This document shows, in pieces, positions 1-64,000 of a DNA stretch of 64,000 nucleotides. The notes below the pieces were generated by a model. The model was given only the letters and a program-made list of their open reading frames with translations, made no database searches and was not told the origin of the DNA. This DNA comes from an uncultured Clostridia bacterium (lineage in GTDB: Bacteria; Bacillota; Clostridia; Christensenellales; UBA1242). Each line of letters starts with the position of its first letter. Positions within the stretch are counted from its first letter, which is position 1. The translations under genes and the position numbers were made by a program. Location of the stretch: contig CAKNRR010000002.1 in NCBI GenBank assembly GCA_930990975.1, positions 204-64,203 of the forward strand, read 5' to 3'.

Positions 1-200
1 TTATGTCAAGAAAAAATGAAAAATTTTTTTAAAAATTTTATAATTTTTATTAAAACATGTATAAACAAAAAATATTATCTTTTGTTTATAAACTATAATA
101 TGAAAATAACCATATAAATGCGTCAAATGAATAATTAAAGTCGATACAATAAGCTCATATAGCTTGAAGAAATCAAAATAGTTGTGTTATAATAATTTAT

Positions 201-929
201 ATGAAAGAAAAAATGTGGAATCCTTGGCATGGATGTCATAAATATAGCGAAGGTTGTTTAAATTGTTATATGTTCAAGTTTGATAAAGAGCGTGATATTG
301 ATTCTAACATAGTCTATAAAACAAAGGACTATACGATGCCAATTAAGAAAGATAGGGAAGGATTGTATAAGCTCAAATCTGACTCATGTGTAAATGTGTG
401 TCTGACATCTGACTTTTTTATAGAGGAGGCTGATGAATGGCGAAAAGATGTTTGGAAGATGATGAAGTTTCGTAGCGATGTAAAATTTATTCTTTTCACT
501 AAAAGAGCAAATCGAATAAAATCTTGCTTGCCAGAAGACTGGGGAGATGGTTATCCTAATGTTGGTATAGCTTTAACAGTTGAAAATCAAAAGCGAATTG
601 ATGAGCGCATGCCACTGTTTTTGGAAATAAAAGCTTCTTATAAGATAGCTTTAGTCTCTCCGATGTTAGAAAAGGTAAACATAGAGAAATATATAGAATC
701 AAGCCAAATAGATGAAGTTTCATGCAGCGGTGAAAACTATAACAATGCACGCCCATGTGACTATGAATGGGTGAAAGATTTGTCTGAGCAGTGTAAAAGA
801 AATAATGTTACATTTAAATTTTTTCATACAGGTTCTAATTTTATAAAAAACGGGAAAATCTATCACATTCCATATAATAAAGGAAAAGAACAAGCCCGAA
901 AGGCATATTTAGATTATAAATCAACTTAA
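201..929 (+). CDS. DUF5131 / phage Gp37-Gp68 family protein (three-Cys motif)
   Basis: N-terminus WNPWHGCHKYSEGCLNCY fits the WNPxxGC-x6-C-x2-C signature and the ~240-aa size of the Gp37/Gp68 (DUF5131) family. Assignment is from motif memory only. Confidence 0.65.
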   Translation: MKEKMWNPWHGCHKYSEGCLNCYMFKFDKERDIDSNIVYKTKDYTMPIKKDREGLYKLKSDSCVNVCLTSDFFIEEADEWRKDVWKMMKFRSDVKFILFTKRANRIKSCLPEDWGDGYPNVGIALTVENQKRIDERMPLFLEIKASYKIALVSPMLEKVNIEKYIESSQIDEVSCSGENYNNARPCDYEWVKDLSEQCKRNNVTFKFFHTGSNFIKNGKIYHIPYNKGKEQARKAYLDYKST

Positions 930-1006
930 TTGTTCATAAGCATTAAAGTTCGCTTAAATATTAGCGAGTTTTTGTTAAAATAATTAAAATATGCCGTCAT
1001 TTTTAC

Positions 1007-1034
1007 TTGGCCGGGGGGGGGAGAATGATATAAT
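1007..1034 (+). promoter_or_regulatory. Putative sigma-A-type promoter (TTGGCC / TGaTATAAT) whose spacer is mostly a poly-G tract
   Basis: TTGgcc at ~1007-1012, G run at ~1013-1021, extended -10 TGaTATAAT at ~1026-1034. A GAGGTG RBS (~1051) and TTG start at 1062 follow. Confidence 0.4.
1013..1021. repeat. Homopolymeric G tract (about 9 G)
   Basis: ccGGGGGGGGGag read directly. No other G/C run of comparable length was seen in this AT-rich window. Confidence 0.85.
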
Positions 1035-1061
1035 AATTTTATAATATTTTGAGGTGTAAAA

Positions 1062-3806
1062 TTGAAAAATAAAATAAATGAAAAATTTTTATTAAAGTTA
1101 TTAACATTTATTGTATTTTGTTTCTGTTTAGTAGCAGGAATTTGTTTCTTAGGGAATGATAATTTTCAATTTGATAATACAAGCGCATCGGAAGTTTATG
1201 CAAATATAACAATTAAAGTTCAAGTAAAGCAGCCAGGCTCAAATACATGGAAGAATCAATTATTTCTTAATGATGCCGAAGGCAATGCAGTATATTTTGA
1301 AGGACCGATAGCAAACTTAACAGCAAGTTCTGATGAGGAGTTGTATATAGATGGCGACTAAATAGAGGGATCTAGTGTAAAAAATAAAAGCTATTCAGTG
1401 GAAAGTTCGCTTACTATAAATTTACGAGCACGTAGATGGTCTTTTTTAGACACAAATCTTACTTACAGCGTAGTGGTATCTGCACCTGAAGGTAATCAAG
1501 ATAATAATCTTGAGTATATGGAAGTAGGATATATGGCAGATAGCAAAAATGGGAACTCAATTTCTGATTCTATTGAGGGTTCTGGTAATACAAATAATCA
1601 TACGCTTGAAGTTAATTATAGACCATTAACTCATAAAACAGATTTTTATAATGATTCTACACTTTTAGAAACTATTACTCAAGAAAATTTTGCACATTGG
1701 GTTTTCCCTTCAGAAAATCCGACTAAAACAGGGTATACATTTGATTATTGGTATTTTAGTGCGAAATTAAATTCAAAATCCGTAGTGAAAATGCTAAAAA
1801 ATACACTTGGAACCAACAGAAAAGTTGAAGCTCGTTGGAAAGCCAATACATATACAGTGAAATTTAATGGTAATGGAAGTACAAGCGGAAGGATGAGTGA
1901 TCAAAGTTTCACATATGATACTGCACAAAAATTAACAACAAACGCATTCAAAAAGACGGAATATAACTTTTCAGGTTGGGCAACATCTTCAAGTGGAGGG
2001 GTGTCATATAGTGACGGTCAAAGTGTATCAAATCTTACATCAACAAATGGTGGAGTAATAAACCTTTATGCAGTGTGGAAGCCAAACATATATACAATAA
2101 CTTTAGATAGACAAGGGGCGACAAATGGGTCAAGTTCCGTTACAGCAACATATGGGAGTGTAATGCCATCAATAAGTGTTCCAACAAAGACAGGATACAC
2201 ATTCCAAGGCTATTATACAAGTACAAATGGAGGAGGGACAAAATATTACAATTCCAATGGAACGAGTGCAAGAAATTATGATATAGCGAATAGTACAATC
2301 TTCTACGCCTATTGGACACCAATAAGTTATAGTATAAACTTTGACATAGGTAATAATGGTTCATGGCCAAGTTCATCACCAACAAACAATACTCAATATG
2401 ACACGGCATTAAATGTACCAAACCCTAAATCACCAACAGGCTATACTTTCTCAGGTTGGACAGCAAGTGGCAGCAATTTTAATTCAACAACAGCAAGAAT
2501 AGGGACAAGCACAAACAACTGTAATACTACATGGAATGGGACAACAAAGACAAAGAATACATATTTTAAAAACCTATCATCAACCAATAGTGGGAAAGTA
2601 ACAATGACAGCCAATTATACAGCCAATAGTTACACAGTGAGATTCAATCCAAATGGAGGAACAGTATCACAAACGACAAAGAGTGTAACCTATGACAGCA
2701 CCTATGGAACACTACCAACACCAACAAGGACAGGATATAAATTTACAGGCTGGACACTGAATGGAACAACAATAAGCTCAACAACAAAAGTTCAGACAGC
2801 AAGTAATCATACATTGATAGCGCAATGGGAAGCAAATGAATATACAGTAACCTTTGACCCAAATGGCCAAGGAGGGACAGTAAGTCCAACAACCAAGACA
2901 GTAACCTATGATAGCACCTATGGAGATTTACCAACTCCAACAAGAGCAGGATATATATTTATTGGCTGGTATACAAGTGATAATGGAGGAAGCCATGTAT
3001 TATCAAATACAACAGTAAAGACAGCAAACAATCACTTACTTTATGCCCACTGGCAAGATACATGGGCAAACCATACAGAAGCACCAAGCCTAAGAGTGCC
3101 AAGTAATCCAAACAATGCAAGCAATCCATACATAATCGACACACCAGGGAATTTAGCATGGCTAGCAATGCAAGCACAGATAAAACACTTTAGTGGATAT
3201 TTTGAACAAACAACAAATATAGACTTAAGCGGACATAAATGGCTCCCAATAGGCACAAACACATATTCATTCAAAGGTTTCTATGATGGAAAGGGATATG
3301 CAATCACAGGGCTAGAAACTGCTCCAACAACAAATGTATCCAACTCAACCTCAGTCAACTCCTATGTAGGATTATTTGGGAATACCAACGGAGCAAAACT
3401 TAATAACATTTATATTAAAGGTGCAGACATAAAAGGTCATACAAATGTAGGTGGAATAGTAGGTTATGCCAGCGGTTCAACAGTGCTTACAAGCTGTGGT
3501 TTCAGTGGAACAATATCAGCCCAAGCAAATAGCGGAGCATTGATAGGGAACTCAGCTTCAACCACAGTGCAGATGACAGATTGCATAGTTTTCTCAGCAA
3601 ATGTAGACAAGCTTAACTCAGGCTCAGCAACCACGACAAGCACAGTTTATGTACTTAATGGAAAGAAAGGCTATATAGGCTCAAGCTTTACAAACTGGGT
3701 ATTTGTAAGCGGGATGCCATATCCAGTGCCAAAAGGATTGTCTTGGCTTGCACAAGGAGGCGAACAGGCTACTCTAACCGATATACAAAATTGGGTAAAT
3801 AGTTGA
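1062..3806 (+). pseudogene. Large secreted/surface repeat protein (signal anchor, six Listeria-Bacteroides B-repeats, GLUG-like C-domain) split by one in-frame TAA at 1359-1361
   Basis: Track ORFs 1062..1361 and 1398..3806 share a frame (starts differ by 336 nt). Only one stop plus 12 sense codons lie between them. The hydrophobic signal/anchor LLKLLTFIVFCFCLVAGICFLG is only on the 99-aa piece. The 802-aa piece has no signal peptide and no SD before its GTG. Confidence 0.6.
1629..3060 (+). repeat. Six tandem ~70-aa Listeria-Bacteroides repeat (InlB B-repeat / Flg_new-like) modules, coding
   Basis: Recurrent module ...YTVxFNxNGG...[19 protein letters not shown]...W: [58 protein letters not shown]. 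The last two modules are also similar at DNA level. Confidence 0.7.
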
Positions 3807-3960
3807 TTAAAGATTATTGAAAGTATATATTTTAAAAAGTAATAACTGAGTTTTATCAAAAATAATTGTATGCTAAAATAAACAATTTTGAGTTTTAAAA
3901 GATTTATTATTTTTATATAAATAAATCTAAAAATTAATAATTTGAATGGTCAAAAGGAAA

Positions 3961-3992
3961 AAGGAACAAGATTACGCTTGTTCCTTTTTTTG
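3961..3992 (+). terminator. Rho-independent terminator after the surface-protein gene
   Basis: AGGAACAAG-attacg-CTTGTTCCT followed by a T run. Confidence 0.8.
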
Positions 3993-4108
3993 TTAATTTT
4001 ATTTCTCTTAAAAATCTAAATATAATGATTTTTTCGATAAAACCTCCAAAAATTCTTAAGAACGAATGTGTTATATTGATAATGAGAAAACGAGGAGGTG
4101 AAGAAATA

Positions 4109-4417
4109 ATGCATATAAAAAGTAAACTTTATAACAAAACATTATATGTATTGTTGTGTGGTGAGTTGGATGAGCATTCGGCAACACATGTAAGAATGAC
4201 ATTGGATAATATTTTTTCAAATGGCAACTTTAATCAAATAATTATAGACTTGTCAGAGTTGGAGTTTATGGATAGCACAGGTATAGGGGTGCTTATAGGA
4301 AGATACAAGAGGATGAAGAATAGGAATATACCAATTTTTATTTGTAATCCCTCAAAGCATGCAGAAAAGATTTTTAAAATGACAGGGCTATATGAAATTA
4401 TGCCTAAAATTGTATAA
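4109..4417 (+). CDS. spoIIAA: Anti-sigma F factor antagonist SpoIIAA (STAS domain)
   Basis: STAS pattern DLSELEFMDSTGIGVLIGR. First gene of the spoIIAA-spoIIAB-sigF triad. Start moved to ATG 4109 behind GAGGAGG, because the track start 4025 adds an unlikely extension. Confidence 0.85.
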   Translation: MHIKSKLYNKTLYVLLCGELDEHSATHVRMTLDNIFSNGNFNQIIIDLSELEFMDSTGIGVLIGRYKRMKNRNIPIFICNPSKHAEKIFKMTGLYEIMPKIV

Positions 4418-4427
4418 GGAGAGATGA

Positions 4428-4877
4428 ATGAAAACAAATAATTTTATGGAAGTAACATTTAAAGCTATATCAATAAATGAAAGTTTTGCACGATTGTGCG
4501 TTGCGGGCTTTTGTATTCAGTTAAATCCTTCTATAGATGAAATAGGGGATATAAAGACTGCAGTGTCAGAGGCAGTAACAAATTGTGTTGTTCATGCCTA
4601 TCCAAAACATAATGGAACGATAACACTTAGATGCGAAATTGAAAATGATATTATAAAAATTGTTGTAAAAGATCAAGGAATAGGAATTAAAGATATAGAC
4701 AAAGCAAGAGAGCCTTTTTATACAACAAAGCCGAGTGAAGAACGAAGTGGAATGGGTTTTTCAGTGATGGAAAGCTTTATGGATAAAGTTGAAGTCGAGC
4801 ATAATGGCGATAAGGGGCTTGTTGTCACTATGTATAAGCAAATTATTTCAAGTGAAAAGCAGGTGGGAAATGCTTGA
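4428..4877 (+). CDS. spoIIAB: Anti-sigma F factor / serine kinase SpoIIAB
   Basis: HATPase_c-type motifs EAVTNCVVHAY, DQGIGI, ERSGMGF. Size and position match. Confidence 0.9.
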   Translation: MKTNNFMEVTFKAISINESFARLCVAGFCIQLNPSIDEIGDIKTAVSEAVTNCVVHAYPKHNGTITLRCEIENDIIKIVVKDQGIGIKDIDKAREPFYTTKPSEERSGMGFSVMESFMDKVEVEHNGDKGLVVTMYKQIISSEKQVGNA

Positions 4878-5592
4878 TAATGAGCTTATATTGCTTTTAG
4901 TCAAAAAAGCTCAAAGTGGAGATCAAGAAGCTAAGACAAAATTGATAGAAGAGAATTCGCCATTGATAAAAAGTATTTTGAAGCGATTTAAAGATAAGGG
5001 GGTAGAATATGAAGACTTATACCAAATTGGTTGTATAGGTTTTCTTAAAGCTATCAAGAATTTTGATCCAAGCTTTAATGTCAAATTCTCAACTTATGTA
5101 GTGCCTATGGTAATAGGCGAGATAAAGCGTTTCATGAGAGATGATGGTTCAATAAAGGTTTCAAGGGCGCTTAAGTCGTTAAATTTGCAAATAAACAAAT
5201 ATATAGAAAATGTTTTGTCAAAACAGCAATCAAAGCCCACAATAGAAGAGCTGGCTAAACATTTCAATGTAGAGGAACAAGAGATTGTTATGGCGATGGA
5301 TTCGGCTAAAATGCCTGTTTCAATTTATGCAAAGATAGAAGACGATAGTGATTCAGCAAGCATTATAGATAGAATTGAATCTGAAGAAGATTATAATGAA
5401 AAGATGGTTGATAATATAGCATTGCGAGAAGTTGTAAAAAAGCTTGATGAGAGGGATAGAAAAATAATTTTGCTAAGATATTATTTTGACCGTACTCAAA
5501 GTGAGATTGCAAAAGAATTGAAAATATCACAAGTGCAGGTTTCTAGGTTAGAGAGCAAAATACTTGATAATTTAAAATCTAAGTTGTTATAA
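4870..5592 (+). CDS. sigF: Sporulation sigma factor SigF
   Basis: Sigma-70 regions 2-4: YEDLYQIGCIGFLKAIKNFD, FSTYVVPMVIGEIKRFMRDD, HTH TQSEIAKELKISQVQVSRLE. ATG 4870 overlaps the spoIIAB stop. Track start 4789 is an in-frame upstream extension. Confidence 0.85.
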   Translation: MLDNELILLLVKKAQSGDQEAKTKLIEENSPLIKSILKRFKDKGVEYEDLYQIGCIGFLKAIKNFDPSFNVKFSTYVVPMVIGEIKRFMRDDGSIKVSRALKSLNLQINKYIENVLSKQQSKPTIEELAKHFNVEEQEIVMAMDSAKMPVSIYAKIEDDSDSASIIDRIESEEDYNEKMVDNIALREVVKKLDERDRKIILLRYYFDRTQSEIAKELKISQVQVSRLESKILDNLKSKLL

Positions 5593-5656
5593 CACATTAT
5601 ATAGTATATTGTCTATCATAAATAATACCATATATAAACATTAAATAGGATATTAT

Positions 5657-5689
5657 AAAACCCCTTATTTGTTTTAAGGGGTTGTTTTT
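5657..5689. terminator. Bidirectional terminator between convergent sigF and the lipoprotein gene
   Basis: AAAACCCCTTA-tttgtt-TTAAGGGGTT flanked by an A run and a T run. Confidence 0.7.
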
Positions 5690-5690
5690 G

Positions 5691-7355
5691 TTAATTATAA
5701 AATTTAATTTTATCCATTTTGCCTATAGTTTTTTTATTTGATTGCTCCTTTGAGTTGTTGTCTTTGATTTTATTAAAAGCTATATTGAGTTTGGTTTCAG
5801 AGCTTTTTAAAGAATCTGATTTTATATTTTGATTTGCGCTATTGTTGAGCAAATTGATGCGGAGCTTTTGATCTTTGTTGTTTTCATTTGATAATTTATT
5901 ATTGTCGATGTTTTTGTTGGGTTCGACAATGTTTTTGTTGATAGAAGATTGTGGATTGCTGTCATCTTTTTTGATGATATGCTTAATTAAATTGCTGGCA
6001 TTTTTACTTGTTTCTGCTAGATTACTCCCTCTGTTTTTATGTTTGATATTTTGATTTTTTGGACTGTCTTTTATATTGTCTTTGATCTGATTTTTTGCAG
6101 AGTCCTGTTCAATATTTTGCTTTTCATTATTATTTTGAACAGGTTGATTTTCTAAATTGATTGTGTTTATATAGGCGCCATCAAACTGATTCCCGTTATT
6201 GTAACCATTATTATAATTGTACGGCATATATCTATAGGTGTCAATATTTCTGTTTAACGGATAAAATGAATCGGTATTCCTGTTTGGATTAAATCTTCTA
6301 TTTAAATTGTTTGGATAATATTGATTGTTGTAAGGGTAATTATAAGGATTGAATCTTTGGTTGTTATAGGTCCAATTATTATAATTGCGATTTCTGTAAT
6401 TTTGATAATTATTTGTTAGATTGTTGTTTTGATAGTTGTTTCCTGTATAGTTGTTTTTTGTATATTCATAATTGTAATCAAGTTGTTTGTTTTGGGCTTT
6501 GTTTGTGCTTTGGTCTTTGTTTAAATAAGTGTCGATATTAGATTTTATTCCTGTGTTATTTTTTGTGTCGTTGTTTTCATTATTATTTAAAGTGTTTAAA
6601 TTATTGTTATTTTCATTAAGGTTGTTTGTGTCTTGGTTTTGGTATTGTGGATAATAATTCCAGTCTATGTTTTGCCCATTATTAAAGTTATTGTAGTTAT
6701 TGTAATTGTTGAAATTGTTGTAATTATTGTTAGCGATATTCTCGTTATTTGGTGTATTACTTGTTTGATTTTGTGACGAGTACAATAAATTAGCAACTTC
6801 ACTCATTGTGTTTAAAAGATTATTCAAATATGCCTTTCTTTCGTTCATGATATTAAAAAGTGATTGATAGGCACTTGTCGCTTTTTCGGCACTTAGAGAT
6901 TTTCCTTGAGTGTATTTTTTGATTTGTTTGACATAATTGTCGACATCAGATTTTGAATCACTGATATAATCAGTGTATTTGTCAATGTCGCTTGTCAAAT
7001 TATTCAAAGCTGTTACGGTATCTTTATTTAATTTATATTTTGTTTTGTTTGATTTTAAATAGCTTGACATTGATAAAATGTCTTGTCTAAGATATTCTTC
7101 TTCTAGCATTGTTCTGTATGACAATGATTTTAAATCTTGCAGTTTATTTGCATAGTTGTCGTCGCCGTTTGCGTTGTAAGTGTTTAAATAGCTTACCTGA
7201 GATATTTCATTGTCATCTACTGTATTTACGACATCAGTGGTTTTGTCTAGTTGAGAATTCAAGTTCTTGACAGCTTGAGAGCTGTCATTTGATGAGCAGC
7301 CAGCTAGTGTCAAACAGGACAATAAACATATTGACGAAATAATAACTTTTTTCAT
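5691..7355 (-). CDS. Lipoprotein with very long Asn/Tyr/Gln-rich low-complexity region
   Basis: Signal peptide plus lipobox (CLTLAGC-SS). The structured N-domain is ~190 aa. Several hundred residues dominated by N, Y and Q follow (NNYNNFNNYNNYNNFNNGQN...). Confidence 0.6.
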   Translation of the reverse strand: MKKVIISSICLLSCLTLAGCSSNDSSQAVKNLNSQLDKTTDVVNTVDDNEISQVSYLNTYNANGDDNYANKLQDLKSLSYRTMLEEEYLRQDILSMSSYLKSNKTKYKLNKDTVTALNNLTSDIDKYTDYISDSKSDVDNYVKQIKKYTQGKSLSAEKATSAYQSLFNIMNERKAYLNNLLNTMSEVANLLYSSQNQTSNTPNNENIANNNYNNFNNYNNYNNFNNGQNIDWNYYPQYQNQDTNNLNENNNNLNTLNNNENNDTKNNTGIKSNIDTYLNKDQSTNKAQNKQLDYNYEYTKNNYTGNNYQNNNLTNNYQNYRNRNYNNWTYNNQRFNPYNYPYNNQYYPNNLNRRFNPNRNTDSFYPLNRNIDTYRYMPYNYNNGYNNGNQFDGAYINTINLENQPVQNNNEKQNIEQDSAKNQIKDNIKDSPKNQNIKHKNRGSNLAETSKNASNLIKHIIKKDDSNPQSSINKNIVEPNKNIDNNKLSNENNKDQKLRINLLNNSANQNIKSDSLKSSETKLNIAFNKIKDNNSKEQSNKKTIGKMDKIKFYN

Positions 7356-7488
7356 AGATCCTCCTAATTTTTATTAGTTTGTGCAAGTTAAAGAAAAATA
7401 TACAAAGATATAATTGACTTGTTTGAAGGTTTTGATGTTTAAAATAAATATAAAGAGGGAATAAAAATATTGTACAATAGGAGTTTTC

Positions 7489-7947
7489 ATGGATAATTAT
7501 ATGGACACTAAGAAAAGAAATGAGGCTTATAACCGCTATGTAAAGGCAAAAATACCTCAAACCAAGCCATGGCCAAGCTTATTTAATTCATTTTTGGTTG
7601 GTGGTATAATTTGTTGTATAGGACAAGGAATCAATGATTTGATTTTGCTATGGTTTCCTAATATGGCAGAGCAAAGTGCGTGGGCTTATACGCTCATAGC
7701 ATTAATTTTTATAGCTTCATTTTTGACTGGAATAGGGGTATATGACAAAATAGGTAAATTTGCAGGTGGAGGGTCAATAGTGCCTATTACGGGATTTTCA
7801 AATTCTATAACTTCTCCGGCTATTGAGTTCAAACATGAAGGAATTATTTATGGCATTTGTGTCAAGATGTTTACTATTGCTGGTCCAGTTATTGTGAGTG
7901 GCGTTGTGGCGAGTTTTATAGTTGGTGTTATATACTTATTTATTTAA
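7489..7947 (+). CDS. spoVAC: Stage V sporulation protein AC
   Basis: N-terminus KRNEAYNRYVKAKIPQTKPWPSLFNSFLVGGIICCIGQG plus the multi-TM layout typical of SpoVAC. Lies directly upstream of spoVAD. Confidence 0.85.
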   Translation: MDNYMDTKKRNEAYNRYVKAKIPQTKPWPSLFNSFLVGGIICCIGQGINDLILLWFPNMAEQSAWAYTLIALIFIASFLTGIGVYDKIGKFAGGGSIVPITGFSNSITSPAIEFKHEGIIYGICVKMFTIAGPVIVSGVVASFIVGVIYLFI

Positions 7948-8008
7948 GTTGTTTTTTAAAATGAAGTGCATGCAAAGATAAGGAATAAAGGATTCATATT
8001 TCTAAGGG

Positions 8009-9106
8009 GTGAAAATGTATACAAATCAGACGGTTATTTTTAAACATAAACCTGTTATAATTGGGAGCTTTTCTATTGTTGGACCAAAAGAAGGGAAAGG
8101 TAATTTTGGTCCTTATTTTAATTATGTTATGAAAGATGACTGCTTTGGAGAAAAGAGTTATGAAAAGGCTGAAATGAAGATGCTGAAAACGGCAATTGTA
8201 GGAGCTATTGAAGATGCGAAGATAAAAGCAAGTGATGTTAATTTGTTGCTTGCTGGTGATTTGTTAAATCAAATAATATCCTCGTCTTATGCTGCAAGAG
8301 ATTTTGATTTTGCTTTTTTGGGACTTTTTGGAGCGTGCTCAACTATGGCTGAAAGTATGGCTATTGGGGCGTCGCTGATTGATGGACATGAGTTTGATAC
8401 CGTGGTTTGTTCGACTGGTTCTCATTTCTCAACAGCTGAAAGACAATTCCGTTTTCCTCTAGAGTTAGGCAATCAAAGACCTCCTACATCTCAATGGACA
8501 GTAACAGGGGCTGGAGCATGTGTTTTGTCAAATAAAGGGGTTGGACCGCGAATAACGATGGCGACATTCGGAAAGGTTATTGATTATGGTATCATGGATG
8601 TGAATGATATGGGGGCAGCAATGGCTCCGGCAGCAATGAACACGATGCTTGCTCATTTTAGAGATACAAAAACAACTCCTGACGACTATGATTTGATAGT
8701 GACTGGCGACTTAGGAAAACTTGGTAGTGAAATATTAATAGATTTGATGGAGGACCAAGGGATAAAACTTGGCTTAAATTATAATGATTGTGGGCAAATG
8801 TATTTTACTAGAAACCAAAATACATTGTCAGGAGGAAGTGGATGTGGGTGTAGTGCTACGGTTTTGAATTCGTATATAATAAAGAAGTTGAGGACTGGCG
8901 AGTATAAAAGAGTTTTGTTTATGCCTACAGGGGCTTTAATGTCAACAACTGCAACACAACAAGGGGAAACAATACCTGGAGTATGCCATGCTATTGTATT
9001 GGAATGTGATGAAAGTGTTAAGGATAAAAAAGTAAAAGATGTTACATTGAGTAGGTCTAAAAATAAAAAGATTCTTGAAACGGTTGAAGAAAATAGCCAG
9101 AAATAA
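8009..9106 (+). CDS. spoVAD: Stage V sporulation protein AD (thiolase-like fold), with a Lys-rich C-terminal tail
   Basis: GDLLNQIISSSYAARDF...FLGLFGACSTMAES and GGSGCGCSA motifs characteristic of SpoVAD. The extra tail is ECDESVKDKKVKDV... Confidence 0.85.
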   Translation: MKMYTNQTVIFKHKPVIIGSFSIVGPKEGKGNFGPYFNYVMKDDCFGEKSYEKAEMKMLKTAIVGAIEDAKIKASDVNLLLAGDLLNQIISSSYAARDFDFAFLGLFGACSTMAESMAIGASLIDGHEFDTVVCSTGSHFSTAERQFRFPLELGNQRPPTSQWTVTGAGACVLSNKGVGPRITMATFGKVIDYGIMDVNDMGAAMAPAAMNTMLAHFRDTKTTPDDYDLIVTGDLGKLGSEILIDLMEDQGIKLGLNYNDCGQMYFTRNQNTLSGGSGCGCSATVLNSYIIKKLRTGEYKRVLFMPTGALMSTTATQQGETIPGVCHAIVLECDESVKDKKVKDVTLSRSKNKKILETVEENSQK

Positions 9107-9487
9107 AAACAATTTTCCATATTGGGAGAAACTTGGTAAGTGATATTTGAATAGAATTTTTTGGCTTGAATTTGTTAAAAATGCTCAAAATCTTTATTCA
9201 TATCCTTATTTATAAACAAAACTTAAATAAAAGAAAAACGACAAATACAGTTTGATTCTTACCATTAATCAAACTTGATAATTAAAGGAAAGGATGGAAA
9301 AATGTTTGTTCGACATAAAATTTATGTAGTGGTAACCTATAAAAAGAGATGGGTAGTAAACTGTGAAAAGAAGTGAGCGTGATTATTGGGAATAGAACTT
9401 GTTGTGAAGGTTGATTCATTAAGAATTTGAAAAAAAATGTGAATGCGAAAAGTTTATTTTTATATAAGATAAAATGAAGGAGTGGTT

Positions 9488-9844
9488 ATGTATTATCTTT
9501 GGGTGTTTTTGATAGGTGGATTTGTTTGTATGCTAGGACAGGTGCTAATAATATATACAAATATAACATCAGCTAGAATATTGGTTACATTTGTTATAAT
9601 CGGTGTTTTGTTGCAGGCGTTTGGAATTTTTGATCCAATATCAGAATTTGCTAGGGCGGGAATAAATGTTCCAATAATAGGGTTTGGTGCATCTTTGGCT
9701 AAGGGTGCGATTTCAGGGGCTCAATCAAAGGGGCTTTTGGGAGCTTTTACTGGTGGGCTTGAAGCAACAGCGGGTGGTATTGCGGCTGCGATATTGTTTG
9801 CTTTCATATTTAGTTTGATTTTTAAATCTAAAACAAAAAGCTAA
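9488..9844 (+). CDS. spoVAE: Stage V sporulation protein AE (SpoVAEB-type)
   Basis: Small multi-TM protein: YLWVFLIGGFVCMLGQVLI, GINVPIIGFGASLAKGA. ATG 9488 sits 6 nt after AAGGAG. The track GTG at 9482 is also possible. Confidence 0.8.
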   Translation: MYYLWVFLIGGFVCMLGQVLIIYTNITSARILVTFVIIGVLLQAFGIFDPISEFARAGINVPIIGFGASLAKGAISGAQSKGLLGAFTGGLEATAGGIAAAILFAFIFSLIFKSKTKS

Positions 9845-9891
9845 TAAACACAATATAAGCTATTATGCTTATAAAACATAATACTAAATAA

Positions 9892-9926
9892 GCTATTATG
9901 CACTGCATAATAGTACTTTTATTTTT
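9892..9926 (+). terminator. AT-rich hairpin terminator after spoVAE (member of the TATTATGC palindrome family)
   Basis: CTATTATGC-act-GCATAATAG followed by tacTTTTATTTTTATTT. Confidence 0.55.
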
Positions 9927-10015
9927 ATTTGCAAAAATAAGTCAAAATTTGTCGATTATAGACATATATATATCTTGTGCAAGATTGTCAAGTTGTAAAA
10001 AAGAAAAAAAAGAAG

Positions 10016-10642
10016 ATGTCTAAGAAGGCAAAACGTAGATTATTTTTAGTAATTGTTTTAGCAATTATTATTTTGATTTGTGCCTATTATTTTAAAATTG
10101 TTTGTCCGATAGTCATCAGTTTAAGTGAAGAGAGAGTAAGATCAATTGCAACAAGTACTATAAGCAAGGTGGTTGGAGATGTTATGATGGATGAAAACTT
10201 AAAATATGAAGATTTGGTCCATATAACTTATCAAACAAACACAAATAAGGTAGAACTTATTGAAGTTGATACGGTTAAAGTTAATGTGATAATTAGAGAA
10301 ATCACGAAAAGAGTACAAGAGGATTTCAATACATTGGGAAAAGAGGGAATACAAATTTCCTTAGGAACATTTACTGGAATTCCTTTTTTGTTCGGCTTAG
10401 GCCCAGATATATCAATAAAATTGGTGCCAGTAGGCACAGTAAACACAGTAGTTGACTCTCAATTTAAGGAAGCAGGAATAAATCAAACTATTCATAAACT
10501 TTATTTCACGGTTTCATCAGTAATTGGAATGGTTCTTCCTGCAATGACGCAAAACTTTACAACAGAACTTGATGTTTTGTTATGTGAAAGTATTATTGTA
10601 GGCGAAATACCTGATGTATATTTAAAAGGAGGGCTTATTTAA
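10016..10642 (+). CDS. yunB: Sporulation protein YunB-like
   Basis: N-terminal TM, then LGTFTGIPFLFGLGPDISIKLVPVGTV and FKEAGINQTIHKLYFTV as in the YunB family. Start taken at ATG 10016 (MSKKAKRR). Confidence 0.65.
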   Translation: MSKKAKRRLFLVIVLAIIILICAYYFKIVCPIVISLSEERVRSIATSTISKVVGDVMMDENLKYEDLVHITYQTNTNKVELIEVDTVKVNVIIREITKRVQEDFNTLGKEGIQISLGTFTGIPFLFGLGPDISIKLVPVGTVNTVVDSQFKEAGINQTIHKLYFTVSSVIGMVLPAMTQNFTTELDVLLCESIIVGEIPDVYLKGGLI

Positions 10643-10890
10643 AGTGACCTTAGCGAATCTTTAATTTTTAATAAGATTTGGTTTAATTAGTTGATGCCTA
10701 GGGGTTACAATAAAACAATCTTTTCAATAATTTAAAAGATATATTATAATAAAAACATTTTATAAAAGTGATTATATAAAGTGAATAGTTATTTTTAAAT
10801 AATTAAAAACCAAATGTAAATAAAACACATAAAAGTATAAATTGGTTAAAATTTTAGTTTAATATATAATAAAAATGTTTAATTTAAATG

Positions 10891-10921
10891 GCTTACAGAT
10901 AAAATTGTAAGCTGTTTTTTA
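10891..10921 (+). terminator. Rho-independent terminator ~250 nt downstream of yunB (orphan or long 3-prime UTR)
   Basis: GCTTACA-gataaaat-TGTAAGC followed by TGTTTTTT. Confidence 0.6.
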
Positions 10922-11066
10922 TTGTTTCGTTTGATAATATTTTGTTATGAATACATATTTTATTAAAAAATATACATAATAATTAGTTATTTTTTAATAT
11001 TTAAAAGGAATTTTGAAAAGTTTGTAGTATAATAAGATTAAAAGGCATATTTAGAGGAGTAATAGA

Positions 11067-12866
11067 TTGCAAAATAAAGGATATCCTGCGGATTGGCTCT
11101 ATCAGTTGAAACAAAAAAATAATATTGTTTCTATTATAGGTAAATATGTTCATCTTGAAAGAAAAGGTGGTAGATATTGGGCTTGTTGTCCATTTCATAA
11201 TGAAAAGACACCATCTTTTTCTGTGAGCGAAGATGAAGGCTTTTTTTATTGCTTTGGGTGTAAAGAGAGTGGTGATGTTATCTCATTTATAATGAAATAT
11301 GAGTCATGCGACTTCCCTGAAGCGATAGAAATTTTGGCAAAAAATGCAAATATGGAAGTGCCTGAGTATACTGGAGATAAAGAAATTTTTGAGAAAAAGA
11401 AGGCAAAGGAAAGAGTTTTAAAACTGCTTGATTGTGCATATAAGCATTATCAGTCAAATCTATATTTGCCAGCAGCCAAAATAGCCCAAGATTATATTAA
11501 GTTTAGAGGTTTTACTCGAAGGGAGCTTGAAGATTTTAAACTAGGCTATTCAATTGACTGGACAGAGATGATTGAGTATTTGAAAAAGCAAGGCTTTACA
11601 TATAAAGAAATGCAAGATGCAGGAATCGCACAAATAAATAAAAGCAAAAGTTATTATGACCCTTTTGCTGGACGCTTGATTTTTCCAATATTTAATTCAC
11701 TTAATGAATGTGTTGGTTTTAGTGCAAGAATTTTAAATAAAGGGAAAGTTGATTTTGCAAAATATATAAACACTGCCGAAACAATTGTGTTCCATAAAGG
11801 AAGAGTTGTGTTTGGCATAAATCTTGTCAAAGCATTGAAACAGCAGGGAGGACTTAAACAGATTATAATTGTAGAAGGGCAAATAGATGTCATTGCAATG
11901 CATCGTGCTGGTTTCAAGTCAACAGTTGCATGTATGGGAACGGCGTTGACTGTTGAAAACGCAAAAGAGCTAAAGAAACTCTCTGACAATGTTGTTTTGT
12001 GCTTTGATGGTGATGGCGCTGGAGTAAGTGCAACTAAGAAAAGTATAGATATTTTAAAGAGTTTAGGCTTCAATATAAAAGTTGCATGTATGCCAAATTT
12101 GCCTGGCAAACATGACCCTGATGAAATATTAAAAACTGAAGGGAAAGAGGGCCTTGAAAAAATAATAAATGAGGCTTTGCCAGTGACTGACTTTTTGATT
12201 AACAATGAACTAAAAAATTATGATTTATCTAAGGCAGATGATAAAGGAAAATTTACTACCGTTGTTTTAGGATACATAAGCAAGCTTGAAAGCGAAAGTC
12301 AGGAAGAGCCATATCTAGAAAAAATAAGGGATTTAACATCAATTCCAATAGATATATTAAGGCGAGATTTGGACAGGCTTAAATATGGAAATGATACAAG
12401 TGTAAAAAAACAAGAGAAAGTTGATAAAGATGTTTTAATTACGCGAGAAAATGGGAATATTAGAGCTATAAAATTCATATTAAGTTCGCTTATATATGAC
12501 AAGGATTTTGTTGATAAAAGAATTGATTATAAACGCTTGCTTCCAAGATATAAAGAAGTGATTGAACGAGCAGAAAATAAAACGCCTATTTCTTCATATT
12601 TTGATTATTTTGATATAGAGCAAATGCCAATTTTGAAAGATTGTATAAATTTTGATTTTACAAAATTTCAAGACAGCAAACGATATTTTAATGAGTGTGT
12701 TTGGTCGATAGTGAGTCAGGCATTAATAAATATGCAAACTGAGCTTACTGAAAAATATAAAAATTGTGAGGAACAAACTGAAAGAGCAAAGATAATGCAA
12801 GAGTTAAGCAATGTTTCAAAAGCATTGAGGGAAAAGAAATTGGAGGAATTTTATGTTAGAAAATAA
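11067..12866 (+). CDS. dnaG: DNA primase
   Basis: CHC2 zinc finger [14 protein letters not shown]...[33 protein letters not shown]...CFDGDGAG. Confidence 0.9.
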
Positions 12867-13917
12867 AGTTGATATAGAGATGAAGAGAATTTTTGATGTA
12901 GCAACCAAGAAAGGCTCAATCAATGAGGAAGATGTCTATTTTAGATTGCTAAAGTATGACTTATCAGCTCAAGAAATTCAAAAATTCATTAAAAAGCTTG
13001 AAGGGCATAAAATAAAAATATTAAAATCAGAAACAGAAGATGATGCTGATAGTGCACCAGAAATCAATGATTTTTCTGGCTTTGCATCAGTGGATGACCC
13101 TGTAAAGATGTATCTTAAAGATATTGGGAAAGTGCCACTTCTTTCTTCAGAAGAAGAGATAGAACTTGCAAAAAGAATTTTGGAAGGTGATGAAGAAGCA
13201 AAATCTAAACTTTGTCAATCAAACTTGCGTCTTGTTGTATCAATAGCAAAACGCTGGGCAAGCACAAACTCATTGTCTTTCTTAGATTTGATTCAAGAAG
13301 GGAATATGGGATTGTTAAGAGCAGTTGAAAAATTTGACTATACAAAAGGTTTTAGATTTTCAACATATGCAACATGGTGGATTAAACAAGCCATCACAAG
13401 AGCAATTGCCGACCAATCAAGAACAATAAGACTTCCTGTTCACATGGTTGAAACAATCAATAGATACGGCAGAGCTGTAAGACAATTGACTCAAAAATTG
13501 TCAAGAGAACCAACCGTAGAGGAGGTTGCTGAAGCTATGGGGATCAGTGAGAGCAAGGTTATTGAAATTCAAAAGAGTGCTCTTGACCCAGTTTCTCTTG
13601 AGACTCCAATTGGCGAAGAAGAAGACAGCAAGATGAGTGACTTCATAGAGGATGAATCAGCAAAAAGTCCTATGGAAGTTGCTTCACAAAAACTTTTACA
13701 CGAACAATTGCTTGCTGTTATTGATACATTGACACCAAGAGAACAACAGGTTATAAGAGAAAGATACGGCCTTATTGATGGCAAATCAAAAACACTTGAA
13801 GAAGTGGGCAAAGAATTTAGCGTTACAAGAGAGCGTATAAGACAGATTGAAGCAAAGGCTTTAAGAAAATTAAAGCACCCAAATCGTAGTAAGAAATTAA
13901 TAGATTTTATAAATTAG
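12853..13917 (+). CDS. rpoD: Primary RNA polymerase sigma factor (SigA/RpoD)
   Basis: [30 protein letters not shown] and [27 protein letters not shown]. Overlaps the dnaG stop, the classic dnaG-rpoD pair. Confidence 0.9.
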
Positions 13918-13961
13918 AAAAATTAGACTGAGATTAATCTCAATATCTAAAAGGAGAAAAA

Positions 13962-14660
13962 ATGGATTTAAGCAAAATAATAGAATATCAAACTCTTGAC
14001 AGCAAATTGTTTAAGATAGAGAGAGAATTAAAGAACAATGAAAATAAGAAAATAGCCAATCAAATGCATCAAAACATGAAAGATGCACAGACAAAAACAT
14101 TGAAGCTTGAGGAAAGAGCAGGAGCGCTTTTGACAGAGATTGAAAAAGTGAAAAAACAGTTCCAAATTCAACAAGAAAAAATGAATGAATTTGTTGCAAG
14201 AGATTTGTCAAAGATGTCTAAAGAGGAAGTTGATAAATTGGCTGTATTAAAAGACAAACTAAGCCAAAATTTAGTAATTCTTGACAAAAATTTAAGCTCT
14301 CTTGCTGAAACTGTAAACGCAGTTTTGACAGAATTTAATAAGACAATCAAACTAGCCAACAATTGCAAAGAACAATATTTGAAATGCAAACAAGCTTACG
14401 AAAATGATGTGAAAGCAGTCGAAAAAGACAAGAATGATATTATAAAAGAGTTGCAAAAGCTTGAAAAGGGAATTGATGGCAAAATTATGGAAGAGTACAA
14501 AAAAAGAAGAAATGAAAATATCTTCCCTGTGCTTGTTAAATTGAATGGAAATTCTTGTGGAGGTTGTCATATTGAATTGCCATACGCCAATATTTCTTCG
14601 TTGGATGCCAATGGTATTCTTTCTTGCGAACATTGCCACAGACTTATTTATAAAGGTTAA
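13962..14660 (+). CDS. Coiled-coil protein with C-terminal C4 zinc ribbon (COG1579-like)
   Basis: Long K/E-rich coiled coil, then CGGCHIEL...CEHCHRLIY. Confidence 0.6.
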   Translation: MDLSKIIEYQTLDSKLFKIERELKNNENKKIANQMHQNMKDAQTKTLKLEERAGALLTEIEKVKKQFQIQQEKMNEFVARDLSKMSKEEVDKLAVLKDKLSQNLVILDKNLSSLAETVNAVLTEFNKTIKLANNCKEQYLKCKQAYENDVKAVEKDKNDIIKELQKLEKGIDGKIMEEYKKRRNENIFPVLVKLNGNSCGGCHIELPYANISSLDANGILSCEHCHRLIYKG

Positions 14661-14675
14661 AAGTAAAATTAAGAA

Positions 14676-14707
14676 GGTTGCTTAAAGTGATAAGGCAACT
14701 TTTTTTA
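14676..14707 (+). terminator. Rho-independent terminator
   Basis: GGTTGCTTA-aagtga-TAAGGCAAC followed by a T run. Confidence 0.7.
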
Positions 14708-14748
14708 TTTATCCAAAAATTAAAAATTTTTAAAATCAATAAAATCAT

Positions 14749-14777
14749 TTGCTATATTTAAAATTTTTAAATATAAT
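14749..14777 (+). promoter_or_regulatory. Sigma-A-like promoter upstream of recJ
   Basis: TTGCTA, 17 nt, TATAAT. Confidence 0.5.
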
Positions 14778-14802
14778 AATATCATAAGAAGATAGGCGGA
14801 TT

Positions 14803-17187
14803 ATGATATTTAAAAAATTTTTCAATAAAGACGCCGATAAGCAAGAATATTTTTCTAAACAATTTAATTTATCACCAAGAATTATTGACCTATTGTTGTC
14901 AAGAGGAGTTAATACAAGTGAAGATATAGAAGAATTTTTAAATCCAAAAAAACTTTATTCTCCTTTTTTGTTGACAGGAATGAAACAACTGATTGATAGG
15001 GTAAAACTAGCAAAAGAACTGAAAGATAAAGTGCTTATTTTTGGCGACTATGATGTTGATGGTGTAAGTGCCACCTCAATAATGATAAAAGCACTAAAAC
15101 AATTTGGAATAAAAGCAGATTTTTATTTGCCAAATCGCTATATAGATGGATATGGACTTACGAATGCAGTTATTGATAAGATAGCTGACCTTTATGCACC
15201 TAATTTAATAATAACAGTGGATTGCGGCATATCTTGTTATCAAGAGGTGGAGTATGCGAAAAATAAAGGGATTGAAATTATAGTTACAGACCATCATGAA
15301 ATACCTGAAATCATACCAGATACAGTGGTTGTCAATGCAAAACTCCCAAATCAAGAATATCCATTTAGAGAACTATGTGGAACTGGTGTTGCATTCAAAT
15401 TTGCGCAAGCCCTGCTTGGAGAAAAGGAAGCAGAGCAGTTTCTTCCAATAGCTGCAATAGCGACAATAGTTGATATTGTTCCACTCGTGGATGAAAATAG
15501 AACAATTGTTGTAAGGGGCTTGAAACTCTGTGAAAGATATTTGCCAATAGGTTTGAAGATGATGTTTAAAGAATACGACATTCCTATAAGCAAACCAAAT
15601 GCAACTGATATATCGTTTAAGATAGGTCCAAAACTTAACGCATCGGGAAGAATGGGGGATGCAACTGATTCATTGAAAGTGTATTTTGAAACCGACCCAG
15701 TAAAGATAAAGGCGTGCCTTGAAAAGATAAAACAGCACAATACGAAAAGACAAGAACTTTGCAATAAAATTTATGAAGATTGTGAAAAAGCTTTAGCAAA
15801 AGTTGATATGACAAAACAGCGAGTGATAACACTTGCTTCTAAGGCATGGGATAAAGGCGTTTTGGGTATTGTTTGCTCAAGACTTGTTGAAAAATACCAC
15901 AAGCCAGTGTTTTTATTTGCTCAAGATGGAGATATTTTGAGTGGCTCTGGTAGAAGCATTGATGATATAAATATTCATGAACTTTTGTCATCGTTGAAAG
16001 ATATTTTAGAAACTTTTGGCGGACATTCAATGGCGGCTGGACTTTCTTTAAAAAGAAGCAATTATGAAACATTTACACAAAAAATAAACTCATTTGCTTT
16101 GAATTCAATAAATGATGAGGTTTTTATTCCAATAAAATACTATGACCAAGATATAACAGAGGAAGAAATAACACCAGAGTTTGTCAAAGAGCTCTCGCTT
16201 TTAGAACCATTTGGATGCAATAATCCTCGTCCAAAATTTAGAATTACATCTCAAGATGTTGAAGTTCTTCCAATGAGAAAATTTCCTCAACATGCGAATA
16301 TAAAGATAGGAAAACTTAATCTTACTTATTTCAACTTTCTTGACAATGTGGTTAAAATTGCTTTCTCAAGAAAGAAATCTTTTATATTCGAATTTCAACC
16401 TAATTCAACAAAAGGTACAATAAGTGAGTTTGATGGTGGCAGTTTTATAATTGAAGAAGCATATAAAAAATTAAACTCAATAGAACTTAATGAACTTGTC
16501 ATTGATGGAAAAGGCGACGCAAAATTTAAGTATTATCCAAAAGAGGAGTTATTATCTTTTGTAGGAGGAACAACCACAACAGTTTTTGGAACATGCTTTG
16601 TGACATATTCATGCCATGATTATGTTGAATTTAATAAAAATTACAACACTCAAGGAATATATAAGTTTGGAATATATGAGGATAAGGAGATTGGTTACAA
16701 CAGTATTTTATTATCTCCAAAAGGAATTGGATGGGCAAAGAATTTTACAAAGATAGTCTTTTTATCTCCAGTCTTGGATTTAAAATATATTTCAGCATTA
16801 AACAAAGTGACAAATGCGGACATCTATTTGCCAGTTGAAAATATGGGAGATCCAAGAAAATTTGCAGGAATTGACTTGTCAAGAAACACTTTTGCAAAAG
16901 TCTATAAAGCACTTGTCGGAAAGAGTGGAAAGCAGATTTATAATGTTTTTGAGTTGTATGACAAATGTGATATAGCAAGTCAAATATCATTTTCAACTTT
17001 TTATTCTGCAATGTTGGTGTTTAATCAACTTGGTCTAATAGAAATTGAAGATGCTGATCAAATTATCATAAAAGTCAACAAAACAAAAAAGAAAGATTTG
17101 ACGGAGTCTAGCATATATAATAAATTGATGTTATTGAAAAATACATTTAAAGGAGAAAATGAAAATGGGAGAAATAGAGCAGGCTAG
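14803..17187 (+). CDS. recJ: Single-stranded-DNA-specific exonuclease RecJ (long form)
   Basis: DHH motifs LIFGDYDVDGVSA, TVDCG, IVTDHH. DHHA1 motif GGHSMAAG. Confidence 0.85.
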   Translation: MIFKKFFNKDADKQEYFSKQFNLSPRIIDLLLSRGVNTSEDIEEFLNPKKLYSPFLLTGMKQLIDRVKLAKELKDKVLIFGDYDVDGVSATSIMIKALKQFGIKADFYLPNRYIDGYGLTNAVIDKIADLYAPNLIITVDCGISCYQEVEYAKNKGIEIIVTDHHEIPEIIPDTVVVNAKLPNQEYPFRELCGTGVAFKFAQALLGEKEAEQFLPIAAIATIVDIVPLVDENRTIVVRGLKLCERYLPIGLKMMFKEYDIPISKPNATDISFKIGPKLNASGRMGDATDSLKVYFETDPVKIKACLEKIKQHNTKRQELCNKIYEDCEKALAKVDMTKQRVITLASKAWDKGVLGIVCSRLVEKYHKPVFLFAQDGDILSGSGRSIDDINIHELLSSLKDILETFGGHSMAAGLSLKRSNYETFTQKINSFALNSINDEVFIPIKYYDQDITEEEITPEFVKELSLLEPFGCNNPRPKFRITSQDVEVLPMRKFPQHANIKIGKLNLTYFNFLDNVVKIAFSRKKSFIFEFQPNSTKGTISEFDGGSFIIEEAYKKLNSIELNELVIDGKGDAKFKYYPKEELLSFVGGTTTTVFGTCFVTYSCHDYVEFNKNYNTQGIYKFGIYEDKEIGYNSILLSPKGIGWAKNFTKIVFLSPVLDLKYISALNKVTNADIYLPVENMGDPRKFAGIDLSRNTFAKVYKALVGKSGKQIYNVFELYDKCDIASQISFSTFYSAMLVFNQLGLIEIEDADQIIIKVNKTKKKDLTESSIYNKLMLLKNTFKGENENGRNRAG

Positions 17188-19297
17188 CAAGGATGAAAAA
17201 ATCATTGAAACTATAAAAAACAAAATAAAAGAAAATTATACATTAACAGAGAAAGAAGATGAAATAATAGCTTATGTATTGGGTTTCAAACTTAATTATG
17301 ATAGACTTAATGTTATAATAGATTTTATAATTTCAGTAAAGTTGGATAAAGAATCTGTGATAGCTTTTTTGGCTTATCAACTTTATAAAATCTATCCAAC
17401 AGAAGGCGATGAACTTTATAAAAAGCTTAATGATGAAGAGAAAAAAATGGTCGATGATTTTAATACCATTAAGGATATAAATAAACTTACATTAAGTGAA
17501 GAGATTGACGATGTTAAGCGAATGTTTATAGTAATGAGCAATGATATGCGAGTTGTTATTATAAAGCTTGCAGGCATTTATTATGATATTTCAGTTATGC
17601 AACTTCCATTAGATACTGACCAATGGAGATTTTTGCGACAAGTTCGCGATATACATGTGCCTTTAGCAGAAAGATTGGGGCTTGATAAATTAAAGCAGAA
17701 TCTGTATGATAATGTAATAAGACTTGAGCATCCAAGTGAATATAAAAGACTAAAAATAGCTATTGAAAATAAAAGAGAAGAAAACGAACAACAATTAGAG
17801 TTGACTAAGAGCAAACTTCAGAAGATTTTGGATGACTTAAAAATAAATGGAGAGATAGTCAGCAGGATAAAACACATTTCATCAATATTTAATAAATTGC
17901 ACAATAAAAGCCTTACACTAGATAAGATTTATGACATCCTTGCTATGCGTGTTATAGTAGACACTGTTGAGGAATGTTATGCTGTTCTTGGAAGGATTCA
18001 TGCTATCTACAAGCCTATGACTGGCCGTGTAAAAGATTATATAGCTAATCCAAAACCAAATGGTTATAAATCGCTTCACACCACAATAATTGTTGAAAAT
18101 CAACATCCATTAGAAGTTCAAATAAGAACAAAAGAGATGCATAGAGAATCTGAGTTTGGTGGAGTATGTGCACACTGGCTATATAAAGAGAAAAAAGATA
18201 AAAAGAATGATTTTGACAATAGATTGACATGGTTTAGAGAAACTATTGAAAATGCTAAAAATATGTCAAATGAGGAGTTTATAGAAACCCTTAAAAGTGA
18301 TTTGTATGATGGCGTTATTATTGTTCAAACTCCAAAAGGACGAGTAATTGAATTTCCAGAAGGAGCAACAGTAATAGACTTCGCGTATTCAATTCATACG
18401 GAAATAGGTAATAGCTGTGTTGGCGCTAAAATAAATGGGAAATTGAAACCAATAACAACAAAACTGTGCAATGGAGATATAGTTGAAATATTGACATCAA
18501 CTCACTCAAAAGGGCCATCTCGAGATTGGCTTAAATATGTGAAAACAAGCGGCGCAAGAAGCAAAATAAAATCTTTCTTCAAAAACGAACTTAAGGATGA
18601 AAATATAAGACTTGGAAAAAGCATGTTTAATCAAGCTGTGCAGGATAAAGGCTTCAATAATAATCAGCTTTTGACAGATAAGTATTTGACAGATATTTTA
18701 AGACGCTATAATATGGAGGATATAGATGAGCTTTATGCCTCTATAGGTTCAGGCTCTCTTTCTGCAGCAAATGTTATTGCAAGATTCATAACACTTTATA
18801 ACAACGATAATGTTCAATTGCCTAAAATTGAAAATGTTGTTCATTTAAAGAGAAACAAAGATGGTGTACTTGTTGATGGCGATAGTGGTATGCTTGTCAG
18901 GTTTGCTGGCTGTTGCAGCCCAATTGAAGGCGATGACATCATTGGATATATTTCAAGAGGAAGAGGTGTTACAATTCATAGAAAGAATTGCTCAAATATT
19001 CAATACCTTGAGCCAGAACGATTGATTGAAGCACAATGGCAAGTTAAAGAAGATGCGACATTCGGTGCTACAATAAAAGTTATAGCGGTTAAATCAGATA
19101 ATAATATTGGAAAGATTACAAATCTTATAACTGGATTAAAAATCAATATAAAGGGATTTGAAGCCAAGGATGTCGGTGATTCGTTTATATGTTCATTACG
19201 AATAGAGGTAAAGAATAAAGCCGAACTTGATAGTGCAATAACAGCAATACGCAATCTAAAGAATGTCACGAGTGTATTTAGGAGTGAAAAATGGTAA
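17159..19297 (+). CDS. relA: Long RelA/SpoT homologue: intact (p)ppGpp synthetase, TGS and ACT domains, degenerate HD hydrolase domain
   Basis: Synthetase motifs GRVKDYIANPKPNGYKSLHTTI and EVQIRTKEMHRESEFGGVCAHWLYKE. TGS motif VQTPKGRVIEFPEGATVIDFAYSIH. The N-domain aligns to the HD domain but carries AFLAYQLYK and KLAGIYYDISV where HD/ED and DRLHN are expected. Confidence 0.85.
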   Translation: MKMGEIEQASKDEKIIETIKNKIKENYTLTEKEDEIIAYVLGFKLNYDRLNVIIDFIISVKLDKESVIAFLAYQLYKIYPTEGDELYKKLNDEEKKMVDDFNTIKDINKLTLSEEIDDVKRMFIVMSNDMRVVIIKLAGIYYDISVMQLPLDTDQWRFLRQVRDIHVPLAERLGLDKLKQNLYDNVIRLEHPSEYKRLKIAIENKREENEQQLELTKSKLQKILDDLKINGEIVSRIKHISSIFNKLHNKSLTLDKIYDILAMRVIVDTVEECYAVLGRIHAIYKPMTGRVKDYIANPKPNGYKSLHTTIIVENQHPLEVQIRTKEMHRESEFGGVCAHWLYKEKKDKKNDFDNRLTWFRETIENAKNMSNEEFIETLKSDLYDGVIIVQTPKGRVIEFPEGATVIDFAYSIHTEIGNSCVGAKINGKLKPITTKLCNGDIVEILTSTHSKGPSRDWLKYVKTSGARSKIKSFFKNELKDENIRLGKSMFNQAVQDKGFNNNQLLTDKYLTDILRRYNMEDIDELYASIGSGSLSAANVIARFITLYNNDNVQLPKIENVVHLKRNKDGVLVDGDSGMLVRFAGCCSPIEGDDIIGYISRGRGVTIHRKNCSNIQYLEPERLIEAQWQVKEDATFGATIKVIAVKSDNNIGKITNLITGLKINIKGFEAKDVGDSFICSLRIEVKNKAELDSAITAIRNLKNVTSVFRSEKW

Positions 19298-20694
19298 AAT
19301 CTAATAAGGAAGAGTTTATAATTGAATTGCAAGACTTATGCAAACTATTTAATTTAGATATGGACAAGTCTGAGATAGAACATATAGAAGTGCAATCTCA
19401 AAATAAAATTACAAATGATTTCAAGTGTTGTATAGATGGGACTGAAAAAATCTATTCTTATTCTTATGTCATAGATCAATCATTAAGTGATTTACGAAAG
19501 AAATCTTTAAGAAAAAGAATGGTCAAAAATCATTTATATTTGATATTGTCAAAATCTTTAAATAAGACTCTTCCTTGGGGATCATTGACAGGAGTTCGCC
19601 CAACAAAATTTGCTAGAGATTTAATAGAATATGGCGAAATGAAAGAGCATCTAGTTTCAGAAGTTTTGCAAAGAGATTATTATGTTTCAAAAGATAAGGC
19701 AGAACTTGTTGCAGCTATTTTAAAGAATCAAAAATGTATAATAAGAAATGATAATCTTATTGATTTGTACATAAATATACCAATCTGTCCAACAAGATGT
19801 CTATATTGTTCTTTTATTTCAAGTGAAATAGAAAGGGTGAAAGATAAAGTTGATTTATACATAGATTGCCTAATCAAAGAGATTGAAGCGGTAAAGGAAA
19901 TTATAAAAAACAAGGCTTATATAGTAAGAACGATTTATATAGGTGGCGGCACTCCTTCAGTTTTAAGTGCAGAACAATTGGATAGGTTGTTAAACCGAGT
20001 TAATTTTCCAGTTAGTGAATTTACTGTTGAATGTGGACGAGCTGATACAATAACAGAAGAAAAATTGGATGTATTAAAAAGACATAATGTAACCAGACTT
20101 TCAATAAACCCACAGACATTTTGTGAAGCAACTTTAAAGAGAATAGGACGCAAGCAAAAGAATATAGAGATATTCAATGCCTACTCAAAAGCATTAGAAA
20201 GGGATTTTGTGGTAAATATGGATGTCATCGCTGGCTTGCCTGGAGAAAAGTTTGGCATTTTTAAAAGGTCAATAAACACTCTTTTGGAATTATGGCCAAA
20301 CAATATCACAGTTCATACTTTGTCTGTAAAAAATGGCGCTCTACTAAAGGATAATCAAAGCTTATTGGATGATAAAGACATAAATAAAATGGTGGATTTT
20401 GCGGAAAAGACATTGATTGAAAAAGGTTATAAGCCATATTATTTATACCGTCAAAAAAATCAACTTTGCGGACTTGAAAATGTAGGTTATTTCAGAGATG
20501 ATAGTGTTTGCATATTCAATGTAGACAGTATGGAAGAAACAAACACTGTTATAGGGCTTGGCGCGGGTGCTATGAGCAAACGAGTTTTTAATTTAGAGCA
20601 TAGAATAGAAAGACAACCAAATGTCAAATTTATAGAAGATTATATAGCAAGAATTGATGAAATGATTGAAAAGAAAAAAGAGTTTTATAAGTAA
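19291..20694 (+). CDS. HemN/HemZ-like radical SAM protein (oxygen-independent coproporphyrinogen oxidase family)
   Basis: CPTRCLYCSF radical-SAM cluster motif and GGGTPS. The long N-terminal extension resembles the HemZ subgroup. Overlaps the rel stop. Confidence 0.6.
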   Translation: MVKSNKEEFIIELQDLCKLFNLDMDKSEIEHIEVQSQNKITNDFKCCIDGTEKIYSYSYVIDQSLSDLRKKSLRKRMVKNHLYLILSKSLNKTLPWGSLTGVRPTKFARDLIEYGEMKEHLVSEVLQRDYYVSKDKAELVAAILKNQKCIIRNDNLIDLYINIPICPTRCLYCSFISSEIERVKDKVDLYIDCLIKEIEAVKEIIKNKAYIVRTIYIGGGTPSVLSAEQLDRLLNRVNFPVSEFTVECGRADTITEEKLDVLKRHNVTRLSINPQTFCEATLKRIGRKQKNIEIFNAYSKALERDFVVNMDVIAGLPGEKFGIFKRSINTLLELWPNNITVHTLSVKNGALLKDNQSLLDDKDINKMVDFAEKTLIEKGYKPYYLYRQKNQLCGLENVGYFRDDSVCIFNVDSMEETNTVIGLGAGAMSKRVFNLEHRIERQPNVKFIEDYIARIDEMIEKKKEFYK

Positions 20695-20767
20695 AATAAT
20701 CTTGCAGAGGCGGCAATCTTTTTGAAATTTATAAAGAAAAAATAAATATAAAAGTTTTAAATTTTAG

Positions 20768-20796
20768 TTTACAAATTCAACGAAGTGTGTTATACT
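20768..20796 (+). promoter_or_regulatory. Sigma-A-like promoter for rpsO with ~90-nt leader
   Basis: TTTACA, 17 nt, TATACT with TGt just upstream. The leader contains hairpin CGCAG...CTGGCG, a possible S15 autoregulatory leader (unverified). Confidence 0.45.
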
Positions 20797-20890
20797 TACA
20801 AAGTCGATAGTCCTTTAACGCAGTATTGATGAGACCTTCTGGCGCTTTGCTTCGTAAAAGGATACAAAAAAAATAAAATAGGAGGAAGCT

Positions 20891-21151
20891 ATGGAAAAGA
20901 AAGAAATTATTGATAAATATAAACTTTCTGAAAATGATACAGGTTCTGTACAAGTTCAAGTAGCTCTTTTGACAGCAAGAATCAATCACTTAAACGAACA
21001 CTTGAAAGCAAATCCAAAAGACAACCATTCGCGTCGTGGATTACTTCAAATGGTAGGTAAGAGAAAAGGTTTCTTGTTATATCTTAAAGAAAGAGATATT
21101 GAAGCTTATAGAAACTTAATTAAAGAACTTGGAATTCGTGAAGTAAAATAA
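20891..21151 (+). CDS. rpsO: 30S ribosomal protein S15
   Basis: [33 protein letters not shown]. 86 aa. Confidence 0.95.
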
Positions 21152-21160
21152 GTTAATAAT

Positions 21161-21199
21161 AAAAAGGGGGAGAGGATGTTTTTGTCGACCCCTTTTTTT
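21161..21199 (+). terminator. Terminator/attenuator between rpsO and pnp
   Basis: AAAAAGGGGG...CCCCTTTTTTT with a ~19-nt loop. Confidence 0.55.
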
Positions 21200-21221
21200 G
21201 AAATAATGTAAGGAGAATATA

Positions 21222-23351
21222 ATGAAAGAAGATGCAAAAATTTATGAAATTGAAATAGGCGGAAAGAAAGTTACATTTGAAACAGGAAGATTGTGCGAAC
21301 AAGCAAATGGAAGCTGTCTTGTTAAATGTGGAGAAACAGTGGTTATGGTTAATGTAACCATGTCAAAAGAACCAAGACCAGGTATAGACTTTTTCCCTTT
21401 AGCAGTAGATTTTGAAGAAAAGATGTACTCTGTTGGAAAGATTCCTGGAGGATTTAAGAAAAGAGAAGGTAAGCCATCAGATAAGGCAATACTTACATCA
21501 AGACTTATAGATAGACCATTAAGACCTCTTTTCCCAAAGGGTTTCTATCATGATGTATGTGTTGTTGCAACTGCATTGTCAGTTGATCCAGATGTTGCAC
21601 CAGAACCAATGGCAATGCTCGGCTCAAGTTTTGCTTTGACAATATCAGATATTCCATTTATGGGCCCAACAGGATCAGTTCAAGTGGGGCTTGTTGATGG
21701 AGAATTTATCATCAATCCAGATAGCGAACAACGCGAAAAATCTTTAATGCACTTGACAGTGTCAGGAACAGACGAAGCTGTTTTAATGGTTGAAGCTGGC
21801 GCAAAAGAAGTTCCAGAAGAAACTATGCTTGATGCTATTATGTTCGCTCATGAAGAGATTAAAAAGATTGTAGCTTTCCAAAAGAAAGTCAAAGAAGAAA
21901 TAGGAAAGCCGGTTGCTGAAAATTTGGTATATGATATAGTTCCAGAAGAAATAGATAAAGCAGTAAGAGAATTTGCAGATGCAAAACTTGATTATGCTTT
22001 AGACACTTTTGATAGAACTGAAAGACAAAACAGACAAGACGCTGTTGACAGTGAAACAAAAGAACATTTTGCAGAAATATTCCCAGAAAGCGAAAAAGCA
22101 ATAGGACAAGTTCTTTATAAGATGACAAAAGAAAAGGTTAGAGCTAAGATATTAAATCAAGGCATAAGACCTGACGGACGAAAACTTACAGAAATAAGAC
22201 CTATTTGGTGTGAAACAGGTGTTCTTCCAAGAACTCATGGTAGCGCAATATTTACAAGAGGCCAAACTCAAGTTTTGACAACTTTGACATTAGGTACTGT
22301 TTCGGATATGCAAAAACTTGAAGGACTTGATGATGAAGAAGTTAACAGATATGTTCATCACTATAATATGCCAGCTTATGCAACAGGAGAGGCTAGAGGA
22401 ATAAAGAGCCCAGGAAGAAGAGAAATCGGACATGGAGCTCTTGCAGAAAGAGCTTTGGAAGCTGTTATCCCATCTGAAGAAGAATTCCCTTATGCTTTAA
22501 GACTTGTTTCAGAAGTTCTTTCATCAAATGGTTCATCATCAATGGCTTCTGTTTGTGGCTCTACATTGGCATTGATGGACGGCGGAGTTCCAATCAAACG
22601 ACCAGTTGCTGGTATTGCAATGGGACTTATAAAAGATGATGCTTCACAAAAAGTTGCAGTTCTTTCAGATATTCAAGGCTTGGAAGATTTCTTAGGAGAT
22701 ATGGATTTCAAAGTTACTGGAACAGAAAAAGGTGTAACAGCAATCCAAATGGATATTAAGATCAAAGGAATTGACAAAAATATCTTAACAACAGCTTTGA
22801 AACAAGCAAGAGAAGGAAGAATGTTTATAATGAACAAACTTCTTGAAGAAATCAAAGAACCAAGAAAAGAACTTTCTAAATATGCTCCTAAAATTATCAC
22901 ATTCAATATTGACCCTGATAAGATAAAAGATGTTATTGGAACAGGCGGAAAGATGATTAATAAGATTATTGACGAAACTGGTGTCAAGATTGACATCAAT
23001 GATGATGGACAAGTTTTCATTGCTACACAAGAATTAGAAATGGCTGAGAAAGCTAAGAAAATAATCTTAGGAATCGTTGAAGATGTAGAAGTCGGTGATG
23101 TGTATGATGCTAAGGTTGTAAGAATTATGAACTTTGGCGCTTTTGTAGAGTTTGGCGGAAATAAAGAAGGCATGATTCACATTTCAAAATTATCAAACAA
23201 GAGAGTTGATAAGGTTGAAGATGTTGTAAAGATAGGAGATGTTATTGAAGCTGAAGTTATAAAGATTGATGATAAAGGAAGAATCGACTTAAAGAGAATT
23301 GTTCCAAAGACAGAAAAAGAAAACAAAAATAAAGAAGATAAAAAAGATTAA
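21222..23351 (+). CDS. pnp: Polyribonucleotide nucleotidyltransferase (PNPase)
   Basis: Two RNase PH domains, KH ([15 protein letters not shown]) and S1 ([20 protein letters not shown]). Confidence 0.95.
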
Positions 23352-23357
23352 AATTTT

Positions 23358-23392
23358 AAAAAAGCACTTTTAAGTAAAGTGCTTTTTCTTTT
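23358..23392 (+). terminator. Rho-independent terminator after pnp
   Basis: AAAGCACTTT-taagt-AAAGTGCTTT followed by a T run. Confidence 0.8.
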
Positions 23393-23490
23393 ATAATTTT
23401 CTAATATTATCGTCATTTTCCTTTATATTTCGAGCTATTATGTAATGTTTATATAACTATTACATAATAGTACATAATAATACATCAAAG

Positions 23491-24624
23491 TCAACAGTTT
23501 TTAAAAATATGTTTGACAGCAAACAATAATTTTTGCATCTCTGTAAATGTGTTGAAGTATGAAAGTGACACTCGAACAGCTCCTTGTTCAATAGTCCCAA
23601 GAGCCTTATGCTTTATAGGAGCACAATGGTATCCTCCACGAACACAGATATCATATTTTTCATTCAAGATATTGGCCACCTCATTTGAATGTAAATCTTT
23701 TATGTTGAATGCTATGACGCCAAAAGAATTCTCTGGTTGAGTGTAGGTTGTTACCCCCATTTTATTAAGTTCATAATTGAAAAAGGTTGTCAAATCATCA
23801 AGCTTGTTTACAATGTCATCAAAGTTTCTTTCAACAAAATCAACTCCGGCTTCAAGACCTAAAATTAAAGGTGTTGATATGGTTCCGCTTTCTAATCTTT
23901 CTGGAAATATATTGGGCTGGAAGAGTTCAAGTGAATTCGTGCCAGTGCCACCAAACATGATAGGCTCAGGACGATATTTGTCGCCTATAATTAATGCACC
24001 TATGCTTTGTGGTGCATAAAAACCTTTATGCCCAGCAACTGATAAATAATCAATATTGTTTTCTTTGATGTCAATTTTTATATGTCCGCAACTTTGAGCT
24101 CCATCAACAAGAAAGATTATGTTGTTTTGTGAGCAATATTCTCCAATACTTTTAATGTCAGCAATGCTTCCATTAACATTTGAAATATGATTGCATATAA
24201 TCATGTAGGTATTGTCTTTTTTATACTTTAAAATATCATTTAAACTTATTCCTATTGGGCTATTTTGGTATGCTATATCATAGTCAATAATGCCTAGATT
24301 TTTTAAAAATTCAAGAGGTCTTAAAACTGAATTATGTTCATTTTCCGTACAAATTACATGTCCATTTTTTTTAGCTGAGCCTAAAATTGCTAAATTAAGT
24401 GCTTGTGTACAGTTTAGAGTAAATATAACATTTTGTCCACTTTCTGCATTAAAATGGTGGGCAAGCTTTTCGCGGGTTTCTTCGATTTTTAATGCTGTTT
24501 TAATGCTTGCTTTATGTCCGCTTCGTCCAGGGTTTGCTGTATAGTGAAGCAAACTTTCGTTTACGGCTTTTATTACTTCTTTGGGCTTTGTGTATGTTGA
24601 TGCGCTATTATCTAAATAAATCAT
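23491..24624 (-). CDS. Class-V aminotransferase / cysteine desulfurase family protein
   Basis: IYLDNSASTY N-terminus. PLP-lysine context SVAGHKGFYAPQSIG. Start at MIYLDN (24624) behind AAAGGAAAG. Track start 24678 is an extension. Confidence 0.7.
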   Translation of the reverse strand: MIYLDNSASTYTKPKEVIKAVNESLLHYTANPGRSGHKASIKTALKIEETREKLAHHFNAESGQNVIFTLNCTQALNLAILGSAKKNGHVICTENEHNSVLRPLEFLKNLGIIDYDIAYQNSPIGISLNDILKYKKDNTYMIICNHISNVNGSIADIKSIGEYCSQNNIIFLVDGAQSCGHIKIDIKENNIDYLSVAGHKGFYAPQSIGALIIGDKYRPEPIMFGGTGTNSLELFQPNIFPERLESGTISTPLILGLEAGVDFVERNFDDIVNKLDDLTTFFNYELNKMGVTTYTQPENSFGVIAFNIKDLHSNEVANILNEKYDICVRGGYHCAPIKHKALGTIEQGAVRVSLSYFNTFTEMQKLLFAVKHIFKNC

Positions 24625-24691
24625 TGTAAACTTTCCTTTATATTTACAATATAGTGTTTTAGAGGGGAATTTGTGCATATAGGAGGTTGTA

Positions 24692-24952
24692 ATGTCTTAT
24701 ATAATTGTGGTATTTAGTTCAAGAAATGAAACATTATATCTCGTAAATATGTTTAAATCAAATGGGTTTTATGCAAGTGTTGTAAACACGCCAAAAGAGG
24801 CAGGTCAGGCTTGTGGAATTTCTGTTTGTATCGAGGAAAGATTGCTGACTGTCGCTAAATCTTTTTTGCAGTCAAAGCCATTTCGCTCTTTTTATGGCTT
24901 TTTTAGAGTGACGACAGCAGGAAAATGCAAAAAGGTTGAAAGGATAGGGTAA
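24692..24952 (+). CDS. DUF3343-like small protein (putative S/Se carrier-associated)
   Basis: VVFSSRNETLYLVNMFKSNGFYASVVNTPKEAGQACGISV fits the DUF3343 pattern (FxS...A...L...G....L.P.P...S..CG.A). Divergent from a class-V desulfurase, a common pairing. Confidence 0.5.
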   Translation: MSYIIVVFSSRNETLYLVNMFKSNGFYASVVNTPKEAGQACGISVCIEERLLTVAKSFLQSKPFRSFYGFFRVTTAGKCKKVERIG

Positions 24953-25005
24953 TTTTATTTTTATGAAACATGTATTTTTATTATTAAAACCAATAAAATA
25001 AGAAT

Positions 25006-25545
25006 ATGAAATCTTTTTATGTCTTGTTAGGATTGCTGATGACTTCAATAATTCTTGTATATTCAATAGGCTGTTTTTATGCTTATTTTTATCCAATGAA
25101 ATATTATGAAGAAATCGTTGATGTTTCGCAAAAATATGACATAGACGGAGCCTTAGTTGCTTCAATTGCCAATGTTGAAAGCAATTTTAAAAACGATGCA
25201 AAATCTAATAAGGGTGCTATTGGAATAATGCAGATTATGCCATCAACGGCAGAATGGCTTGCAAGCAGATTAAATAAAGAATATGCTGAAGAAATGCTTT
25301 ATGAGCCTTCTTATAATATTGAGCTTGGGGCTTATTATTTGTCATATTTGATTGATTCTTTTGAAGATGAAAAATTGGTGATATGTGCTTATAATGCGGG
25401 ACAAGGAAATGTGTCAAATTGGCTTGCAAATAAAGAGTATTCTTCTGATGGTAAATCATTAAATAAAATACCTTTTAAGGAAACAAAAAACTATTTAAAT
25501 AAAGTTACTAAGAATTATAGATATTATAAAAATAAGTATAAATAA
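25006..25545 (+). CDS. Membrane-anchored lytic transglycosylase (SLT domain)
   Basis: ANVESNFKNDAKSNKGAIGIMQIMPSTA and AYNAGQGNV. Confidence 0.7.
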   Translation: MKSFYVLLGLLMTSIILVYSIGCFYAYFYPMKYYEEIVDVSQKYDIDGALVASIANVESNFKNDAKSNKGAIGIMQIMPSTAEWLASRLNKEYAEEMLYEPSYNIELGAYYLSYLIDSFEDEKLVICAYNAGQGNVSNWLANKEYSSDGKSLNKIPFKETKNYLNKVTKNYRYYKNKYK

Positions 25546-25602
25546 TTGACATATTTTCTAATTTGTGCTAAGTTATTTTATAGTTATAAAGAGGAGAAAA
25601 AT

Positions 25603-27066
25603 ATGTCAAATGTACAAAACTTATCAAACGAAGTTGATATAAGAAAAAAGAAGATTGAAGATTTAGTAAATATGGGAGAAATTCCTTATAAAGATAAATT
25701 TGAAAGAACTTGCACAATAAAAGAAGCTAGAGAAAAAATAGGCGAAAGAGTAAAGATTGCAGGGCGAATCATATTTAAGCGTGTTATGGGTAAATTCGGC
25801 TTTATTCAAATAAGGGATATATATGCAAAAATTCAAGTTTCTGTAGGGCGTAATGAGCTTGACGAAGAGGCTTATGATTTCTATAAAAAGATGATTGATA
25901 TAGCTGATTTTGTAGGTGTTGAAGGTGAGGTTTATACAACTCAAACAGGAGAAGTTACAGTAAAGGCAGAGAAAGTTACGCTTTTATCTAAAACATTAAG
26001 ACCTTTACCTGAAAAGTTCCATGGCTTGACGGACGCTGAAACTATTTATAGACAAAGATATCTTGACTTGATAACAAATGAAAAATCAAGACAAGTATTT
26101 TTGACGCGTAGTAAAATTGAATCTTTCATAAGGAGATATTTGGAAGATAATGGATTCATAGAAGTTGAAACACCGGTTTTGCAAACAAGCGTATCTGGTG
26201 CAAGCGCTAAGCCATTTTTTACTCATCATAATGCTTTGGATTTGGAATGTAATTTGCGTATTGCAACTGAAACATGGCTTAAACAATGTATAGCAGCTGG
26301 TATAGATAGAGTCTTTGAAATGGGCAAGGATTTCAGAAATGAAGGAATGGATCCATCACATCTGCAAGAATTTACACAGGTTGAATGGTATGCTTCTTAT
26401 TGGAATTTTGAAGACAATATAAAGTTTTTCTATAATTTAATAAATCAGCTTTTGAAGTCTTGCATAGGCACAACAAAGATAACATATCAAGGGCAAGAAA
26501 TAGAATTTGGAAGCGAATGGGTAAGAATTGATTATGTAGCAAAAATGCGTGAAATTTTAGGGTTTGATTTCTTAGAAGAAAATGATGTAGATGAATATAA
26601 GAAAAAGGTTGTGGAGAAAGGACTCTTCTCATATCAAGATCTTGAAGATTGCAAAACTATAAGAACTTTAACTGATTATATTTACAAGAGAAAACTGAGG
26701 GCAGGAATAGTAAATCCTACAATTATTTATAACTATCCAGCATATCTTGTGCCTCTTGCAAGAAGAAATGATAAAGACAATAGAATTATAGATATGTTCC
26801 AAGTTGTTGCTGGTGGGGCTGAATTAGTAAAAGCATATTCTGAGCTTGTAGATCCAATTTTGCAAAGAAAATTGCTTGAAGAACAACTTGAAGAGAAAGC
26901 AATGGGAGATGATGAAACTATGGATGTAGATGAAGATTTCTTGCTTGCTATGGAGCATGGGATGCCTCCGATTTCTGGTCTTGGTTTTGGTATAGATAGA
27001 TTTGTTCAGTTTATATTTGACCTACCAAACATTCGTGATACTGTATTATTCCCATTGATGAAATAA
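25603..27066 (+). CDS. lysS: Lysine--tRNA ligase (class II)
   Basis: FRNEGMDPSHLQEFTQVEWY and GLGFGIDRF. Start at ATG 25603 behind GAGGAG. Confidence 0.9.
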   Translation: MSNVQNLSNEVDIRKKKIEDLVNMGEIPYKDKFERTCTIKEAREKIGERVKIAGRIIFKRVMGKFGFIQIRDIYAKIQVSVGRNELDEEAYDFYKKMIDIADFVGVEGEVYTTQTGEVTVKAEKVTLLSKTLRPLPEKFHGLTDAETIYRQRYLDLITNEKSRQVFLTRSKIESFIRRYLEDNGFIEVETPVLQTSVSGASAKPFFTHHNALDLECNLRIATETWLKQCIAAGIDRVFEMGKDFRNEGMDPSHLQEFTQVEWYASYWNFEDNIKFFYNLINQLLKSCIGTTKITYQGQEIEFGSEWVRIDYVAKMREILGFDFLEENDVDEYKKKVVEKGLFSYQDLEDCKTIRTLTDYIYKRKLRAGIVNPTIIYNYPAYLVPLARRNDKDNRIIDMFQVVAGGAELVKAYSELVDPILQRKLLEEQLEEKAMGDDETMDVDEDFLLAMEHGMPPISGLGFGIDRFVQFIFDLPNIRDTVLFPLMK

Positions 27067-27503
27067 TTTGTTTTAACAAAACAATGAAAGATTAAAATTC
27101 TAAGGCTTTTGTTTTGTTTATATCATAGCCTAAATTAAATTGAAGCAGGTGTTTTAAATCGAGAAAGATTAAGATAAATCAAAAGCTTAATTTTTAGGCT
27201 AAATTAAAAAAACTTCAAAGTTAAGTAAAATTTATGGGAGTGGTTTAATAATTTTAGACTTGTTTAAGTTGTAAATCGTTAGTGTTCGATTAATGATTTT
27301 TGATGTGGTAAAGATAAATAAAGTATTTATAATTGACTTTATTTATAAGCAAGGAAGGATAATGAAATAAAAATGCTTGTGTAAAACAAGTTTATGGTTA
27401 GTAATTATGTTTATTAAATAAGTTTAATTCTGAAAATCGTTTAAAGGAAATAATTGTATTTGAAACTCGTGAATAATTTATATGATTTTGCTGCTGTTTA
27501 AAA

Positions 27504-27532
27504 TTGACAAACTTTTAAAATATAGTTATGAT
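27504..27532 (+). promoter_or_regulatory. Sigma-A-like promoter upstream of nth
   Basis: TTGACA, 17 nt, TATGAT. Confidence 0.45.
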
Positions 27533-27604
27533 AAACTGTGTCTCAAAACAAACAAATTTTAAAAAGGCGATTAAAGAAATAAAAATTATACTAAAGGGAA
27601 GTAG

Positions 27605-28243
27605 ATGAAAAAAATCGATTCTAAAGAAATTTGTGAGAAATTGGATTATTTGTTTCCAGCAGTAGAGTGTGAGTTGAAATTCAATTCAACTTATGAACTG
27701 CTTGTTGCTGTAATTTTGTCTGCTCAATGTACTGATAAAAGAGTTAATGTAGTCACAAATGAATTGTTTAAAGAATATAACACTCCAGAAAAAATGTTGA
27801 AATTGACGCAGGAAGAGTTGGAGCAAAAAATTCATTCTTGTGGATTTTATCACAATAAAGCAAAAAACATCTTATCCATGAGTAAAGATCTTATAGATAA
27901 GTTTGGAGGAGAAGTTCCAAATGATTTAGACAAGTTACAGACTCTTGCAGGAGTTGGTAGAAAAACAGCAAATGTTGTTTACTCTGAAGCTTTTAAGGGA
28001 GATGCAATCGCTGTCGATACACATGTGCTTAGGGTGTCGAATAGACTAGGCTTAGTTAAAACGGACAATCCTTTAAAATGTGAATTGGCATTAATGGATG
28101 TTTTTGATAAAGATAAATGGGGGAAGCTTCATTTACAGTTGGTCCATTTTGGAAGATATGTTTGTAAGGCGATAAAACCACAGTGTGATAATTGCTTATT
28201 TAAGGATAAATGTCAGTATTATGCAACGCATAATACTGTATAA
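27605..28243 (+). CDS. nth: Endonuclease III
   Basis: HhH LAGVGRKTANVV. Fe-S cluster loop CKAIKPQCDNCLFKDKC. Confidence 0.85.
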   Translation: MKKIDSKEICEKLDYLFPAVECELKFNSTYELLVAVILSAQCTDKRVNVVTNELFKEYNTPEKMLKLTQEELEQKIHSCGFYHNKAKNILSMSKDLIDKFGGEVPNDLDKLQTLAGVGRKTANVVYSEAFKGDAIAVDTHVLRVSNRLGLVKTDNPLKCELALMDVFDKDKWGKLHLQLVHFGRYVCKAIKPQCDNCLFKDKCQYYATHNTV

Positions 28244-28433
28244 TGTAATATTTATATTAGACATAATACCATATACAGTAAAAGTTTAAATGGCTTGGCT
28301 TTTATTAATAATAAAGCATATTTGATAAAAAGTTAATAAGATAAGATTTGATAATGTAATTGAAAAATATGTATGAATATGAAAGTGAATTTTATTAAAT
28401 AAATTTTTATAAATTCATTAAAAGTGAGGAATC

Positions 28434-29702
28434 ATGTTTTTAGATAGAGTGAAAATTTCAATAAAAGCAGGAAATGGTGGCAATGGAGCTACATCTTTTT
28501 TGCGTAATGCTATGACAGCAAATGGAGGCCCTGATGGTGGTGAGGGAGGAAATGGCGGAAGCATCATTTTTAAAGCTTCTAAGGACATGAACACTCTTTA
28601 TGAATTCAGGTTTCATAAAAAATTTGTTGCAGGAAATGGTGAAAATGGAGCAAAAAAATTGCAGACTGGAGCAAACGGAAAAGATTTAATAATAAAAGTG
28701 CCTTGTGGAACTGTTATAATTGATAGTGAAAGTGATAAAGTAATAGCTGATTTATTTGAAGATGGATCTGAATTTGTTGCTTTGAAAGGTGGAAAAGGCG
28801 GACATGGAAATGCTTATTATAAGTCATCAATAAAGCAAGCACCTCATTATTCTCAAACAGGAGAAGTGACAAAAGGCCATGAGGTTATTTTGGAGTTAAA
28901 AACAATAGCTGATGTTGGTTTAGTTGGATTCCCAAATGCTGGGAAATCGACATTATTGTCTTGTATTTCAAATGCCAATCCTAAAATTGCAAACTATCCT
29001 TTTACAACATTATATCCTAATTTAGGTGTGTGTGAGGTAAGGGGACAAACATTTGTTGTTGCTGATATTCCAGGATTGATTGAGGGAGCAAGTCAAGGAC
29101 AAGGTTTAGGTCATTATTTTTTAAAACATGTAGAAAGAGTAAGGCTTATTTTACATTTAGTTGACATATCACAAAGTGATGGCAGGGACTTTATAGAAGA
29201 TTATTTGACAATTAATAAAGAGCTTGAGAATTATAGCTCTGAGCTTGCAAATACTCCTCAAATTGTAGTATTGTCAAAAATAGATTTGATTGACGAGGAA
29301 ACTAGAGAAGAAAGAATTGAAAGGTTTAAAAAAGAGATTGGGATAGATTTTATCACAATATCTGGTGCAACTTATGAAGGTATTGAACAATTGAAATTGT
29401 TGACTTTGGAAAGATTAAGTAAAATACCTAAAAAACCGCCTATACAAGTGGAAGAATTTAACTTTGATAAGAGAGATTATGAGTCAATTAATATAACACG
29501 AGATGATGAAGGAGCGTTTGTTCTTAGCGGCGGAAAGATTGATAATTTTATCAGAGGTGTTGTGTTGTCAGATACTAGATCGTTTGCATATTTTCAAAAC
29601 AGATTGCAAGAGATGGGAATTATTGACATGCTTAAACAAAAAGGCATGAAAAATGGCGATACAGTTAAAATTAAAGATATTGTTTTTGAATATAGTGAAT
29701 AG
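28434..29702 (+). CDS. obg: GTPase Obg
   Basis: FLDRVKISIKAGNGGNG Obg fold. G motifs GFPNAGKST and DIPGLIEGAS. Confidence 0.9.
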   Translation: MFLDRVKISIKAGNGGNGATSFLRNAMTANGGPDGGEGGNGGSIIFKASKDMNTLYEFRFHKKFVAGNGENGAKKLQTGANGKDLIIKVPCGTVIIDSESDKVIADLFEDGSEFVALKGGKGGHGNAYYKSSIKQAPHYSQTGEVTKGHEVILELKTIADVGLVGFPNAGKSTLLSCISNANPKIANYPFTTLYPNLGVCEVRGQTFVVADIPGLIEGASQGQGLGHYFLKHVERVRLILHLVDISQSDGRDFIEDYLTINKELENYSSELANTPQIVVLSKIDLIDEETREERIERFKKEIGIDFITISGATYEGIEQLKLLTLERLSKIPKKPPIQVEEFNFDKRDYESINITRDDEGAFVLSGGKIDNFIRGVVLSDTRSFAYFQNRLQEMGIIDMLKQKGMKNGDTVKIKDIVFEYSE

Positions 29703-29723
29703 ATTGAGTTAAAAGGAGATTTT

Positions 29724-30020
29724 ATGATAACAACAAAACAAAGAGCTTATTTGCGAGGACTCGGTAACGCATTAGACCCTGTTATGCAAATAGGAAAAGA
29801 TGGATTAAGCGAGAATTCATATCAAACGATTGAAAGTTTGTTGGAAGCTAGAGAGCTTATAAAAATTAAGGTTTTAAAAAACAGCGATTTAAAACCAAAA
29901 GATGTTATTTCTACCATTTGTAATAAATTAAATGCACAGCCAGTTCAAGTAATTGGAAATATAATTATAATTTACAGAAAGTCATCTAAAAAAGATTTTA
30001 AACATATTGAATTTTTATAA
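29724..30020 (+). CDS. yhbY: YhbY-like RNA-binding protein (CRM domain)
   Basis: [25 protein letters not shown]. ~98 aa, directly after obg. Confidence 0.75.
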
Positions 30021-30134
30021 AATATATAATGAAATGCGTAATTTAGTTATGTTTGCATAACTAAATTTGTAACATAATATAATATTAATTGTTCAATATT
30101 TGTTATTTAAAATGTAAAAGATTTAAAAATTGAT

Positions 30135-30935
30135 TTATATAATATCAGTATATTTTTTAGAATTATGGTTTGGCATAATCAATGAAATTAGTGCAAAAAT
30201 AATTAGCAATGAAGCAACTATGCAATAATATATATTTAGATTTATAAACAAACTAGCAATAAACAAGACTAAGGCGGAAATGAAATACCCCTTAGTTTTT
30301 TGTTTGTTAAATAATATATTTAATACTTGTTTAAAACTATGTTTAGAATTTTTCTTTTTTGTTGTTATTGTAGGGTAAAAGTCATATTCTTTGTAAATAC
30401 AAGAATAGGTTTCATATTTGTTTAAAAGCAAGATTTGACATTCAAAATTATCACAAAAAGAAACTAAAGATTTGTCATAATCATTGCATAAAATTAATAT
30501 TTTGTTGGCTTTGTATTTTTTGCAATGATTATGGATAAAAACTATATCGTCTTGAGATGGGTTTTGAAACCTAAAAAACGGATAAATAATAATTTTGTGT
30601 TCTTCTTTTTCTACGCATATAAAGTCTTTGTATTTTACGACATTATTAAAACGACTTGTAAAAAGTTTATAAAAAAAATCAACTTTGTGATTGTCGTTTA
30701 TTAAGGATAAGAACATGCTTTCAGCATCTTCTTTTTCTTTGATTTTTAAGTTTGATTTTAAGTTTTTCTTTTTGTTAATGATTACACCGATGATATTTAA
30801 AAATAAAGTTATAGCAAAGGACAATATTGAAGCTAGCCAAAATGAGTCCAATATAAATTTTAGCCAAATGAAAGCGATTAAATATATAAAAAAACTTTTA
30901 AGTAAAATTTGCAATATAAAGAAAAATCTTCTCAT
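30135..30935 (-). CDS. Hypothetical 4-TM membrane protein with a central soluble domain (possibly restriction-endonuclease-like fold)
   Basis: Two N-terminal and two C-terminal hydrophobic helices. The central ~130 aa (DFICVEKEEHKIIIYPFF...KILILCNDYDKSLVSFCDNFECQILLLN) loosely follows an Mrr-cat-like layout. The fold call is weak. Confidence 0.45.
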   Translation of the reverse strand: MRRFFFILQILLKSFFIYLIAFIWLKFILDSFWLASILSFAITLFLNIIGVIINKKKNLKSNLKIKEKEDAESMFLSLINDNHKVDFFYKLFTSRFNNVVKYKDFICVEKEEHKIIIYPFFRFQNPSQDDIVFIHNHCKKYKANKILILCNDYDKSLVSFCDNFECQILLLNKYETYSCIYKEYDFYPTITTKKKNSKHSFKQVLNILFNKQKTKGYFISALVLFIASLFINLNIYYCIVASLLIIFALISLIMPNHNSKKYTDII

Positions 30936-31088
30936 AAGATATTTATTGACAAATATATTGATTTTAAACTTATAAAATCACTTAAAAATCAAGCTTGATT
31001 GATAAAAACAAGAAGTTTGTTTGACTTTAATTTTTTTTTTATTTATACTTGAATTATAAAATTTTTTCTTAGATAAAAGGGGATTAAA

Positions 31089-31439
31089 GTGGAACCAATA
31101 AATAATGTGGTAATTGAATTTTATAAATATCTATTGGCATCAAAATGTAAGGATATTGCATTATATGATTTAAGGAAAGAACAGCAAGGTTGTGATTTTA
31201 TTTTTGTTGTCACAAATTCTTCTCAGATTTTGAATAAAAAATTCGCTACGGCTATGCTCGCTGAAATGAATTCAAATGTATTCCCTGAAGGTTACAGCAA
31301 AGGGGAATGGATTATTTTTGATTTTAATGATATTGTATTGCATTCTTTTATTCCATCAATGAGGGAAAAGTATAGTCTTGATAAGTTATGGAAAAATAAA
31401 AGAGTAGATTTGTCTAAACTTTTGAAAAATAAAGATTAA
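31089..31439 (+). CDS. rsfS: Ribosome silencing factor RsfS
   Basis: CDFIFVVTNSS...EGYSKGEWIIFDFNDIVLHSFIPSMREKYSLDKLW matches the RsfS/iojap pattern. Confidence 0.75.
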   Translation: MEPINNVVIEFYKYLLASKCKDIALYDLRKEQQGCDFIFVVTNSSQILNKKFATAMLAEMNSNVFPEGYSKGEWIIFDFNDIVLHSFIPSMREKYSLDKLWKNKRVDLSKLLKNKD

Positions 31440-31490
31440 TTATTTTGATTTTTTAAAGACATATGATAAAATCAAAACTATAGGAGATAC

Positions 31491-31916
31491 ATGATTAATA
31501 TTTGTTTTGTTTGCAGCGGAAATACTTGTAGATCTATAATGGCTGAAAGATTAATGAAGGTTTTGCTTAAAGAGCGAAAGATTAAAGATATAAAGGTTAT
31601 TTCAAGAGGGCTGTATGCTAAAGGAGATAACATAACTACAGAAGCAAAAAACGCATTAAAAGAATATAAAGCTTTATCGTCCAATAGAAAATCAGTAAAA
31701 TTGGGTAAAATAGATAAGAATACACTTTATATAACAATGACAGACGCTCAAAAACAGAATATAAAATCAGCAAAAGTGTTGTCATTTAGGAATTTGACAG
31801 GTTTTGATATTTTAGATCCTTACGGACAGTCTCAAGAAGTGTATAATAAAACGGCAGAAGAAATTTATAAAGGACTTTTAATATTATTAAAACAAATTGA
31901 AACATGGAGAAAGTAA
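31491..31916 (+). CDS. Low-molecular-weight protein phosphatase (YwlE-like Tyr/Arg phosphatase)
   Basis: P-loop CFVCSGNTCRSIMAE (CxGNxCRS). DPYG near the C-terminus. Upstream of rpiB, as ywlE is in Bacilli. Confidence 0.75.
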   Translation: MINICFVCSGNTCRSIMAERLMKVLLKERKIKDIKVISRGLYAKGDNITTEAKNALKEYKALSSNRKSVKLGKIDKNTLYITMTDAQKQNIKSAKVLSFRNLTGFDILDPYGQSQEVYNKTAEEIYKGLLILLKQIETWRK

Positions 31917-31917
31917 A

Positions 31918-32340
31918 ATGGTTATATTGGCAAGCGATCATGCTGGATTTCCTTTAAAAGAGGAAATAAAAAAATTTTTTAATAAAGAAAACATAATTGT
32001 TATTGATGTGGGATGCTATTCAAGAGAGCAACTCGATGATTATCCTGATTTTGCTAAAGCAGGAAATGCAAAAGTTATAGAAGATCCTAGAAATGTGGGT
32101 ATATACATTTGTGGAACTGGTATTGGAATGAGTATTGTTGCTAATAGGAACCCTAAAATAAGGGCCGCTCTTTGCATGAATGAAAATTTCGCATCCTTGG
32201 CAAGAAGACATAATGATGCTAATGTATTGTGTTTGTCTGGTCGTTTTCTGAGCCCTAAGAAGGCTATAAAAATTATAAAGGTTTTTCTTACGACTGATTT
32301 CGAAGGCGGACGCCATGCGAGAAGAATAAAAAAATATTGA
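31918..32340 (+). CDS. rpiB: Ribose-5-phosphate isomerase B
   Basis: ILASDHAGFPLKEEI, ICGTGIGMSIVANR, RHNDANVLCL. Start at ATG 31918. Confidence 0.85.
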   Translation: MVILASDHAGFPLKEEIKKFFNKENIIVIDVGCYSREQLDDYPDFAKAGNAKVIEDPRNVGIYICGTGIGMSIVANRNPKIRAALCMNENFASLARRHNDANVLCLSGRFLSPKKAIKIIKVFLTTDFEGGRHARRIKKY

Positions 32341-32347
32341 GGTGTTT

Positions 32348-33217
32348 ATGATTAATGTTGTTGTACCAATAGTTCATAATGCAAAGAGTTATAAAAAAGT
32401 ATTGTCAAGTTTGGTTAATGTTGATAATATTAATGTTTTGATTGGCGTAGTAAGCTCTCAAATGAGTGTCTTGCAAACTTTGGAAGGCGATAATATCTAT
32501 TATGTGGAATTTAAAGATGGCTCAAATAGAGAAGCGATAATCAATTCTTTGCAAAAATACATAGGCGATGGCGCTTTACTGATAATGAGAAAGCCTATAT
32601 TGCCAAATGAGTTGAGTGAATTTTTAAACACGGATAAAGATGTTGTTGTTTGTAAAAGAAACATGTCTACTGTCAAGAATTTGTTTTTACAACTGTGGCA
32701 AAAGATTTTAAGATTATGTTTAGGTGTAAGGCTTTATGAGGGTGACACATCAGTTATATATTTAGGCGAGGATATAGCAACGGTTATATCTGGAACAAGA
32801 AATTTAAGCTATAGCACTAGAGTTGACAGATGGCGAGGACTGGTTCATGGATCTGTCATTGTTCAAGGAGAGCCTGTAAAAACGGATAAAGACATAAAGC
32901 TTAATATAAAATATGCTTTGATAGCTTTGCTTGCAATAATCATTGGGGTGGTTGTTACAGTTGTTGTAAGTTTATATGCAAGAGTTAATATCATTGTTGG
33001 ATTATTGCTATTTTGCTTAGATGTTATATGTTTGGCAACCGCATTGATTTTATTGGTTATGATTATATTTAATAACACCGTGGGTAAGAAAAATTTTGGT
33101 TATGCCGAAGAAATTCTTAATGATGAAGATGATGACAATATTTATTTAGATTCTGGAGATAACGAAGAAGAGATCATTGTTGAAGATAGTGAATATGAAG
33201 ATTCAGAAGACTTATAA
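32348..33217 (+). CDS. GT2 (GtrB/Dpm1-like) glycosyltransferase homologue lacking the DxD motif, with C-terminal TM helices and an acidic tail
   Basis: GT-A-like order (VVVPIV..., KDGSNREAI..., GDGALLIMRKP where MDAD is expected, DVVVCKRN, GDTSVIY). Then 2-3 TM helices and the DEDDDNIYLDSGDNEEEIIVEDSEYEDSEDL tail. Confidence 0.4.
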   Translation: MINVVVPIVHNAKSYKKVLSSLVNVDNINVLIGVVSSQMSVLQTLEGDNIYYVEFKDGSNREAIINSLQKYIGDGALLIMRKPILPNELSEFLNTDKDVVVCKRNMSTVKNLFLQLWQKILRLCLGVRLYEGDTSVIYLGEDIATVISGTRNLSYSTRVDRWRGLVHGSVIVQGEPVKTDKDIKLNIKYALIALLAIIIGVVVTVVVSLYARVNIIVGLLLFCLDVICLATALILLVMIIFNNTVGKKNFGYAEEILNDEDDDNIYLDSGDNEEEIIVEDSEYEDSEDL

Positions 33218-33258
33218 TTTTTGAAATCAAAGTAAATAATAAAGTTAACTTAAATTAA

Positions 33259-34269
<1,011 letters not shown>

Positions 34270-34276
34270 GTGTTTT

Positions 34277-34627
34277 ATGGAAGAAGAAATCAATAATTTA
34301 AACAATGCACCTCAAGATAACAAAGATTTGCAACCACAAAAAAAGAAAGCCGAGAAAAAAGAAAAAAAGTTTAGTTTTAACTCAATTTTATCTTTTACGG
34401 CTTTTATAGGGATAGGTTGCATTGCAATTTCTTTGCTTCTTACATTGGTTTTTGAAAATGATATAAAACTTTCGGCAGCATTCAGTTCAATTGGACAAGT
34501 GATTGCCTATGTTTTGTGTATAATTTTAGCATTTTCATGGGTAAAAAAACACAAACAAATTCCATGGATAGTTTGTTATGTCGTATTCGTGGTGACAATT
34601 GTAGTTCTGTTTATTTTAACAATTTAA
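34277..34627 (+). CDS. Hypothetical small membrane protein
   Basis: Lys-rich N-terminus followed by three hydrophobic helices. No recognisable family. Confidence 0.4.
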   Translation: MEEEINNLNNAPQDNKDLQPQKKKAEKKEKKFSFNSILSFTAFIGIGCIAISLLLTLVFENDIKLSAAFSSIGQVIAYVLCIILAFSWVKKHKQIPWIVCYVVFVVTIVVLFILTI

Positions 34628-34648
34628 TCTATTTATAGCCAGGAACAA

Positions 34649-35020
34649 ATGAGAAATTTAATTGTATCAGCAATTTTAGTGGTTTTAATAGTTTTGTTTT
34701 TGAGCTTGCAATCGTTTTGGGCAGGCTTAGTGTATTTTGCGTTAAGTTTCTTGTTCTTGTTATGTGCTTATTGGGTGGTTGTGTTGATAATGCAATATAT
34801 TGAAGACTACTTTAAGCATTTTGATGAAGATTTTAAATTATATTGTATAAAATTAATAAACTCTACAAATTATACTACACAAGAAGTTAATGACAACATA
34901 GAATTTCATAAAACAAATTATAAAAAGTCCTTAAGAAGAGATAAAGCTATTGATATAATAAAAATATTGTTTATTTTGACTGTTGGAATAGTTAGTATAG
35001 TTTGTATGTTTAATATGTAA
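34649..35020 (+). CDS. Hypothetical small membrane protein
   Basis: Two N-terminal and one C-terminal hydrophobic helices. No recognisable family. Confidence 0.4.
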   Translation: MRNLIVSAILVVLIVLFLSLQSFWAGLVYFALSFLFLLCAYWVVVLIMQYIEDYFKHFDEDFKLYCIKLINSTNYTTQEVNDNIEFHKTNYKKSLRRDKAIDIIKILFILTVGIVSIVCMFNM

Positions 35021-35047
35021 ATAGGGTGTTTAAATCCCTATTTTTTA
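35021..35047 (+). terminator. Rho-independent terminator
   Basis: ATAGGG-tgtttaaat-CCCTAT followed by a T run. Confidence 0.6.
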
Positions 35048-35271
35048 TCAAATAAATTCATGAATTCAATTGATATATGAATATATAAAGAAATAGAACG
35101 AAATCGACTTTAAAATTAAAAAAGTTTGATGATTGATTAGCATTTATATTCGCCATTATTCTTAGCAATAAAATCAAAATTCACTTATTTTTAGTTGCTA
35201 AATTTTATATAATATGATATTATTAAAAACGCAAAGACTTTAAAAAAGTTGATTTAAACAAAGGAGAGATT

Positions 35272-36546
35272 ATGTACGAATTTGAGAAAAAAGACAAGAA
35301 AGGAATTTTAACTATTAAAGTTTCAAAAGAAGATTGGGAAAAAGCCGTTGAAAGAGCTTATGAAAAAAATAAGGATAAGTTTAATATACAAGGTTTTAGA
35401 AAGGGTAAAGCTCCAAGAAGAGTTATAGAACAAAATTATGGAGATACTATATTCTTTGATGATGCTTTTGATGAAGTTGTATCAGCTGAATATATGCAAT
35501 TCTTAAGTGAAAACAAAGAAGTTGTACCAGCAGAACAACCACATGTTGAAAACAACACATTCACAGCTGATAAAGGACTTGAAGTTGTGTTAAAGTTTGA
35601 TTTAATGCCAGAATTCAAGTTGCCTGATTTGACTAAATTAACAGCTAAAAAAGAAGAAGCAAATGTAAGTGACGAACAAGTTGAAGCAGAACTTCAAAGC
35701 GAAAGAGAATCTCATGCAAGATATGTTGAAGAAGACAAGGCTGCTGAAATTGGAGATTTTGCAACCATTGACTTTGTCGGCTATGTTGGTGATGAGAAGT
35801 TTGAAGGCGGAGAAGCTAAAGATTATAGATTGGAACTTGGCTCTCATACATTTATTGAAGGCTTTGAAGATCAAGTTGTTGGAATGAAAAAAGGCGAAGA
35901 AAAAGATGTTAATGTGACATTCCCTGAAAACTATCATGCAGAAAATTTGAAGGGCAAACCAGCTGTATTTAAAGTAACTTTAAACAAGGTTGAAAAGAAA
36001 GAATTGCCAGAAATAGATGATAAGTATGTTTCTGACACTACAGAATTTGAAACTGTAGATGAGTATAAAAAAGCTATAAAAGAAAACCTTTTAAAAATGG
36101 CTCAAGAGAGAGCTGAAAGAGATTTCGAAGTTAAGTTGTTGGATGAAATTGCTGAGAAGAGCAATATTGAAGTTCCAGATTCTATGGTAGAGCACGAATT
36201 GCATCATATGATAGAGGACTTCGAGCATAGACTATCTCACCAAGGATTGAATTTGACTACTTATCTTGAATATATTGGAAAAACAATGGATGAATTCAAA
36301 CCAGAAAGAGCAGAAGATGCAAGAAAGAATATCAAAACAAGACTTGTATTACAAAAGCTTATCTCTGAAAACAATATCACAGTAACAAGTGAAGAGCTTG
36401 ATAACAGTATTGCCGAATACGCGAATAGATACCAAATGACAGCAGAGGACTTTAAGAAAGCAATGTCACCTGATGACTATGCTTACTTTGAAAATAATGC
36501 TATTATGACAAAAGTTTTAAATATGATTAAGTCTAAAATCAAATAA
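35272..36546 (+). CDS. tig: Trigger factor
   Basis: GFRKGKAPRRVIEQ ribosome-binding motif, FKBP-type middle domain. Position upstream of clpP-clpX. Confidence 0.9.
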   Translation: MYEFEKKDKKGILTIKVSKEDWEKAVERAYEKNKDKFNIQGFRKGKAPRRVIEQNYGDTIFFDDAFDEVVSAEYMQFLSENKEVVPAEQPHVENNTFTADKGLEVVLKFDLMPEFKLPDLTKLTAKKEEANVSDEQVEAELQSERESHARYVEEDKAAEIGDFATIDFVGYVGDEKFEGGEAKDYRLELGSHTFIEGFEDQVVGMKKGEEKDVNVTFPENYHAENLKGKPAVFKVTLNKVEKKELPEIDDKYVSDTTEFETVDEYKKAIKENLLKMAQERAERDFEVKLLDEIAEKSNIEVPDSMVEHELHHMIEDFEHRLSHQGLNLTTYLEYIGKTMDEFKPERAEDARKNIKTRLVLQKLISENNITVTSEELDNSIAEYANRYQMTAEDFKKAMSPDDYAYFENNAIMTKVLNMIKSKIK

Positions 36547-36629
36547 ATATGGAAAATAATGTTATAATTATTGATTTAATTAAAGTTTCTTAATATGAAT
36601 AATTTTAAGAAATTAAGGGAGGATAATTT

Positions 36630-37220
36630 ATGTTAATACCTATGGTTGTTGATCAAACTGGAAATGGAGAAAGGTCTTATGATATATATTCTCGTTTATT
36701 AGAAGACAGAATAATATTTTTGAATGGAGAGATAGATGATAACATAGCAAATATTGTTGTTGCTCAATTAATTTATCTTGAAGGTAAAAATCCAGACAAG
36801 GATATTTTCATATATATTAATAGTCCAGGAGGAAGCGTTTCTGCTGGGCTTGCAATATATGATACAATGAAATATATCAAATGCGATGTTTCAACTATTT
36901 GTGTAGGGCGCGCAGCATCTATGGGAGCGTTTTTGCTTGCTGGAGGCACAAAGGGTAAGAGATTTGCATTGCCTAATAGTGAAATAATGATACATCAACC
37001 TTTAGGTGGAGCTCAAGGGCAAGTAAGTGATATTCAAATACAAGCAAATCATATACAATATATTAAAGAAAGAATGAATAAAATGCTTAGCGAAAATACT
37101 GGAAAACCTTTGGATATAGTTGAAAAAGATACTGATAGAGATAACTATATGACTGCACAAGAAGCAAAAGACTATGGAATCATAGATGAAATTTTTGTAT
37201 CAAGAAAAAAAGTAAAATAA
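36630..37220 (+). CDS. clpP: ATP-dependent Clp protease proteolytic subunit
   Basis: [35 protein letters not shown]. Confidence 0.95.
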
Positions 37221-37229
37221 GGAGTTTTA

Positions 37230-38492
37230 ATGTCAGATATAGAATGTAAATGTAGCTTTTGTGGTAAAAGCCAAAAGGAAGCAAAGAAATTGATTGCAAG
37301 TCCTGGTGGTGATGCTTTTATATGCGATGAATGTATTGAAATCTGTAAAGATATAGTTACAGATGTTACAAAAAAATCTACATTTGAAAAGATTGAACTT
37401 CCTACTCCAAGCGAAATAAAAGCTAAGTTGGATGAGTATATTGTTGGTCAAGACGATGTAAAGAGAGTGCTTGCTGTGGCAGTTTATAATCACTATAAGA
37501 GGTTGAATTATAATTTATTGAAAGATAAAAAAGATGAAACTGATGATGTGGAACTTGAAAAGAGCAATATTTTGATGATAGGACCTACTGGTTCAGGTAA
37601 AACATTACTTGCAAAAACGCTTGCAAATGTTCTGAAAGTTCCTTTTGCTACTGCTGATGCAACAACTTTGACAGAAGCTGGATATGTTGGCGATGATGTT
37701 GAAAATATATTGTTAAAACTTATCCAAAACGCTGGTTATGATATTGAAAAAGCACAACGAGGAATTATTTACATTGATGAAATTGATAAAATTGCAAAGA
37801 AGACACAAAATGTTTCAATAACGCGAGATGTAGCAGGGGAAGGTGTTCAACAAGCATTATTAAAGATTCTTGAAAGCACTATTGCAACAGTTCCTCCTCA
37901 AGGCGGAAGAAAACATCCTCAACAAGAAATGTTGCAGATTGATACAACAAATATATTGTTTATTTGTGGGGGAGCTTTTGTCGGACTTGACAAAATCATT
38001 GAAGCAAGGAAAAGTGATACAACACTTGGCTTTAATGCAGAAATACATTCAAAGGAAGAGAAAGATAAAAATATATTTATAAAAGACATTCAACCAAATG
38101 ACTTGATAAAATTCGGGTTGATTCCTGAGTTTGTAGGAAGATTGCCTGTAGTTGTAGGGCTTGAAGAATTGGATGAAAATGCTCTTATTAAAATTCTTAC
38201 AGAACCAAAAAATTCTATTATTAAACAGTATAATTTGATGTTTAAAATAGATGGAATAAATATTGAATTTTCTCCAGAAGCTATAAAAGCAATTGCTAAA
38301 AAGGCAATAGAATTAAAGACTGGAGCGAGAGGTTTAAGAACAATAATCGAAGGTAAAATGACTAAATTGATGTATGATGCTCCTAGCTATAAAGATGTTG
38401 AAAAAATAATTGTCACTGACAGATTTATAGAAATGGAAAATGGGCAACCAGAAATCGTAAAGAAAGTTGACGATAAAAAAGCTGTTTGCTAA
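37230..38492 (+). CDS. clpX: ATP-dependent Clp protease ATP-binding subunit ClpX
   Basis: Zinc finger CSFCGK...CDECIE. Walker [17 protein letters not shown]. Confidence 0.95.
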
Positions 38493-38504
38493 ATAAACTT
38501 AAAC

Positions 38505-38544
38505 AAAAACACTAGAGAATAAATTAGAACTCTAGTGTTTTTTA
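38505..38544 (+). terminator. Rho-independent terminator after clpX
   Basis: CACTAGAG-aataaattagaa-CTCTAGTG followed by a T run. Confidence 0.8.
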
Positions 38545-38590
38545 TAGCACAAATAAGAGTATAAGTTCATATATATTAGAGGAGGTTTTC

Positions 38591-38884
38591 ATGAGAAGAT
38601 TTTTCAACATAATGGATAATAATATGAATAGAAGCAATAATTTTATAACAGCACAAAATGCTCGTGAAGATATTATAGGCGAGTTAGAAGCGATTATTCA
38701 ATATGAGAATCATTTAGAACAAACATCAGATATGAGTGCCAAAAATACAATAAGAGATATTTTAAAGGAAGAAAAATTGCATGTAGGGCAGTTGTTTGGC
38801 TTGTTGTTTCAATTAGATCCAGAAAGCAAGACTCAATTTGAAAATGGCTTAAAGGAATTTCAAAACAATAATAATGTGAATTAA
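38591..38884 (+). CDS. EncFtn-like (encapsulated-ferritin family) two-helix ferritin-like protein, orphan
   Basis: GELEAIIQYENHL...DILKEEKLHVGQLFGLLFQLDP follows the EncFtn pattern E-x-x-E-A-(V/I)-x-x-Y ... E-E-K-x-H ... L-x-x-L-D. Strong RBS AGAGGAGG. Confidence 0.5.
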   Translation: MRRFFNIMDNNMNRSNNFITAQNAREDIIGELEAIIQYENHLEQTSDMSAKNTIRDILKEEKLHVGQLFGLLFQLDPESKTQFENGLKEFQNNNNVN

Positions 38885-38990
38885 TATTGAAAAATAAATA
38901 TGACGGTAGAATATTACTTGTCATATTTTTTGATTATAATAGAAATAGGAAAATTAAAGTCATAAAATATAAATAAATTCTTCAAAATAC

Positions 38991-39019
38991 TTGACATTTA
39001 TATCATAAATTTATATAAT
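38991..39019 (+). promoter_or_regulatory. Consensus sigma-A promoter for the tRNA gene
   Basis: TTGACA, 17 nt, TATAAT, ~20 nt before the tRNA 5-prime end. Confidence 0.65.
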
Positions 39020-39041
39020 AACAAAGTAACATAAAAAAGAT

Positions 39042-39123
39042 GCGGGCGTGGCGGAATGGCAGACGCGCTTGTTTAAGGGGCAAGTGGGAAACCGTGTGGG
39101 TTCGACTCCCACCGCCCGCACCA
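39042..39123 (+). tRNA. tRNA-Leu, anticodon read as AAG (A34), CCA encoded
   Basis: Acceptor GCGGGCG/CGCCCGC, D arm GCG-GAATGGCAGA-CGC, anticodon arm CTTGT-TTAAGGG-GCAAG, 11-nt variable arm with GAAA loop, T arm GTGGG-TTCGACT-CCCAC, ACCA. 82 nt. The G36-G37 context is typical of CUN-reading Leu tRNAs. Confidence 0.85.
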
Positions 39124-39159
39124 AAAAGCGGAAACAATAGTTTGTTTTCGCTTTTTTTT
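39124..39159 (+). terminator. Rho-independent terminator after tRNA-Leu
   Basis: GCGGAAACA-atagtt-TGTTTTCGC followed by T8. Confidence 0.8.
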
Positions 39160-39434
39160 GTTGAATATAAAGATATTAAAGTTTTAGACATTATTTTGAG
39201 ACAAATAAATATTGGTTAATTATTTTTTTCAAACTTTGTTGATATGTAAACGCAAATTGATTTAATAGGAGGGTAAATGATAGTGAATAACAGGTCGCAG
39301 GAGTCCAAAAATATAGTGTTATTTTTTAAGATTATGAAAGAAATTTGCCTATTAAAACATGATGAAATCAAGATGTTTTTGAGCTTAGTTATTATTATGA
39401 AAAATAATAAAATAAAGTATATAATATAGCTTAA

Positions 39435-39490
39435 ATCATTTGCAAAATTTTATCAAAAGTGCTATTTTTAAAGAGTATTTTGCAAATGAT
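39435..39490 (+). promoter_or_regulatory. 14-bp perfect inverted repeat bracketing a putative promoter just upstream of the GLUG-like lipoprotein gene
   Basis: ATCATTTGCAAAAT (39435-39448) and ATTTTGCAAATGAT (39477-39490), 28-nt spacer. TTGCAA, 17 nt, TATTTT lies inside. The RBS GGAG is ~7 nt after the right arm. Confidence 0.4.
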
Positions 39491-39507
39491 GAAACAAGGA
39501 GAGTCTT

Positions 39508-40524
39508 ATGGCACTAAAGAAAAAGCTAAGCATAGCAATGCTTATAGTATTGACAATTTTGATAGGTATGTTTTTGATGGCTTGTGATGATAAATCAAGT
39601 CAAGATAATACTCAAGATGAAGAAAATAATGAAAAACCTGTTGACCCAGGAGATAATGGAGATGAAAACAACAAACCACAAAAAGTAGCTATTGAAATTT
39701 CATCTTTTGACGATTTGCTTAGTATGGCTGACAAGTTTGATAGCATTAAAGACAATGAATATTTCTTGTTGACAACTGATATTGATTGTGATGGGCAAAG
39801 CTGGGAATCAGTAGGCAGTCTTAACAATCCTTATAGCTGTGAATTTGATGGTAATGGCTATACAATAAGTAACTTGGTTTTAGCAACAGAAGATTCAAAG
39901 GCAAGCTTTTGGGGAGTTGCTAAAGATTCATATATTCACGATGTAACTTTTTCAAACATAACTACATCTGCAGAAGATTATAGTGAAGAAGGTTTAAATG
40001 TTGGGCTTATAGCACAAGGATATAACGAACTTCAACTTGAGAACATAACATTGACAAGTTCACTTATAACAATCAATGCAAACAATCTAAAGAATTTTGG
40101 TGGAATAATAGCAGAAGACCATTCCACAGGCTTAAGAAAGAATTTGACAGTAAAAGATAGCTCATTCAATATTTCAACAATGGCAGGTTCTAATAATATA
40201 GGTTTAATTACAGGATATAGCACAAATCTAGTAATAGAAGATTGTAAAATAGAAAATATAACTGGTTCAGTATTATATATGGGAAGTGAAGGTTTATCAT
40301 TCGGCTTAATCTCTGGAAGACTTGAAGCAAATGAAACAGACTTATCCCAAGCAAGTATAACAAACTGCGTATATAACATAATAAATATTGAAATATTAAG
40401 TATGACAGAAGAAAATATAAATGTGGGCACAAACATTGGTTATGTTGATGAAAATGCTGTAGTAGAAACAGAAAACATATCTTCAACTGAAACCCAAATT
40501 TTATTCAATGGAAGTGCAATTTAA
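39508..40524 (+). CDS. Lipoprotein with GLUG-like / beta-helix repeat domain, paralogous to the C-domain of the 1062..3806 protein
   Basis: Lipobox IGMFLMAC-DD. FDGNGYTISNL, VGLIAQG, FGGIIAED, IGLITGY, FGLISGR parallel [33 protein letters not shown] in the larger protein. Confidence 0.6.
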   Translation: MALKKKLSIAMLIVLTILIGMFLMACDDKSSQDNTQDEENNEKPVDPGDNGDENNKPQKVAIEISSFDDLLSMADKFDSIKDNEYFLLTTDIDCDGQSWESVGSLNNPYSCEFDGNGYTISNLVLATEDSKASFWGVAKDSYIHDVTFSNITTSAEDYSEEGLNVGLIAQGYNELQLENITLTSSLITINANNLKNFGGIIAEDHSTGLRKNLTVKDSSFNISTMAGSNNIGLITGYSTNLVIEDCKIENITGSVLYMGSEGLSFGLISGRLEANETDLSQASITNCVYNIINIEILSMTEENINVGTNIGYVDENAVVETENISSTETQILFNGSAI

Positions 40525-40563
40525 AAAACAAAACTCTTTTAAGTATAAGAAAGGAGCAGCACT

Positions 40564-40592
40564 AAAAAAGCTTACAAATGGTAAGCTTTTTT
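40564..40592. terminator. Bidirectional terminator between convergent genes
   Basis: AAAAAGCTTAC-aaatg-GTAAGCTTTTT. Confidence 0.8.
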
Positions 40593-40627
40593 ATATAGGT
40601 ATTTATAAAAATGTGTTTGCTGATATT

Positions 40628-41497
40628 CTAAAATAGCTTTGTTAAACAGTCTTTAAAATCATTTGGAAATGGTATTTCAAAAGATAATACATTATCGAGA
40701 TATGGATGAAAAAATGACACATTTTTGCATATAAGGGCAGTATGTTTTATTAGGGTGGAAAGACTTCCGTAAATATTATCGCCTAATAATGGGCGGTTTA
40801 TTGATGAAAGATGCAATCTTATTTGGTGTGTACGGCCATGAACAAGCTCAAGCTTTATAAGACTATAATACTTATTAAATTTTATAGGATAAACATAGGT
40901 TGTGGCAGGCTTACCATCTTCAGCAATAACTCTTTGAAGGTCATTTCTTCCGTTCTCATTTATTGTCTTGATATTTTTATCAATTATTGTTTGAGAGCTT
41001 ATACAGCCTTCACAAATTGCATAATATTGTTTTTTGATTTCTTTTAAGTCTTTTTGAGCAATACTATCTTTGGCGACAATTATAATGCCAGCAGTGTCTT
41101 TGTCGAGTCTGTTTATTATTCTTAAAGTAAAATCAGGATCTTTAGTGTCCATATAATGACAAATAGCTCCAGCAAGATTATAATTATAATGAGAACGGCT
41201 TGGCATACATGGAAGTCCTGCGGGTTTGTTGATTAGCAGATAATACTCATCCTCATATACAATATCAAGTGGTATTATGCATTGCATAATACTGCTTTTA
41301 GGGCTGGGGTCACTGTTGACTTCTAAAATATCACCAGCTTTAAGGCTTGCATTGATGTTGGTTGGCTTGTCATTTATCTTAATGTATCCAAAAACTTTTC
41401 TTAAATTTGTTATATAATTTTCAGCAAATTGATTATCTTTTAAATAGTGGTAAATGCTTTTATAGTTTTTTGTTATATTGTATTTTCTGGTCTTCAT
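40628..41497 (-). CDS. RluA-family pseudouridine synthase
   Basis: Catalytic motif NRLDKDTAGIIIVAKD, plus HGRTHQIRLHL. Confidence 0.8.
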   Translation of the reverse strand: MKTRKYNITKNYKSIYHYLKDNQFAENYITNLRKVFGYIKINDKPTNINASLKAGDILEVNSDPSPKSSIMQCIIPLDIVYEDEYYLLINKPAGLPCMPSRSHYNYNLAGAICHYMDTKDPDFTLRIINRLDKDTAGIIIVAKDSIAQKDLKEIKKQYYAICEGCISSQTIIDKNIKTINENGRNDLQRVIAEDGKPATTYVYPIKFNKYYSLIKLELVHGRTHQIRLHLSSINRPLLGDNIYGSLSTLIKHTALICKNVSFFHPYLDNVLSFEIPFPNDFKDCLTKLF

Positions 41498-41649
41498 TTT
41501 CTATCCTTTATTTAATACTTTTTGAATATCTTTTCATAAATCTCATTTTGTAATCTTGTTTATATTTAAGTGTTATAGTATTATTTATAATTATAATGCA
41601 TTTTAATGTAAAAAGTAAATTGAATGAGAGATAAAATTCCCTTATTTGC

Positions 41650-41678
41650 TTGACATGATTTTTAATTTATAATATAAT
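41650..41678 (+). promoter_or_regulatory. Consensus sigma-A promoter for the pheST T-box leader
   Basis: TTGACA, 17 nt, TATAAT. Confidence 0.6.
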
Positions 41679-41694
41679 CTAAAACATAATAAAA

Positions 41695-41953
41695 GCTATG
41701 ATGAAAGAGTAGTAATAGAATTGATTTATCAAAGAGAGTTTGTCCTTGGCTGAAAGACAGATATAATAGATTTTATGAATTCACTTTCTAGCTACATTTA
41801 TGAAGTTTTGCATTGTTGTAATAAAGTGTAAAATGCGTAGTTTATGTCGTTATGCCTGCGTAAATGGTTTTAATAAGGATTGATAAAATCAATTAAAGTT
41901 AGGTGGTACCACGAAAAGTATTCTTTCGTCCTAATAGGAAGAATACTTTTTTT
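41695..41953 (+). promoter_or_regulatory. T-box riboswitch leader, Phe specifier (UUC)
   Basis: GA/K-turn ATGATGAAAGAGTAG. Stem I AGAGAG...TGGCTGAAAG. Specifier gaaTTCA (~41780). T-box AAAGTTAGGTGGTACCACG. Terminator AGTATTCTT...AAGAATACTTTTTTT. Confidence 0.8.
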
Positions 41954-42134
41954 ATATCAGATCCGAACTTGTTTGCAAGAGTTGGTTTTTGATAGTTGTA
42001 TATGCTATGGGATGAAAAGTAAAGTAATTAAATTTGTTTAGAATTTTTATTATTTTATGGCTATAAAATTTTAACATCACATGGTTTGTATTATTGAAGT
42101 TTATAAAGCAAATAAAAAATAATAGGAGGAAGTC

Positions 42135-43160
42135 ATGCTTAGTCAAGATTTGGCGAATATAAAAGAAGAAGTTTTAGAGAGTATAGAAAAGGCAAATGAT
42201 TTAAAAGAACTTAATGAGATAAGAGTAAGAGTTTTCGGGAAAACAGGGCTTATAACAAACATTTCAAAGGGTATGAGAGATGTATTGCCTGAAGATAGAC
42301 CAAAGGTTGGGGCTTTAATAAATGAGGTTAAAACCGCAATTGAGTGTAAATTGCAGGAGAAGATTGAACTACTTGAAAATATAGAACTCAATAAGAAACT
42401 TGAAGAAGAAAAAATAGATATTACAGAACCTTCTAAGGATAGCGAACTTGGGGCATTGCATCCAATCACTGATGTAATTGACAGATTGACAGATATTTGT
42501 GTTGATATGGGATTCTCGGTTGTTGAAGGCCCAGAGATAGAAACAGATTATTACAACTTTGAAGCTATGAATATACCTAAAAACCATCCTTCAAGAGATA
42601 TGCAAGACACTTTGTTTATAACAGAAGACATTTTGTTAAGATCACAAACATCAGCAGTTCAGGCTCGTGAAATGGAAAAGAGAAAGCCACCATTTAAAAT
42701 TGTATGCCCAGGTAAAACTTATAGAAATGACAATGATGCAACTCATAGCCCAGTGTTCCATCAAATGGAGGGGTTGGTTGTTGATGAAAATATCTCTATG
42801 GCAGACTTAAAAGCTATGCTTACAATATTGATGAAAAGGTTGTATGGAGAAGATACAAAAATAAGATTTAGACCTTCTTTCTTCCCATTCACAGAACCTA
42901 GCATAGAAGTTGATGTTTCATGTCCAAGCTGTCATGGTAAGGGATGTTCTTTATGTAAAGGAACAGGTATGCTTGAGCTTTTGGGCGCTGGAATTGTTAA
43001 CCCTAAAGTCTTAGAAATGTCCGGCATAGATAGTAAAAAGTATCGTGGATTTGCGTTTGGCTTTGGTTTAGATAGAACATCTATGATTTTGAACAGTATA
43101 AATAATATTAAAAATCTTTATAGAAATGATATAAGATTTTTAGAACAAATGAAAAAATAA
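42135..43160 (+). CDS. pheS: Phenylalanine--tRNA ligase alpha subunit
   Basis: FRPSFFPFTEPS and GFAFGFGLDR. Confidence 0.95.
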   Translation: MLSQDLANIKEEVLESIEKANDLKELNEIRVRVFGKTGLITNISKGMRDVLPEDRPKVGALINEVKTAIECKLQEKIELLENIELNKKLEEEKIDITEPSKDSELGALHPITDVIDRLTDICVDMGFSVVEGPEIETDYYNFEAMNIPKNHPSRDMQDTLFITEDILLRSQTSAVQAREMEKRKPPFKIVCPGKTYRNDNDATHSPVFHQMEGLVVDENISMADLKAMLTILMKRLYGEDTKIRFRPSFFPFTEPSIEVDVSCPSCHGKGCSLCKGTGMLELLGAGIVNPKVLEMSGIDSKKYRGFAFGFGLDRTSMILNSINNIKNLYRNDIRFLEQMKK

Positions 43161-43208
43161 AAACATTAACAAAAAAAAGATTTTGGATAATTGAATTAAG
43201 GAGAAAAT

Positions 43209-45608
43209 ATGAAAGTAACATATAAATGGATAAAAGATTTTGTAGATGTTAATGCAACTCCAGAAGATATTGCAAATAGATTGACAGATGCTGGAATGGA
43301 AGTTGAAGAAATCATATATCAAAATGAACATTTGCATGATGTTGTCGTTGGTAAGATTTTGAAAATAGAAAAACATCCACAGGCTGATAAATTGGTGGTT
43401 TGCCAAGTTGATATTGGGAAAGAAATAACTCAAATTATAACGGCAGCAACGAATGTTTTTGAAGGAGCTGTTGTTCCTGTAAGTTTGCCTGGGGCAGATT
43501 TGGTTAATGGCATAAAAATCCAAAAAGCCAAAATGCGTGGAGTTGAATCTTGTGGTATGTTTTGCTCAGGAGAAGAGCTTGGTATAGATGAAAATTATTA
43601 TGAAGGAGCTGGAGTCAACGGAATTCTTATCCTTCCAAACGATTTAAAAATTGGACAAGCTATCGACAAAGCATTGATGCTTGATGATGTGGTTTTTGAT
43701 ATAAATATAACACCTAATAGAGCCGATTGCATGAGTATTATTGGTATAGCTAGGGAAGTGTGTGCATTATATGGTCTTGAAATGAAGAAAGTTAACTTCA
43801 GTTATGACATAGATGTATACGCAAAAGACACAGTTAGAGATTATGTTAATGTTGAAGTTAACACGCCTAATTGCTTAAGATATATGGCTGCAGCTATAAC
43901 AAACTTAAAAATTGAAAGATCTCCATTATGGATGAGGGCAAAATTGAATGCCGTAGGAATCAAGCCAATCAATACTATGGTAGATATTACAAATTATGTT
44001 TTGATTGAAATGGGACAGCCACTTCATGCTTTTGACCAAGAATTGATTGGTGGTAGAAAAATTAATGTTCGTCAAGCCAAAATAGGAGAGGAAATAGAGG
44101 TATTAAATCATAATACTTATAAGCTTGATGAAAGTGTGATGGTTATCGCTGACCAAGAAAAACCAATGGTTATAGCAGGAGTTATTGGAGGAACAAACTC
44201 TTGTATTAATGACAATACAAAAACTTGTGTTTTAGAAGGAGCTGTTTTTGACTTAAAATCTATAAGAATAACAAGCAGAAAAATAGGAGTTCGTACAGAT
44301 TCATCTGCAAGATACGCAAAGGGAGTCAATGTCGCAAATGCAGAACTTGGTATAGTAAGAGCACTACATTTTGTATCTAAAATCGGTTGTGGTAAGGTTG
44401 TAAGGGGAATGATTGATATTTCTTCTGTCAAAAATGAAGAGAGGAAGATTGAGGTGTCTGTTGATTTGATTAATGATATTCTTGGCTTGCAGATAGATAG
44501 TAAGATTATGGTTAAATTATTGAATAATCTTGGAATTAAAACTGTATGCTATGGAAAGAAGCTTCAATGTATAATACCTCCTTATAGAGAAGATCTTGAA
44601 AATGATTATGACATAGCTGAAGAGGTTATAAGATTGTATGGCTATAGTGTCTATGATAATATGCAATATGATCTCTTTAAGAATGCCAAAGTTACCGAAG
44701 GAGAACATCATCCTAGACTTCTTATGGAAAGAAAGTTTAGAAACGCATTGGTAGAAAGAGGTTTTTATGAAAATGTTTCTTACACTTTAGTTCCAGAAGA
44801 GTCTCCTAAAAAATTGTTGTTGGATGATATTAGAGCAAATATAATAAAAATTGCAAACCCAATAAGCGAAGATATTGCTTGCATGAGAACTTCTTTGGCC
44901 CATTCATTATTTTCTAACATAGCTTATAATATAAGTGTTGGAAACAGAACAATGAAGATTTTTGAATGTGGAAGAGTTTATTTGACTGAAGAATTGCCTT
45001 TAGTAAAGCTTCCAAATGAAATAAATATGTTAGGCTTGGCTGTCTGTGATGAAGGATACGATTTTTATATTTTGAAAGGTGTTGTAGAATCGCTTTTAAG
45101 CAAAACCTCTGCTACTTATAAATTGGAAAGATCAAAACAACCATTCTTGCATCCTGGAATATCTGCTGACATTATAATCGGAGATAAAGTGATAGGAAGC
45201 TTTGGGAAAATTCATCCACAAGTTGCTAAGAATTATGACATTCCAAACAATGTGTTCTACGCAGAACTTAATGATGATTTCTTGATTGAGTTGGAGCCTG
45301 TTAAACGAGTATTTAAAAATATTTCTAAATATCCTATTGTAGAAAGAGATTTGGCCGTTGTGGTGGATGAGAAGGTTACAGCTGAAGAAATGTTGTCAGC
45401 AATCAAATCTTCATGTGGTAATTTGTATTACAATGCAAGCTTATTTGATGTTTATAGAAGTGCTAGTGTTGGCGAGAATAAAAAGAGTTTGGCATTCAAA
45501 ATCAAGCTTGTAGATATGAATAAAACTTTGACAGATGAAGAAGTTAATAAAGTGATGCAAAAGATATTAAAGTCATTTAATTATAGATTTGGAGCTGTTT
45601 TAAGATGA
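43209..45608 (+). CDS. pheT: Phenylalanine--tRNA ligase beta subunit
   Basis: tRNA-binding domain (VVGKILKIEKHPQADKLVVCQVD), then B3/4, B5 and FDX-ACB order. ~800 aa. Confidence 0.95.
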   Translation: MKVTYKWIKDFVDVNATPEDIANRLTDAGMEVEEIIYQNEHLHDVVVGKILKIEKHPQADKLVVCQVDIGKEITQIITAATNVFEGAVVPVSLPGADLVNGIKIQKAKMRGVESCGMFCSGEELGIDENYYEGAGVNGILILPNDLKIGQAIDKALMLDDVVFDINITPNRADCMSIIGIAREVCALYGLEMKKVNFSYDIDVYAKDTVRDYVNVEVNTPNCLRYMAAAITNLKIERSPLWMRAKLNAVGIKPINTMVDITNYVLIEMGQPLHAFDQELIGGRKINVRQAKIGEEIEVLNHNTYKLDESVMVIADQEKPMVIAGVIGGTNSCINDNTKTCVLEGAVFDLKSIRITSRKIGVRTDSSARYAKGVNVANAELGIVRALHFVSKIGCGKVVRGMIDISSVKNEERKIEVSVDLINDILGLQIDSKIMVKLLNNLGIKTVCYGKKLQCIIPPYREDLENDYDIAEEVIRLYGYSVYDNMQYDLFKNAKVTEGEHHPRLLMERKFRNALVERGFYENVSYTLVPEESPKKLLLDDIRANIIKIANPISEDIACMRTSLAHSLFSNIAYNISVGNRTMKIFECGRVYLTEELPLVKLPNEINMLGLAVCDEGYDFYILKGVVESLLSKTSATYKLERSKQPFLHPGISADIIIGDKVIGSFGKIHPQVAKNYDIPNNVFYAELNDDFLIELEPVKRVFKNISKYPIVERDLAVVVDEKVTAEEMLSAIKSSCGNLYYNASLFDVYRSASVGENKKSLAFKIKLVDMNKTLTDEEVNKVMQKILKSFNYRFGAVLR

Positions 45609-46723
45609 TTTATTTGGATAATGCAGCTACAACTCAAATGTTTGAAGGAGGGGTAGACATATATAAAAAATATGCCTGCCAATCTTTTTTTAACCCTTCA
45701 GCTGGTTATGCGCAGTCTATTGAAATAGCAAAAGAGTTAAATGTTGCAAGAGATAAGATTTTGAATAAATTAGGTTCGTCAAAAGGAAATATAATTTTCA
45801 CAGGAGGTGCAACTGAAAGCAATAATCTTGCAATTATGGGAAGCAAAAGAAATGGTAAATGGGAATATGTCTTTTCAGTCGGCGAGCATCCAAGTGTTTA
45901 TAATGTTGCAAGGGAACTAGAAAGTCAAGGACATATAGTGCACTTTGTAGGTTTACAAGAAAATGGACAAATTGATTATAATCAACTTGAAAAAGTTTTA
46001 AATTCAAAAACTAGATTAATTTCAGTTATGCATTCATCCAATGAAACTGGAGCTATTAATGATTTGCGACTTGTTGATAAAATAAGAAAAGACAAAAGTC
46101 CGCAAGCATTGTTGCATGTCGATGGTGTTCAAGCATTTTGTAAATTGGAATATAGAATAGATGATTATAATATAGATTTATATACCATTTCAGCACATAA
46201 GTTTCATGGACCAAAAGGTGTTGGGGCTTTATATGTAAGGAATTGTGCTTCATTAAAAAATATTGTTTTTGGTGGAGGACAAGAAAATGGGTATAGATCA
46301 GGGACTGAAAATGTGCCTGGTATTATGTCTATGGTTTACGCTATAGAAAATATAGATGTTAAACAAAATTATAGGCGTGTGAAAGAGCTTAACAAAAAAC
46401 TTAAAGAGATATTTTCAAAAGATGAAAATATAAGCTATGTGAATGGAAATAACCCTTATGTAATAAGTTTTGGTTTTGCTGGAGTGAACGGCGAAACATT
46501 GATGAGAGCTTTAGAAAATGAGGGTATAATAGTAGGGACAGGAAGTGCTTGTTCTGCTAAGAAAGCTGGAAATAGAATTTTGGAAAATTGTGGATTATCT
46601 AAAGATAAAGTGAAAACTCATATAAGAATTTCTTTTGATTTTAATCAAACGATTGACCAAATAGAAGAGGCTGGAGAAATAATTTTAAAAACATATCATA
46701 ATTTGCTGGAGAAAGTTAAATGA
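45605..46723 (+). CDS. Cysteine desulfurase (NifS/IscS/NifZ-like), partner of ThiI
   Basis: IYLDNAATT and SAHKFHGPKGVGALYVR. ATGA overlap with pheT and overlap with thiI. Confidence 0.75.
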   Translation: MIYLDNAATTQMFEGGVDIYKKYACQSFFNPSAGYAQSIEIAKELNVARDKILNKLGSSKGNIIFTGGATESNNLAIMGSKRNGKWEYVFSVGEHPSVYNVARELESQGHIVHFVGLQENGQIDYNQLEKVLNSKTRLISVMHSSNETGAINDLRLVDKIRKDKSPQALLHVDGVQAFCKLEYRIDDYNIDLYTISAHKFHGPKGVGALYVRNCASLKNIVFGGGQENGYRSGTENVPGIMSMVYAIENIDVKQNYRRVKELNKKLKEIFSKDENISYVNGNNPYVISFGFAGVNGETLMRALENEGIIVGTGSACSAKKAGNRILENCGLSKDKVKTHIRISFDFNQTIDQIEEAGEIILKTYHNLLEKVK

Positions 46724-47880
46724 GAGTTATATTATTGAGATTTGGAGAGTTGTACTTAAAGGGGCATAATAGAAATATATTTGAAAACACTTTGATTGAC
46801 AACATAAGAACTATGCTTAAGGGAGAAGATTTTAAATTTGAAAAAACTTTTGGTAGGTATGTAATATCTAATTTTAGCCAAGATGCAGAAAGTCGAATAG
46901 TTTTGAAATTGCAAAAGGTTTTTGGTCTTTATAGTTTAAGTATAGCAACTGAAGTTGACGCAAAGGAGCAAGATATATTGGAAGAAGTGCTAAAAATTGA
47001 TTGCCGAAATAACACTTTTAAAGTGTTTGTAAAAAGGGCGGACAAGGCATTTCCGATAAGCTCTATGGATTTTGCTAAGAAATTGGGAGAAGAGGTTCTT
47101 AATAAAAATGAAGGTTCTTCTGTAGATTTGTATAATCCTAATAAAACTATTTATGTCGATATAAGATTAAATAAGAAGGCTTATATCTTTAGTGATATAA
47201 TCAAATGTCAAGGAGGATTGCCTTTAGGAAGCTCAGGTAAAGGGTTGTTGCTTCTTTCTGGAGGAATAGATAGTCCGGTTGCAGGGTATTTGATGGCTAA
47301 AAGAGGAATGAAGCTTGAAGCTTTGCATTTTTATAGTTATCCATATACTTCCTTGCTTGCTAAGGAAAAGGTTATCACTTTGGCAAGAAAATTGTGTGAG
47401 TATGTGGGAGAAATCAAACTTCACATTGTGTCATTTACGACTGTGCAAGAGGAAATACATAAACATTGCCGTGAAGAGTATATGATTACAATAATGAGAA
47501 GAATTATGATGAGGGTTGCTGAAAAGATTTGTGATAAGAATGACTTGGGAGCAATCTTAACTGGGGAGAGCTTGGGACAGGTTGCAAGTCAAACTATGCA
47601 GAGTATGACATCAACAGAAAATGTCTTGGAAAAGAAGCCTGTCTTTAGACCATGTATTGCTATGGACAAAGAAGACATAATGGCAGTGGCAAAAAATATA
47701 GATACTTACGAAACTTCAATTTTGCCTTATGAAGATTGCTGTACTGTGTTCTTGCCAAAGAATCCTATTATTAAACCTATTTTAGAAAAGGTTGAGCATG
47801 AGGAAAGCTTCTTGGATATAGACAAGCTTGTAGAGGGGTGTCTGGGAAGCGAGGAGATAATGCGAATAACTTTAAATTAA
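46720..47880 (+). CDS. thiI: tRNA 4-thiouridine synthase ThiI
   Basis: RFGELYLKGHNRNIFE (THUMP region). PP-loop LLLSGGIDSPVA. Confidence 0.85.
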   Translation: MRVILLRFGELYLKGHNRNIFENTLIDNIRTMLKGEDFKFEKTFGRYVISNFSQDAESRIVLKLQKVFGLYSLSIATEVDAKEQDILEEVLKIDCRNNTFKVFVKRADKAFPISSMDFAKKLGEEVLNKNEGSSVDLYNPNKTIYVDIRLNKKAYIFSDIIKCQGGLPLGSSGKGLLLLSGGIDSPVAGYLMAKRGMKLEALHFYSYPYTSLLAKEKVITLARKLCEYVGEIKLHIVSFTTVQEEIHKHCREEYMITIMRRIMMRVAEKICDKNDLGAILTGESLGQVASQTMQSMTSTENVLEKKPVFRPCIAMDKEDIMAVAKNIDTYETSILPYEDCCTVFLPKNPIIKPILEKVEHEESFLDIDKLVEGCLGSEEIMRITLN

Positions 47881-47914
47881 ACATTGAATTTGTTTTTATG
47901 AGATTTATTGTGTG

Positions 47915-47946
47915 GGTGAAGCATTTATGTGCTTCGCCTTTTTTTG
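47915..47946 (+). terminator. Rho-independent terminator after thiI
   Basis: GGTGAAGCA-tttatg-TGCTTCGCC followed by a T run. Confidence 0.75.
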
Positions 47947-48126
47947 TTGTATAAATTTGGGCTTAAATGAAATTATGTATTGTTGCTGTTTGTTGTTCAT
48001 ATAAAGGGCGACAATCTTTTTATTGTATAAAATGTATACAAGGTAATATTTATAAATAGGTCATTTATAAACTTGCATATTATTCAATACATATTAAAAT
48101 CTTATGCATAATTATACAAAAATCAC

Positions 48127-48155
48127 TTGCATAATTATAAAAAATGATGTATAAT
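48127..48155 (+). promoter_or_regulatory. Sigma-A-like promoter for argR within an array of TTGCATA / ATGAAT repeats
   Basis: TTGCAT, 17 nt, TATAAT. Flanked by further TTGCATA/ATGCATA copies (~48073, ~48104) and two ATGAAT repeats (~48163, ~48178). Confidence 0.5.
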
Positions 48156-48250
48156 AATCAAAAATGAATGTATATCTATGAATTTATAAATATACATAAA
48201 TTGCTATATCCCTTTAAAATAAAGGAGAATAGCGATTTGAGGAGAGGATT

Positions 48251-48703
48251 ATGGCAAGAAGTGCTAGACAGTCAAAAATCTTGGAATTAATATCCACTAA
48301 AGAAATTGAGACTCAAGATGAATTGGCGAGAGAACTTAAGAATGCAAACTTTGATATCACGCAAGCGACTATTTCAAGAGATATCAAAGAGCTTGGTCTT
48401 ACAAAAATTCTCTCAAGTTCTGGCAAATATAAATATTGTTTTGTAGGCTCTGATGAGCAAGTCATCTCTAATAAATACATAACAATATTCAAAGAATCTG
48501 TCATATCTGTAAAAGTTGCAATGAACCTTGTTGTTATAAGAACGATGAAAGGTCTTGGCGCAGGACTTTCAAGTTTTGTCGATAAGCTTAATATAAATGA
48601 GCTTATGGGGGCTGTTAATGGAGATGATACAGTGATGTTAATTTTCCCTACAACCACACTTGCAAGTCAGGCAGTTGTCACTTTAAATGATATGTTAAAT
48701 TAA
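48251..48703 (+). CDS. argR: Arginine repressor
   Basis: RQSKILELISTKEIETQDELARELKNANFDITQATISRDIKELGL winged helix. C-terminal GDDTVMLIF. Confidence 0.85.
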   Translation: MARSARQSKILELISTKEIETQDELARELKNANFDITQATISRDIKELGLTKILSSSGKYKYCFVGSDEQVISNKYITIFKESVISVKVAMNLVVIRTMKGLGAGLSSFVDKLNINELMGAVNGDDTVMLIFPTTTLASQAVVTLNDMLN

Positions 48704-48716
48704 AAGGATGCTTATT

Positions 48717-50381
48717 ATGCTTCAATCATTGTCTATAAAAAATGTTGCTTTAATATCTTCTTTATCTATTGATTTTGGAAAAGGTTTTAATGTTTTGTTG
48801 GGCGAAACTGGCGCAGGAAAAAGTATAATTTTTGATGCACTAAATTTTGTGCTTGGAGCTAAAATTGATAAAACACTTTTGCGAACTGGCGAAAGTGAAA
48901 TGCGAGTTGATGCTGTATTTACAGATTTGAATTTAAATGCAACTGCGGCGCTTAAAGAGTTTGGTTATGAGGATGAAGATATTGCGCTATCAAGGACTTA
49001 TAATGCCGAAGGGAAATCAATTATAAGGGTAAATGGTTTGCCTACCAGTGTATCTGTTTTAAAAGAAATAGGCGATATTTTGGTTAATAGTTATTCTCAA
49101 CATGAAAGTGTAGATATGCTTAAGACTAAAAATCATTTAATAATGCTTGATAGAATGGGCGGAGAAAAAATAAAGGCATTAAAAAATGATATCAAACAAC
49201 TTTATAGTCAGTTGGGTGAGATAAATAAAAAAATTAAAGCTTTAGGCGGAGATGATTATGTACGCGAAAGAAAGAAATCTTTGCTATCATATCAAATTCA
49301 AGAAATTGAAGATGCCAACTTACAGATTGGCGAAGACGAGAAGATTGGTGAACGATTGAAGCTTTTGAATAGCGCAGAAAAAATTTGTCAGAGTATAAAC
49401 GAGTGTGAAGAACTTTTGACAGAGAATGTGAGCTCTTGTGCTAATAGTTTGCAACAGGCGTCGATTGCTTTATCAGGCCTATTGAGTTTTGACAAAATAA
49501 ACGAATGCAAGGAAAGGCTGGACAGTGCTAGATACGAGATTGAAGATATATGCCAAACGCTGGTAGATATACGAGATGAAACAGATTATGATGAGGAAGA
49601 ATTTAATGAGCTTGACAGAAGACATGATCTTATTAAGTCATTAATAAAAAAATATGGTGGAAGCATAGAAAAAACCTTAGATTATTTGGAAGAATCTAAG
49701 GCAGAGTTGGATGCTTTGAATGATAGCGTAAATCTTATTGAGAAGCTGGAGAAAGAGAAAAAAGAAATCACTCAAAAGTTGAATGATGAAGCAAATAAAC
49801 TTACTGTTGAAAGAAAAGAAATTGCCGAGGAAATAAGACAAAAAATAACGAACGAACTTAGGGAGCTTGGAATGAAATCAAGTTCGTTTGAAGTGAAGTT
49901 TTCTTTATTAGACGAAGTTCAATCAAATGGACAGGATGATGTTGAATTTGTATTTTCAGCCAATAAAGGACAAGAGCTTAAATCTTTATCTAAAACTGCT
50001 TCTGGTGGAGAACTTAGTAGATTTATGCTTGCTGTAAAAAATATCTTTGCAGAAACTGGCAGTGCTCAAACTTTGATTTTTGATGAAATTGATGCTGGTA
50101 TAAGCGGAGAAACAGGCAATATAGTTGGACAAAAGCTTAAGAATATTACTAAGTATGCACAAGTATTATGTATAACTCATTTACCTCAGGTTGCAAGCTA
50201 TGGAGATGATTTCTTCTATGTAAGCAAAATGGAGGATCGTGAAACCACTACAACCAGTGTCGAACATTTAAAGGGTGATGATGTAATTATCAATCTTGCT
50301 AAAATGGTTGGTGGAAATAATATAAGTGATATAGCTCTATCTCACGCAAAAGAAATGAGAGATAAGGCCGTTAATTCATAA
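48717..50381 (+). CDS. recN: DNA repair protein RecN
   Basis: MLQSLSIKNVALI...LLGETGAGKSIIFDAL Walker A. SGGELSRFMLA signature. LIFDEIDAGISG. Start at the second ATG (48717). Confidence 0.9.
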   Translation: MLQSLSIKNVALISSLSIDFGKGFNVLLGETGAGKSIIFDALNFVLGAKIDKTLLRTGESEMRVDAVFTDLNLNATAALKEFGYEDEDIALSRTYNAEGKSIIRVNGLPTSVSVLKEIGDILVNSYSQHESVDMLKTKNHLIMLDRMGGEKIKALKNDIKQLYSQLGEINKKIKALGGDDYVRERKKSLLSYQIQEIEDANLQIGEDEKIGERLKLLNSAEKICQSINECEELLTENVSSCANSLQQASIALSGLLSFDKINECKERLDSARYEIEDICQTLVDIRDETDYDEEEFNELDRRHDLIKSLIKKYGGSIEKTLDYLEESKAELDALNDSVNLIEKLEKEKKEITQKLNDEANKLTVERKEIAEEIRQKITNELRELGMKSSSFEVKFSLLDEVQSNGQDDVEFVFSANKGQELKSLSKTASGGELSRFMLAVKNIFAETGSAQTLIFDEIDAGISGETGNIVGQKLKNITKYAQVLCITHLPQVASYGDDFFYVSKMEDRETTTTSVEHLKGDDVIINLAKMVGGNNISDIALSHAKEMRDKAVNS

Positions 50382-50404
50382 GTATAAATATCTCGATAAT
50401 GAAT

Positions 50405-50433
50405 AGACTAACATTTATAGTTAGTCTTTTTTT
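50405..50433 (+). terminator. Rho-independent terminator after recN, abutting the spoIVB RBS
   Basis: AGACTAAC-atttata-GTTAGTCT followed by T7. GGAGGG and the GTG start 50447 follow within ~14 nt. Confidence 0.7.
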
Positions 50434-50446
50434 ATGGAGGGAATAA

Positions 50447-51658
50447 GTGTCAAAAAAACAGAAATTTAATATTATTTTATTGGTCTTTATTTCTTTTACT
50501 CTTTTAATAATAGCGAATATTGACATATTCAATGTCTATTCGTTGCAAGATAATTTATATACTAGTTATAATGAAATAAATGAAATCAATAAAGAAAGAA
50601 GATTTGGTAATTTGGTTGAATTATCAATGAAGAAAAATCTGCAAACTGGCTCGGAGGAAGAAAAAGAGAGCTATGTTGTAGTCAAACTTTTTGGATTTAT
50701 CCCTATAAAGAAGGTTAAAGTTAAGTTACTGCCAGAAGATCAAGTATATTTGGGCGGAGTGCCTATAGGGTTGACTATTTATACTGAAGGAGTTGTGGTC
50801 GTAAGTGATGCTGTTGTTGATGTGGCAAACAATAAGATTGTGAAGAATAAACAACTTGAAAATGGGGATATTATAAAGAAAATTGGTAATGTTATTGTAG
50901 AAAATGTTGATGATGTAGAAGAAGCATTAAAGAGCGTTGAAAGCGACAATGTTGAAGTTGAGTTGTTGAGAGATAATAAAGTGATTAATACGAATGTTGG
51001 ACTTATTAAAAACAAAAATAATGAGTATAAGCTTGGTGTATGGGTTAAAAACGATATATCAGGAATAGGAACTTTAACATTTGTTAAGAAAAAAGATCTT
51101 AAATATGGGGCATTAGGACATCCTATAACAAATGGAACTGACGATAGTGTTGTGCCAATAACTACGGGCAATGTTTACAGTTGTAATTTAATTGGGATCA
51201 ATAAAGGACAAAGAAACAAACCTGGAGAATTGAGGGGAGTTTTTGTAAAGAAGAATGAAAAGGGAGATATTACAAAGAATACCCCTTATGGAATTTTTGG
51301 AAATATTGAAAAAAAAGAAAATGTAATAGATGAAAATAGGTGTGCAAAGATTGGCGGAAGACTAAGTGTAAAGCCAGGAAAGGCTAAATTGATATCAAGT
51401 GTAAGTGGTATATGCGAAGAATACGATATAGAGATAATTAAAGCAAGCTATCAAACAAAATGTAGTGATAAAAGCATAGTTTTTCGTGTAAAAGATAAGC
51501 GTTTATTAGAACTAACAGGAGGTATTGTTCAAGGAATGAGCGGTTCTCCAATAGTACAAAACGGAAAACTCGTTGGAGCTGTAACACATGTGTTTATGTC
51601 TGATCCTACAAAAGGTTATGCTGTATATAGTGATTGGATGCTTGAACAAATTGATTGA
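50447..51658 (+). CDS. spoIVB: SpoIVB peptidase (S55)
   Basis: PDZ region, GIGTLTFVKKKDLKYGALGHPI, catalytic-Ser context GMSGSPIVQNGKLVGAVTHV. Confidence 0.8.
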   Translation: MSKKQKFNIILLVFISFTLLIIANIDIFNVYSLQDNLYTSYNEINEINKERRFGNLVELSMKKNLQTGSEEEKESYVVVKLFGFIPIKKVKVKLLPEDQVYLGGVPIGLTIYTEGVVVVSDAVVDVANNKIVKNKQLENGDIIKKIGNVIVENVDDVEEALKSVESDNVEVELLRDNKVINTNVGLIKNKNNEYKLGVWVKNDISGIGTLTFVKKKDLKYGALGHPITNGTDDSVVPITTGNVYSCNLIGINKGQRNKPGELRGVFVKKNEKGDITKNTPYGIFGNIEKKENVIDENRCAKIGGRLSVKPGKAKLISSVSGICEEYDIEIIKASYQTKCSDKSIVFRVKDKRLLELTGGIVQGMSGSPIVQNGKLVGAVTHVFMSDPTKGYAVYSDWMLEQID

Positions 51659-51695
51659 AATTATTAATGGATAATGGATTGATTTAAAAACAAAT

Positions 51696-51737
51696 AAAAA
51701 CATGTTGAAATTGATTTTCTGTCAACATGTTTTTTTG
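51696..51737 (+). terminator. Rho-independent terminator after spoIVB
   Basis: ACATGTTGA-aattgattttctg-TCAACATGT followed by T6-7. Confidence 0.8.
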
Positions 51738-51877
51738 TTAAAACATAGATTGTTTTGCAACTTGGTTGAAATAAATGAAAAATTCAAAAATACATCATAT
51801 TGTATTTTAAATACGTTCTAAATAATGTATATAGTAGTTTTTGTAAGTGTATAAAGGTTATGGCTTCAAAAGTGAGC

Positions 51878-51921
51878 AAAATAAAAAGAAGTCAAAACTC
51901 ATAATTCATTGTTTGGCTTCT
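51878..51921 (-). terminator. Probable terminator of the recombinase gene (minus strand)
   Basis: Minus strand reads AGAAGCCAAAC...TTTTGACTTCT followed by TTTTATTTT. Confidence 0.5.
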
Positions 51922-52000
51922 TTCTACTTAATGTGAAGCATATTTCCTTCACGCTATTATATTGTGCAATAACAACTTAATTATTCATAAATATTAAAAT

Positions 52001-53035
52001 TTATTGATTTATTTTTACTTTATCTGCTACATCTTTTCTCATATCTTCACTTATAGCTGCATAATGCTTCTTTGTTGTGTTGACATCTTTATGTCCTAAA
52101 ACATCTGCAACAATATAGATATCATGGGTTTCTTTATAAAGATTTGTGCCAAATGTGCTTCTTAGTTTATGTGGAGATATTTTTTTTAAAGGTGTTGCAA
52201 TTTGAGCGAATTTTTTAACAAGATTTTCAACCGCGCGTATAGATATTCTTTTGTTTTGCAAAGATATAAACATTGCATTTTCGTCTTCAGGAAGATTTAA
52301 AGTAGCCCTTTTTTCTAACCATGTTTTGAGTGCAAGAGCGACTTCTTTAGAAAAATAAAGTGTTGTCTGGTTTCCGCCTTTTCTAGTGACCAAAAAGGCA
52401 TTTTGTGAGAAATCAAAACTTTCAATATTTAATCCGACAAGCTCTGATATACGAATCCCAGTTCCTAAAAATAAAGTAATGATGGCATTATCTCTTTCAA
52501 AAGTGTTTTTGTTGTATTGTTGTTGGTGCTTAGAAAACTCGCAAGGATTTTCAACGGCGTTCATCATTCTGCTGACCTCGTTATTTTCAAGTCTTATGAT
52601 TTCTTTATTGTGTAATTTAGGAGTGTCTATTTTGCTGACTACATTTGATTCTATCATATCATGATTAAATAAGTACTTGAAGAAACTTCTTAAAGATGCA
52701 AGTTTTCTTGCTTTCCCTCGTTCATCATTCTTATATTGTTTGTCGTCTAATTGATAGAAAGACAAATATGACAAATATTGTTCTATGTTTCTTGCTTTGA
52801 GGGTGTTTAAGTCATTTAATGTTATTTCTATTTCTTTTTTATGAAAAACGAATTGTGATAAGTAATTATAGAAAATAAACAGGTCCATTGAGTAGTTGTA
52901 TCTCGTAAGTGATGAAGTGTTGCTTTCTATACCAATAAAAAAGTCAAGACAGTAGTCGGGGAGTCTTTCAGTGTATTTAGACATTTTTAATCTGTTTTGT
53001 AAATCTCGTTTTTCGTAAAAACTTATCTTTTTCAT
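52001..53035 (-). CDS. Tyrosine recombinase, XerS-like architecture
   Basis: Catalytic region GTGIRISEL, VTRKGG, HKLRSTFGTNLY, LGHKDVNTTKKHY (R-H-R-Y). The N-terminal LPDYCLDFF...SSLTRYNYSMDLFIFYNYL resembles the XerS N-domain pattern. Confidence 0.75.
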   Translation of the reverse strand: MKKISFYEKRDLQNRLKMSKYTERLPDYCLDFFIGIESNTSSLTRYNYSMDLFIFYNYLSQFVFHKKEIEITLNDLNTLKARNIEQYLSYLSFYQLDDKQYKNDERGKARKLASLRSFFKYLFNHDMIESNVVSKIDTPKLHNKEIIRLENNEVSRMMNAVENPCEFSKHQQQYNKNTFERDNAIITLFLGTGIRISELVGLNIESFDFSQNAFLVTRKGGNQTTLYFSKEVALALKTWLEKRATLNLPEDENAMFISLQNKRISIRAVENLVKKFAQIATPLKKISPHKLRSTFGTNLYKETHDIYIVADVLGHKDVNTTKKHYAAISEDMRKDVADKVKINQ

Positions 53036-53257
53036 GTTATTATTATATCATTATGAAATCGAAATTACAAATAAAATTTTATTTATGCGTAAAAGTTTTT
53101 TATAATACAGTATATATTGTTTTATATATAAGACATAATACTATATCTACGATAAATTAAATTTTAGAAGAAAGATGTCATGATTGAAAGATATGGAGCT
53201 TTTGGATCGAAACAAGAAACTTATTTCAATATCTGATATGATTTTTTCAATATTTAT

Positions 53258-53286
53258 TTGACTAATTTAAATTATGAAAGTATAAT
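53258..53286 (+). promoter_or_regulatory. Sigma-A-like promoter for serS
   Basis: TTGACT, 17 nt, TATAAT. No T-box motifs seen upstream. Confidence 0.5.
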
Positions 53287-53306
53287 TAACATACGAGGTG
53301 TTAATT

Positions 53307-54599
53307 ATGATAGATATTAATTTGATTAGAACTAATCCTGAACTAGTAAAGGAAAATATTAAAAAGAAATTTCAAGATCATAAACTTGAATATGTTGATA
53401 AAGTGCTTTCACTGGACGAACAATTAAGAGCTCTTAAAAAAGAAGGCGATGAACTACGATCAAAAAGAAATAGTCTGAGCAGTCAAATTGGCTTATTAAT
53501 GAGAGAAAAAAAGATTGATGAAGCTAATAAAATAAAAGCTGAAGTTGTTCAAAACAATAAGAGAATTGAAGAAGTTGAAAATGAAGAGACTGAAATTGCT
53601 GCTCAATTAAAAAAATATATGATGTCTATTCCTAATATTATAGCTGATGATGTGCCTATTGGAAAAGATGATAGCCAAAATGTTCAAAGATTAACTGTTG
53701 GAGAAGCTAAAGTCCCAAATTATGCAATTCCTTATCATGCTGACATTTTAGAAAGCTTGAATGGCTTAGATTTGGATAGTGCTAGAAGAACAAGCGGAAA
53801 TGGCTTTTATTATTTAACTGGAGATATAGCAAGATTGCATTCAGCTATATTGTCTTATGCTAGAGATTATATGATAAACCAAGGTTTTACTTATTGTATA
53901 CCACCATTTATGATTAGAAGCGATGTTGTAAATGGCGTTATGAGTTTTGAAGAAATGGAAAACATGATGTATAAAATTGAAGGCGAAGACCTTTATCTTA
54001 TAGGAACTAGCGAACATTCAATGATAGGCAGATTTAAAGATACAATATTGAAGGAAGAAAATTTGCCTTTATTACTAACTTCTTATTCTCCATGTTTTAG
54101 AAAGGAAGTTGGTGCACATGGTATTGAAGAAAGAGGAATTTATAGAGTACATCAATTTGAAAAGCAAGAAATGATTGTGATTTGCAAGCCAGAAGATTCA
54201 ATGGATTGGTATAATAAGATGTGGCAAATCTCTTCAAACTTCTTTGCTTCATTAGATATTCCTCATGAAGTTATGGAATGTTGCAGTGGCGATTTAGCTG
54301 ATTTAAAAGTAAAATCTTGTGATATAAATGCTTGGAGTCCACGACAAAAAAGATATTTTGGAGAGCTTGGTTCTTGCTCTAATTTAAGTGATGCTCAAGC
54401 TAGACGCTTAGGAATAAAGTTTAAAACTGAAGACGGAATGAAATTTGCTCATACATTAAACAATACTGTTGTAGCGCCTCCTAGAATGCTTATCGCATTT
54501 TTAGAAAACAATTTAAATGAAGATGGAAGTGTTAATATACCAGTTGCATTAAGACCTTATATGGGCGGAAAAGATAAGATATATCCTGCAAAAAAATAA
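53307..54599 (+). CDS. serS: Serine--tRNA ligase
   Basis: MIDINLIRTNPE N-terminal coiled-coil arm. Class II motifs FRKEVGAHG and HTLNNTVVAPPR. Start at ATG 53307. Confidence 0.9.
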   Translation: MIDINLIRTNPELVKENIKKKFQDHKLEYVDKVLSLDEQLRALKKEGDELRSKRNSLSSQIGLLMREKKIDEANKIKAEVVQNNKRIEEVENEETEIAAQLKKYMMSIPNIIADDVPIGKDDSQNVQRLTVGEAKVPNYAIPYHADILESLNGLDLDSARRTSGNGFYYLTGDIARLHSAILSYARDYMINQGFTYCIPPFMIRSDVVNGVMSFEEMENMMYKIEGEDLYLIGTSEHSMIGRFKDTILKEENLPLLLTSYSPCFRKEVGAHGIEERGIYRVHQFEKQEMIVICKPEDSMDWYNKMWQISSNFFASLDIPHEVMECCSGDLADLKVKSCDINAWSPRQKRYFGELGSCSNLSDAQARRLGIKFKTEDGMKFAHTLNNTVVAPPRMLIAFLENNLNEDGSVNIPVALRPYMGGKDKIYPAKK

Positions 54600-54627
54600 T
54601 GCTAAAGGAGGCTGTTAATTTAAGTTC

Positions 54628-55599
54628 ATGCCAAATATAAATGTATCAAAAGATTTAATTGTTAATATAGCAGAACAAGAGAATACAAAATATATCAAAA
54701 CAGTAAATAAATCAATTAACCAAATTATTGGTCAGGCTATCAAAGATTTGTCTGAAAAGATATCTTTTGTTTCTTTGAAAAATGTTATTTTGCAGCCAGC
54801 TAATGAATTGATTAGCGGAGCTTTTATTGATGCATCTTTATTTATTTATTTGTTAGGAGTTCAGAATCCGCAATTAGAACTAAATACAAATCAAAAAGAA
54901 AGTGCTTGGAAAAGCTTTAAAGACCGAGTTGTTTGGGCATGGAATAATCGCAAAAGATTTATAAAAAGGAAGAAAAAACATAGAAAAAGTAAAAAATCTA
55001 AAGAAATTGAAACACTTGATAATGATTATAAATTTGAACCAAACACATATACAATTTATCAATTAACTGAAGATTTGCAAAAGGCTATGATTCAGTATTT
55101 ATGTGAAACAAGCATGGTATACATGAATGACAATGTATTGCAAATTGTTGGAAAAGATGATTTTGGAGCTAATACGAAGATTATAATTTATGTTGTAAAT
55201 TATGATGGTGAAAAATTCAAATATTATGCAGGCAAAAAAGAAGGTTTTAAATTGATAGACATAGATTCTCGCTTAAAATGTCTTGAAAATAAAATAATGA
55301 CAGTAGGTGAAAATTTTATCAAAATTCTTAAGGTGTTTAATTCATTGTATTATAATATAAATGGCATTATGTGTAATCAAATTTTTATGGAAAGCATTTT
55401 GTGTTCATGTCCAGAAGATTTGTTTTTTGGTGATGACATTTATAAAGTATTTGTAAAAATAGTTAATTATTTATCTATAAAAACACTGAAAGATATTAAG
55501 TCAATAAACAATTCGCAATTAACCATATTTAAAGATGAAATTTGTGGAAACTGCGGATTAGGATTCAATAAAATGCTTTCTAAAATATTGAAGAATTAA
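54628..55599 (+). CDS. Hypothetical protein, nucleotidyltransferase-fold-like (SMODS/CD-NTase-like layout) with degenerate catalytic motifs and a poly-basic insert
   Basis: ISGAFIDASLFIYLLG sits where hG[GS]...DhDh is expected. C-terminal FMESILCSCPEDLFFGDD resembles the LE.L.YN.P..F helix of SMODS-type NTases. The insert is NRKRFIKRKKKHRKSKKSKE. The fold call is tentative. Confidence 0.35.
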   Translation: MPNINVSKDLIVNIAEQENTKYIKTVNKSINQIIGQAIKDLSEKISFVSLKNVILQPANELISGAFIDASLFIYLLGVQNPQLELNTNQKESAWKSFKDRVVWAWNNRKRFIKRKKKHRKSKKSKEIETLDNDYKFEPNTYTIYQLTEDLQKAMIQYLCETSMVYMNDNVLQIVGKDDFGANTKIIIYVVNYDGEKFKYYAGKKEGFKLIDIDSRLKCLENKIMTVGENFIKILKVFNSLYYNINGIMCNQIFMESILCSCPEDLFFGDDIYKVFVKIVNYLSIKTLKDIKSINNSQLTIFKDEICGNCGLGFNKMLSKILKN

Positions 55600-55800
55600 A
55601 GCAAAAAGTAATAGAACAAGATTTGTATATAAAGAATTATAAAAAAGGTTTTGTTTAAAGAATGCTATTATGAAAAATTGTTTTAATATAAAAAGGATTA
55701 AGCTATGATTTAAAAATATGAATATTAATGATTATTTATGCAAATAAAATAATTATTAAAAAATAACATAATAGACTTTATTTTACCGGTATTATGTGCT

Positions 55801-55836
55801 TATCTCTGCGTAAAACTTGTGTTTTACGCAGAGATA
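55801..55836. other. 16-bp perfect hairpin / palindrome with 4-nt loop
   Basis: TATCTCTGCGTAAAAC-ttgt-GTTTTACGCAGAGATA read directly. No adjacent U tract on either strand. Confidence 0.85.
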
Positions 55837-55884
55837 TAGATGTTGCACTTCCTTTTTAAAATGTTGGTTTTAATAAAAAATACA

Positions 55885-56122
55885 GACCCCTTTTAGCGAT
55901 TTTTGTCAATACAAACAGCAAGAAAGTTTATCATATACCCCTTTTCCCTACAAATTTTATGCCCCTATTATTTAATTTCATTTTAAAACTCACCTATTAT
56001 CAAATTTTTGATTTTTATATAATTATGGAGTTGCTCTAATTAATGCTTATGCCTACTTAGTAATTTATTACATGTAGAGTCTCTATTAAAAAACAAGCTT
56101 ATAAATTTGAGCTTGTTTTTTT
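55885..56122 (+). ncRNA. Candidate small RNA with three C-rich motifs, ending at an orphan terminator (speculative)
   Basis: GACCCCTTTTAGCG (~55885), ATACCCCTTTTCCC (~55935), GCCCCT (~55961). The terminator at 56087-56122 has no track ORF (60 aa or longer) within ~250 nt on either side. No convincing promoter found. Confidence 0.2.
56087..56122. terminator. Bidirectional rho-independent terminator in the region with no track ORF
   Basis: AAAAAACAAGCT-tataaatttg-AGCTTGTTTTTTT. Confidence 0.7.
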
Positions 56123-56385
56123 GTAACTTACTTTAAAATTTGTCTAAACCTCATCACACATTATAATGCCATATCGCTTTTTATGTAAATTTGGAGCAAT
56201 TGATGATATAATTGACTTCATTTGTTCTTTTATAATAAAGAAGAATTATTCATTCCCCTGCTTTCTATTTTCGATTGCACTTTTCTTATATGTTGGTATG
56301 GAAAAATAATCTTGATATATTGGGATTTTTCACTAATTGATATAATTCTTTTTGTTATATAACTTATAATCGATCTTTATTTGTT

Positions 56386-56973
56386 TCATACTACTTTTGT
56401 TCTGAGTAAAAATGCATAGTTTTTCAATTCTCTCCTATATTGTTTATAATTAGGCACAAATTGTTCAACTAAAGCCCAAAACTTTTTTGAGTGATTGAAT
56501 TCTATACCATGACATAGTTCATGCAAAATAATATATTTTATTATATCTAAAGGTAAAATGATTATTTTCCAATTTAAGCTCATATTCTTATGATAGTCTA
56601 AACTACCCCATATTCGAACGGAGTTCATTATCCTTAAATTTTTGAATTGTAAATTAAGTCGCAATGACATTTCTTCCACTATCTTTTTTATATCATTGTC
56701 AAACGCAGATTTGTAAAAATCAATTTTATTTCCATCAAATTTTATAGGAGTATTATAAATGTAAACATAATTTTCAAAGTCGTATTGAGATCTTTTATTA
56801 TGTAATTCTTCTATAGACTTCAATTGTTTTTTGATCCACTTATTCTTCGAAATAACAAAATCGTCTATAATATCTTTAGAGATATTTCTGGGAGCATTTA
56901 CAATAACTTCTCCGCTGCTATTTATCCTTATAGAAAGTCTTTTAATTTTAGCCCTTTTTAATATGTATTCCAT
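56386..56973 (-). CDS. DUF45 / YgjP-like M48-family metal-dependent hydrolase
   Basis: IKRLSIRINSSGEVIVNAP N-terminus and the zinc motif ILHELCHGIEFNHSKKFW (HExxH). Confidence 0.7.
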   Translation of the reverse strand: MEYILKRAKIKRLSIRINSSGEVIVNAPRNISKDIIDDFVISKNKWIKKQLKSIEELHNKRSQYDFENYVYIYNTPIKFDGNKIDFYKSAFDNDIKKIVEEMSLRLNLQFKNLRIMNSVRIWGSLDYHKNMSLNWKIIILPLDIIKYIILHELCHGIEFNHSKKFWALVEQFVPNYKQYRRELKNYAFLLRTKVV

Positions 56974-57019
56974 AGCTATTATTATAGCCTCAAACTATCA
57001 AAAAATCAAAGTATTTTAG

Positions 57020-57040
57020 CTATTATGCAATACATAATAG
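57020..57040. promoter_or_regulatory. Palindrome CTATTATG-caata-CATAATAG in the divergent DUF45 / PadR-fusion intergenic region (candidate operator)
   Basis: 8-bp arms read directly, ~24 nt upstream of the -35 of the PadR-fusion promoter. Confidence 0.35.
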
Positions 57041-57063
57041 TAAATAAAAATTTTGCAAAATAG

Positions 57064-57092
57064 TTGACTAAAATTGTATATTGCATTATAAT
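57064..57092 (+). promoter_or_regulatory. Sigma-A-like promoter for the PadR-fusion gene
   Basis: TTGACT, 17 nt, TATAAT. Confidence 0.5.
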
Positions 57093-57109
57093 CATTTTAA
57101 GAGGTAAAT

Positions 57110-59005
57110 ATGGAGTTTTATGCCAAAGGTCAATTATCTTTTTTGATATTAACTTGTTTGCTCGAAAGAGATTTCTATGGGCTTGATTTTATAAGTGAGA
57201 TATATAATAAAAGCAATGGGCGCATAGAATTAAAAAAGCCTAGTGTTTATTCTAACCTAACCAGAATGGAAAAACAAGGTTATGTTTCATCCTATTTAAA
57301 AAGTAGTGATGTTGGACCTAATAGAAAATATTATTCTATTACTGAGAAAGGAAGAGGTTTTTATAAAGAACTTCAGGAGTATTTTGCAAGAAATAAAATA
57401 GATGTTTTTAGAGATTTCCAAGACGAAGAAGATGTAAGTAATAAATCAGTAAATTTGAAAACTTCTATTTTTGGAAATAAAGATTATACTCAAGCAAGTA
57501 TAGAAGAAGATGAAGAAAACAATGAAGAAATAAATAGTTATATTGAAGAGGAAGCTGATAGCGATTATTTTGATTTCTCAAATTTGAGTAATGATCAGTC
57601 TGACAAAAAACAAGACAATAAAAGCGAAGTTATTGAAAAAAGTGAAACTCGTGAAATTGTTTCATCTTCAAATGATTCCCCTGCTCCTAGCACTATAATG
57701 AGTGAAAGTTTCGAGGAAAAGAATGTTCAAGTTCAAGAAGAAAAATATGATAAAACTACAGTTGATTCAGGGAATAATACATATTCAATAAGATCATTGT
57801 TATCTAATAAAAATAATGATGAAAATGCTTCTGATAAAAGCTTGATTGAAAGCAATGAAAACTCTAATGTGGCAGAAGATACTTCAAACAATAAGCAACA
57901 AGAAGAGAAAAAGGATGATGGAGTTTTCTTAAGCGATAAAACAATTAAAGAATATAACAAAAGACTGTATGATATATCAAAAGATATTAACAAATATAAA
58001 AGAAAAAGAAGTTTTGCAGAAGATCAAATGTCTTTTACTGTCGAGTCGCCTTTAGCTGAGTCAAATGAAAGAACCAAGGCGAATATTGAGGAATTTAAGT
58101 CTTCTATTTTGGAGAATAAGGGTAAGATATCAACAGAAAATAATAATTATGATTTTGCAAAACAAATGTCTTACAGATATAGAAATAATGCCAATGTTAG
58201 AGAGGATACTTCCCCTATTCAAAACAACTATTATCAAAAACCTACGAATAACATACAGAACGAAAGTGCACCACAAGATGACGGAAAATTTATAACTAAT
58301 CGTATAGAGGTGTCTCAGATTGAAAGAGCTAAAAAAATAGAACCTCCAAGGCTAAAAATTGTTCCAGAAACCTCTTCAAGAGATAGTTATAAGATGCCAC
58401 CTCCTAAAAGAGATGTAAATATTGACCCTTCTCATAAAGAAATATTGTCAAAGTTATATTCAAAAACAAAAAATTCTGATGCTATGGATATAAGAGAAGA
58501 TGCTCTATATGACTATGGAGATTTACAAGAATTTTATAAAGATCAGAACATTGAATTTAGCGTTTATAAAAAGCCTGCAGAAAAGAATGAACATAACACA
58601 AATAAGCTCTATTTAATAGTTTCTTTGATAACTTTCTTTGTAGCAAGCGCTATGTCAGCTATCTTGTATACAATTCTTTATAATACATCTTTGTTAAATA
58701 GCTCAACAACATTTTTATATATCTTGCTCCCAGCATTATTATTAATTGATATTGCTTGGAAGTTCTACAACTACAAAAAATATCTAGGTTGGCTACCTTC
58801 TCAAATGTTGCCACAATGGAAAATTTGGGCTATAACATTTTTATTAATTGGATGTGTAGTAGGTCTTAATTTTATATTTGGTTTAGCACCTTCAACATTT
58901 GCACAATTTGCAACAACAACATTATTACCTATTGTTATAATATTTGTTGTTATGCCACTAAGATATTATGTTAAGAGATATTTACTTATTAAATATTGGA
59001 AATAA
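57110..59005 (+). CDS. PadR-family winged-helix domain fused to a ~400-aa disordered linker and a C-terminal multi-TM domain
   Basis: N-terminus LILTCLLERDFYGLDFISEI...PSVYSNLTRMEKQGYVSSY...RKYYSITEKGRGFY (PadR). D/E/N/S/K-rich low complexity follows. The last ~130 aa hold four hydrophobic helices. Confidence 0.7.
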   Translation: MEFYAKGQLSFLILTCLLERDFYGLDFISEIYNKSNGRIELKKPSVYSNLTRMEKQGYVSSYLKSSDVGPNRKYYSITEKGRGFYKELQEYFARNKIDVFRDFQDEEDVSNKSVNLKTSIFGNKDYTQASIEEDEENNEEINSYIEEEADSDYFDFSNLSNDQSDKKQDNKSEVIEKSETREIVSSSNDSPAPSTIMSESFEEKNVQVQEEKYDKTTVDSGNNTYSIRSLLSNKNNDENASDKSLIESNENSNVAEDTSNNKQQEEKKDDGVFLSDKTIKEYNKRLYDISKDINKYKRKRSFAEDQMSFTVESPLAESNERTKANIEEFKSSILENKGKISTENNNYDFAKQMSYRYRNNANVREDTSPIQNNYYQKPTNNIQNESAPQDDGKFITNRIEVSQIERAKKIEPPRLKIVPETSSRDSYKMPPPKRDVNIDPSHKEILSKLYSKTKNSDAMDIREDALYDYGDLQEFYKDQNIEFSVYKKPAEKNEHNTNKLYLIVSLITFFVASAMSAILYTILYNTSLLNSSTTFLYILLPALLLIDIAWKFYNYKKYLGWLPSQMLPQWKIWAITFLLIGCVVGLNFIFGLAPSTFAQFATTTLLPIVIIFVVMPLRYYVKRYLLIKYWK

Positions 59006-59032
59006 AAAATCTCTAAAATTAGAGATTTTTTA
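59004..59032. terminator. Bidirectional terminator between convergent genes
   Basis: AAAAAATCTCTA-aaat-TAGAGATTTTTT. Confidence 0.7.
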
Positions 59033-59623
59033 TTTTTGTTTTGATTTAGTAAAGCTGAGTAATAGATCAATAAATAAGAAAATGATGATTATCAATAAAG
59101 AAAACATTAATATATAAGTTATTGAATTTGAGAAGATTGTACATAAAATAGTGATTGTTAAGGATGATATAAAAGCCCCTATTGATATGGCTATAAAAGC
59201 ATAATGAATGTTTAAATTTGTTAATCCGGCTATCAGGCTACCAGTCCATACTCCAGTTAAAGGCAATGGGACTGCCACAAATGCAGTTAATGCTAGATAT
59301 TTCTTAAAGTTCGATTTTTGGTTGTTAACTCTTATGCTTTTTGAATTATATTTTTGTAAGAACCTGCTTGTTACAAATCCTGTCGTCTTAGATTTGATTT
59401 TTCTTATTATTAAAACAATTATATAGTAAGGAATTATTGACCCTATAAAAGAAATTAAGAAAGCTAAAATTGGAGATAAACTATTAGAACCCCATATTGT
59501 TGAATTCATGGCCAAAGGTATTGAAATTTTGCTTTCCAAAGTTGGGCACATTGAAATTAACAAAACAGCCAACCATACGCAATTTGAAAAATTATCACTG
59601 AAAAAATCTATTATAAAATCCAT
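59030..59623 (-). CDS. Small multidrug export-like membrane protein (COG2426 / PF06695-like)
   Basis: FVAVPLPLTGVWTGSLIAGL matches the family hallmark FVAIPLPGTGAWTGAL. N-terminal CPTLESKISIPLAM sits in place of PIVELRGAIP. Confidence 0.6.
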   Translation of the reverse strand: MDFIIDFFSDNFSNCVWLAVLLISMCPTLESKISIPLAMNSTIWGSNSLSPILAFLISFIGSIIPYYIIVLIIRKIKSKTTGFVTSRFLQKYNSKSIRVNNQKSNFKKYLALTAFVAVPLPLTGVWTGSLIAGLTNLNIHYAFIAISIGAFISSLTITILCTIFSNSITYILMFSLLIIIIFLFIDLLLSFTKSKQK

Positions 59624-59921
59624 ATTATATAATATTAAATTTAAAAAGATATTATGCTTAAGATTTATTTCGCTTTATAATAAAAACTATATGATATTAT
59701 GATTTTATTATCATAAAATTTAAAAAATTCTGACGGATTTAAGTGGTATGACTCATTCTGTCACATAGTATGCAAGAAAATGTCAGTACCGCACAAATAA
59801 GGTCGTAGCTCTGCATGGTGATGTGTTATAAATTAATAAAATCAATAATTCTGCAAAGCTCTAATCAATAAAATATAATTTTATTTTAGTAAAAGGAAAT
59901 TATCTGTATGGGTTAAATGAA

Positions 59922-59958
59922 AATAAAAAAACACTCTAACATTTGGTTAAAGTGTTCT
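59922..59958 (-). terminator. Terminator of rny (minus strand)
   Basis: Minus strand reads GAACACTTTAAC-caaat-GTTAGAGTGTT followed by a T run. Confidence 0.65.
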
Positions 59959-60016
59959 TTTTGGGCTTTTAAAATTCGCCGACATTTGGCTTAAGTTTGA
60001 ATTTGTTTAGCTTATT

Positions 60017-61606
60017 TTATTTCGCTGTTTCTGTAAACCTGCTTTCTCTTATAACAACAACTTTGATTTGTCCAGGATATTGCATCTCATTTTCAATTCG
60101 TTTTGTTATATCTTTAGCTAGAACAACTGCTTCGCTGTCCCCTATTTGGTCTGGCTTTACAATGATTCTTACTTCTCTTCCAGCTTGAATAGCATATGCT
60201 TTTTCAACACCTTTGAAATCACTGCAAATTTCTTCAAGTTGTTGAAGTCGTTTGATATAGTTTTCAAAGCTTTCTCGTCTAGCTCCCGGTCTAGTGCTTG
60301 ATATAGCATCAGCAACCTGAACTATAACAGCTTCAACACTATTGAATGGTACATCGCCATGGTGAGCTTGTATACAATGTATAACTTCAGGTGTTTCTTT
60401 ATATTTTTTTGCAAGATCTACACCAATTGAAACATGTGTTCCTTCGACTTCATGGTCGAGTGCTTTTCCTATGTCGTGTAACAATCCACCTCTTTTAGCG
60501 ACTGCCACATTTGCACCTAATTCAGTTGCTAATAGACCTGCAATAATTGATGTTTCAATACTATGTTTTAAGCAATTTTGCCCATAGCTTGTACGATATT
60601 TTAAGCGACCTAAAACCTTGATAAGTTCAGGATTTAGATTGTATATTCCAACATCATTGCAAGCATTTTCACCAGCTTCTTTAATTGTTTTTTCAACTTC
60701 TTTAGTAGATTTATCTACGATTTCTTCTATTCTTGCAGGATGGATTCTGCCGTCTACAATCAATTTCTCAATACTTAGACGAGCAATTTCTCTTCTGACA
60801 GGATCAAAACTTGAAATTGTTATTGATTCAGGTGTATCATCGACAATTAATTCAACACCGGTTACGCTTTCAATTGATCTAATATTTCTTCCTTCTCTTC
60901 CGATAATTCTGCCCTTCATTTCATCGTTAGGCAAAGTAACAGATGTAACTGTTGTTTCAGAAGATAAGTCTGTTGCACATCTTTGAATGGCTGTGACTAC
61001 GATTTCGCGTGCTATTTTATCTGCGTTTTCTTTAGCTTCATCTTCAATTCTTTTTATAATTATTCCAGCATCTTTTTTAGCTTCTTCTGTCACATTTTCA
61101 AGCAGTATATCTTTTGCTTCTTTTTTTGTTAAACCAGAAATTTTTTCCAGCTTTTCGAGCATTTGTTCTTTTATCTCTTCGTGCTCTTTTATTTTGTCAT
61201 TTAATTGTTGTTTATTAAGCTCTAATTGAGCCTTTTCATTGTCTAATTGTTCAGTTTTATTATCTAGTAAAGTTTCTTTTTTAGTAAGATATTCCTCTCT
61301 TTGGTCAAGTCTTTCTTCTTGTTTTTGTAATTCTCCTCGTCTTTCTTTAGCTTCATTATTGGCTTCATCTCTAACTTTTTGCGCCTCTTCTTTAGCTTCT
61401 AGCAAGGATTCTTTTTTTATGCTTTTTGCTTCTGCATACGCCTCTTCAATGATCTTTACAGCATTATTTTTGCTTTTATCAATTTTTTTGTTAGCGACTA
61501 TTTTGTATACTATAGCTCCAAGTATTGCTCCGACTAATAAAGCAAGTACTCCACTTACAATACCGGCGGTTACAGCAGCATTGCATATTATGCTTAAACT
61601 GCTCAT
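60017..61606 (-). CDS. rny: Ribonuclease Y
   Basis: N-terminal TM, K/E coiled coil, KH ([12 protein letters not shown]), HD (GLLHDIGKA...HHGD). Confidence 0.9.
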
Positions 61607-61848
61607 AATTACCCCTTTTTAAGATAGTATAAACTACCATAAAAAGTATATAACAATGAATTTATAAAGTCAAATAAAATAAGATATTATAGAAATATTT
61701 TAAAAATGTTTAGTAAATTTTTACATCAATTTATTTCGCTTGCTACCCCTTGAAATTGGTTTTGCTAGATTTTGCATATTAAAAATATAAAAAGAAAAAT
61801 GGTGTGAAACCTCGTATTAAAAAACACAAATTATAAGGACTTTAAAGA

Positions 61849-62991
<1,143 letters not shown>

Positions 62992-63075
62992 TTATACTAT
63001 TCTTTTATAATTTTTTAATTCACATAATTACTATATTTAGTATTATGTATGACATATTATTTAAAATATATTGTA

Positions 63076-64000
63076 TTATTCTATAAACATAGCATCACCA
63101 AAAGAAAAGAATCTATACTTTTCTTTTACTGCTTCATGATAGATATTCATAGTTTCGTCATACCCTGCAAATGCAGAAACCAGCATAATAAGAGTACTTT
63201 CTGGTAAGTGAAAATTTGTTATAAGAGCATCTACGACTTTGAATTTATAAGATGGATAAATAAAAATATCTGTTTCTCTTTTTTGTGGTATAATTTGACC
63301 ATTGTCATCTGCACAACTTTCTAATACTCTAACAGATGTAGTGCCTACCGCAATTATTCTTCTATGTTCACTTTTAGCTTTATTAAGTTTAGAAGCATTT
63401 TCTTCAGTCATCTCAATATATTCACTATGCATTTCATGAGCGAGTATATTGTCTTCTTTGACTGGTCGGAAAGTGCCCAATCCAACATGTAATAAAACCT
63501 CAATAATTTGTACACCCTTCTCTTTTATCTTTTCTAGCAATTCTTTAGTGAAATGTAATCCTGCTGTTGGTGCAGCTGAAGAACCTTCCACTTTTGAATA
63601 TATGGTTTGATATCTATTTTTATCTTTCAATTTTTCATGAATATATGGAGGCAATGGCATTTGTCCTACTTCCTCTAGTCGTTCTTCGAACACTCCTTCA
63701 AAATTAAATTTTATAATACAGCTGCCATAATCTTTCTTTTCAATTATTTTACCAGACAATAACTTGCTAAATACTATTTCAGTTCCTACTTTAAGGCGCT
63801 TAAAAGGTTTTGCTATGATCTCCCATGTTGTTAAGTCTATTCGTTTTTGAAGTAATACTTCTATTTTTGCACCCGTATCTTTATAGCCAAATAATCTTGC
63901 AGGTAAAACTTTGGTATTGTTGATTACTAATACATCCCCCTTTTTTAAATAATCTACAATATCTCGAAAAATTTTATGATTGATTGTTTTATCTTCTCTG
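63076..64000 (-). CDS. queA: S-adenosylmethionine:tRNA ribosyltransferase-isomerase QueA (5-prime end cut by the window edge)
   Basis: C-terminal part [36 protein letters not shown]. The reading frame stays open upstream of the track ATG to position 64000 (...[18 protein letters not shown]). Confidence 0.9.

What the first reader, a model, noticed from the sequence alone, without database searches (positions are those of the whole stretch)
1007..1061. G9 homopolymer fills the spacer of the putative promoter of a surface-protein gene: candidate slipped-strand phase switch
- Read directly: acTTGGCC-GGGGGGGGG-agaaTGaTATAAT, then a GAGGTG RBS and the TTG start at 1062.
- The G run makes up more than half of the ~16-nt spacer, so gain or loss of one G would change the -35/-10 spacing.
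- I saw no other G or C run longer than about 5 in this AT-rich 64 kb, so its placement is unlikely to be neutral.
- Homopolymer-in-spacer ON/OFF switches are established for surface antigens of Neisseria, Haemophilus and Mycoplasma.
- I do not know of this being described for spore-forming Clostridia-like Firmicutes.
- The downstream gene is a large repeat-rich surface protein, the classic target class.
Basis: partly seen in the sequence, partly recalled or inferred. Interest (0 to 1): 0.72.

Follow-up and report, generated by a model that had tools for sequence, protein, structure and literature searches.

The report
G9 run inside a promoter spacer
A run of nine G's sits between the two halves of the promoter of a highly variable surface-protein gene in an uncultured gut spore-former, and related species carry the same G9/C9 design at other promoters, so it is probably a slippage-tuned expression switch of a known kind in a new lineage, although in this genome the gene it drives is broken by a stop codon.

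Summary
G9 lies at 1013-1021 and is the only G/C run longer than 5 in 64 kb (0.014 expected). It fills 9 of the 16 spacer bases between TTGGCC and TGaTATAAT, upstream of a GAGGTG RBS and a TTG start.

- **Broken gene.** The reading frame has an in-frame TAA at 1359-1361. It splits the frame into a 99-aa membrane-anchor fragment and an 802-aa InlB-B-repeat ORF with no signal peptide.
- **Mosaic, lineage-specific gene.** The gene is inserted between DUF5131 and spoIIAA. One strain has a different N-terminal module without that stop.
- **The tract is one of a class.** In 327 kb from this clade, G/C runs are 3x length 6, none of 7-8, and 6x length exactly 9. All six sit in 15-16-nt spacers of sigma-A-like promoters, four with perfect hexamers, upstream of lineage-specific genes, most encoding secreted or membrane-anchored proteins.

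Across 13 assemblies of this species the tract is G9 twelve times and G10 once. G10 gives the optimal 17-nt spacer.

Verdict: a slipped-strand promoter switch is the best explanation and is partly supported. It is a new member of a known kind (PorA-type spacer homopolymer) in uncultured gut Clostridia. There is no read-level, TSS or expression evidence, and the near-constant length 9 keeps a fixed-element rival alive.

The parts
201..929 (+). Upstream gene, a DUF5131 family protein of 242 aa. In relatives it sits directly before spoIIAA.
   Evidence: Pfam PF07505, E 3.9e-38. Synteny in L010, L012, L013 and L021.
939..976 (+). Weak terminator-like hairpin with a U-run after the DUF5131 gene. 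It separates the surface gene's promoter from upstream transcription.
   Evidence: Fold energy -9.3 kcal/mol, z -1.74. Not listed by the terminator scan.
1007..1012 (+). -35-like hexamer TTGGCC (4/6 match). It reads TTGTCC in the L091/L097/L101 lineage and TTGATG in L102.
1013..1021 (+). G9 homopolymer, 9 of the 16 spacer bases. It is G10 in one assembly (L097).
1026..1034 (+). Extended -10 element TGaTATAAT.
1051..1056 (+). Ribosome-binding site GAGGTG, 5 nt before the TTG start.
1062..1361 (+). First 99 codons of the surface-protein frame, carrying the K-rich N-terminus and a roughly 22-residue hydrophobic anchor or signal. It ends at an in-frame TAA (1359-1361).
   Evidence: The TAA is present in every assembly that carries this N-terminal module.
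1362..3806 (+). Continuation of the same frame. The ORF caller gives 802 aa from GTG 1398, with no RBS and no signal peptide. It holds six Flg_new / InlB B-repeats and a C-terminal domain with a weak GLUG motif. Among strains it is a mosaic of identical and 15-70% diverged blocks.
   Evidence: Pfam PF09479, 1.3e-57, six stretches. TIGR02543. GLUG E 0.012. Mosaic structure.
3956..3991 (+). Intrinsic terminator of the surface-protein gene, before the spoIIAA-spoIIAB-sigF operon.
   Evidence: 15-bp stem followed by a T-run.

Best explanation
**What it is**
- The element is a housekeeping-sigma (sigma-A type) promoter: TTGGCC, a 16-nt spacer, then TGaTATAAT.
- More than half of the spacer is an uninterrupted G9 run.
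- The promoter drives a lineage-specific, recombination-shuffled gene for a membrane-anchored InlB-B-repeat surface protein.

**How it most likely works**
- The run is a slippage-prone sequence. Gain or loss of one G during replication changes the distance between the -35 and -10 hexamers. This step is inferred.
- G9 gives 16 nt, which is sub-optimal. G10 gives 17 nt, the spacer that dominates in this clade's promoters.
- Transcription would therefore be set stochastically and heritably between lower and higher states. This step is also inferred.

**A class, not a one-off**
- Related uncultured gut Clostridia have G9 or C9, in either orientation and at different places within the spacer, in promoters with perfect or near-perfect hexamers.
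- Those spacers are 15-16 nt, one or two bases short of the optimum.
- Each such promoter heads a single lineage-specific gene. One encodes a lipoprotein and one a membrane-anchored protein; the third product has no recognisable signal.

**Why almost always 9**
- The near-constant consensus length fits a mutational equilibrium like the one reported for poly-G/C tracts of Campylobacter jejuni, where the modal length is 9.
- On this reading most populations sit in the low-expression state.

**State in this genome**
- A TAA at codon 100 separates the signal/anchor from the repeat domains. Here the switch is attached to a gene that is, at present, a pseudogene or yields only a 99-aa fragment.

**Shown**: anatomy, rarity, recurrence across loci, one G9/G10 polymorphism, gene mosaicism, and the stop codon.
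**Inferred**: promoter use, slippage rate, and the effect of length on expression.
For: **Tract and promoter anatomy**
- G9 is unique in the window; 0.014 such runs are expected.
- The site is a 10/12 promoter match with an extended -10 and a 16-nt spacer.
- The chance of such placement is about 0.8% per strand.

**Length polymorphism**
- 12 assemblies have G9 and one (L097) has G10.
- L097's sister strain L091/L101 shares the same flanking SNPs but has G9.

**Long persistence**
- The tract survives in three diverged promoter alleles: TTGGCC-G9-AGAATGA, TTGTCC-G9/10-AGTATGA and TTGAT-G9-TAGAATGG.
- Substitutions sit immediately next to the run, yet the run itself is never interrupted.

**Census of the clade**
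- In 327.5 kb, G/C runs are 3x length 6, none of length 7-8, and 6x length 9.
- All six lie in promoter spacers. Four of the 21 perfect TTGACA/TATAAT sites carry C9, with 15- or 16-nt spacers.
- A 17-nt spacer is the norm among sites scoring at least 11/12 (44 of 91).
- The tract lies on either strand and at different offsets within the spacer. This argues for a spacing role rather than a positioned binding site.

**Downstream genes**
- They encode a lipoprotein with a Big_3 domain, a TM-anchored protein, an orphan protein with a faint WG-repeat match and no recognisable signal, and the InlB-repeat protein of this window.
- All are lineage-specific insertions.
- The window gene is a diversifying mosaic: background divergence is 1-2%, against blocks of 15-70% divergence inside the gene.

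**Literature**
- The precedent for a modal length of 9 set by mutational pattern is PMC3401435.
- The precedent for the spacer mechanism (PorA poly-G, hifA/B TA repeats) is PMC3899988.
Against: - Consensus length is 9 in 12 of 13 assemblies of this species and in every observation of the relatives' tracts, including two pairs of orthologous promoters in different species. A rapidly switching tract might be expected to differ more often.
- An extended -10 makes promoters less dependent on the -35 element and on spacing (established knowledge), so the effect of one G may be small here.
- The gene is interrupted by a TAA in every assembly that has this N-terminal module. One assembly (L008/L095) has an additional 20-bp frameshifting deletion. 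Any switch is therefore currently without an exported product.
- Other intergenic indels also occur between strains, for example T7 to T10 at 3985 in L102. One G9/G10 difference is weak proof of hypermutability.
- Promoter-like matches are not enriched over shuffles in this AT-rich DNA (25 against 20.9).
- There are no TSS, read-level or expression data.
Confidence: 0.52

Rival explanations
1. The G9/C9 run is a fixed-length promoter element, not a switch. It is kept at exactly nine base pairs because of what it is. It could be a rigid G:C block that sets spacer geometry or supercoiling response, or the site of an unknown clade-specific DNA-binding regulator. On this view expression is regulated physiologically, not by mutation.
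For: - The length is exactly 9 at four independent loci and in orthologous promoters of different species. There are no runs of 7, 8 or more than 10 in 327 kb.
- In L102 the run is shifted one base, yet it is still nine long.
- In the lipoprotein promoter the spacer differs between species (16 against 15 nt) through a change outside the run, while the run stays at 9. It is therefore the tract length, not the spacing, that is conserved.
Against: - The run occurs in both orientations and at three different offsets within the spacer. This is unlike a positioned operator.
- One G10 variant exists.
- I know of no bacterial regulator or structural rule that requires nine G:C pairs (own knowledge).
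- A modal length of 9 is documented for truly hypermutable poly-G/C tracts in C. jejuni (PMC3401435).
Confidence: 0.2
2. The tract is a functionless relic on a decaying pseudogene. The surface-protein gene has been inactivated, and the promoter and its tract are carried along. The G9/G10 difference is neutral drift.
For: - There is an in-frame TAA at codon 100 in all assemblies with this N-terminal module.
- The L008/L095 assembly has a further 20-bp frameshifting deletion.
- No suppressor tRNA was found, and TAA is the usual stop codon.
- The 802-aa ORF lacks both an RBS and a signal peptide.
Against: - The uninterrupted run and the hexamers are retained in three diverged promoter alleles. 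One of them (L102) heads an allele without that stop.
- The same design recurs at intact genes in relatives.
- The downstream 2.4-kb frame is still open in most strains, so inactivation is recent.
- This rival concerns the present state of this strain rather than what the element is.
Confidence: 0.17
3. The true promoter lies elsewhere, or a sporulation sigma factor is used, given the position next to spoIIAA-spoIIAB-sigF. On this view the G run is merely upstream or leader sequence with no effect on spacing.
For: - Sigma-70-like matches are no more frequent than in shuffled sequence.
- A second TATAAT lies at 1040-1045.
- The neighbourhood is rich in sporulation genes.
Against: - The site has the best combination in the intergenic region: a -35 hexamer scoring 4/6, TGn, a perfect -10, and correct distance to the RBS.
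- The second TATAAT has no TG and no -35 partner.
- I found no good match to sigma-F, -G, -E or -K consensus by eye. This is inference and was not formally scanned.
- Relatives' tracts lie between perfect TTGACA and TATAAT hexamers.
Confidence: 0.08
4. The run is a sequencing or assembly artefact, such as two-colour-chemistry poly-G.
For: One unrelated contig (L077) ends in G9. This is how such artefacts or assembly breaks look.
Against: - The tract is internal to contigs of up to 645 kb.
- It has identical flanks in 12 assemblies from several studies and assemblers.
- It is conserved in diverged alleles.
Confidence: 0.01

Closest known systems
Neisseria meningitidis porA (poly-G between -35 and -10) and opc (poly-C in the promoter)
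   Same: A G/C homopolymer of about 9-11 bases lies inside the promoter spacer of a surface-protein gene. A change of one base alters hexamer spacing and transcript level (PMC3899988, for porA; opc from own knowledge).
   Different: - The Neisseria genes belong to a Gram-negative mucosal pathogen, with experimentally measured expression classes.
- Here the host is an uncultured, spore-forming gut Firmicute and there is no expression data.
- This promoter has an extended -10, and the target gene carries a premature stop.
Campylobacter jejuni poly-G/C contingency loci
   Same: - The genome is AT-rich (about 30% G+C).
- G/C runs form a distinct length class with a modal length of nine (PMC3401435).
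- The associated genes encode surface structures.
   Different: - In C. jejuni the tracts are mostly inside reading frames and act through frameshifts.
- Here all six lie in promoter spacers.
- C. jejuni lengths spread over 8-13, whereas here nearly all are 9.
Mycoplasma hyorhinis vlp (poly-A in the spacer), Haemophilus influenzae hifA/hifB (TA repeats in the spacer), Bordetella fim (poly-C), Treponema pallidum tpr (poly-G upstream)
   Same: A repeat tract within or next to the core promoter sets the spacing, and therefore ON/OFF or graded expression, of surface antigens (hif: PMC3899988; the others from own knowledge).
   Different: The repeat unit or its position differs. None of these is in Clostridia.
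Clostridioides difficile phase variation (cwpV, flagellar and cmr switches)
   Same: A spore-forming gut Firmicute varies its surface proteins stochastically (own knowledge).
   Different: C. difficile uses invertible DNA segments and site-specific recombinases. No inverted repeats or recombinase are involved here.

Membership tests
Promoter-spacer simple-sequence-repeat phase variation (PorA/Opc/Hif/Vlp type) | An uninterrupted repeat tract long enough to slip (G/C of about 8 or more) lies between the -35 and -10 hexamers. | tested here: met
   G9 at 1013-1021 lies between TTGGCC and TGaTATAAT, in a 16-nt spacer.
Promoter-spacer simple-sequence-repeat phase variation (PorA/Opc/Hif/Vlp type) | Tract length differs by whole repeat units between closely related strains. 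| tested here: met
   G10 in L097 against G9 in its sister L091/L101 and in 11 other sequences (10 assemblies plus this window). Only one variant was seen, so the support is thin.
Promoter-spacer simple-sequence-repeat phase variation (PorA/Opc/Hif/Vlp type) | High-frequency, reversible length heterogeneity occurs within a clonal population. | not testable with these tools
   Only consensus assemblies are available, with no reads.
Promoter-spacer simple-sequence-repeat phase variation (PorA/Opc/Hif/Vlp type) | Transcription starts from this promoter, and its strength depends on tract length. | not testable with these tools
   There are no TSS or expression data. Indirect support: 17 nt is the dominant spacer in the clade's strong sites, while tract-bearing spacers are 15-16 nt.
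Promoter-spacer simple-sequence-repeat phase variation (PorA/Opc/Hif/Vlp type) | The controlled gene encodes a surface-exposed or otherwise contingency-type product. | tested here: inconclusive
   - The product has an N-terminal anchor plus six InlB B-repeats, and the gene is a hypervariable mosaic.
- However, the frame is cut by a TAA at codon 100 in this genome.
- It is intact in the L102 allele.
Genome-wide poly-G/C contingency-locus system (Campylobacter/Neisseria type) | Many G/C tracts per genome form a length class far above compositional expectation. | tested here: inconclusive
   Six runs of length 9 and none of length 7-8 were found in 327 kb from 22 genomes. Only the region around sigF was sampled in the relatives, and no whole-genome census was possible.
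Genome-wide poly-G/C contingency-locus system (Campylobacter/Neisseria type) | Mismatch repair is absent or weak, or another cause of high slippage rates is present. | not tested
   mutS and mutL were not seen among the annotated genes of the window. The rest of the genome was not available.

The most novel reading that the evidence does not exclude
An uncultured clade of spore-forming gut Clostridia may use a genome-wide set of poly-G/C contingency promoters.
- Single-gene cassettes for secreted or surface proteins would be inserted between core genes.
- Each would carry a consensus sigma-A promoter held one or two bases short of optimal spacing by a G9/C9 run.
- Slippage to G10 or G11 would switch them on in a minority of cells.

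This would be the first homopolymer-based contingency system described in Clostridia. Unusually, it would act at promoters rather than in reading frames.
Probability: 0.35. Interest if true: 0.65.

Novelty: new member of a known kind. Interest (0 to 1): 0.5.

Why it matters
Known phase variation in gut Firmicutes works through invertible DNA. Homopolymer contingency loci are known mainly from Gram-negative mucosal pathogens and mycoplasmas. If the G9/C9 promoters switch, abundant uncultured gut spore-formers would diversify their surface proteins by replication slippage. That would affect how strain-level variation, phage or IgA escape, and 'pseudogenes' are read in metagenomes. Short-read consensus assemblies would hide the variable state. 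The claim is directly testable with reads that already exist for the listed samples.

Tried and rejected
- **Collection scans for the promoter pattern.** I searched with a variable gap. JGI metagenomes gave 4 hits, all chance matches without a G run. GTDB species representatives gave no hit, and the best SigF match there is 83%, so the species seems not to be among the representatives.
- **Phage collection.** No match. The region is chromosomal core, not a prophage.
- **Homologues of the N-terminal part of the surface protein.** Only the B-repeats found relatives, and the N-terminal module is an orphan.
- **Homologues of the relatives' tract-driven genes.** This was meant to supply more strains, but only the two known sequences of each were found. 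Extra assemblies of those were all C9.
- **Alternative genetic code or suppressor tRNA for the in-frame TAA.** Rejected. TAA ends 36 of 49 ORFs, and no tRNA with a stop anticodon was found.
- **Invertible segment upstream of DUF5131**, suggested by clustered differences between L091 and L097. Rejected. The region is a cluster of six tRNA genes with diverged spacers, and no inversion was found.
- **RNA structure or known RNA family at the tract.** None.
- **Sigma-F, -G, -E or -K promoter.** Checked by eye only. No convincing match, but not formally tested.

Full report
**1. The observation**

The sequence reads TTGGCC (1007-1012), G9 (1013-1021), AGAATGA, TATAAT (1029-1034). TG lies at 1026-1027, GAGGTG at 1051-1056 and TTG at 1062. 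The consensus scan lists the site as a 10/12 match with a 16-nt spacer and TG before the -10.

The window is 31% G+C. Its other G/C runs are seven G5 and two C5, and the expected number of G runs of 9 or more is 0.014. A random 9-mer would fall wholly inside the spacer of a site scoring at least 10/12 at 0.8% of positions per strand, and only 12 of 125 such sites have TGn.

No RNA structure or Rfam family involves the tract. A weak hairpin with a U-run (939-976) follows the upstream gene.

**2.

The frame that starts at 1062 runs to 3806 but contains an in-frame TAA at 1359-1361.
- The first 99 codons carry the K-rich N-terminus and a hydrophobic anchor or signal.
- The remaining 802-aa ORF carries six Flg_new / InlB B-repeats (PF09479, 1.3e-57; TIGR02543) and a C-terminal domain with a faint GLUG motif.
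- This second ORF has no RBS and no signal peptide of its own.

TAA ends 36 of 49 long ORFs in the window. No suppressor tRNA is present in the window or in the six-tRNA cluster just upstream. In this genome the gene is therefore interrupted.

**3. Organism and context**

The window is core chromosome of a spore-former. It holds spoIIAA-spoIIAB-sigF, spoVAC/D/E, yunB, dnaG, sigA, recJ, relA, pnp, obg, tig, clpX, pheT, recN and rny.

The species seems not to be among the GTDB representatives. The best SigF identity is 83%, to MAGs labelled 'uncultured Clostridia bacterium' from gut-type samples.

In relatives L010, L012, L013 and L021 the DUF5131 gene lies directly before spoIIAA. The surface-protein gene and its promoter are therefore a lineage-specific insertion.

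**4. Strains of the same species**

Exact-protein look-ups returned contigs from 12 assemblies. Background divergence is 0-2%, but the surface gene is a mosaic of identical blocks and blocks 15-70% diverged.
- One strain (L102, ERZ1643262) replaces window 1036-2075 with an unrelated N-terminal module and has a single 832-aa ORF without the TAA.
- One assembly (L008/L095) has an extra 20-bp frameshifting deletion.
- The TAA-bearing N-terminal module is essentially identical between two lineages that differ by 1-2% elsewhere. This suggests recent recombinational spread.

The promoter exists in three alleles:

| Lineage | -35 region | Run | Sequence up to the -10 |
|---|---|---|---|
| window type | TTGGCC | G9 | AGAATGA-TATAAT |
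| L091/L101 and L097 | TTGTCC | G9 (L091/L101), G10 (L097) | AGTATGA-TATAAT |
| L102 | TTGAT | G9 | TAGAATGG-TATACT |

In the third allele the run is shifted one base, but the total length is unchanged. The tally is twelve G9 and one G10. G10 gives a 17-nt spacer. The run is never interrupted, although the bases flanking it have changed.

As a control, other intergenic indels also occur between strains, for example T7 to T10 at 3985. A single G9/G10 difference is therefore suggestive only.

**5. The unexpected part: a class of such promoters**

In 327.5 kb (21 relatives' loci plus the window), G/C runs of 6 or more are three of length 6, none of length 7 or 8, and six of length exactly 9. The five outside the window all lie between sigma-A hexamers:

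| Locus | -35 | Spacer | -10 | Spacer length |
|---|---|---|---|---|
| L018 | TTGACA | AAT-C9-GAT | TATAAT | 15 |
| L019 (first) | TTGACA | AAT-C9-GAG | TATAAT | 15 |
| L019 (second) | TTGACA | ATT-C9-GCTT | TATAAT | 16 |
| L020 | TTGACA | ATT-C9-GCG | TATAAT | 15 |
| L021 | TTGACA | AAATTGC-G9 | TAAAAT | 16 |

- Four of the 21 perfect 12/12 sites in this DNA carry C9.
- Among all 91 sites scoring at least 11/12, a 17-nt spacer dominates (44 of 91). Every tract-bearing spacer is instead 15 or 16 nt.
- The run is on the coding strand at two loci and on the template strand at two. It also sits at different offsets within the spacer.

The genes driven are:
- an orphan 444-503-aa protein with no recognisable signal;
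- a lipoprotein with a Big_3 domain;
- a 337-aa membrane-anchored protein.

Each is a lineage-specific single-gene insertion between core genes. Two different ones sit at the same spoVAC/spoVAD junction. They have no other homologues among 5.8 billion proteins. Additional assemblies of two of these promoters again show C9.

**6. Mechanism**

The run is a replication-slippage tract that sets hexamer spacing. The common G9 state holds the promoter one or two bases short of the 17-nt optimum, and G10 or G11 raises activity.

The tight mode at 9 is the main difficulty. It is matched by C. jejuni, where poly-G/C tracts have a modal length of nine. That mode is attributed to the mutational pattern: G8 mostly inserts and G11 mostly deletes (PMC3401435). 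The lipoprotein promoter keeps C9 in two species while its spacer differs (16 against 15 nt). This fits an equilibrium tract length better than selection for a fixed spacing.

The same facts also fit a rival in which a nine-base G:C block is a fixed element of unknown function. I give that 0.2.

The extended -10 in the window's promoter may blunt the effect of spacing. The TAA means that in this genome the switch currently has no exported product, so a 'relic on a pseudogene' reading describes the present state of this strain (0.17).

**7. Comparison with known systems**

The anatomy matches promoter-spacer repeat switches. These include PorA poly-G and hifA/B TA repeats (PMC3899988), and opc, fim, vlp and tpr from my own knowledge.

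| Defining feature | Result |
|---|---|
| Tract inside the spacer | met |
| Unit-length polymorphism between strains | met, thinly |
| Within-population heterogeneity | not testable here |
| Length-dependent transcription | not testable here |
| Surface-exposed or contingency-type product | inconclusive here, because of the stop codon |

Literature searches found no description of homopolymer promoter switches in Clostridia. Known phase variation in C. difficile uses DNA inversion (own knowledge).

**8. Verdict**

- It is a new member of a known kind, in a new and uncultured lineage, with evidence that it belongs to a clade-wide class.
- Interest is 0.5. The mechanism would not surprise a specialist. 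The recurrence of exactly-nine G/C runs in otherwise perfect, slightly short-spaced promoters of gut spore-formers is new, and it can be tested with existing reads.

Noticed in passing
window 1359-1361: An in-frame TAA splits the surface-protein frame into 99 aa and 802 aa. It is present in every assembly that carries this N-terminal module. That module is essentially identical between lineages that differ by 1-2% elsewhere, as if the interrupted allele had spread by recombination.
   Followed up: yes
window 1036-3806; L101, L102, L008: The InlB-B-repeat gene is a mosaic hypervariable locus. Strains swap whole modules: L102 has an unrelated N-terminal third. They also show clustered substitutions in the repeats, in-frame length variants (787, 789 and 800 aa) and one 20-bp deletion.
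   Followed up: partly
L018:3541, L019:10184, L019:12291, L020:4742, L021:11101: Exactly nine G or C lie in 15-16-nt spacers of perfect or near-perfect TTGACA/TATAAT promoters in related MAGs. Each heads a lineage-specific single-gene insertion. Two different such genes occupy the same spoVAC/spoVAD junction.
   Followed up: partly
L001 4997-5761 (just upstream of window position 1): A cluster of six tRNA genes (Tyr, Thr, Phe, Asp, Met, Pro) lies on the minus strand next to the DUF5131 gene. The inter-tRNA spacers are strongly diverged between strains. In L002 the sequence beyond tRNA-Met is different and holds a BioY gene.
   Followed up: partly
window 5691-7355 (-): A 554-aa lipoprotein has a very long Asn/Tyr-rich low-complexity region and no Pfam match. 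Its N-terminal 190 aa are conserved (33-51% identity) at the same position in relatives.
   Followed up: no
window 31031-31040: T10 is the longest homopolymer in the window. It lies inside a TTGACT-17-TATACT promoter-like site in an intergenic region, so it may be a second homopolymer-in-spacer case, or just an AT-rich coincidence.
   Followed up: no
L019 12060-12260; L020 4560-4700: Several copies of a short repeat containing TGTCATTTCGACCG lie between spoVAC and the C9 promoter of the inserted lipoprotein gene. The repeat is absent from the window.
   Followed up: partly
window 41689-41936 and 39042-39123: A T-box leader lies upstream of the pheS/pheT region, and there is a tRNA-Leu(AAG) gene. 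Both are ordinary.
   Followed up: no
L077 8403-8411: A contig of an unrelated rabbit-gut Bacilli MAG ends in G9. This may be an assembly break at a poly-G tract or a poly-G read artefact.
   Followed up: no

Follow-up and report, generated by a model that had tools for sequence, protein, structure and literature searches.

Two ORFs near the beginning of the window (the whole stretch of DNA analyzed here, 64,000 nucleotides long) lie in one frame and are separated by an in-frame TAA, which raises the question of whether they are the parts of one broken gene, two genes in their own right, or a single gene whose stop codon is read through or switched on and off. The frame extends from 1062 to 3806 and comprises 914 codons: 99 codons, the TAA, 12 sense codons (ata gag gga tct agt gta aaa aat aaa agc tat tca) leading up to a GTG at 1398, and the 802 codons that begin with this GTG. 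The upstream ORF, 1062..1361, starts with TTG, has a good ribosome-binding site, and encodes 99 residues including a hydrophobic stretch, LLKLLTFIVFCFCLVAGICFL. For the downstream ORF, 1398..3806, no Shine-Dalgarno match is present upstream of the GTG in aaaaataaaagctattca, and its 802-residue product has no signal peptide, the sole membrane helix of the locus being located in the 99-residue piece. The split frame that an initial annotation of this DNA had described is found in the sequence as quoted there. Gene callers report the locus as 99 aa plus 802 aa in every assembly that carries the TAA. As argued below, the locus is very probably a single gene for an N-terminally anchored, adhesin-like surface protein that was inactivated by an A-to-T change at position 1359, and thus represents a young null allele, i.e., a pseudogene. 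The features of the locus are collected in Table 1.

Table 1. Features of the split gene and its surroundings, in window coordinates
Feature	Position	Strand	Details
Promoter	1007..1034	+	-35 TTGGCC (1007-1012), 16-nt spacer, extended -10 TGaTATAAT (1026-1034)
Shine-Dalgarno GAGGTG	1051..1056	+	5 nt before TTG at 1062; same in L091/L092
5' gene fragment	1062..1361	+	Codons 1-99 plus TAA; membrane anchor and first ~70 N-domain residues
Lineage-specific N-domain, cut by the stop	1149..1622 (approximate)	+	No Pfam family
Premature stop TAA	1359..1361	+	Alignment of window, L083, L091, and L092; translations
Gene remainder, codons 101-914	1362..3806	+	Contains the mechanical ORF 1398..3806 (GTG, 802 aa); presumed untranslated
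Six InlB B-repeat / Flg_new domains	1623..3050 (approximate)	+	Recurring W-x-x-N-x-Y-T motif; PF09479
Second small patch	2154..2180	+	Cluster of five substitutions found in the window allele only
Conserved C-terminal domain, sub-threshold GLUG motif	3051..3803	+	Common to the whole paralogue family, P0127-P0146
Putative gene-conversion patch, recent	3311..3455	+	20 substitutions, mostly at third codon positions, relative to flank-identical clone-mates
Intrinsic-terminator-like hairpin, then T run	3956..3991	+	3' of the gene

The domain content is unevenly distributed over the two pieces. The Pfam profile PF09479 (Flg_new) matches six stretches of the 802-aa piece with 192.2 bits against a cut-off of 27, the best stretch being residues 482-551 of this ORF, and it has no match in the 99-aa piece. 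The GLUG profile PF07581 reaches 16.5 bits, which is below its gathering cut-off of 20.5 bits (E = 0.012) and amounts to a resemblance only. The six B-repeats that had been assigned to the 802-aa piece are therefore present, whereas the GLUG-like label attached to it at the same time is weakly supported. When the N-domain, fused across the stop, was compared with 1.84 billion cluster representatives using HMMER, it proved to be an orphan, one weak relative aside, and neither this search nor two contig scans returned an outgroup with the domain. P0274, a weak repeat-domain relative, aligns straight through the position of the stop, with the motif Y(I/V)DG.(K/Q)I(E/D).S. An AlphaFold model of the fused N-domain with X in place of the stop has a pLDDT of 37.7, and we draw no claim of fold continuity from it. 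The intact paralogues that we read (P0127-P0146) are all single ORFs of about 900-1130 aa; each begins with a hydrophobic anchor of its own, which is followed by a variable N-domain, by B-repeats, and by the C-terminal domain common to them all. Judged from these sequences, the family is multi-copy and mosaic.

The decisive evidence comes from two related metagenome contigs, L091 and L092, which were found via the cluster of the upstream neighbor. Protein searches had not revealed them: a 914-aa query gave proteins covering the downstream ORF only, together with paralogues, and missed the orthologues of its own length because they are hidden in clusters represented by shorter proteins, while a 342-aa query returned hits that were all shorter than 600 aa and was hence unable to reveal an intact allele. 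A genome contig scan with the post-stop region yielded B-repeat matches in unrelated MAGs and no orthologue, and a scan of JGI metagenome contigs yielded no match. In L091 (5859..8603) and L092 (1413..4157), the gene is a single uninterrupted ORF of 914 codons, whose TTG start and Shine-Dalgarno sequence match those of the window, and it is flanked by the same neighbors, namely DUF5131 upstream and spoIIAA/spoIIAB/sigF downstream. The frame of the window is colinear with the ORF of L091 and differs from it by two in-frame, one-codon indels only. At position 1359, the window has a T where L091 and L092 have an A, so that the TAA corresponds to AAA (Lys100); the change is an A-to-T transversion in a non-repetitive context (GAC-TAA-ATA versus GAC-AAA-ATA), and two more substitutions close to the stop separate the TAA and AAA alleles. 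Because the syntenic orthologues are uninterrupted and the intact paralogues are all single ORFs, the locus is a single gene interrupted by a nonsense substitution at 1359, which the initial annotation had proposed as its simplest reading and which is now directly evident from the AAA allele. We infer that AAA is ancestral, given the need for a sense codon at this position and the architecture of the family.

The same comparison bears on whether the locus could consist of two genuine genes, one for a small membrane protein and one for a separate 802-aa protein, or whether the split could be an assembly or sequencing artefact, and it makes both extremely improbable. The two-piece output of the gene callers speaks for separate genes, but an intact 914-aa orthologue occupies the same locus, none of the paralogues is split, and the second piece has neither a ribosome-binding site nor a signal peptide. 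Orthologues encoded as two genes with separate ribosome-binding sites and signal peptides, which the initial annotation had named as contrary evidence, are not what L091 and L092 contain. An error in the assembly, which it had also considered, is contradicted by the distribution of the allele: eight independent assemblies (the window included) from several studies were inspected directly and all have the T of the TAA, and the identical 99-aa product is recorded on 33 contigs, in addition to two variants, likewise of 99 aa, that differ by one residue each.

Even in a single gene, some or all of the downstream protein could in principle be produced by readthrough of the UAA or by reinitiation at GTG 1398, which is in frame and only 36 nt past the stop, and most carriers have an undamaged 802-codon frame. 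We nevertheless regard such expression in two parts as very unlikely, although reinitiation at a low level or rare readthrough is conceivable. UAA is recognized by both release factors, and it is the main stop codon of this genome: among 38 large ORFs, 28 end in TAA, and pheT, pnp, and recN, each at full length, belong to these. Folding of the region 1335-1470 gives z = -0.47 and thus no indication of RNA structure next to the stop, there is no Rfam match in positions 1-8000 of the window, and the window encodes no suppressor tRNA, its sole tRNA being Leu-AAG. Nor is the stop conserved among orthologues, as L091 and L092 have AAA. The readthrough suggested at the outset is consequently not supported. 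Reinitiation would start without a Shine-Dalgarno sequence and give a product with no export signal, and one TAA carrier, L001, tolerates a frameshift deletion in the downstream part. Bypassing of the kind known from T4 gene 60 was also considered, a take-off codon GAC recurring in frame 90 nt downstream, and was rejected, as no supporting signal was found and the intact alleles have no stop at this position.

Four lineages can be distinguished at the locus: the TAA is found in a dominant clone and in one recombinant lineage (L083), the AAA in another lineage, and an internally deleted allele in the fourth. The suggestion that the TAA might be polymorphic in the population thus holds between lineages, where both alleles exist. 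The coexistence of TAA and AAA in related lineages, together with G-tract promoters in the family that are typical of contingency loci, would also be expected if the stop arose and reverted frequently within the population as a second layer of phase variation. However, the change that interrupts the ORF is a transversion that lies in no repeat and is accompanied by two further substitutions close by, which argues against repeat slippage; the TAA is present in each of the eight assemblies with the TAA haplotype; and no paralogous donor was found that could repair the N-domain. Furthermore, the AAA alleles are not sporadic revertants, because their haplotype is a different one, 27 differences separating it from L083 (of the TAA type) over window positions 951-1950. 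A reversible switch, which had been put forward as one explanation of the split, is therefore not supported, and we consider it highly improbable. Since the intact alleles carry AAA and the stop lies in no repeat, the TAA is best regarded as an ordinary nonsense lesion rather than as a recoding or switching device.

The promoter is a separate matter from the stop. A consensus scan gives 10 of 12 matches with the TG of an extended -10 element (TG at 1026-1027, hexamer at 1029-1034), and its spacer holds a tract of nine G (G9, 1013-1021) that is the sole run of G or C longer than five in the 64 kb, where about 0.015 such runs are expected from the base composition. The promoters of the paralogues are homologous to it (TTGACG, 17 nt, TGgTATAAT), and in the intact alleles L091 and L092 the spacer is 13 nt, shorter than the 16 nt of the window, so that the lengths seen over alleles and paralogues are 13, 16, 17, and 19 nt. 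Among the assemblies with the TAA allele, no variation in the length of the tract is seen, G9 being present in eight of eight, a comparison of assemblies rather than of reads. The extended -10 element may make the spacing to the -35 less critical. The initial annotation had taken the poly-G promoter as a sign that the locus is switched off; with its 16-nt spacer and extended -10 element, the promoter may be either active or inactive.

These results lead to a simple model for the inactivation of the gene. A single A-to-T substitution at position 1359 would have turned the AAA of Lys100 into TAA, whereupon ribosomes starting from TTG 1062 would terminate after 99 residues and produce the anchor plus the first 70 residues of a domain whose remainder lies beyond the stop. 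For the 814 codons that are left, there is neither a ribosome-binding site nor an export signal; they are presumably not made as a surface protein, and the 802-aa "protein" of the catalogues is probably never made as such. The TAA allele is fixed in a widely sampled clone, and a second lineage, with flanks that are about 2% different, has it by recombination.

The state of the downstream sequence agrees with a loss that is young. Secondary lesions have begun to appear, as L001 has a 20-bp deletion at 2571-2590 that shifts the frame and leaves pieces of 403 and 400 aa, and P0125/L095, another TAA carrier, has a 39-bp in-frame deletion; in most TAA carriers, the 802-codon frame is otherwise open. 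That the frame has stayed open is likely due to the short time elapsed and to the continuing exchange of sequence with intact alleles and paralogues. Such exchange is seen most clearly in L083. Window positions 951-1950 are identical in all TAA alleles save two promoter SNPs in L083, whose TAA-bearing 1-kb block shows 0-2 differences per 250 bases while its flanks are about 2% different, and this near-identity in spite of flank divergence identifies the block as common to different backgrounds. From about 2450, L083 changes over to an L091-type allele. The 800-aa downstream ORF of L083 has a dN/dS of 0.38 and in-frame indels only, and a dN/dS below 1 in the diverged part could be read in favor of readthrough or reinitiation. 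By itself, this would point to constraint. Constraint on this ORF was rejected as a sign of function, since L083 is a recombinant with the 3' half of an L091-type allele and paralogues donate patches; the low value probably stems from sequence imported from these intact sources. A patch of this kind is present in the window itself, where a 145-bp stretch (3326-3470) is 97.9% identical to the L088 paralogue, compared with 84% for the version of the clone-mates, and probably reflects conversion between the copy at this locus and a paralogue, in either direction.

In a further lineage (L090/L093), the locus holds another N-domain allele, which is broken into pieces of 196 and 179 aa with a large internal deletion. 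Of the four lineages seen, three thus have a disrupted copy at the locus, the disruption having come about in two ways, and this repeated inactivation suggests that loss of the gene copy is tolerated or favored. An extension of the null-allele model, which does not exclude it, would be that the TAA allele was favored, for example by allowing the cell to evade host antibodies or a phage that makes use of the protein, that it spread by recombination, and that the silenced copy now serves as donor or recipient for the expressed paralogues. The TAA block common to different backgrounds, the disruption of the locus by two routes, and the patch that arose within an otherwise flank-identical clone would all fit this idea. 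We consider it unlikely, however, because there is one recombinant lineage only, because neutral recombination with hitch-hiking would give the same pattern, and because the locus, in contrast to classical silent cassettes, retains a complete promoter and a ribosome-binding site of its own.

Recombining silent copies are well known from antigenic variation by gene conversion, as in Neisseria pilS and Borrelia vls. Like these, the present copy, predicted not to be expressed, exchanges short tracts with expressed relatives, but it comes with a promoter, a ribosome-binding site, and a start codon of its own, and there is neither a dedicated expression site nor an array of cassettes. Variation in homopolymeric tracts of promoters is likewise known to cause phase variation of porA and opc in Neisseria. 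In Bordetella, the length of a C-stretch in the promoters of fim2, fim3, and fimX alters transcription (PMC1891110). The present promoter resembles these in having a long G run between the -35 and -10 elements of a surface-protein gene and a spacer that differs among alleles and paralogues, whereas it differs from them in that G9 is constant in the eight assemblies, the extended -10 element is kept, and the stop codon is unconnected with the tract.

The closest parallel for the nonsense allele is inlA of Listeria monocytogenes, for which natural premature-stop alleles occur frequently in certain lineages but not at all in others, the truncated product being non-functional (PMC12427964, PMC11555985). 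In both cases, nonsense alleles of a Gram-positive surface-protein gene segregate by lineage without switching. However, InlA has a C-terminal LPXTG anchor, and truncation releases the protein, whereas the anchor here is N-terminal and the 70-residue stub would stay on the membrane; the phenotypes of the inlA alleles have been tested experimentally, whereas the present alleles are described from sequence; and the present gene belongs to a set of several paralogues that recombine. As for the repeats, PF09479 proteins, some of them with GLUG motifs, have been proposed to be adhesins of gut microbes (PMC9723798). The present protein resembles such adhesin-like proteins of gut bacteria and archaea in its six repeats above threshold, its multi-copy family, and its gut-associated organism, but its N-domain is an orphan and its GLUG match is sub-threshold. 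The Flg_new/B-repeat family found here has, to our knowledge, no member with a known binding function.

In annotations, the 99-aa and 802-aa calls should be combined into a single gene that is marked as disrupted. The locus provides a small, clean, natural case in which one member of a family of recombining surface proteins has been lost in particular lineages of a gut commensal that is known from metagenomes only, with intact, nonsense, and deleted alleles all at hand for comparison, and it opens no new mechanism. The part most worth following is the family itself, with its variable N-domains, G-tract spacers, and conversion patches. It is conceivable, though doubtful, that these features belong to an undescribed contingency-like system of this uncultured gut Clostridia lineage, in which mosaic B-repeat/GLUG-like surface proteins would have interchangeable N-domains, homologous promoters with G-rich spacers of 13 to 19 nt (G9 included), and frequent gene conversion, and in which the TAA null allele would have been positively selected and spread, the silenced copy acting as a reservoir.

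The split surface-protein gene opens with a 99-codon ORF, which has no Pfam match and contributes the gene's sole hydrophobic helix at residues 10-30. After the TAA, twelve sense codons keep the frame unbroken up to the GTG of the 802-aa downstream piece, ORF2, so that 1062-3806 translates as 915 codons with one internal stop. Reading window 700-1700 and listing its ORFs bears out the initial annotation on the shared frame with the TAA and these twelve codons between the pieces, on the sole signal or anchor helix in the short piece, and on the GTG, which has no purine-rich Shine-Dalgarno match ahead of it in the sequence read. The six B-repeats assigned to the long piece were recovered by Pfam as six Flg_new stretches (InlB B-repeat, PF09479), but the GLUG-like domain stands only as a sub-threshold match in the C-terminal 258 residues.

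Coordinates of the split gene, its paralogues and variants, and their promoters (L numbers are related metagenome contigs)
Feature	Location	Strand	Details
99-codon ORF	window 1062..1361	+	TTG start, 5 bases after GAGGTG; ends in TAA 1359-1361 (sequence read, ORF listing)
ORF2, 802 aa	window GTG 1398..3806	+	same frame as the 99-codon ORF, open throughout
Promoter, window allele (TAA)	window 1007-1034	+	sigma-70-type: -35 TTGGCC, spacer 16 nt, TGaTATAAT; G9
Promoter, L091/L092 (intact, 914 aa)			-35 TTGACG, spacer 13 nt; G4 in spacer
Promoter, L088/L089 paralogues (intact)			-35 TTGACG, spacer 17 nt; G run interrupted (GTGGAGGGGT / GTGAGGGGGT)
Promoter, L090/L093 (degraded)			-35 TTGATG, spacer 19 nt; G9
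Second patch, clustered substitutions	window 2154-2180		clone-mate comparison; mostly third codon positions
20-substitution patch	window 3311-3455		clone-mate comparison; mostly third codon positions
Paralogues	L087 4001-6784; L088 4001-6823; L089 4001-6691
Degraded fourth-lineage allele	L090 5857-7192; L093 1310-2645		large internal deletion

The TAA, together with a run of nine G (G9) in the promoter, is present in all eight independent assemblies read directly, which stem from several ENA studies (the window, L001, L082, L083, L084, L085, L086 and L095); an assembly artefact is thereby excluded as the origin of the stop. The identical 99-aa product is recorded on 33 contigs, and two one-residue variants, each 99 aa long, on one contig apiece. 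The upstream neighbour, a DUF5131 (PF07505) protein at window 201-929, led through its 90% cluster to more distant strains. In two of their contigs, L091 and L092, the gene order is that of the window, the TTG start and ribosome-binding site are identical, and the gene is an uninterrupted 914-codon ORF with AAA (lysine) at the position of the TAA. Because this syntenic gene is intact, the comparison, a check that the initial annotation had itself suggested, settles that the window holds a single gene with a nonsense substitution at 1359, as that annotation had proposed; a reading as two real genes is contradicted by this orthologue and the single-ORF architecture of the family. The two alleles differ by three substitutions in 11 bp (window 1359 T/A, 1367 G/T and 1369 G/A), the latter two eight and ten bases downstream of the first, within an otherwise identical 100-bp stretch; three separate hits seem less likely here than one multi-nucleotide event or a micro-conversion. 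Further upstream of the DUF5131 gene, an AIPR-domain gene is present in L090 and L091 and absent at window-type loci, and the neighbourhood is therefore variable.

Readthrough, which had been put forward as another explanation of the split, and reassignment of UAA both gained no support: TAA ends 28 of the 38 large ORFs, among them pheT, pnp, recN and recJ at full length; orthologues do not conserve the stop; folding of the surrounding 136 nt is no stronger than that of shuffled sequence (z = -0.47); and Rfam has no matches in window 1-8000. The sole tRNA within the window is Leu-AAG. The idea that the stop is a second layer of phase variation, switching by slippage, is not supported: a transversion outside any repeat made the change, and the AAA alleles have a haplotype of their own, separated from the TAA type by 27 differences over 951-1950. 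Reinitiation at GTG 1398 may occur, but its product would be without an export signal.

Over 8.6 kb, differences between the window and L001 are confined to the split gene, and likewise for L082 and L084; most TAA carriers are therefore one widely sampled clone. Its members differ by short patches, and the two tabulated are the window's only differences from its clone-mates over that distance. The stretch bearing the first, window 3326-3470, shares 97.9% identity with the L088 paralogue, as against 84% for the clone-mates' version. The likeness suggests that gene conversion took place very recently, with the disrupted copy as either recipient or donor, so paralogue conversion appears to go on after the stop arose. 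The flanks of L083 are ~2% diverged, yet two promoter SNPs are its sole differences from the window over 951-1950, and from ~2450 to 3190 it follows the intact L091 type almost exactly. Judged by these segments, L083 is a recombinant joining the TAA-bearing 5' end to the other lineage's 3' half. That its ORF2 is open, with in-frame indels and a dN/dS of 0.38, is attributed to this recombination with an intact type, and does not count as clean evidence of constraint on ORF2. Secondary lesions on the TAA background comprise a 20-bp frameshift deletion in L001 and a 39-bp in-frame deletion in L095. The fourth lineage (L090, L093) has another N-domain allele at the locus, broken into 196-aa and 179-aa pieces, an independent loss; its deletion joins a B-repeat (…YYTSTNGGG) straight to the GLUG-like region (IVGYGSGS…). 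Of the four lineages seen, three thus have a disrupted copy here, reached via two independent routes.

With the two pieces fused conceptually into a 914-aa query, the protein search returned ORF2-only proteins (789-802 aa, 98-100% identity) and paralogues, mostly of ~900-960 aa with one of 1134 aa (57-80% identity). Every paralogue is a single ORF with its own N-terminal hydrophobic anchor, followed by an N-domain that differs between copies, a B-repeat block and a common C-terminal domain of ~250 residues. They are scattered at housekeeping loci (cysS/rpmB, valS/degV, sigE-sigG/nrdR), with none inside the window, and one shares its sample with a contig bearing the window's own allele. The window gene has an orphan N-domain, matched among 1.84 billion cluster representatives (HMMER) only by its own cluster and the weak relative P0274, whose threefold-repeated domain aligns straight through the stop position with the motif Y(I/V)DG.(K/Q)I(E/D).S. 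P0274 is a 677-aa metagenome protein in which residues 103-364 hold three tandem copies, 27-31% identical to the N-domain. In microbes associated with the gut, proteins rich in PF09479 are viewed as adhesin-like (PMC9723798). Only MAGs represent the organism, which is a spore-former given that the gene's neighbours include spoIIAA, spoIIAB, sigF and spoVA.

G9 opens the spacer of the window's promoter; in 64 kb at 31% G+C (~0.015 expected), no other run of G or C exceeds 5. The family promoters are homologous, at least those of L088 and L089 matching the window gene's, and the TGn extended -10 element is kept in all four promoter types. Their differing spacer lengths make the G-rich spacer a length-variable family feature, resembling the C-stretch found in Bordetella fim promoters (PMC1891110). 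The G9 tract occurs in two different alleles; within the TAA allele its length does not vary across the eight assemblies. The initial annotation took the locus to look switched off in two ways, by stop and promoter; the promoter half is unproven, as a spacer of 16 nt may or may not mean 'off'.

The TAA allele is an ordinary and well-documented type of event: within a redundant family of surface proteins, one member carries a premature stop that segregates by lineage. Among parallels, the premature-stop alleles of inlA in Listeria monocytogenes are known best (PMC12427964, PMC11555985); the more exotic explanations lack support. The wider family, with its mosaic alleles, patches of conversion and G-tract promoters, could amount to a contingency-like system of this uncultured gut Clostridia lineage.

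Elsewhere in the window, the minus strand at 5691-7355 encodes a 554-aa predicted lipoprotein (lipobox LAGC) without a Pfam family, mostly Asn/Tyr-rich low-complexity repeats; it is conserved across every related locus, flanked by sigF and spoVAC. The gene's C-terminal GLUG-like region has a weak tblastn match at 39760-39885 (38% over 42 residues, E = 0.001), within ORF 39508..40524, which possibly encodes another GLUG-like protein.

What the first reader, a model, noticed from the sequence alone, without database searches (positions are those of the whole stretch)
17159..19297. Long RelA/SpoT homologue with an intact synthetase but a degenerate HD hydrolase domain
- The synthetase, TGS and ACT regions look canonical.
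- The N-terminal domain still aligns to the HD fold.
- Where Firmicute Rel proteins carry the His-Asp dyad and the following acidic pair (..FLHDVVEDT..), this protein reads AFLAYQLYKIY.
- Where ..KLADRLHNMRT.. is expected, it reads KLAGIYYDISV.
- The earlier conserved His region (..GEPYxxHP..) is also not recognisable.
- This is the RelA-type pseudo-hydrolase state known from Gammaproteobacteria. Firmicutes normally rely on one bifunctional Rel as the only (p)ppGpp hydrolase.
- If this is the only long RSH, alarmone turnover must use another enzyme.
Basis: partly seen in the sequence, partly recalled or inferred. Interest (0 to 1): 0.55.

Follow-up and report, generated by a model that had tools for sequence, protein, structure and literature searches.

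The report
Rel stringent factor with dead hydrolase
This gut Clostridia bacterium carries the usual stress-alarm enzyme Rel with its alarm-making half intact but its alarm-destroying half catalytically dead, a state known from E. coli RelA that arose here independently, so some other, still unidentified enzyme must clear the alarm signal.

Summary
ORF 17159..19297 (+), probably starting at 17165, encodes a full-length long RelA/SpoT homologue. Its synthetase, TGS, helical/RIS, zinc-finger and ACT modules are intact.

All seven core hydrolase residues are gone:
- H53 lies in a 13-residue deletion.
- FLHDVVED reads FLAYQLYK.
- KLADRLHN reads KLAGIYYD.

This is not an error or a pseudogene:
- 134 of 134 relatives at 65% identity or more share the state.
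- The helical scaffold is under purifying selection and is modelled with high confidence.

The gene sits in the recJ-rel-hemZ-rpsO-pnp position. A relative with an intact HD domain occupies the same position, so this is the Firmicute Rel orthologue decayed in place. It keeps the RXKD motif of bifunctional Rel rather than the EXDD of RelA, and it is not a member of the proteobacterial RelA family. It is therefore a convergent RelA-like enzyme.

A second, independent decay was found at another locus in related low-GC Clostridia.

About 84 kb around the gene holds no small hydrolase, second RSH or Nudix gene, and a whole-genome census was not possible. A small alarmone hydrolase gene sits next to rel in one related lineage, which is a lead only.

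The parts
17159..19297 (+). rel gene: long RSH, Rel[hS]. 712 aa as listed; the likely true start is ATG 17165, giving 710 aa.
   Evidence: ORF list. TIGR00691 530 bits. P0001 is identical at 710 aa. GGAG lies 9 nt upstream of 17165.
17159..17314 (+). Fast-evolving N-terminal remnant (residues 1-52), corresponding to HD helices alpha1-alpha3. It contains the site of the 13-residue deletion that removed the substrate loop and His53.
   Evidence: MAFFT and hmmalign. dN/dS about 0.54 and 35% mean identity in the clade. AF2 models helices with pLDDT above 90.
17315..17743 (+). Pseudo-HD core (residues 53-195). The fold is kept and the active site is lost.
   Evidence: Pfam HD_4 54 bits with no PF01966 hit. 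dN/dS about 0.18. The model's N-terminal half matches the B. subtilis Rel NTD 8acu_B with TM 0.77.
17363..17395 (+). AFLAYQLYKIY, in place of the canonical FLHDVVEDT (H77, D78, E81 and D82 all replaced).
17564..17596 (+). KLAGIYYDISV, in place of KLADRLHNMRT (D144 becomes G, N148 becomes D, T151 becomes V).
17744..18298 (+). Synthetase domain (residues 196-380) with intact catalytic motifs: SRIKH, YDILAMRVIV, RVKD (the RXKD type) and LEVQIRT.
   Evidence: PF04607 128 bits. Invariant columns in A1. Motif census. Lowest dN/dS, 0.11.
18317..18496 (+). TGS domain (residues 387-446), including the conserved DFAYSIH His that reads the tRNA 3' end in RelA and Rel.
   Evidence: PF02824 81 bits. H413 is invariant in A1. 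The role of this His is from established knowledge of RelA-ribosome structures.
18539..18817 (+). Alpha-helical / ribosome-intersubunit (AH-RIS) region.
   Evidence: PF19296 41 bits.
18911..18991 (+). Zinc-finger domain motif CCSPIEGDDIIGYISRGRGVTIHRKNC.
   Evidence: C585/C586, H607 and C611 are conserved in A1. Aligned to E. coli RelA [27 protein letters not shown].
19055..19282 (+). ACT/RRM domain.
   Evidence: PF13291 46 bits.
14803..17187 (+). recJ, directly upstream and overlapping the listed rel start. It marks the ancestral Firmicute recJ-rel locus.
   Evidence: TIGR00644 473 bits. The same adjacency is seen for intact P0146 and P0149 and for degenerate P0135 and P0136.
19291..20694 (+). 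hemZ-like radical SAM gene. Its ATG overlaps the rel stop by 7 nt, so it is probably co-transcribed and translationally coupled.
   Evidence: TIGR03994 446 bits. Sequence.

Best explanation
This is the orthologue of the bifunctional Firmicute stringent factor Rel, in a lineage of uncultured, spore-forming, low-GC gut Clostridia. In that lineage the HD hydrolase active site has been erased in place, while the helical HD scaffold has been kept.

**Predicted function (inferred).** The protein should work as a monofunctional (p)ppGpp synthetase that depends on the ribosome and on deacylated tRNA:
- The TGS, AH/RIS, ZFD and ACT modules dock on a stalled ribosome and read the uncharged tRNA.
- This releases the synthetase, which transfers pyrophosphate from ATP to GDP or GTP.
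- The pseudo-HD domain no longer binds Mn2+ or cleaves the 3'-pyrophosphate. It is retained as the structural and allosteric partner of the synthetase domain, as in E. coli RelA.
- Alarmone removal must then be done in trans by an enzyme encoded elsewhere. The most likely candidate is a small alarmone hydrolase, and otherwise a Nudix-type enzyme.

**What is shown and what is inferred.**
- Shown here: loss of all catalytic residues, conservation of the state across the clade, purifying selection, synteny, and intact synthetase and C-terminal motifs.
- Inferred: enzymatic monofunctionality, ribosome dependence, and the existence of a trans-acting hydrolase.
For: **Active site lost.**
- 0 of 7 core HD residues are kept and a 13-aa deletion covers His53.
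- Pfam PF01966 (HD) does not hit this protein or its degenerate relatives, but it does hit the intact relatives.

**Stable state, not decay of the gene.**
- 134 of 134 relatives at 65-100% identity share the state.
- dN/dS is about 0.18 for the pseudo-HD core, against 0.11 for the synthetase.
- The synthetase-to-C-terminus part diverges at the same pace as neighbouring recJ and hemZ.
- The AF2 model has mean pLDDT 89.7, with N-terminal helices above 90. Its best structural matches are RelA, SpoT and B. subtilis Rel.

**Synthetase and sensor intact.**
- Catalytic and substrate residues are invariant.
- The motif is RVKD.
- The protein aligns with ribosome-bound RelA (5iqr, 5kpv) and with Rel over the TGS-to-ACT region.

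**Orthology.**
- The gene order is recJ-rel-hemZ-rpsO-pnp.
- The same order holds for intact P0146 and for degenerate P0135 and P0136.

**Independent of RelA.**
- It scores below the PRK10872 cut-off.
- EXDD-type sequences join the tree far away.
- Only the C-terminal half of the HD region aligns to E. coli RelA.

Against: - No biochemical data exist; loss of hydrolase activity is inferred from residues only.
- The partner hydrolase was not found. About 84 kb around the gene and +-6 kb around 24 relatives hold no SAH, SAS, second RSH or Nudix gene.
- None of the 120 listed SAH homologues shares a longest contig with a query-clade rel.
- dS is near saturation for most pairs, so the dN/dS values are rough.
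- The tree is neighbour-joining with moderate support (67-72%) for the deeper clade.
Confidence: 0.85

Rival explanations
1. The organism has no dedicated (p)ppGpp hydrolase of the RSH type at all. Alarmone levels are then set only by tight control of the synthetase plus non-specific decay, by Nudix enzymes, phosphatases or dilution.
For: - No SAH, second RSH or Nudix gene lies in about 84 kb around the gene or near 24 relatives.
- No listed SAH homologue shares a contig with clade members.
- HD decay has recurred in related lineages, so loss seems to be tolerated in this group.
Against: - From established knowledge, loss of the only hydrolase is lethal or strongly counter-selected when an active synthetase is present (E. 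coli spoT in a relA+ background; B. subtilis rel with SAS genes).
- Less than roughly 5% of a genome of unknown size was inspected.
- An SAH family exists in related low-GC Clostridia.
Confidence: 0.12
2. It is one half of a RelA/SpoT-like paralogue pair. A second long RSH with an intact HD domain, encoded elsewhere in the same genome, supplies hydrolysis.
For: - Intact long RSHs at about 40% identity (P0164, P0160) fall near the degenerate clade in the tree.
- They are not recJ-linked.
Against: - P0164 shares its locus with a degenerate orthologue (P0153) in a closely related organism, with neighbouring genes 70-78% identical. The P0164 type therefore looks like the single Rel of another lineage, not a co-resident paralogue.
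- No second RSH was seen in any fetched DNA.
Confidence: 0.1
3. The N-terminal domain has gained a new activity or ligand (neofunctionalisation) rather than being a passive pseudo-enzyme scaffold.
For: - The replacement motifs are themselves well conserved within the clade at 65% identity or more (aFl.YQlyKv; KL.GIYYDIS).
- The domain is under purifying selection.
Against: - More distant degenerate relatives carry quite different residues at these positions (YEYK, LGRK, CQID, LPRV and others), so there is no shared new motif.
- No polar or metal-binding constellation replaces the lost one.
- Conservation is highest on the half that contacts the synthetase domain, as in RelA (PMC3153485).
Confidence: 0.08
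4. The degenerate HD domain is an artefact (sequencing or assembly error, frameshift) or the gene is a decaying pseudogene.
For: None beyond the unusual sequence.
Against: - The ORF is uninterrupted.
- An identical protein occurs on at least 29 independent contigs.
- 134 relatives share the same state.
- dN/dS is well below 1 in every domain.
Confidence: 0.01

Closest known systems
Bifunctional Rel of Firmicutes (B. subtilis Rel, S. equisimilis RelSeq, S. aureus Rel)
   Same: - Same domain order.
- RXKD synthetase motif.
- recJ-rel locus.
- 30-33% structural-alignment identity to the B. subtilis and S. aureus Rel chains, and an NTD fold match with TM 0.77 to 8acu_B.
- By synteny it is their orthologue.
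   Different: - All metal-binding and catalytic HD residues are lost, and the substrate loop is deleted.
- It is predicted to have no hydrolase activity.
RelA of beta/gamma-proteobacteria (RelA[hS])
   Same: - Long RSH with a retained but catalytically dead HD domain and an active, ribosome-dependent synthetase.
[quoted passage not shown]
   Different: - Independent origin, with no sign so far of a SpoT-like duplicate.
- RXKD rather than EXDD.
- Below the RelA equivalog cut-off.
- The HD remnant is shorter, with a 13-aa deletion.
- Firmicute synteny.
Split SAS + SAH systems and subfunctionalised pairs (Moraxellaceae RelA[hS]/SpoT[Hs]; Treponema denticola SAS+SAH; Corynebacterium glutamicum SAH)
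   Same: Synthesis and hydrolysis are carried by separate polypeptides (PMC3153485, PMC10434055, PMC5954133). An SAH gene directly upstream of rel exists in a related Clostridia lineage.
   Different: - No partner hydrolase has been identified for this genome.
- In the related lineage the SAH accompanies a Rel whose HD domain is still intact.

Membership tests
Long RSH (RelA/SpoT family, TIGR00691) | HD_4 + RelA_SpoT synthetase + TGS + AH/RIS + ZFD + ACT architecture, scoring above the family cut-off. | tested here: met
   Pfam domains. TIGR00691 530.1 bits against a cut-off of 499.2. Foldseek top hits are RelA, SpoT and Rel.
Bifunctional Rel[HS] | Mn2+ ligands H53, H77, D78 and D144, the catalytic E81-D82 dyad, and N148 (RelSeq numbering). 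| tested here: not met
   0 of 7 present. H53 lies in a 13-aa deletion. The others read A/Y, Y/K, G and D.
Bifunctional Rel[HS] | RXKD motif in the synthetase domain. | tested here: met
   RVKD at residues 290-293.
Bifunctional Rel[HS] | Measured (p)ppGpp hydrolase activity. | not testable with these tools
   Needs an enzyme assay.
Proteobacterial RelA (NF008124 / PRK10872 equivalog) | Score above the equivalog cut-off, or placement in the RelA clade. | tested here: not met
   426.2 bits against a cut-off of 728. EXDD-type sequences join the NJ tree only at the 119-sequence level.
Proteobacterial RelA | EXDD motif in place of RXKD. | tested here: not met
   RVKD.
Proteobacterial RelA | Catalytically degenerate HD domain that keeps its fold. 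| tested here: met
SpoT (NF008303 / PRK11092 equivalog) | Score above the equivalog cut-off, with an intact HD domain. | tested here: not met
   437.5 bits against a cut-off of 947. The HD domain is degenerate.
Ribosome-dependent stringent factor | Conserved TGS His, AH/RIS region, zinc-finger Cys/His and ACT/RRM domain. | tested here: met
   Activation by starved ribosomes itself is not testable here.

The most novel reading that the evidence does not exclude
A whole radiation of spore-forming, low-GC gut Clostridia has repeatedly discarded the Rel hydrolase: at least twice, at two different loci. These bacteria would have no RSH-type (p)ppGpp hydrolase at all. Alarmone turnover would then rest on a different, so far unrecognised enzyme or on synthetase control alone. 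That would overturn the rule that a (p)ppGpp synthetase is always paired with an HD-type hydrolase in free-living bacteria.
Probability: 0.12. Interest if true: 0.85.

Novelty: new variant of a known kind. Interest (0 to 1): 0.5.

Why it matters
**Why it departs from the textbook.** In Firmicutes the textbook picture is one bifunctional Rel that is the only (p)ppGpp hydrolase. Its hydrolase is needed to survive the activity of the cell's own synthetases.

**What was found.**
- A large set of uncultured gut Clostridia has a Rel frozen in a synthetase-only state. It comprises 134 protein clusters at 65% identity or more, plus about 13 more distant 50%-identity clusters.
- This is convergent with proteobacterial RelA but came about without the RelA/SpoT duplication.
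- A second, independent loss occurred in a neighbouring lineage.

**Consequences.**
- It gives a natural experiment on why a dead HD domain is kept, presumably for allosteric coupling to the synthetase.
- It points to an unidentified route of alarmone degradation in these bacteria.
- It shows that public annotation of these proteins as "bifunctional ... pyrophosphohydrolase" (MBP3345193.1, MBQ8908967.1) is probably wrong.

**Limit.** The finding falls short of a surprise in kind, because monofunctional long RSHs and separate small hydrolases are both known.

Tried and rejected
- **RSH domain scan of held DNA.** I searched for a second RSH-family gene with an HMM of intact HD domains and with the synthetase domain. 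The targets were all six-frame ORFs of the window, 24 related loci and later loci. Only rel itself matched, plus one SAH in L036-L039.
- **Neighbour annotation.** Pfam annotation covered about 84 kb: the window, 10 kb to the left and 5 kb to the right. No Nudix, HD_4 or GppA-type candidate appeared. The only other HD protein is RNase Y.
- **Paralogue idea.** The nearest intact sequences in the tree, P0164 and P0160, are not recJ-linked. However, P0153, a degenerate protein, occupies the P0164 locus in a close relative. That argues for orthologues in another lineage, not co-resident paralogues.
- **SAH lead.** The 197-aa SAH upstream of P0302 was used as a query. Matching the longest_contig value linked SAH and Rel clusters only for P0302 and P0288, and never for a query-clade Rel.
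- **Census.** A genome-wide census was not possible.
- **Literature.** Three full-text searches and two RSH census papers (PMC3153485, PMC7229694) gave no description of an HD-degenerate Rel in Firmicutes.
- **Taxonomy.** It could not be taken below "uncultured Clostridia bacterium". One SAH relative is labelled Christensenellales.


Full report

ORF 17159..19297 on the + strand encodes 712 aa. A GGAG lies 9 nt before the second in-frame ATG at 17165. The identical public protein P0001 is called from that ATG (710 aa, at least 29 contigs), so 17165 is the more likely start.

Domain searches give the following:
- Pfam finds HD_4 (only 54 bits, residues 56-175), RelA_SpoT (128 bits, 235-346), TGS, AH/RIS and ACT_4.
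- NCBIfam TIGR00691 (RelA/SpoT family) scores 530 bits, above its cut-off.
- The RelA and SpoT equivalogs fall far below theirs, 426 against 728 and 437 against 947.

The motif replacements are confirmed in several ways:
- HMMER alignments to solved Rel structures place FLAYQLYK under FLHDVVED and KLAGIYYDISV under KLADRLHNMRT.
- MAFFT and hmmalign show that the GEPYxxHP region lies in a 13-residue deletion.
- BLASTP against P0146, the closest intact relative found in the same gene neighbourhood, aligns only residues 114-208. It shows the same KLAG/KLAD replacement.

None of the seven core residues (H53, H77, D78, E81, D82, D144, N148, RelSeq numbering) survives.

**2. Is it a stable biological state?**

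The first protein search returned 120 clusters at 65-100% identity, all about 700 aa.
- With the members of the P0001 cluster added, 134 of 134 sequences keep 0 or 1 of the seven residues. The replacement motifs are themselves conserved (aFl.YQlyKv; KL.GIYYDIS).
- Codon-level comparison of 21 related genes gives these dN/dS values:

| Region | dN/dS |
|---|---|
| N-terminal remnant (1-52) | about 0.54 |
| Pseudo-HD core (53-195) | 0.18 |
| Synthetase | 0.11 |
| TGS-AH | 0.16 |
| ZFD-ACT | 0.11 |

- dS is close to saturation for most pairs, so these values are rough.
- The synthetase-to-C-terminus part diverges at about the same pace as the neighbouring recJ and hemZ genes.
- An AlphaFold2 model built on 64 sequences has mean pLDDT 89.7. 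The N-terminal helices are above 90.
- Foldseek returns ribosome-bound RelA, full-length SpoT and B. subtilis Rel. The N-terminal half matches 8acu_B with TM 0.77.

This is a maintained protein with a folded but catalytically empty HD domain. It is not an error or a pseudogene.

**3. Are the rest of the parts intact?**

In the 64-sequence alignment the query shares these invariant positions:
- the synthetase residues equivalent to RelSeq R241, K243, K251, D264, R269, E323 and Q325;
- the TGS His in DFAYSIH;
- the zinc-finger Cys/His in CCSP...HRKNC.

The charge motif is RVKD. That is the RXKD type of bifunctional Rel, not the EXDD of RelA.

**4. Where does it come from?**

- The host is a low-GC (about 31%) spore former. 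It carries spoIIAA/AB-sigF, spoVA and yunB, and a T-box leader.
- The closest genomes are gut MAGs labelled "uncultured Clostridia bacterium".
- The gene order is dnaG-sigA-(Zn-ribbon)-recJ-rel-hemZ-rpsO-pnp.
- The same secDF-recJ-rel-(MBL)-radical SAM-rpsO order surrounds P0146, whose HD domain is intact (40% identity).
- recJ-rel adjacency also holds for intact P0149 and for degenerate P0135 (51%) and P0136 (43%).

The gene is therefore the orthologue of canonical Firmicute Rel, decayed in place.

In a search of 50%-identity representatives, 13 of the 17 nearest full-length clusters are also degenerate.

A neighbour-joining tree was built only from the synthetase-to-C-terminus region:
- The query clade has 100% bootstrap support.
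- Adding P0135 and P0138 gives 99%.
- A 27-sequence group with 67% support contains 25 degenerate, 1 partly degenerate and 1 intact sequence.
- EXDD-type (RelA-like) sequences join far away.

**5. A second, independent loss.**

- P0164 has an intact HD domain. It lies in a different locus: ABC transporter, MBL, LytB, BcrAD_BadFG, DUF2229, rel, gpsA, PCRF.
- P0153 keeps 0 of 7 residues and lies in the same locus in a related organism.
- The flanking proteins are 70-78% identical between the two, yet the two Rel proteins are only 41% identical.
- GILHDLIEDTD is replaced by AIIFPFAKLNN, and KLADRLNNMQT by KSAQILDFARK.
- Within the P0164 family, 30 of 115 members show partial losses, often of the E81-D82 dyad.

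Erosion of the HD site is thus recurrent in this part of the Clostridial Rel tree.

**6. What degrades the alarmone?**

This is the key open point.
- An HMM of intact HD domains and the synthetase domain found no other RSH-family ORF in the 64-kb window or in +-6 kb around 24 relatives.
- Pfam annotation of about 84 kb shows housekeeping genes only. There is no Nudix and no HD_4 gene, and the only other HD protein is RNase Y.
- In one related lineage (P0302, intact HD), a 197-aa small alarmone hydrolase gene with intact HP, HD, ED and D..N motifs ends 6 nt before rel.
- This SAH family has at least 708 members, some labelled Clostridia or Christensenellales.
- By the longest-contig fingerprint, none of the 120 listed SAH clusters lies on a contig shared with a query-clade Rel.

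Whether the query genome has an SAH, a second long RSH or neither could not be determined with the capped tools.

**7. Mechanism proposed.**

The protein should be a monofunctional stringent factor that depends on the ribosome and on deacylated tRNA. Its pseudo-HD domain would serve as the structural and allosteric partner of the synthetase, as in RelA[hS]. [quoted passage not shown] The same pattern is seen here. Hydrolysis would be supplied in trans.

- Shown here: residue loss, conservation, selection, synteny and intact motifs.
- Inferred: the enzymatic behaviour and the existence of a partner.

**8. Comparison with what is known, and novelty.**

It works like RelA but fails the RelA membership tests (equivalog score, EXDD motif, tree position). 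It fails the defining catalytic test of bifunctional Rel while passing the tests for synteny, motif type and family.

Two census papers (PMC3153485, PMC7229694) and three full-text searches gave no report of an HD-degenerate Rel in Firmicutes. GenBank calls clade members "bifunctional ... pyrophosphohydrolase".

I rate it a new variant of a known kind: a convergent, repeatedly evolved Rel[hS] in gut Clostridia. Interest is moderate (0.5). It would rise sharply if a census showed that no RSH-type hydrolase exists in these genomes.

Noticed in passing
window 56000..64000: GC skew of the + strand is positive up to about 58 kb and negative after about 60 kb. Gene orientation flips there from + to - (RNase Y, tgt, queA, ruvB). 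The cumulative-skew maximum suggests a replication terminus.
   Followed up: no
window 52001..53035 (-): A Xer-like tyrosine recombinase lies about 7 kb from the skew switch. Its best NCBIfam hits are XerS, XerC and XerD, all below their cut-offs. It could be the chromosome-dimer resolvase, or a phage-type integrase next to serS.
   Followed up: partly
window 41689..41936 (+): A T-box leader (Rfam RF00230, 93.9 bits) lies upstream of pheS/pheT (42135..45608).
   Followed up: no
window 17159..17187 and 19291..19297: The recJ stop overlaps the listed rel start, and the rel stop overlaps the hemZ ATG by 7 nt (ATGGTAA). recJ-rel-hemZ is probably one translationally coupled operon.
   Followed up: partly
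L036 6674..7267 (also L037-L039): A 197-aa small alarmone hydrolase gene (HD_4 + HD, catalytic motifs intact) ends 6 nt upstream of an intact long RSH in a related low-GC Clostridia lineage. This is an SAH-rel operon.
   Followed up: partly
L040 10001..12097 compared with L033 8776..10932: Two related organisms share the same locus, with neighbouring genes 70-78% identical. Their Rel proteins are only 41% identical, and one has lost the HD site. After HD loss the whole protein seems to have evolved faster in that lineage, unlike in the query clade.
   Followed up: partly
L028 8993..9592: In the lineage with intact HD (P0146), an MBL-fold hydrolase gene lies between rel and the radical SAM gene. 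It is absent from the window and from the P0135 locus.
   Followed up: no
window 1398..3806 (+) and 57110..59005 (+): An 802-aa protein with Flg_new repeats, and a 631-aa protein with only an N-terminal PadR domain. Both are unusual architectures without a clear function.
   Followed up: no
P0167, P0181, P0219, P0375, P0383, P0396 (protein hits): Several long-RSH relatives of 470-610 aa start after the HD domain. They may be contig-edge fragments, or RSHs that have lost the HD domain entirely.
   Followed up: no

What the first reader, a model, noticed from the sequence alone, without database searches (positions are those of the whole stretch)
39042..39123. tRNA-Leu with an A at wobble position 34 (anticodon AAG)
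- The cloverleaf folds cleanly. The 7-nt anticodon loop between CTTGT and GCAAG reads T-T-A-A-G-G-G, which gives A34-A35-G36 with G37.
- The G36-G37 context is typical of CUN-reading Leu tRNAs that normally have GAG, UAG or CAG.
- In bacteria A34 is normally restricted to tRNA-Arg(ACG), which TadA edits to inosine.
- From my recollection of the literature, A34 Leu tRNAs have been noted only in a minority of Firmicutes. They imply an expanded TadA specificity (I34 reading CUU/CUC/CUA).
- CTT is visibly a favoured Leu codon in the genes of this window.
- The gene has a perfect TTGACA-17-TATAAT promoter and a strong terminator, so it looks highly expressed.
Basis: partly seen in the sequence, partly recalled or inferred. 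Interest (0 to 1): 0.55.

Follow-up and report, generated by a model that had tools for sequence, protein, structure and literature searches.

The report
Leucine tRNA with A34 anticodon AAG
This is a real, strongly promoted leucine tRNA gene whose anticodon starts with A (AAG); that rarity was known only from lactic acid bacteria, but here it is conserved across at least 110 uncultured gut Clostridia species.

Summary
- ARAGORN and Rfam both call a tRNA-Leu(AAG) at 39042-39123 (+).
- It has a 12/12 TTGACA-17-TATAAT promoter and a 15-bp terminator.
- CTT makes up 70% of the CTN leucine codons in the window.

The gene is neither a one-off mutation nor an error.
- The same anticodon arm was searched in 185,579 species genomes with position 34 left free. 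It gave 121 A, 1 G and 1 non-tRNA hit.
- The A34 hits come from about 110 low-GC MAGs, labelled uncultured Clostridia, Christensenella or Catabacter.
- Across these genes, 12 of 23 stem pairs show compensatory changes.
- 84 of 102 loci have a near-consensus promoter.
- About a third of the loci share the window's gene order (tig-clpP-clpX ... pheST).

The most likely mechanism follows Streptococcus and Oenococcus: TadA deaminates A34 to inosine and the tRNA reads CUU, CUC and CUA. I could not test this. No tadA gene was reachable.

One indirect sign of an active I34 system is that the CGG codon is absent in frame (0, against 133 occurrences off frame).

The published surveys I could read place tRNA-Leu(AAG) almost entirely in class Bacilli. 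This is therefore a new lineage of a known kind, and of moderate interest.

The parts
38991..39019 (+). Sigma-70-type promoter: -35 TTGACA (38991-38996), 17-nt spacer, -10 TATAAT (39014-39019). The -10 ends 22 nt before the mature 5' end.
   Evidence: scores it 12 of 12. A promoter scoring at least 10 of 12 lies within 70 nt upstream of the orthologous tRNA in 84 of 102 related loci, and 39 of those are perfect.
39042..39123 (+). tRNA-Leu(AAG) gene, 82 nt. It is a type II tRNA with a 3-bp variable stem and GAAA loop, A73, and an encoded CCA (39121-39123).
   Evidence: ARAGORN and Rfam RF00005 at 50.7 bits. Across 29 distinct orthologues, 99.7% of cells are paired and 12 of 23 pairs show compensatory change. 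The gene is identical in six strains from separate metagenomes.
39075..39077 (+). Anticodon A34-A35-G36. G37 follows at 39078. The loop, positions 32-38, reads UUAAGGG.
   Evidence: Read directly. A34 is present in 121 of 121 clade tRNAs when position 34 is left free in the search.
39123..39159 (+). Intrinsic terminator: a 15-pair hairpin that starts at the CCA end, followed by a T run.
   Evidence: It is the only terminator-like site in 38500-39700. Shuffled sequence gives a mean of 0.3 sites.

Best explanation
**What it is.** This is the functional, separately transcribed and probably highly expressed CUY-reading leucine tRNA of an uncultured low-GC gut Clostridia species.

**How it arose (inferred).** In this lineage the usual tRNA-Leu(GAG) underwent a G34-to-A34 change that became fixed across a whole clade.

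**What is shown.**
- The gene, its fold, its promoter and its terminator.
- Its conservation with compensatory changes in at least 110 species.
- CUU as the dominant CUN codon, and the top Leu codon in the relatives.

**What is inferred.**
- LeuRS charges the tRNA. Bacterial LeuRS does not read the anticodon, and A73 and the long variable arm are present.
- TrmD methylates G37.
- The cell's TadA deaminase, otherwise dedicated to tRNA-Arg(ACG), converts A34 to inosine.
- The mature tRNA-Leu(IAG) then reads CUU, CUC and CUA. A separate tRNA (UAG and/or CAG) reads CUG and CUA.

**Why A34 would be favoured (inferred).** In a genome with CUU:CUC of about 11:1, an A/I34 decoder suits the codon demand better than G34.
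For: **The gene is real and expressed-looking.**
- Gene and fold.
- Promoter and terminator.

**A34 is under selection.**
- With position 34 left free, 121 matches have A, 1 has G and 1 is not a tRNA.
- There are 35 distinct full-length A34 variants, with 12 of 23 stem pairs changed on both sides and 99.7% pairing.
- Promoters are conserved in 84 of 102 loci.
- About 37 loci share the window's gene order. ClpX is 78-88% and Tig 63-79% identical at the protein level.
- The gene is identical in six strains.

**Codon usage fits.**
- CTT is 70% of CTN in the window and 69% in the pooled relatives. In the relatives CTT (5137) exceeds TTA (3874).
- CTT is the most used Leu codon in gap and rplT.
- CTC is no rarer than the C-ending codons of boxes served by G34 tRNAs.

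**Indirect signs of an active TadA/I34 system.**
- CGG is absent in frame: 0 of 130 CGN codons, against 45 + 88 occurrences of the trinucleotide off frame.
- Yokobori et al. (PMC3711424) describe this pattern for genomes with TadA and a sole tRNA-Arg(ICG). They also report that CGG becomes more frequent again once TadA is lost.
- A clade member (L040) carries tRNA-Arg(ACG). Its loop CUACGGA matches the Leu loop at positions 33, 34, 36 and 37 and differs at position 35.

**Precedent.** tRNA-Leu(AAG) is I34 in vivo in O. oeni, S. pyogenes and S. mutans, and streptococcal TadA edits it in vitro (PMC11472039; PMC13249217; PMC8072771).
Against: - No tadA gene was seen. It is not in the window, not within 10 kb of either end, and not in the 117 clade loci.
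- No RNA-level evidence exists.
- E. coli TadA does not edit tRNA-Leu(AAG) (PMC11472039), so an adapted enzyme is needed and has not been shown here.
- The loop UUAAGGG has G38, whereas the streptococcal editing consensus YUAMGRA has A38. Position 32 also differs from the tRNA-Arg of L040.
- O. oeni keeps unmodified A34 tRNAs (Thr, Ser) alongside an active TadA (PMC8072771). A34 plus TadA therefore does not guarantee I34.
- The absence of a tRNA-Leu(GAG) in the same genome could not be checked.
Confidence: 0.6

Rival explanations
1. The tRNA is functional and expressed, but A34 stays unmodified. It reads CUU by Watson-Crick pairing and may read other CUN codons weakly by A34 'superwobble'. This would resemble Mycoplasma capricolum tRNA-Thr(AGU) and the Thr and Ser A34 tRNAs of O. 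oeni.
For: - CUU alone accounts for 70% of CUN codons, so an A34 reader would already cover most of the demand.
- E. coli-type TadA does not accept tRNA-Leu(AAG) (PMC11472039).
- O. oeni has unmodified A34 tRNAs alongside TadA (PMC8072771).
- A34 tRNAs in four-fold boxes were neutral or beneficial in E. coli (bioRxiv 10.64898/2026.05.15.725136).
- G38 departs from the streptococcal editing consensus.
Against: - Every bacterial tRNA-Leu(AAG) examined experimentally so far carries I34.
- CTC is not depleted relative to other C-ending codons.
- The total absence of CGG points to an active I34 system in this cell.
- The Leu loop differs from the relative's tRNA-Arg(ACG) at only one of the five splayed-out loop positions 33-37.
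Confidence: 0.34
2. The gene is a non-functional pseudo-tRNA, or the A34 is a sequencing, assembly or strain-level mutation artefact of a normal tRNA-Leu(GAG).
For: Only the general rarity of non-ACG ANN anticodons in bacteria.
Against: - A34 is present in 121 of 121 clade tRNAs from about 110 independent assemblies, and in six strains of this species.
- Covariation is strong.
- Consensus promoters are conserved.
- The cloverleaf, A73 and CCA are all intact.
Confidence: 0.02
3. The tRNA was brought in by a mobile element (phage, plasmid or island) and supplements a resident set, rather than replacing tRNA-Leu(GAG).
For: Some relatives carry a second, 5'-degenerate copy of the 3' part of the tRNA about 245 bp away, or about 5 kb away on one contig. 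That looks like an integration scar at this tRNA.
Against: - The gene sits in conserved housekeeping synteny (tig-clpP-clpX-small ORF-tRNA-...-rluD-like-T-box-pheST) in about 37 species.
- No match was found in 2.9 million viral contigs.
- The best plasmid-collection matches are 80.5% identical or less.
- The scars indicate that elements use the tRNA as a target, not that they carry it.
Confidence: 0.02

Closest known systems
tRNA-Leu(AAG), matured to IAG, of Lactobacillales (Oenococcus oeni, Streptococcus pyogenes/mutans/pneumoniae, Lactobacillus, Lactococcus), edited by a TadA with relaxed specificity
   Same: - Same amino acid and same AAG anticodon with G37.
- Low-GC Firmicute host.
- CUU usage raised relative to UUA.
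- Apparently takes the place of tRNA-Leu(GAG).
   Different: - The host class is Clostridia (uncultured gut MAGs), not Bacilli.
- The tRNA is shorter: 82 nt including CCA, against 89 nt reported for S. pyogenes.
- Position 38 is G, whereas the streptococcal consensus has A.
- I34 and the TadA adaptation are not demonstrated here.
- The origin is probably independent. Other Clostridia with the same anticodon arm keep GAG (Thermosyntropha, L080), as does a ~50% GC metagenome organism (L128/L129).
Bacterial tRNA-Arg(ACG), matured to ICG, the canonical TadA substrate
   Same: - A34 in a four-fold box with U33 and G36.
- In this clade (L040) it also has G37.
- It is the likely co-substrate of the same enzyme.
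   Different: - C35 rather than A35.
- C32 and A38 rather than U32 and G38.
- It is a type I tRNA.
- It is nearly universal in bacteria, whereas Leu(AAG) is rare.
Eukaryotic cytosolic tRNA-Leu(IAG), made by ADAT2/ADAT3
   Same: The same anticodon and the same decoding outcome (CUU, CUC, CUA).
   Different: It is made by a heterodimeric enzyme with lenient sequence specificity that acts on up to eight tRNAs. It has no evolutionary continuity with this gene.
Unmodified A34 tRNAs: Mycoplasma capricolum tRNA-Thr(AGU), O. oeni tRNA-Thr and tRNA-Ser
   Same: An ANN anticodon in a four-fold box of a low-GC Firmicute or Mollicute.
   Different: Those tRNAs are documented as unmodified. In Mycoplasma the tRNA serves a minimal set. 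Here a relative also has tRNA-Leu(CAG) (L052), so this tRNA is not the sole CUN decoder.

Membership tests
Bacterial type II tRNA-Leu (CUN-reading isoacceptor) | Cloverleaf with acceptor, D, anticodon and T stems that scores as a tRNA | tested here: met
   ARAGORN. Rfam RF00005 at 50.7 bits against a gathering score of 29. 99.7% of cells paired across 29 orthologues.
Bacterial type II tRNA-Leu (CUN-reading isoacceptor) | Long variable arm, discriminator A73 and G18G19 in the D loop | tested here: met
   Read from the sequence. The variable stem 44-46/51-53 has a GAAA loop and two covarying pairs. A73 is followed by an encoded CCA.
Bacterial type II tRNA-Leu (CUN-reading isoacceptor) | Anticodon NAG, with U33 and with G37 following G36 | tested here: met
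   The loop is UUAAGGG and is invariant in the clade. The anticodon arm other than position 34 was fixed by the search pattern.
Bacterial type II tRNA-Leu (CUN-reading isoacceptor) | Charged with leucine by LeuRS | not testable with these tools
   Inferred from the identity elements only.
Bacterial I34 tRNA-Leu(AAG)/TadA system (Lactobacillales type) | A34 encoded in the gene and conserved in the lineage | tested here: met
   121 of 121 clade tRNAs have A when position 34 is left free.
Bacterial I34 tRNA-Leu(AAG)/TadA system (Lactobacillales type) | No tRNA-Leu(GAG) in the same genome (AAG replaces GAG) | tested here: inconclusive
   No Leu(GAG) was found in the window, in 20 kb of flanks, or in about 810 kb of clade DNA. 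One Leu(CAG) was found. Whole genomes were not available.
Bacterial I34 tRNA-Leu(AAG)/TadA system (Lactobacillales type) | A tadA gene is present | not testable with these tools
   None was found in the window, the flanks or the clade loci. The only signs are indirect: no in-frame CGG (interpreted with PMC3711424) and a tRNA-Arg(ACG) in relative L040.
Bacterial I34 tRNA-Leu(AAG)/TadA system (Lactobacillales type) | A34 read as G (inosine) in RNA | not testable with these tools
   A search of metagenome and metatranscriptome contigs for the G34 version found only a genuine tRNA-Leu(GAG) from a ~50% GC organism.
Bacterial I34 tRNA-Leu(AAG)/TadA system (Lactobacillales type) | Anticodon loop fits the S. 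pyogenes TadA consensus YUAMGRA (positions 32-38) | tested here: inconclusive
   UUAAGGG fits 6 of 7 positions, with G38 in place of A38 (against PMC11472039). The core UAMG is met.
Bacterial I34 tRNA-Leu(AAG)/TadA system (Lactobacillales type) | CUU (and CUC) usage raised at the expense of UUA | tested here: met
   CTT is 70% of CTN. In the pooled relatives CTT (5137) exceeds TTA (3874). CUC itself stays low at 6-10% of CTN.
Bacterial I34 tRNA-Leu(AAG)/TadA system (Lactobacillales type) | Host belongs to Lactobacillales, class Bacilli (the published distribution) | tested here: not met
   Related loci are titled uncultured Clostridia, Christensenella, Catabacter or Ca. Caccopulliclostridium. 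The window also carries sporulation genes.
Unmodified-A34 four-way decoder (Mycoplasma tRNA-Thr(AGU) type) | Sole tRNA for its codon box | tested here: not met
   Clade member L052 has a tRNA-Leu(CAG) 3.5 kb from its tRNA-Leu(AAG).
Unmodified-A34 four-way decoder (Mycoplasma tRNA-Thr(AGU) type) | A34 demonstrably unmodified | not testable with these tools
   Needs RNA data.

The most novel reading that the evidence does not exclude
A second, independent fixation of tRNA-Leu(AAG) occurred outside class Bacilli and spans a whole clade (at least 110 species) of uncultured gut Clostridia. It would be accompanied by a convergent widening of TadA specificity to A35 substrates, by CUU becoming the leading leucine codon, and by loss of the CGG codon. 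That would make a natural replicate for testing how an I34 expansion reshapes codon usage and how TadA and its tRNA substrates co-evolve.
Probability: 0.5. Interest if true: 0.55.

Novelty: new member of a known kind. Interest (0 to 1): 0.4.

Why it matters
Bacterial tRNAs with A34 other than Arg(ACG) are rare. The Leu(AAG)/I34 case in Lactobacillales has recently been linked to genome-wide leucine recoding and to more diverse TadA mRNA editing.

An independent occurrence in a species-rich gut Clostridia clade would offer three things.
- A replicate natural experiment on whether the anticodon change drives codon usage or the reverse.
- A second set of TadA enzymes in which to look for the residues that relax specificity at position 35. 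This is relevant to TadA-derived base editors.
- A correction to the current view, based on GtRNAdb genomes of cultured organisms, that the trait is almost confined to Bacilli.

Tried and rejected
**1. Looking for tadA.**
- A six-frame deaminase motif scan of the window found nothing.
The only hit was L097, a chance non-tRNA pattern match in Neobacillus fumarioli.
- Walking 10 kb beyond each window end found no deaminase. One of these look-ups failed because the last ORF is cut by the window end.
- I ran no further search on TadA. Its hits carry no organism label and could not be tied to this clade.

**2. Looking for RNA-derived evidence of inosine.**
- I searched metagenome contigs for the G34 version of the clade's anticodon arm.
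- There were two hits, both a true tRNA-Leu(GAG) next to a tRNA-Leu(CAG) in a ~50% GC organism.

**3. Mobile-element origin.**
- No match in viral contigs.
- Only matches of 80.5% identity or less, to ordinary Leu tRNAs, in the plasmid collection.

**4. Naming the species.**
- The cluster look-up returned no names.
- No related locus is closer than about 78% nucleotide identity over the neighbouring genes.

**5. Pseudogene or artefact.** Rejected on conservation, covariation and promoter evidence.

**6. Literature.** I found no paper linking Christensenellales with anticodon or inosine terms. The primary O. oeni paper (Rafels-Ybern 2019) is not in the library and is cited only through papers that cite it.

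Full report
**1. The observation**

The sequence at 39042-39123 (+) folds as a type II tRNA.
- ARAGORN reports one tRNA in the whole 64-kb window: tRNA-Leu, anticodon aag, at exactly these coordinates.
- Rfam's tRNA model scores 50.7 bits against a gathering score of 29, E = 6.5e-8.
- Read directly, the anticodon stem is CTTGT/GCAAG and the seven-base loop is T-T-A-A-G-G-G. This puts A34 at 39075, A35 at 39076, G36 at 39077 and G37 at 39078.
- The discriminator is A73 and CCA is encoded.
- The variable arm is a 3-bp stem closed by a GAAA loop.

- TTGACA-17-TATAAT lies at 38991-39019. It is the only 12/12 site in the 1.2 kb scanned.
- A 15-pair hairpin with a T run lies at 39123-39156.

CTT is favoured.
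- In 43 long ORFs the counts are CTT 379, CTC 33, CTA 95 and CTG 38.
- CTT is 70% of the CTN box. This is the highest T-ending share among the eight four-fold boxes, which otherwise range from 25% to 50%.

**2. The organism and the context**

- The window is about 31% G+C.
- The tRNA lies between tig-clpP-clpX plus a conserved 97-aa ORF upstream, and a lipoprotein-like ORF, an RluD-like pseudouridine synthase and a T-box-controlled pheS-pheT downstream.
- Sporulation genes are present: spoIIAA/AB-sigF, spoVA and yunB.
- Exact copies of the window's ClpX occur in 101 index blocks of the public-assembly collection (24 contigs were read). In six strains from different metagenome assemblies the tRNA is 100% identical.

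**3. A lineage trait rather than an accident**

I searched one genome for each of 185,579 species for the anticodon arm with position 34 left free (CGCTTGTTTNAGGGGCAAGT).
- Of 123 matches, 121 have A34.
- One has G34, a true tRNA-Leu(GAG) in Thermosyntropha lipolytica.
- One is a chance non-tRNA match in Neobacillus.
- The A34 loci come from about 110 different assemblies. They are titled uncultured Clostridia, Christensenella sp., Catabacter or Ca. Caccopulliclostridium.
- The sources are human, rabbit, deer, buffalo, chicken and mouse guts. The 8-kb stretches range from 25% to 45% G+C.
- ARAGORN of them tRNA-Leu(aag).

The genes have diverged while keeping the fold.
- There are 35 distinct full-length A34 sequences.
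- On the 29 ungapped sequences, 99.7% of cells form standard pairs. Twelve of 23 pairs show changes on both sides.
- The covariation score is 0.42 against 0.17 in shuffles, and at most 0.145 when partners are slid.
- The anticodon stem was fixed by the search pattern, so it says nothing either way.

Other evidence of conservation:
- A promoter scoring at least 10 of 12 lies within 70 nt upstream in 84 of 102 loci, and 39 are perfect.
- About 37 loci share the window's gene order. Protein identities are ClpX 78-88%, Tig 63-79% and PheS 74-83%.
- The remaining loci carry the tRNA in other contexts, so the trait spans more than one synteny group.

This excludes a pseudogene, a strain mutation or an assembly error.

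**4. How it most likely works**

Shown:
- a conserved, separately transcribed tRNA-Leu with A34;
- CUU as the dominant CUN codon. In the pooled relatives it is the most used Leu codon overall, CTT 5137 against TTA 3874;
- CUU as the top Leu codon in gap and rplT.

Inferred from established knowledge:
- LeuRS ignores the anticodon, so the tRNA is charged with leucine.
- G37 after G36 is the TrmD (m1G37) context.

The open step is the state of A34.
- Every bacterial tRNA-Leu(AAG) examined experimentally carries I34. O. oeni is reported in PMC8072771 and PMC11472039. S. pyogenes is in PMC11472039. S. mutans and S. pneumoniae TadA are in PMC13249217.
- E. coli TadA cannot edit this tRNA, so an adapted enzyme is needed.
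- O. oeni also keeps unmodified A34 Thr and Ser tRNAs.

I could not reach a tadA gene.
- None is in the window.
- None lies within 10 kb of either end.
- None is in the clade loci.

Two indirect observations favour an active I34 system.
- The CGG codon is absent in frame: 0 of 130 CGN codons in about 17,000 codons. The trinucleotide occurs 45 and 88 times in the two other frames, and CGC occurs 27 times in frame. Yokobori et al. report near-elimination of CGG for genomes with TadA and a single tRNA-Arg(ICG). They also report that CGG becomes more frequent again once TadA is lost and A34 stays unmodified (PMC3711424).
- A clade member (L040) encodes tRNA-Arg(ACG) with loop CUACGGA. Among the splayed-out loop positions 33-37, it differs from the Leu loop UUAAGGG only at position 35. 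That is the position the streptococcal enzyme has relaxed (consensus UAMG).

Two points argue for caution.
- G38, and U32, depart from the extended streptococcal consensus YUAMGRA.
- CTC is not depleted relative to C-ending codons of boxes that have a G34 tRNA. This fits I:C pairing, but another decoder could explain it equally well.

I put I34 at about 0.6 and unmodified A34 at about 0.34.

**5. Origin**

- Clostridia with the identical anticodon arm but G34 exist. One is Thermosyntropha (L080). The other is a ~50% GC metagenome organism whose Leu(GAG) sits next to Leu(CAG) (L128/L129).
- Katanski et al. report that Bacillales have GAG only.
- The simplest reading is a G34-to-A34 transition within low-GC Clostridia, independent of the one in Lactobacillales.
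- I could not align the two lineages' tRNAs directly, so independence rests on taxonomy and on the GAG-bearing intermediates.

**6. Comparison with what is known**

- The kind is known. tRNA-Leu(AAG) is reported in Leuconostoc and Oenococcus, Lactobacillus, Lactococcus and Streptococcus, with scattered Mycoplasma and Prochlorococcus cases (PMC8007984; bioRxiv 10.64898/2026.05.15.725136; PMC13249217).
- PMC13249217 states that almost all such genes in GtRNAdb fall in class Bacilli.
- No searchable paper connects Christensenellales with this trait.
- GtRNAdb-based surveys cover few or no uncultured MAGs, which may explain the gap.
- I therefore file this as a new member, meaning a new lineage, of a known kind. 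It is not a new mechanism.

**7. Verdict**

- It is less surprising than it looked from memory alone, because the I34 Leu system is now well documented.
- It is more than a routine tRNA, because it shows the trait fixed across a large, unstudied Clostridia clade, with matching shifts in codon usage.
- Interest: 0.4.

Noticed in passing
whole window (43 long ORFs): The arginine codon CGG is never used in frame (0 of 130 CGN codons in about 17,000 codons). The trinucleotide CGG occurs 45 + 88 times in the other two frames, and CGC is used 27 times. This suggests there is no tRNA-Arg(CCG) and that the CGN box is read only by I34. In the pooled relatives CGG is 3% of CGN, mostly from the higher-GC loci.
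   Followed up: partly
window 41689-41936 (+): A T-box leader (Rfam RF00230, 93.9 bits against a gathering score of 93) lies upstream of pheS-pheT. The specifier region reads ...AUGAA-UUC-A..., which fits a Phe (UUC) specifier.
   Followed up: partly
L055 6331-6409; also L056, L063, L106 and L047 (related loci): A second copy of the tRNA's 3' portion (from about position 20 to CCA) lies about 245 bp downstream of the intact gene. Its 5' half is degenerate, and in L055 it has a different variable-arm variant. On contig CALWTG010000027 (L047/L059) the two copies are about 5 kb apart. This looks like scars of integrative elements that target this tRNA gene.
   Followed up: partly
window 38591-38884 (+): A 97-aa ORF with no Pfam hit lies directly upstream of the tRNA promoter. 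It is conserved next to the tRNA in 33 related loci, at 65-85% amino-acid identity among those with good coverage.
   Followed up: no
L126 8997-9761 (about 0.2-1.0 kb upstream of window position 1, opposite strand): A cluster of six tRNA genes (Tyr-GTA, Thr-TGT, Phe-GAA, Asp-GTC, Met-CAT, Pro-TGG) lies just outside the window. It contains no further Leu tRNA.
   Followed up: no
window 40628-41497 (-), 45605-47880 (+), 61849-64000 (-): Several tRNA-modification genes lie near the tRNA: an RluD-like pseudouridine synthase, a cysteine desulfurase plus ThiI (s4U8), and tgt-queA (queuosine). The last ORF, queA, runs off the window end.
   Followed up: no
window 4109-5592 and 7489-10642 (+): Sporulation genes are present (spoIIAA-spoIIAB-sigF-like operon, spoVAC/AD/AEB, yunB). 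The uncultured host is therefore probably an endospore former.
   Followed up: no
window 52001-53035 (-): A tyrosine recombinase (Phage_integrase family) gene lies beside serS (53298-54599). I did not check whether it is a Xer-type housekeeping enzyme or marks an integrated element.
   Followed up: no
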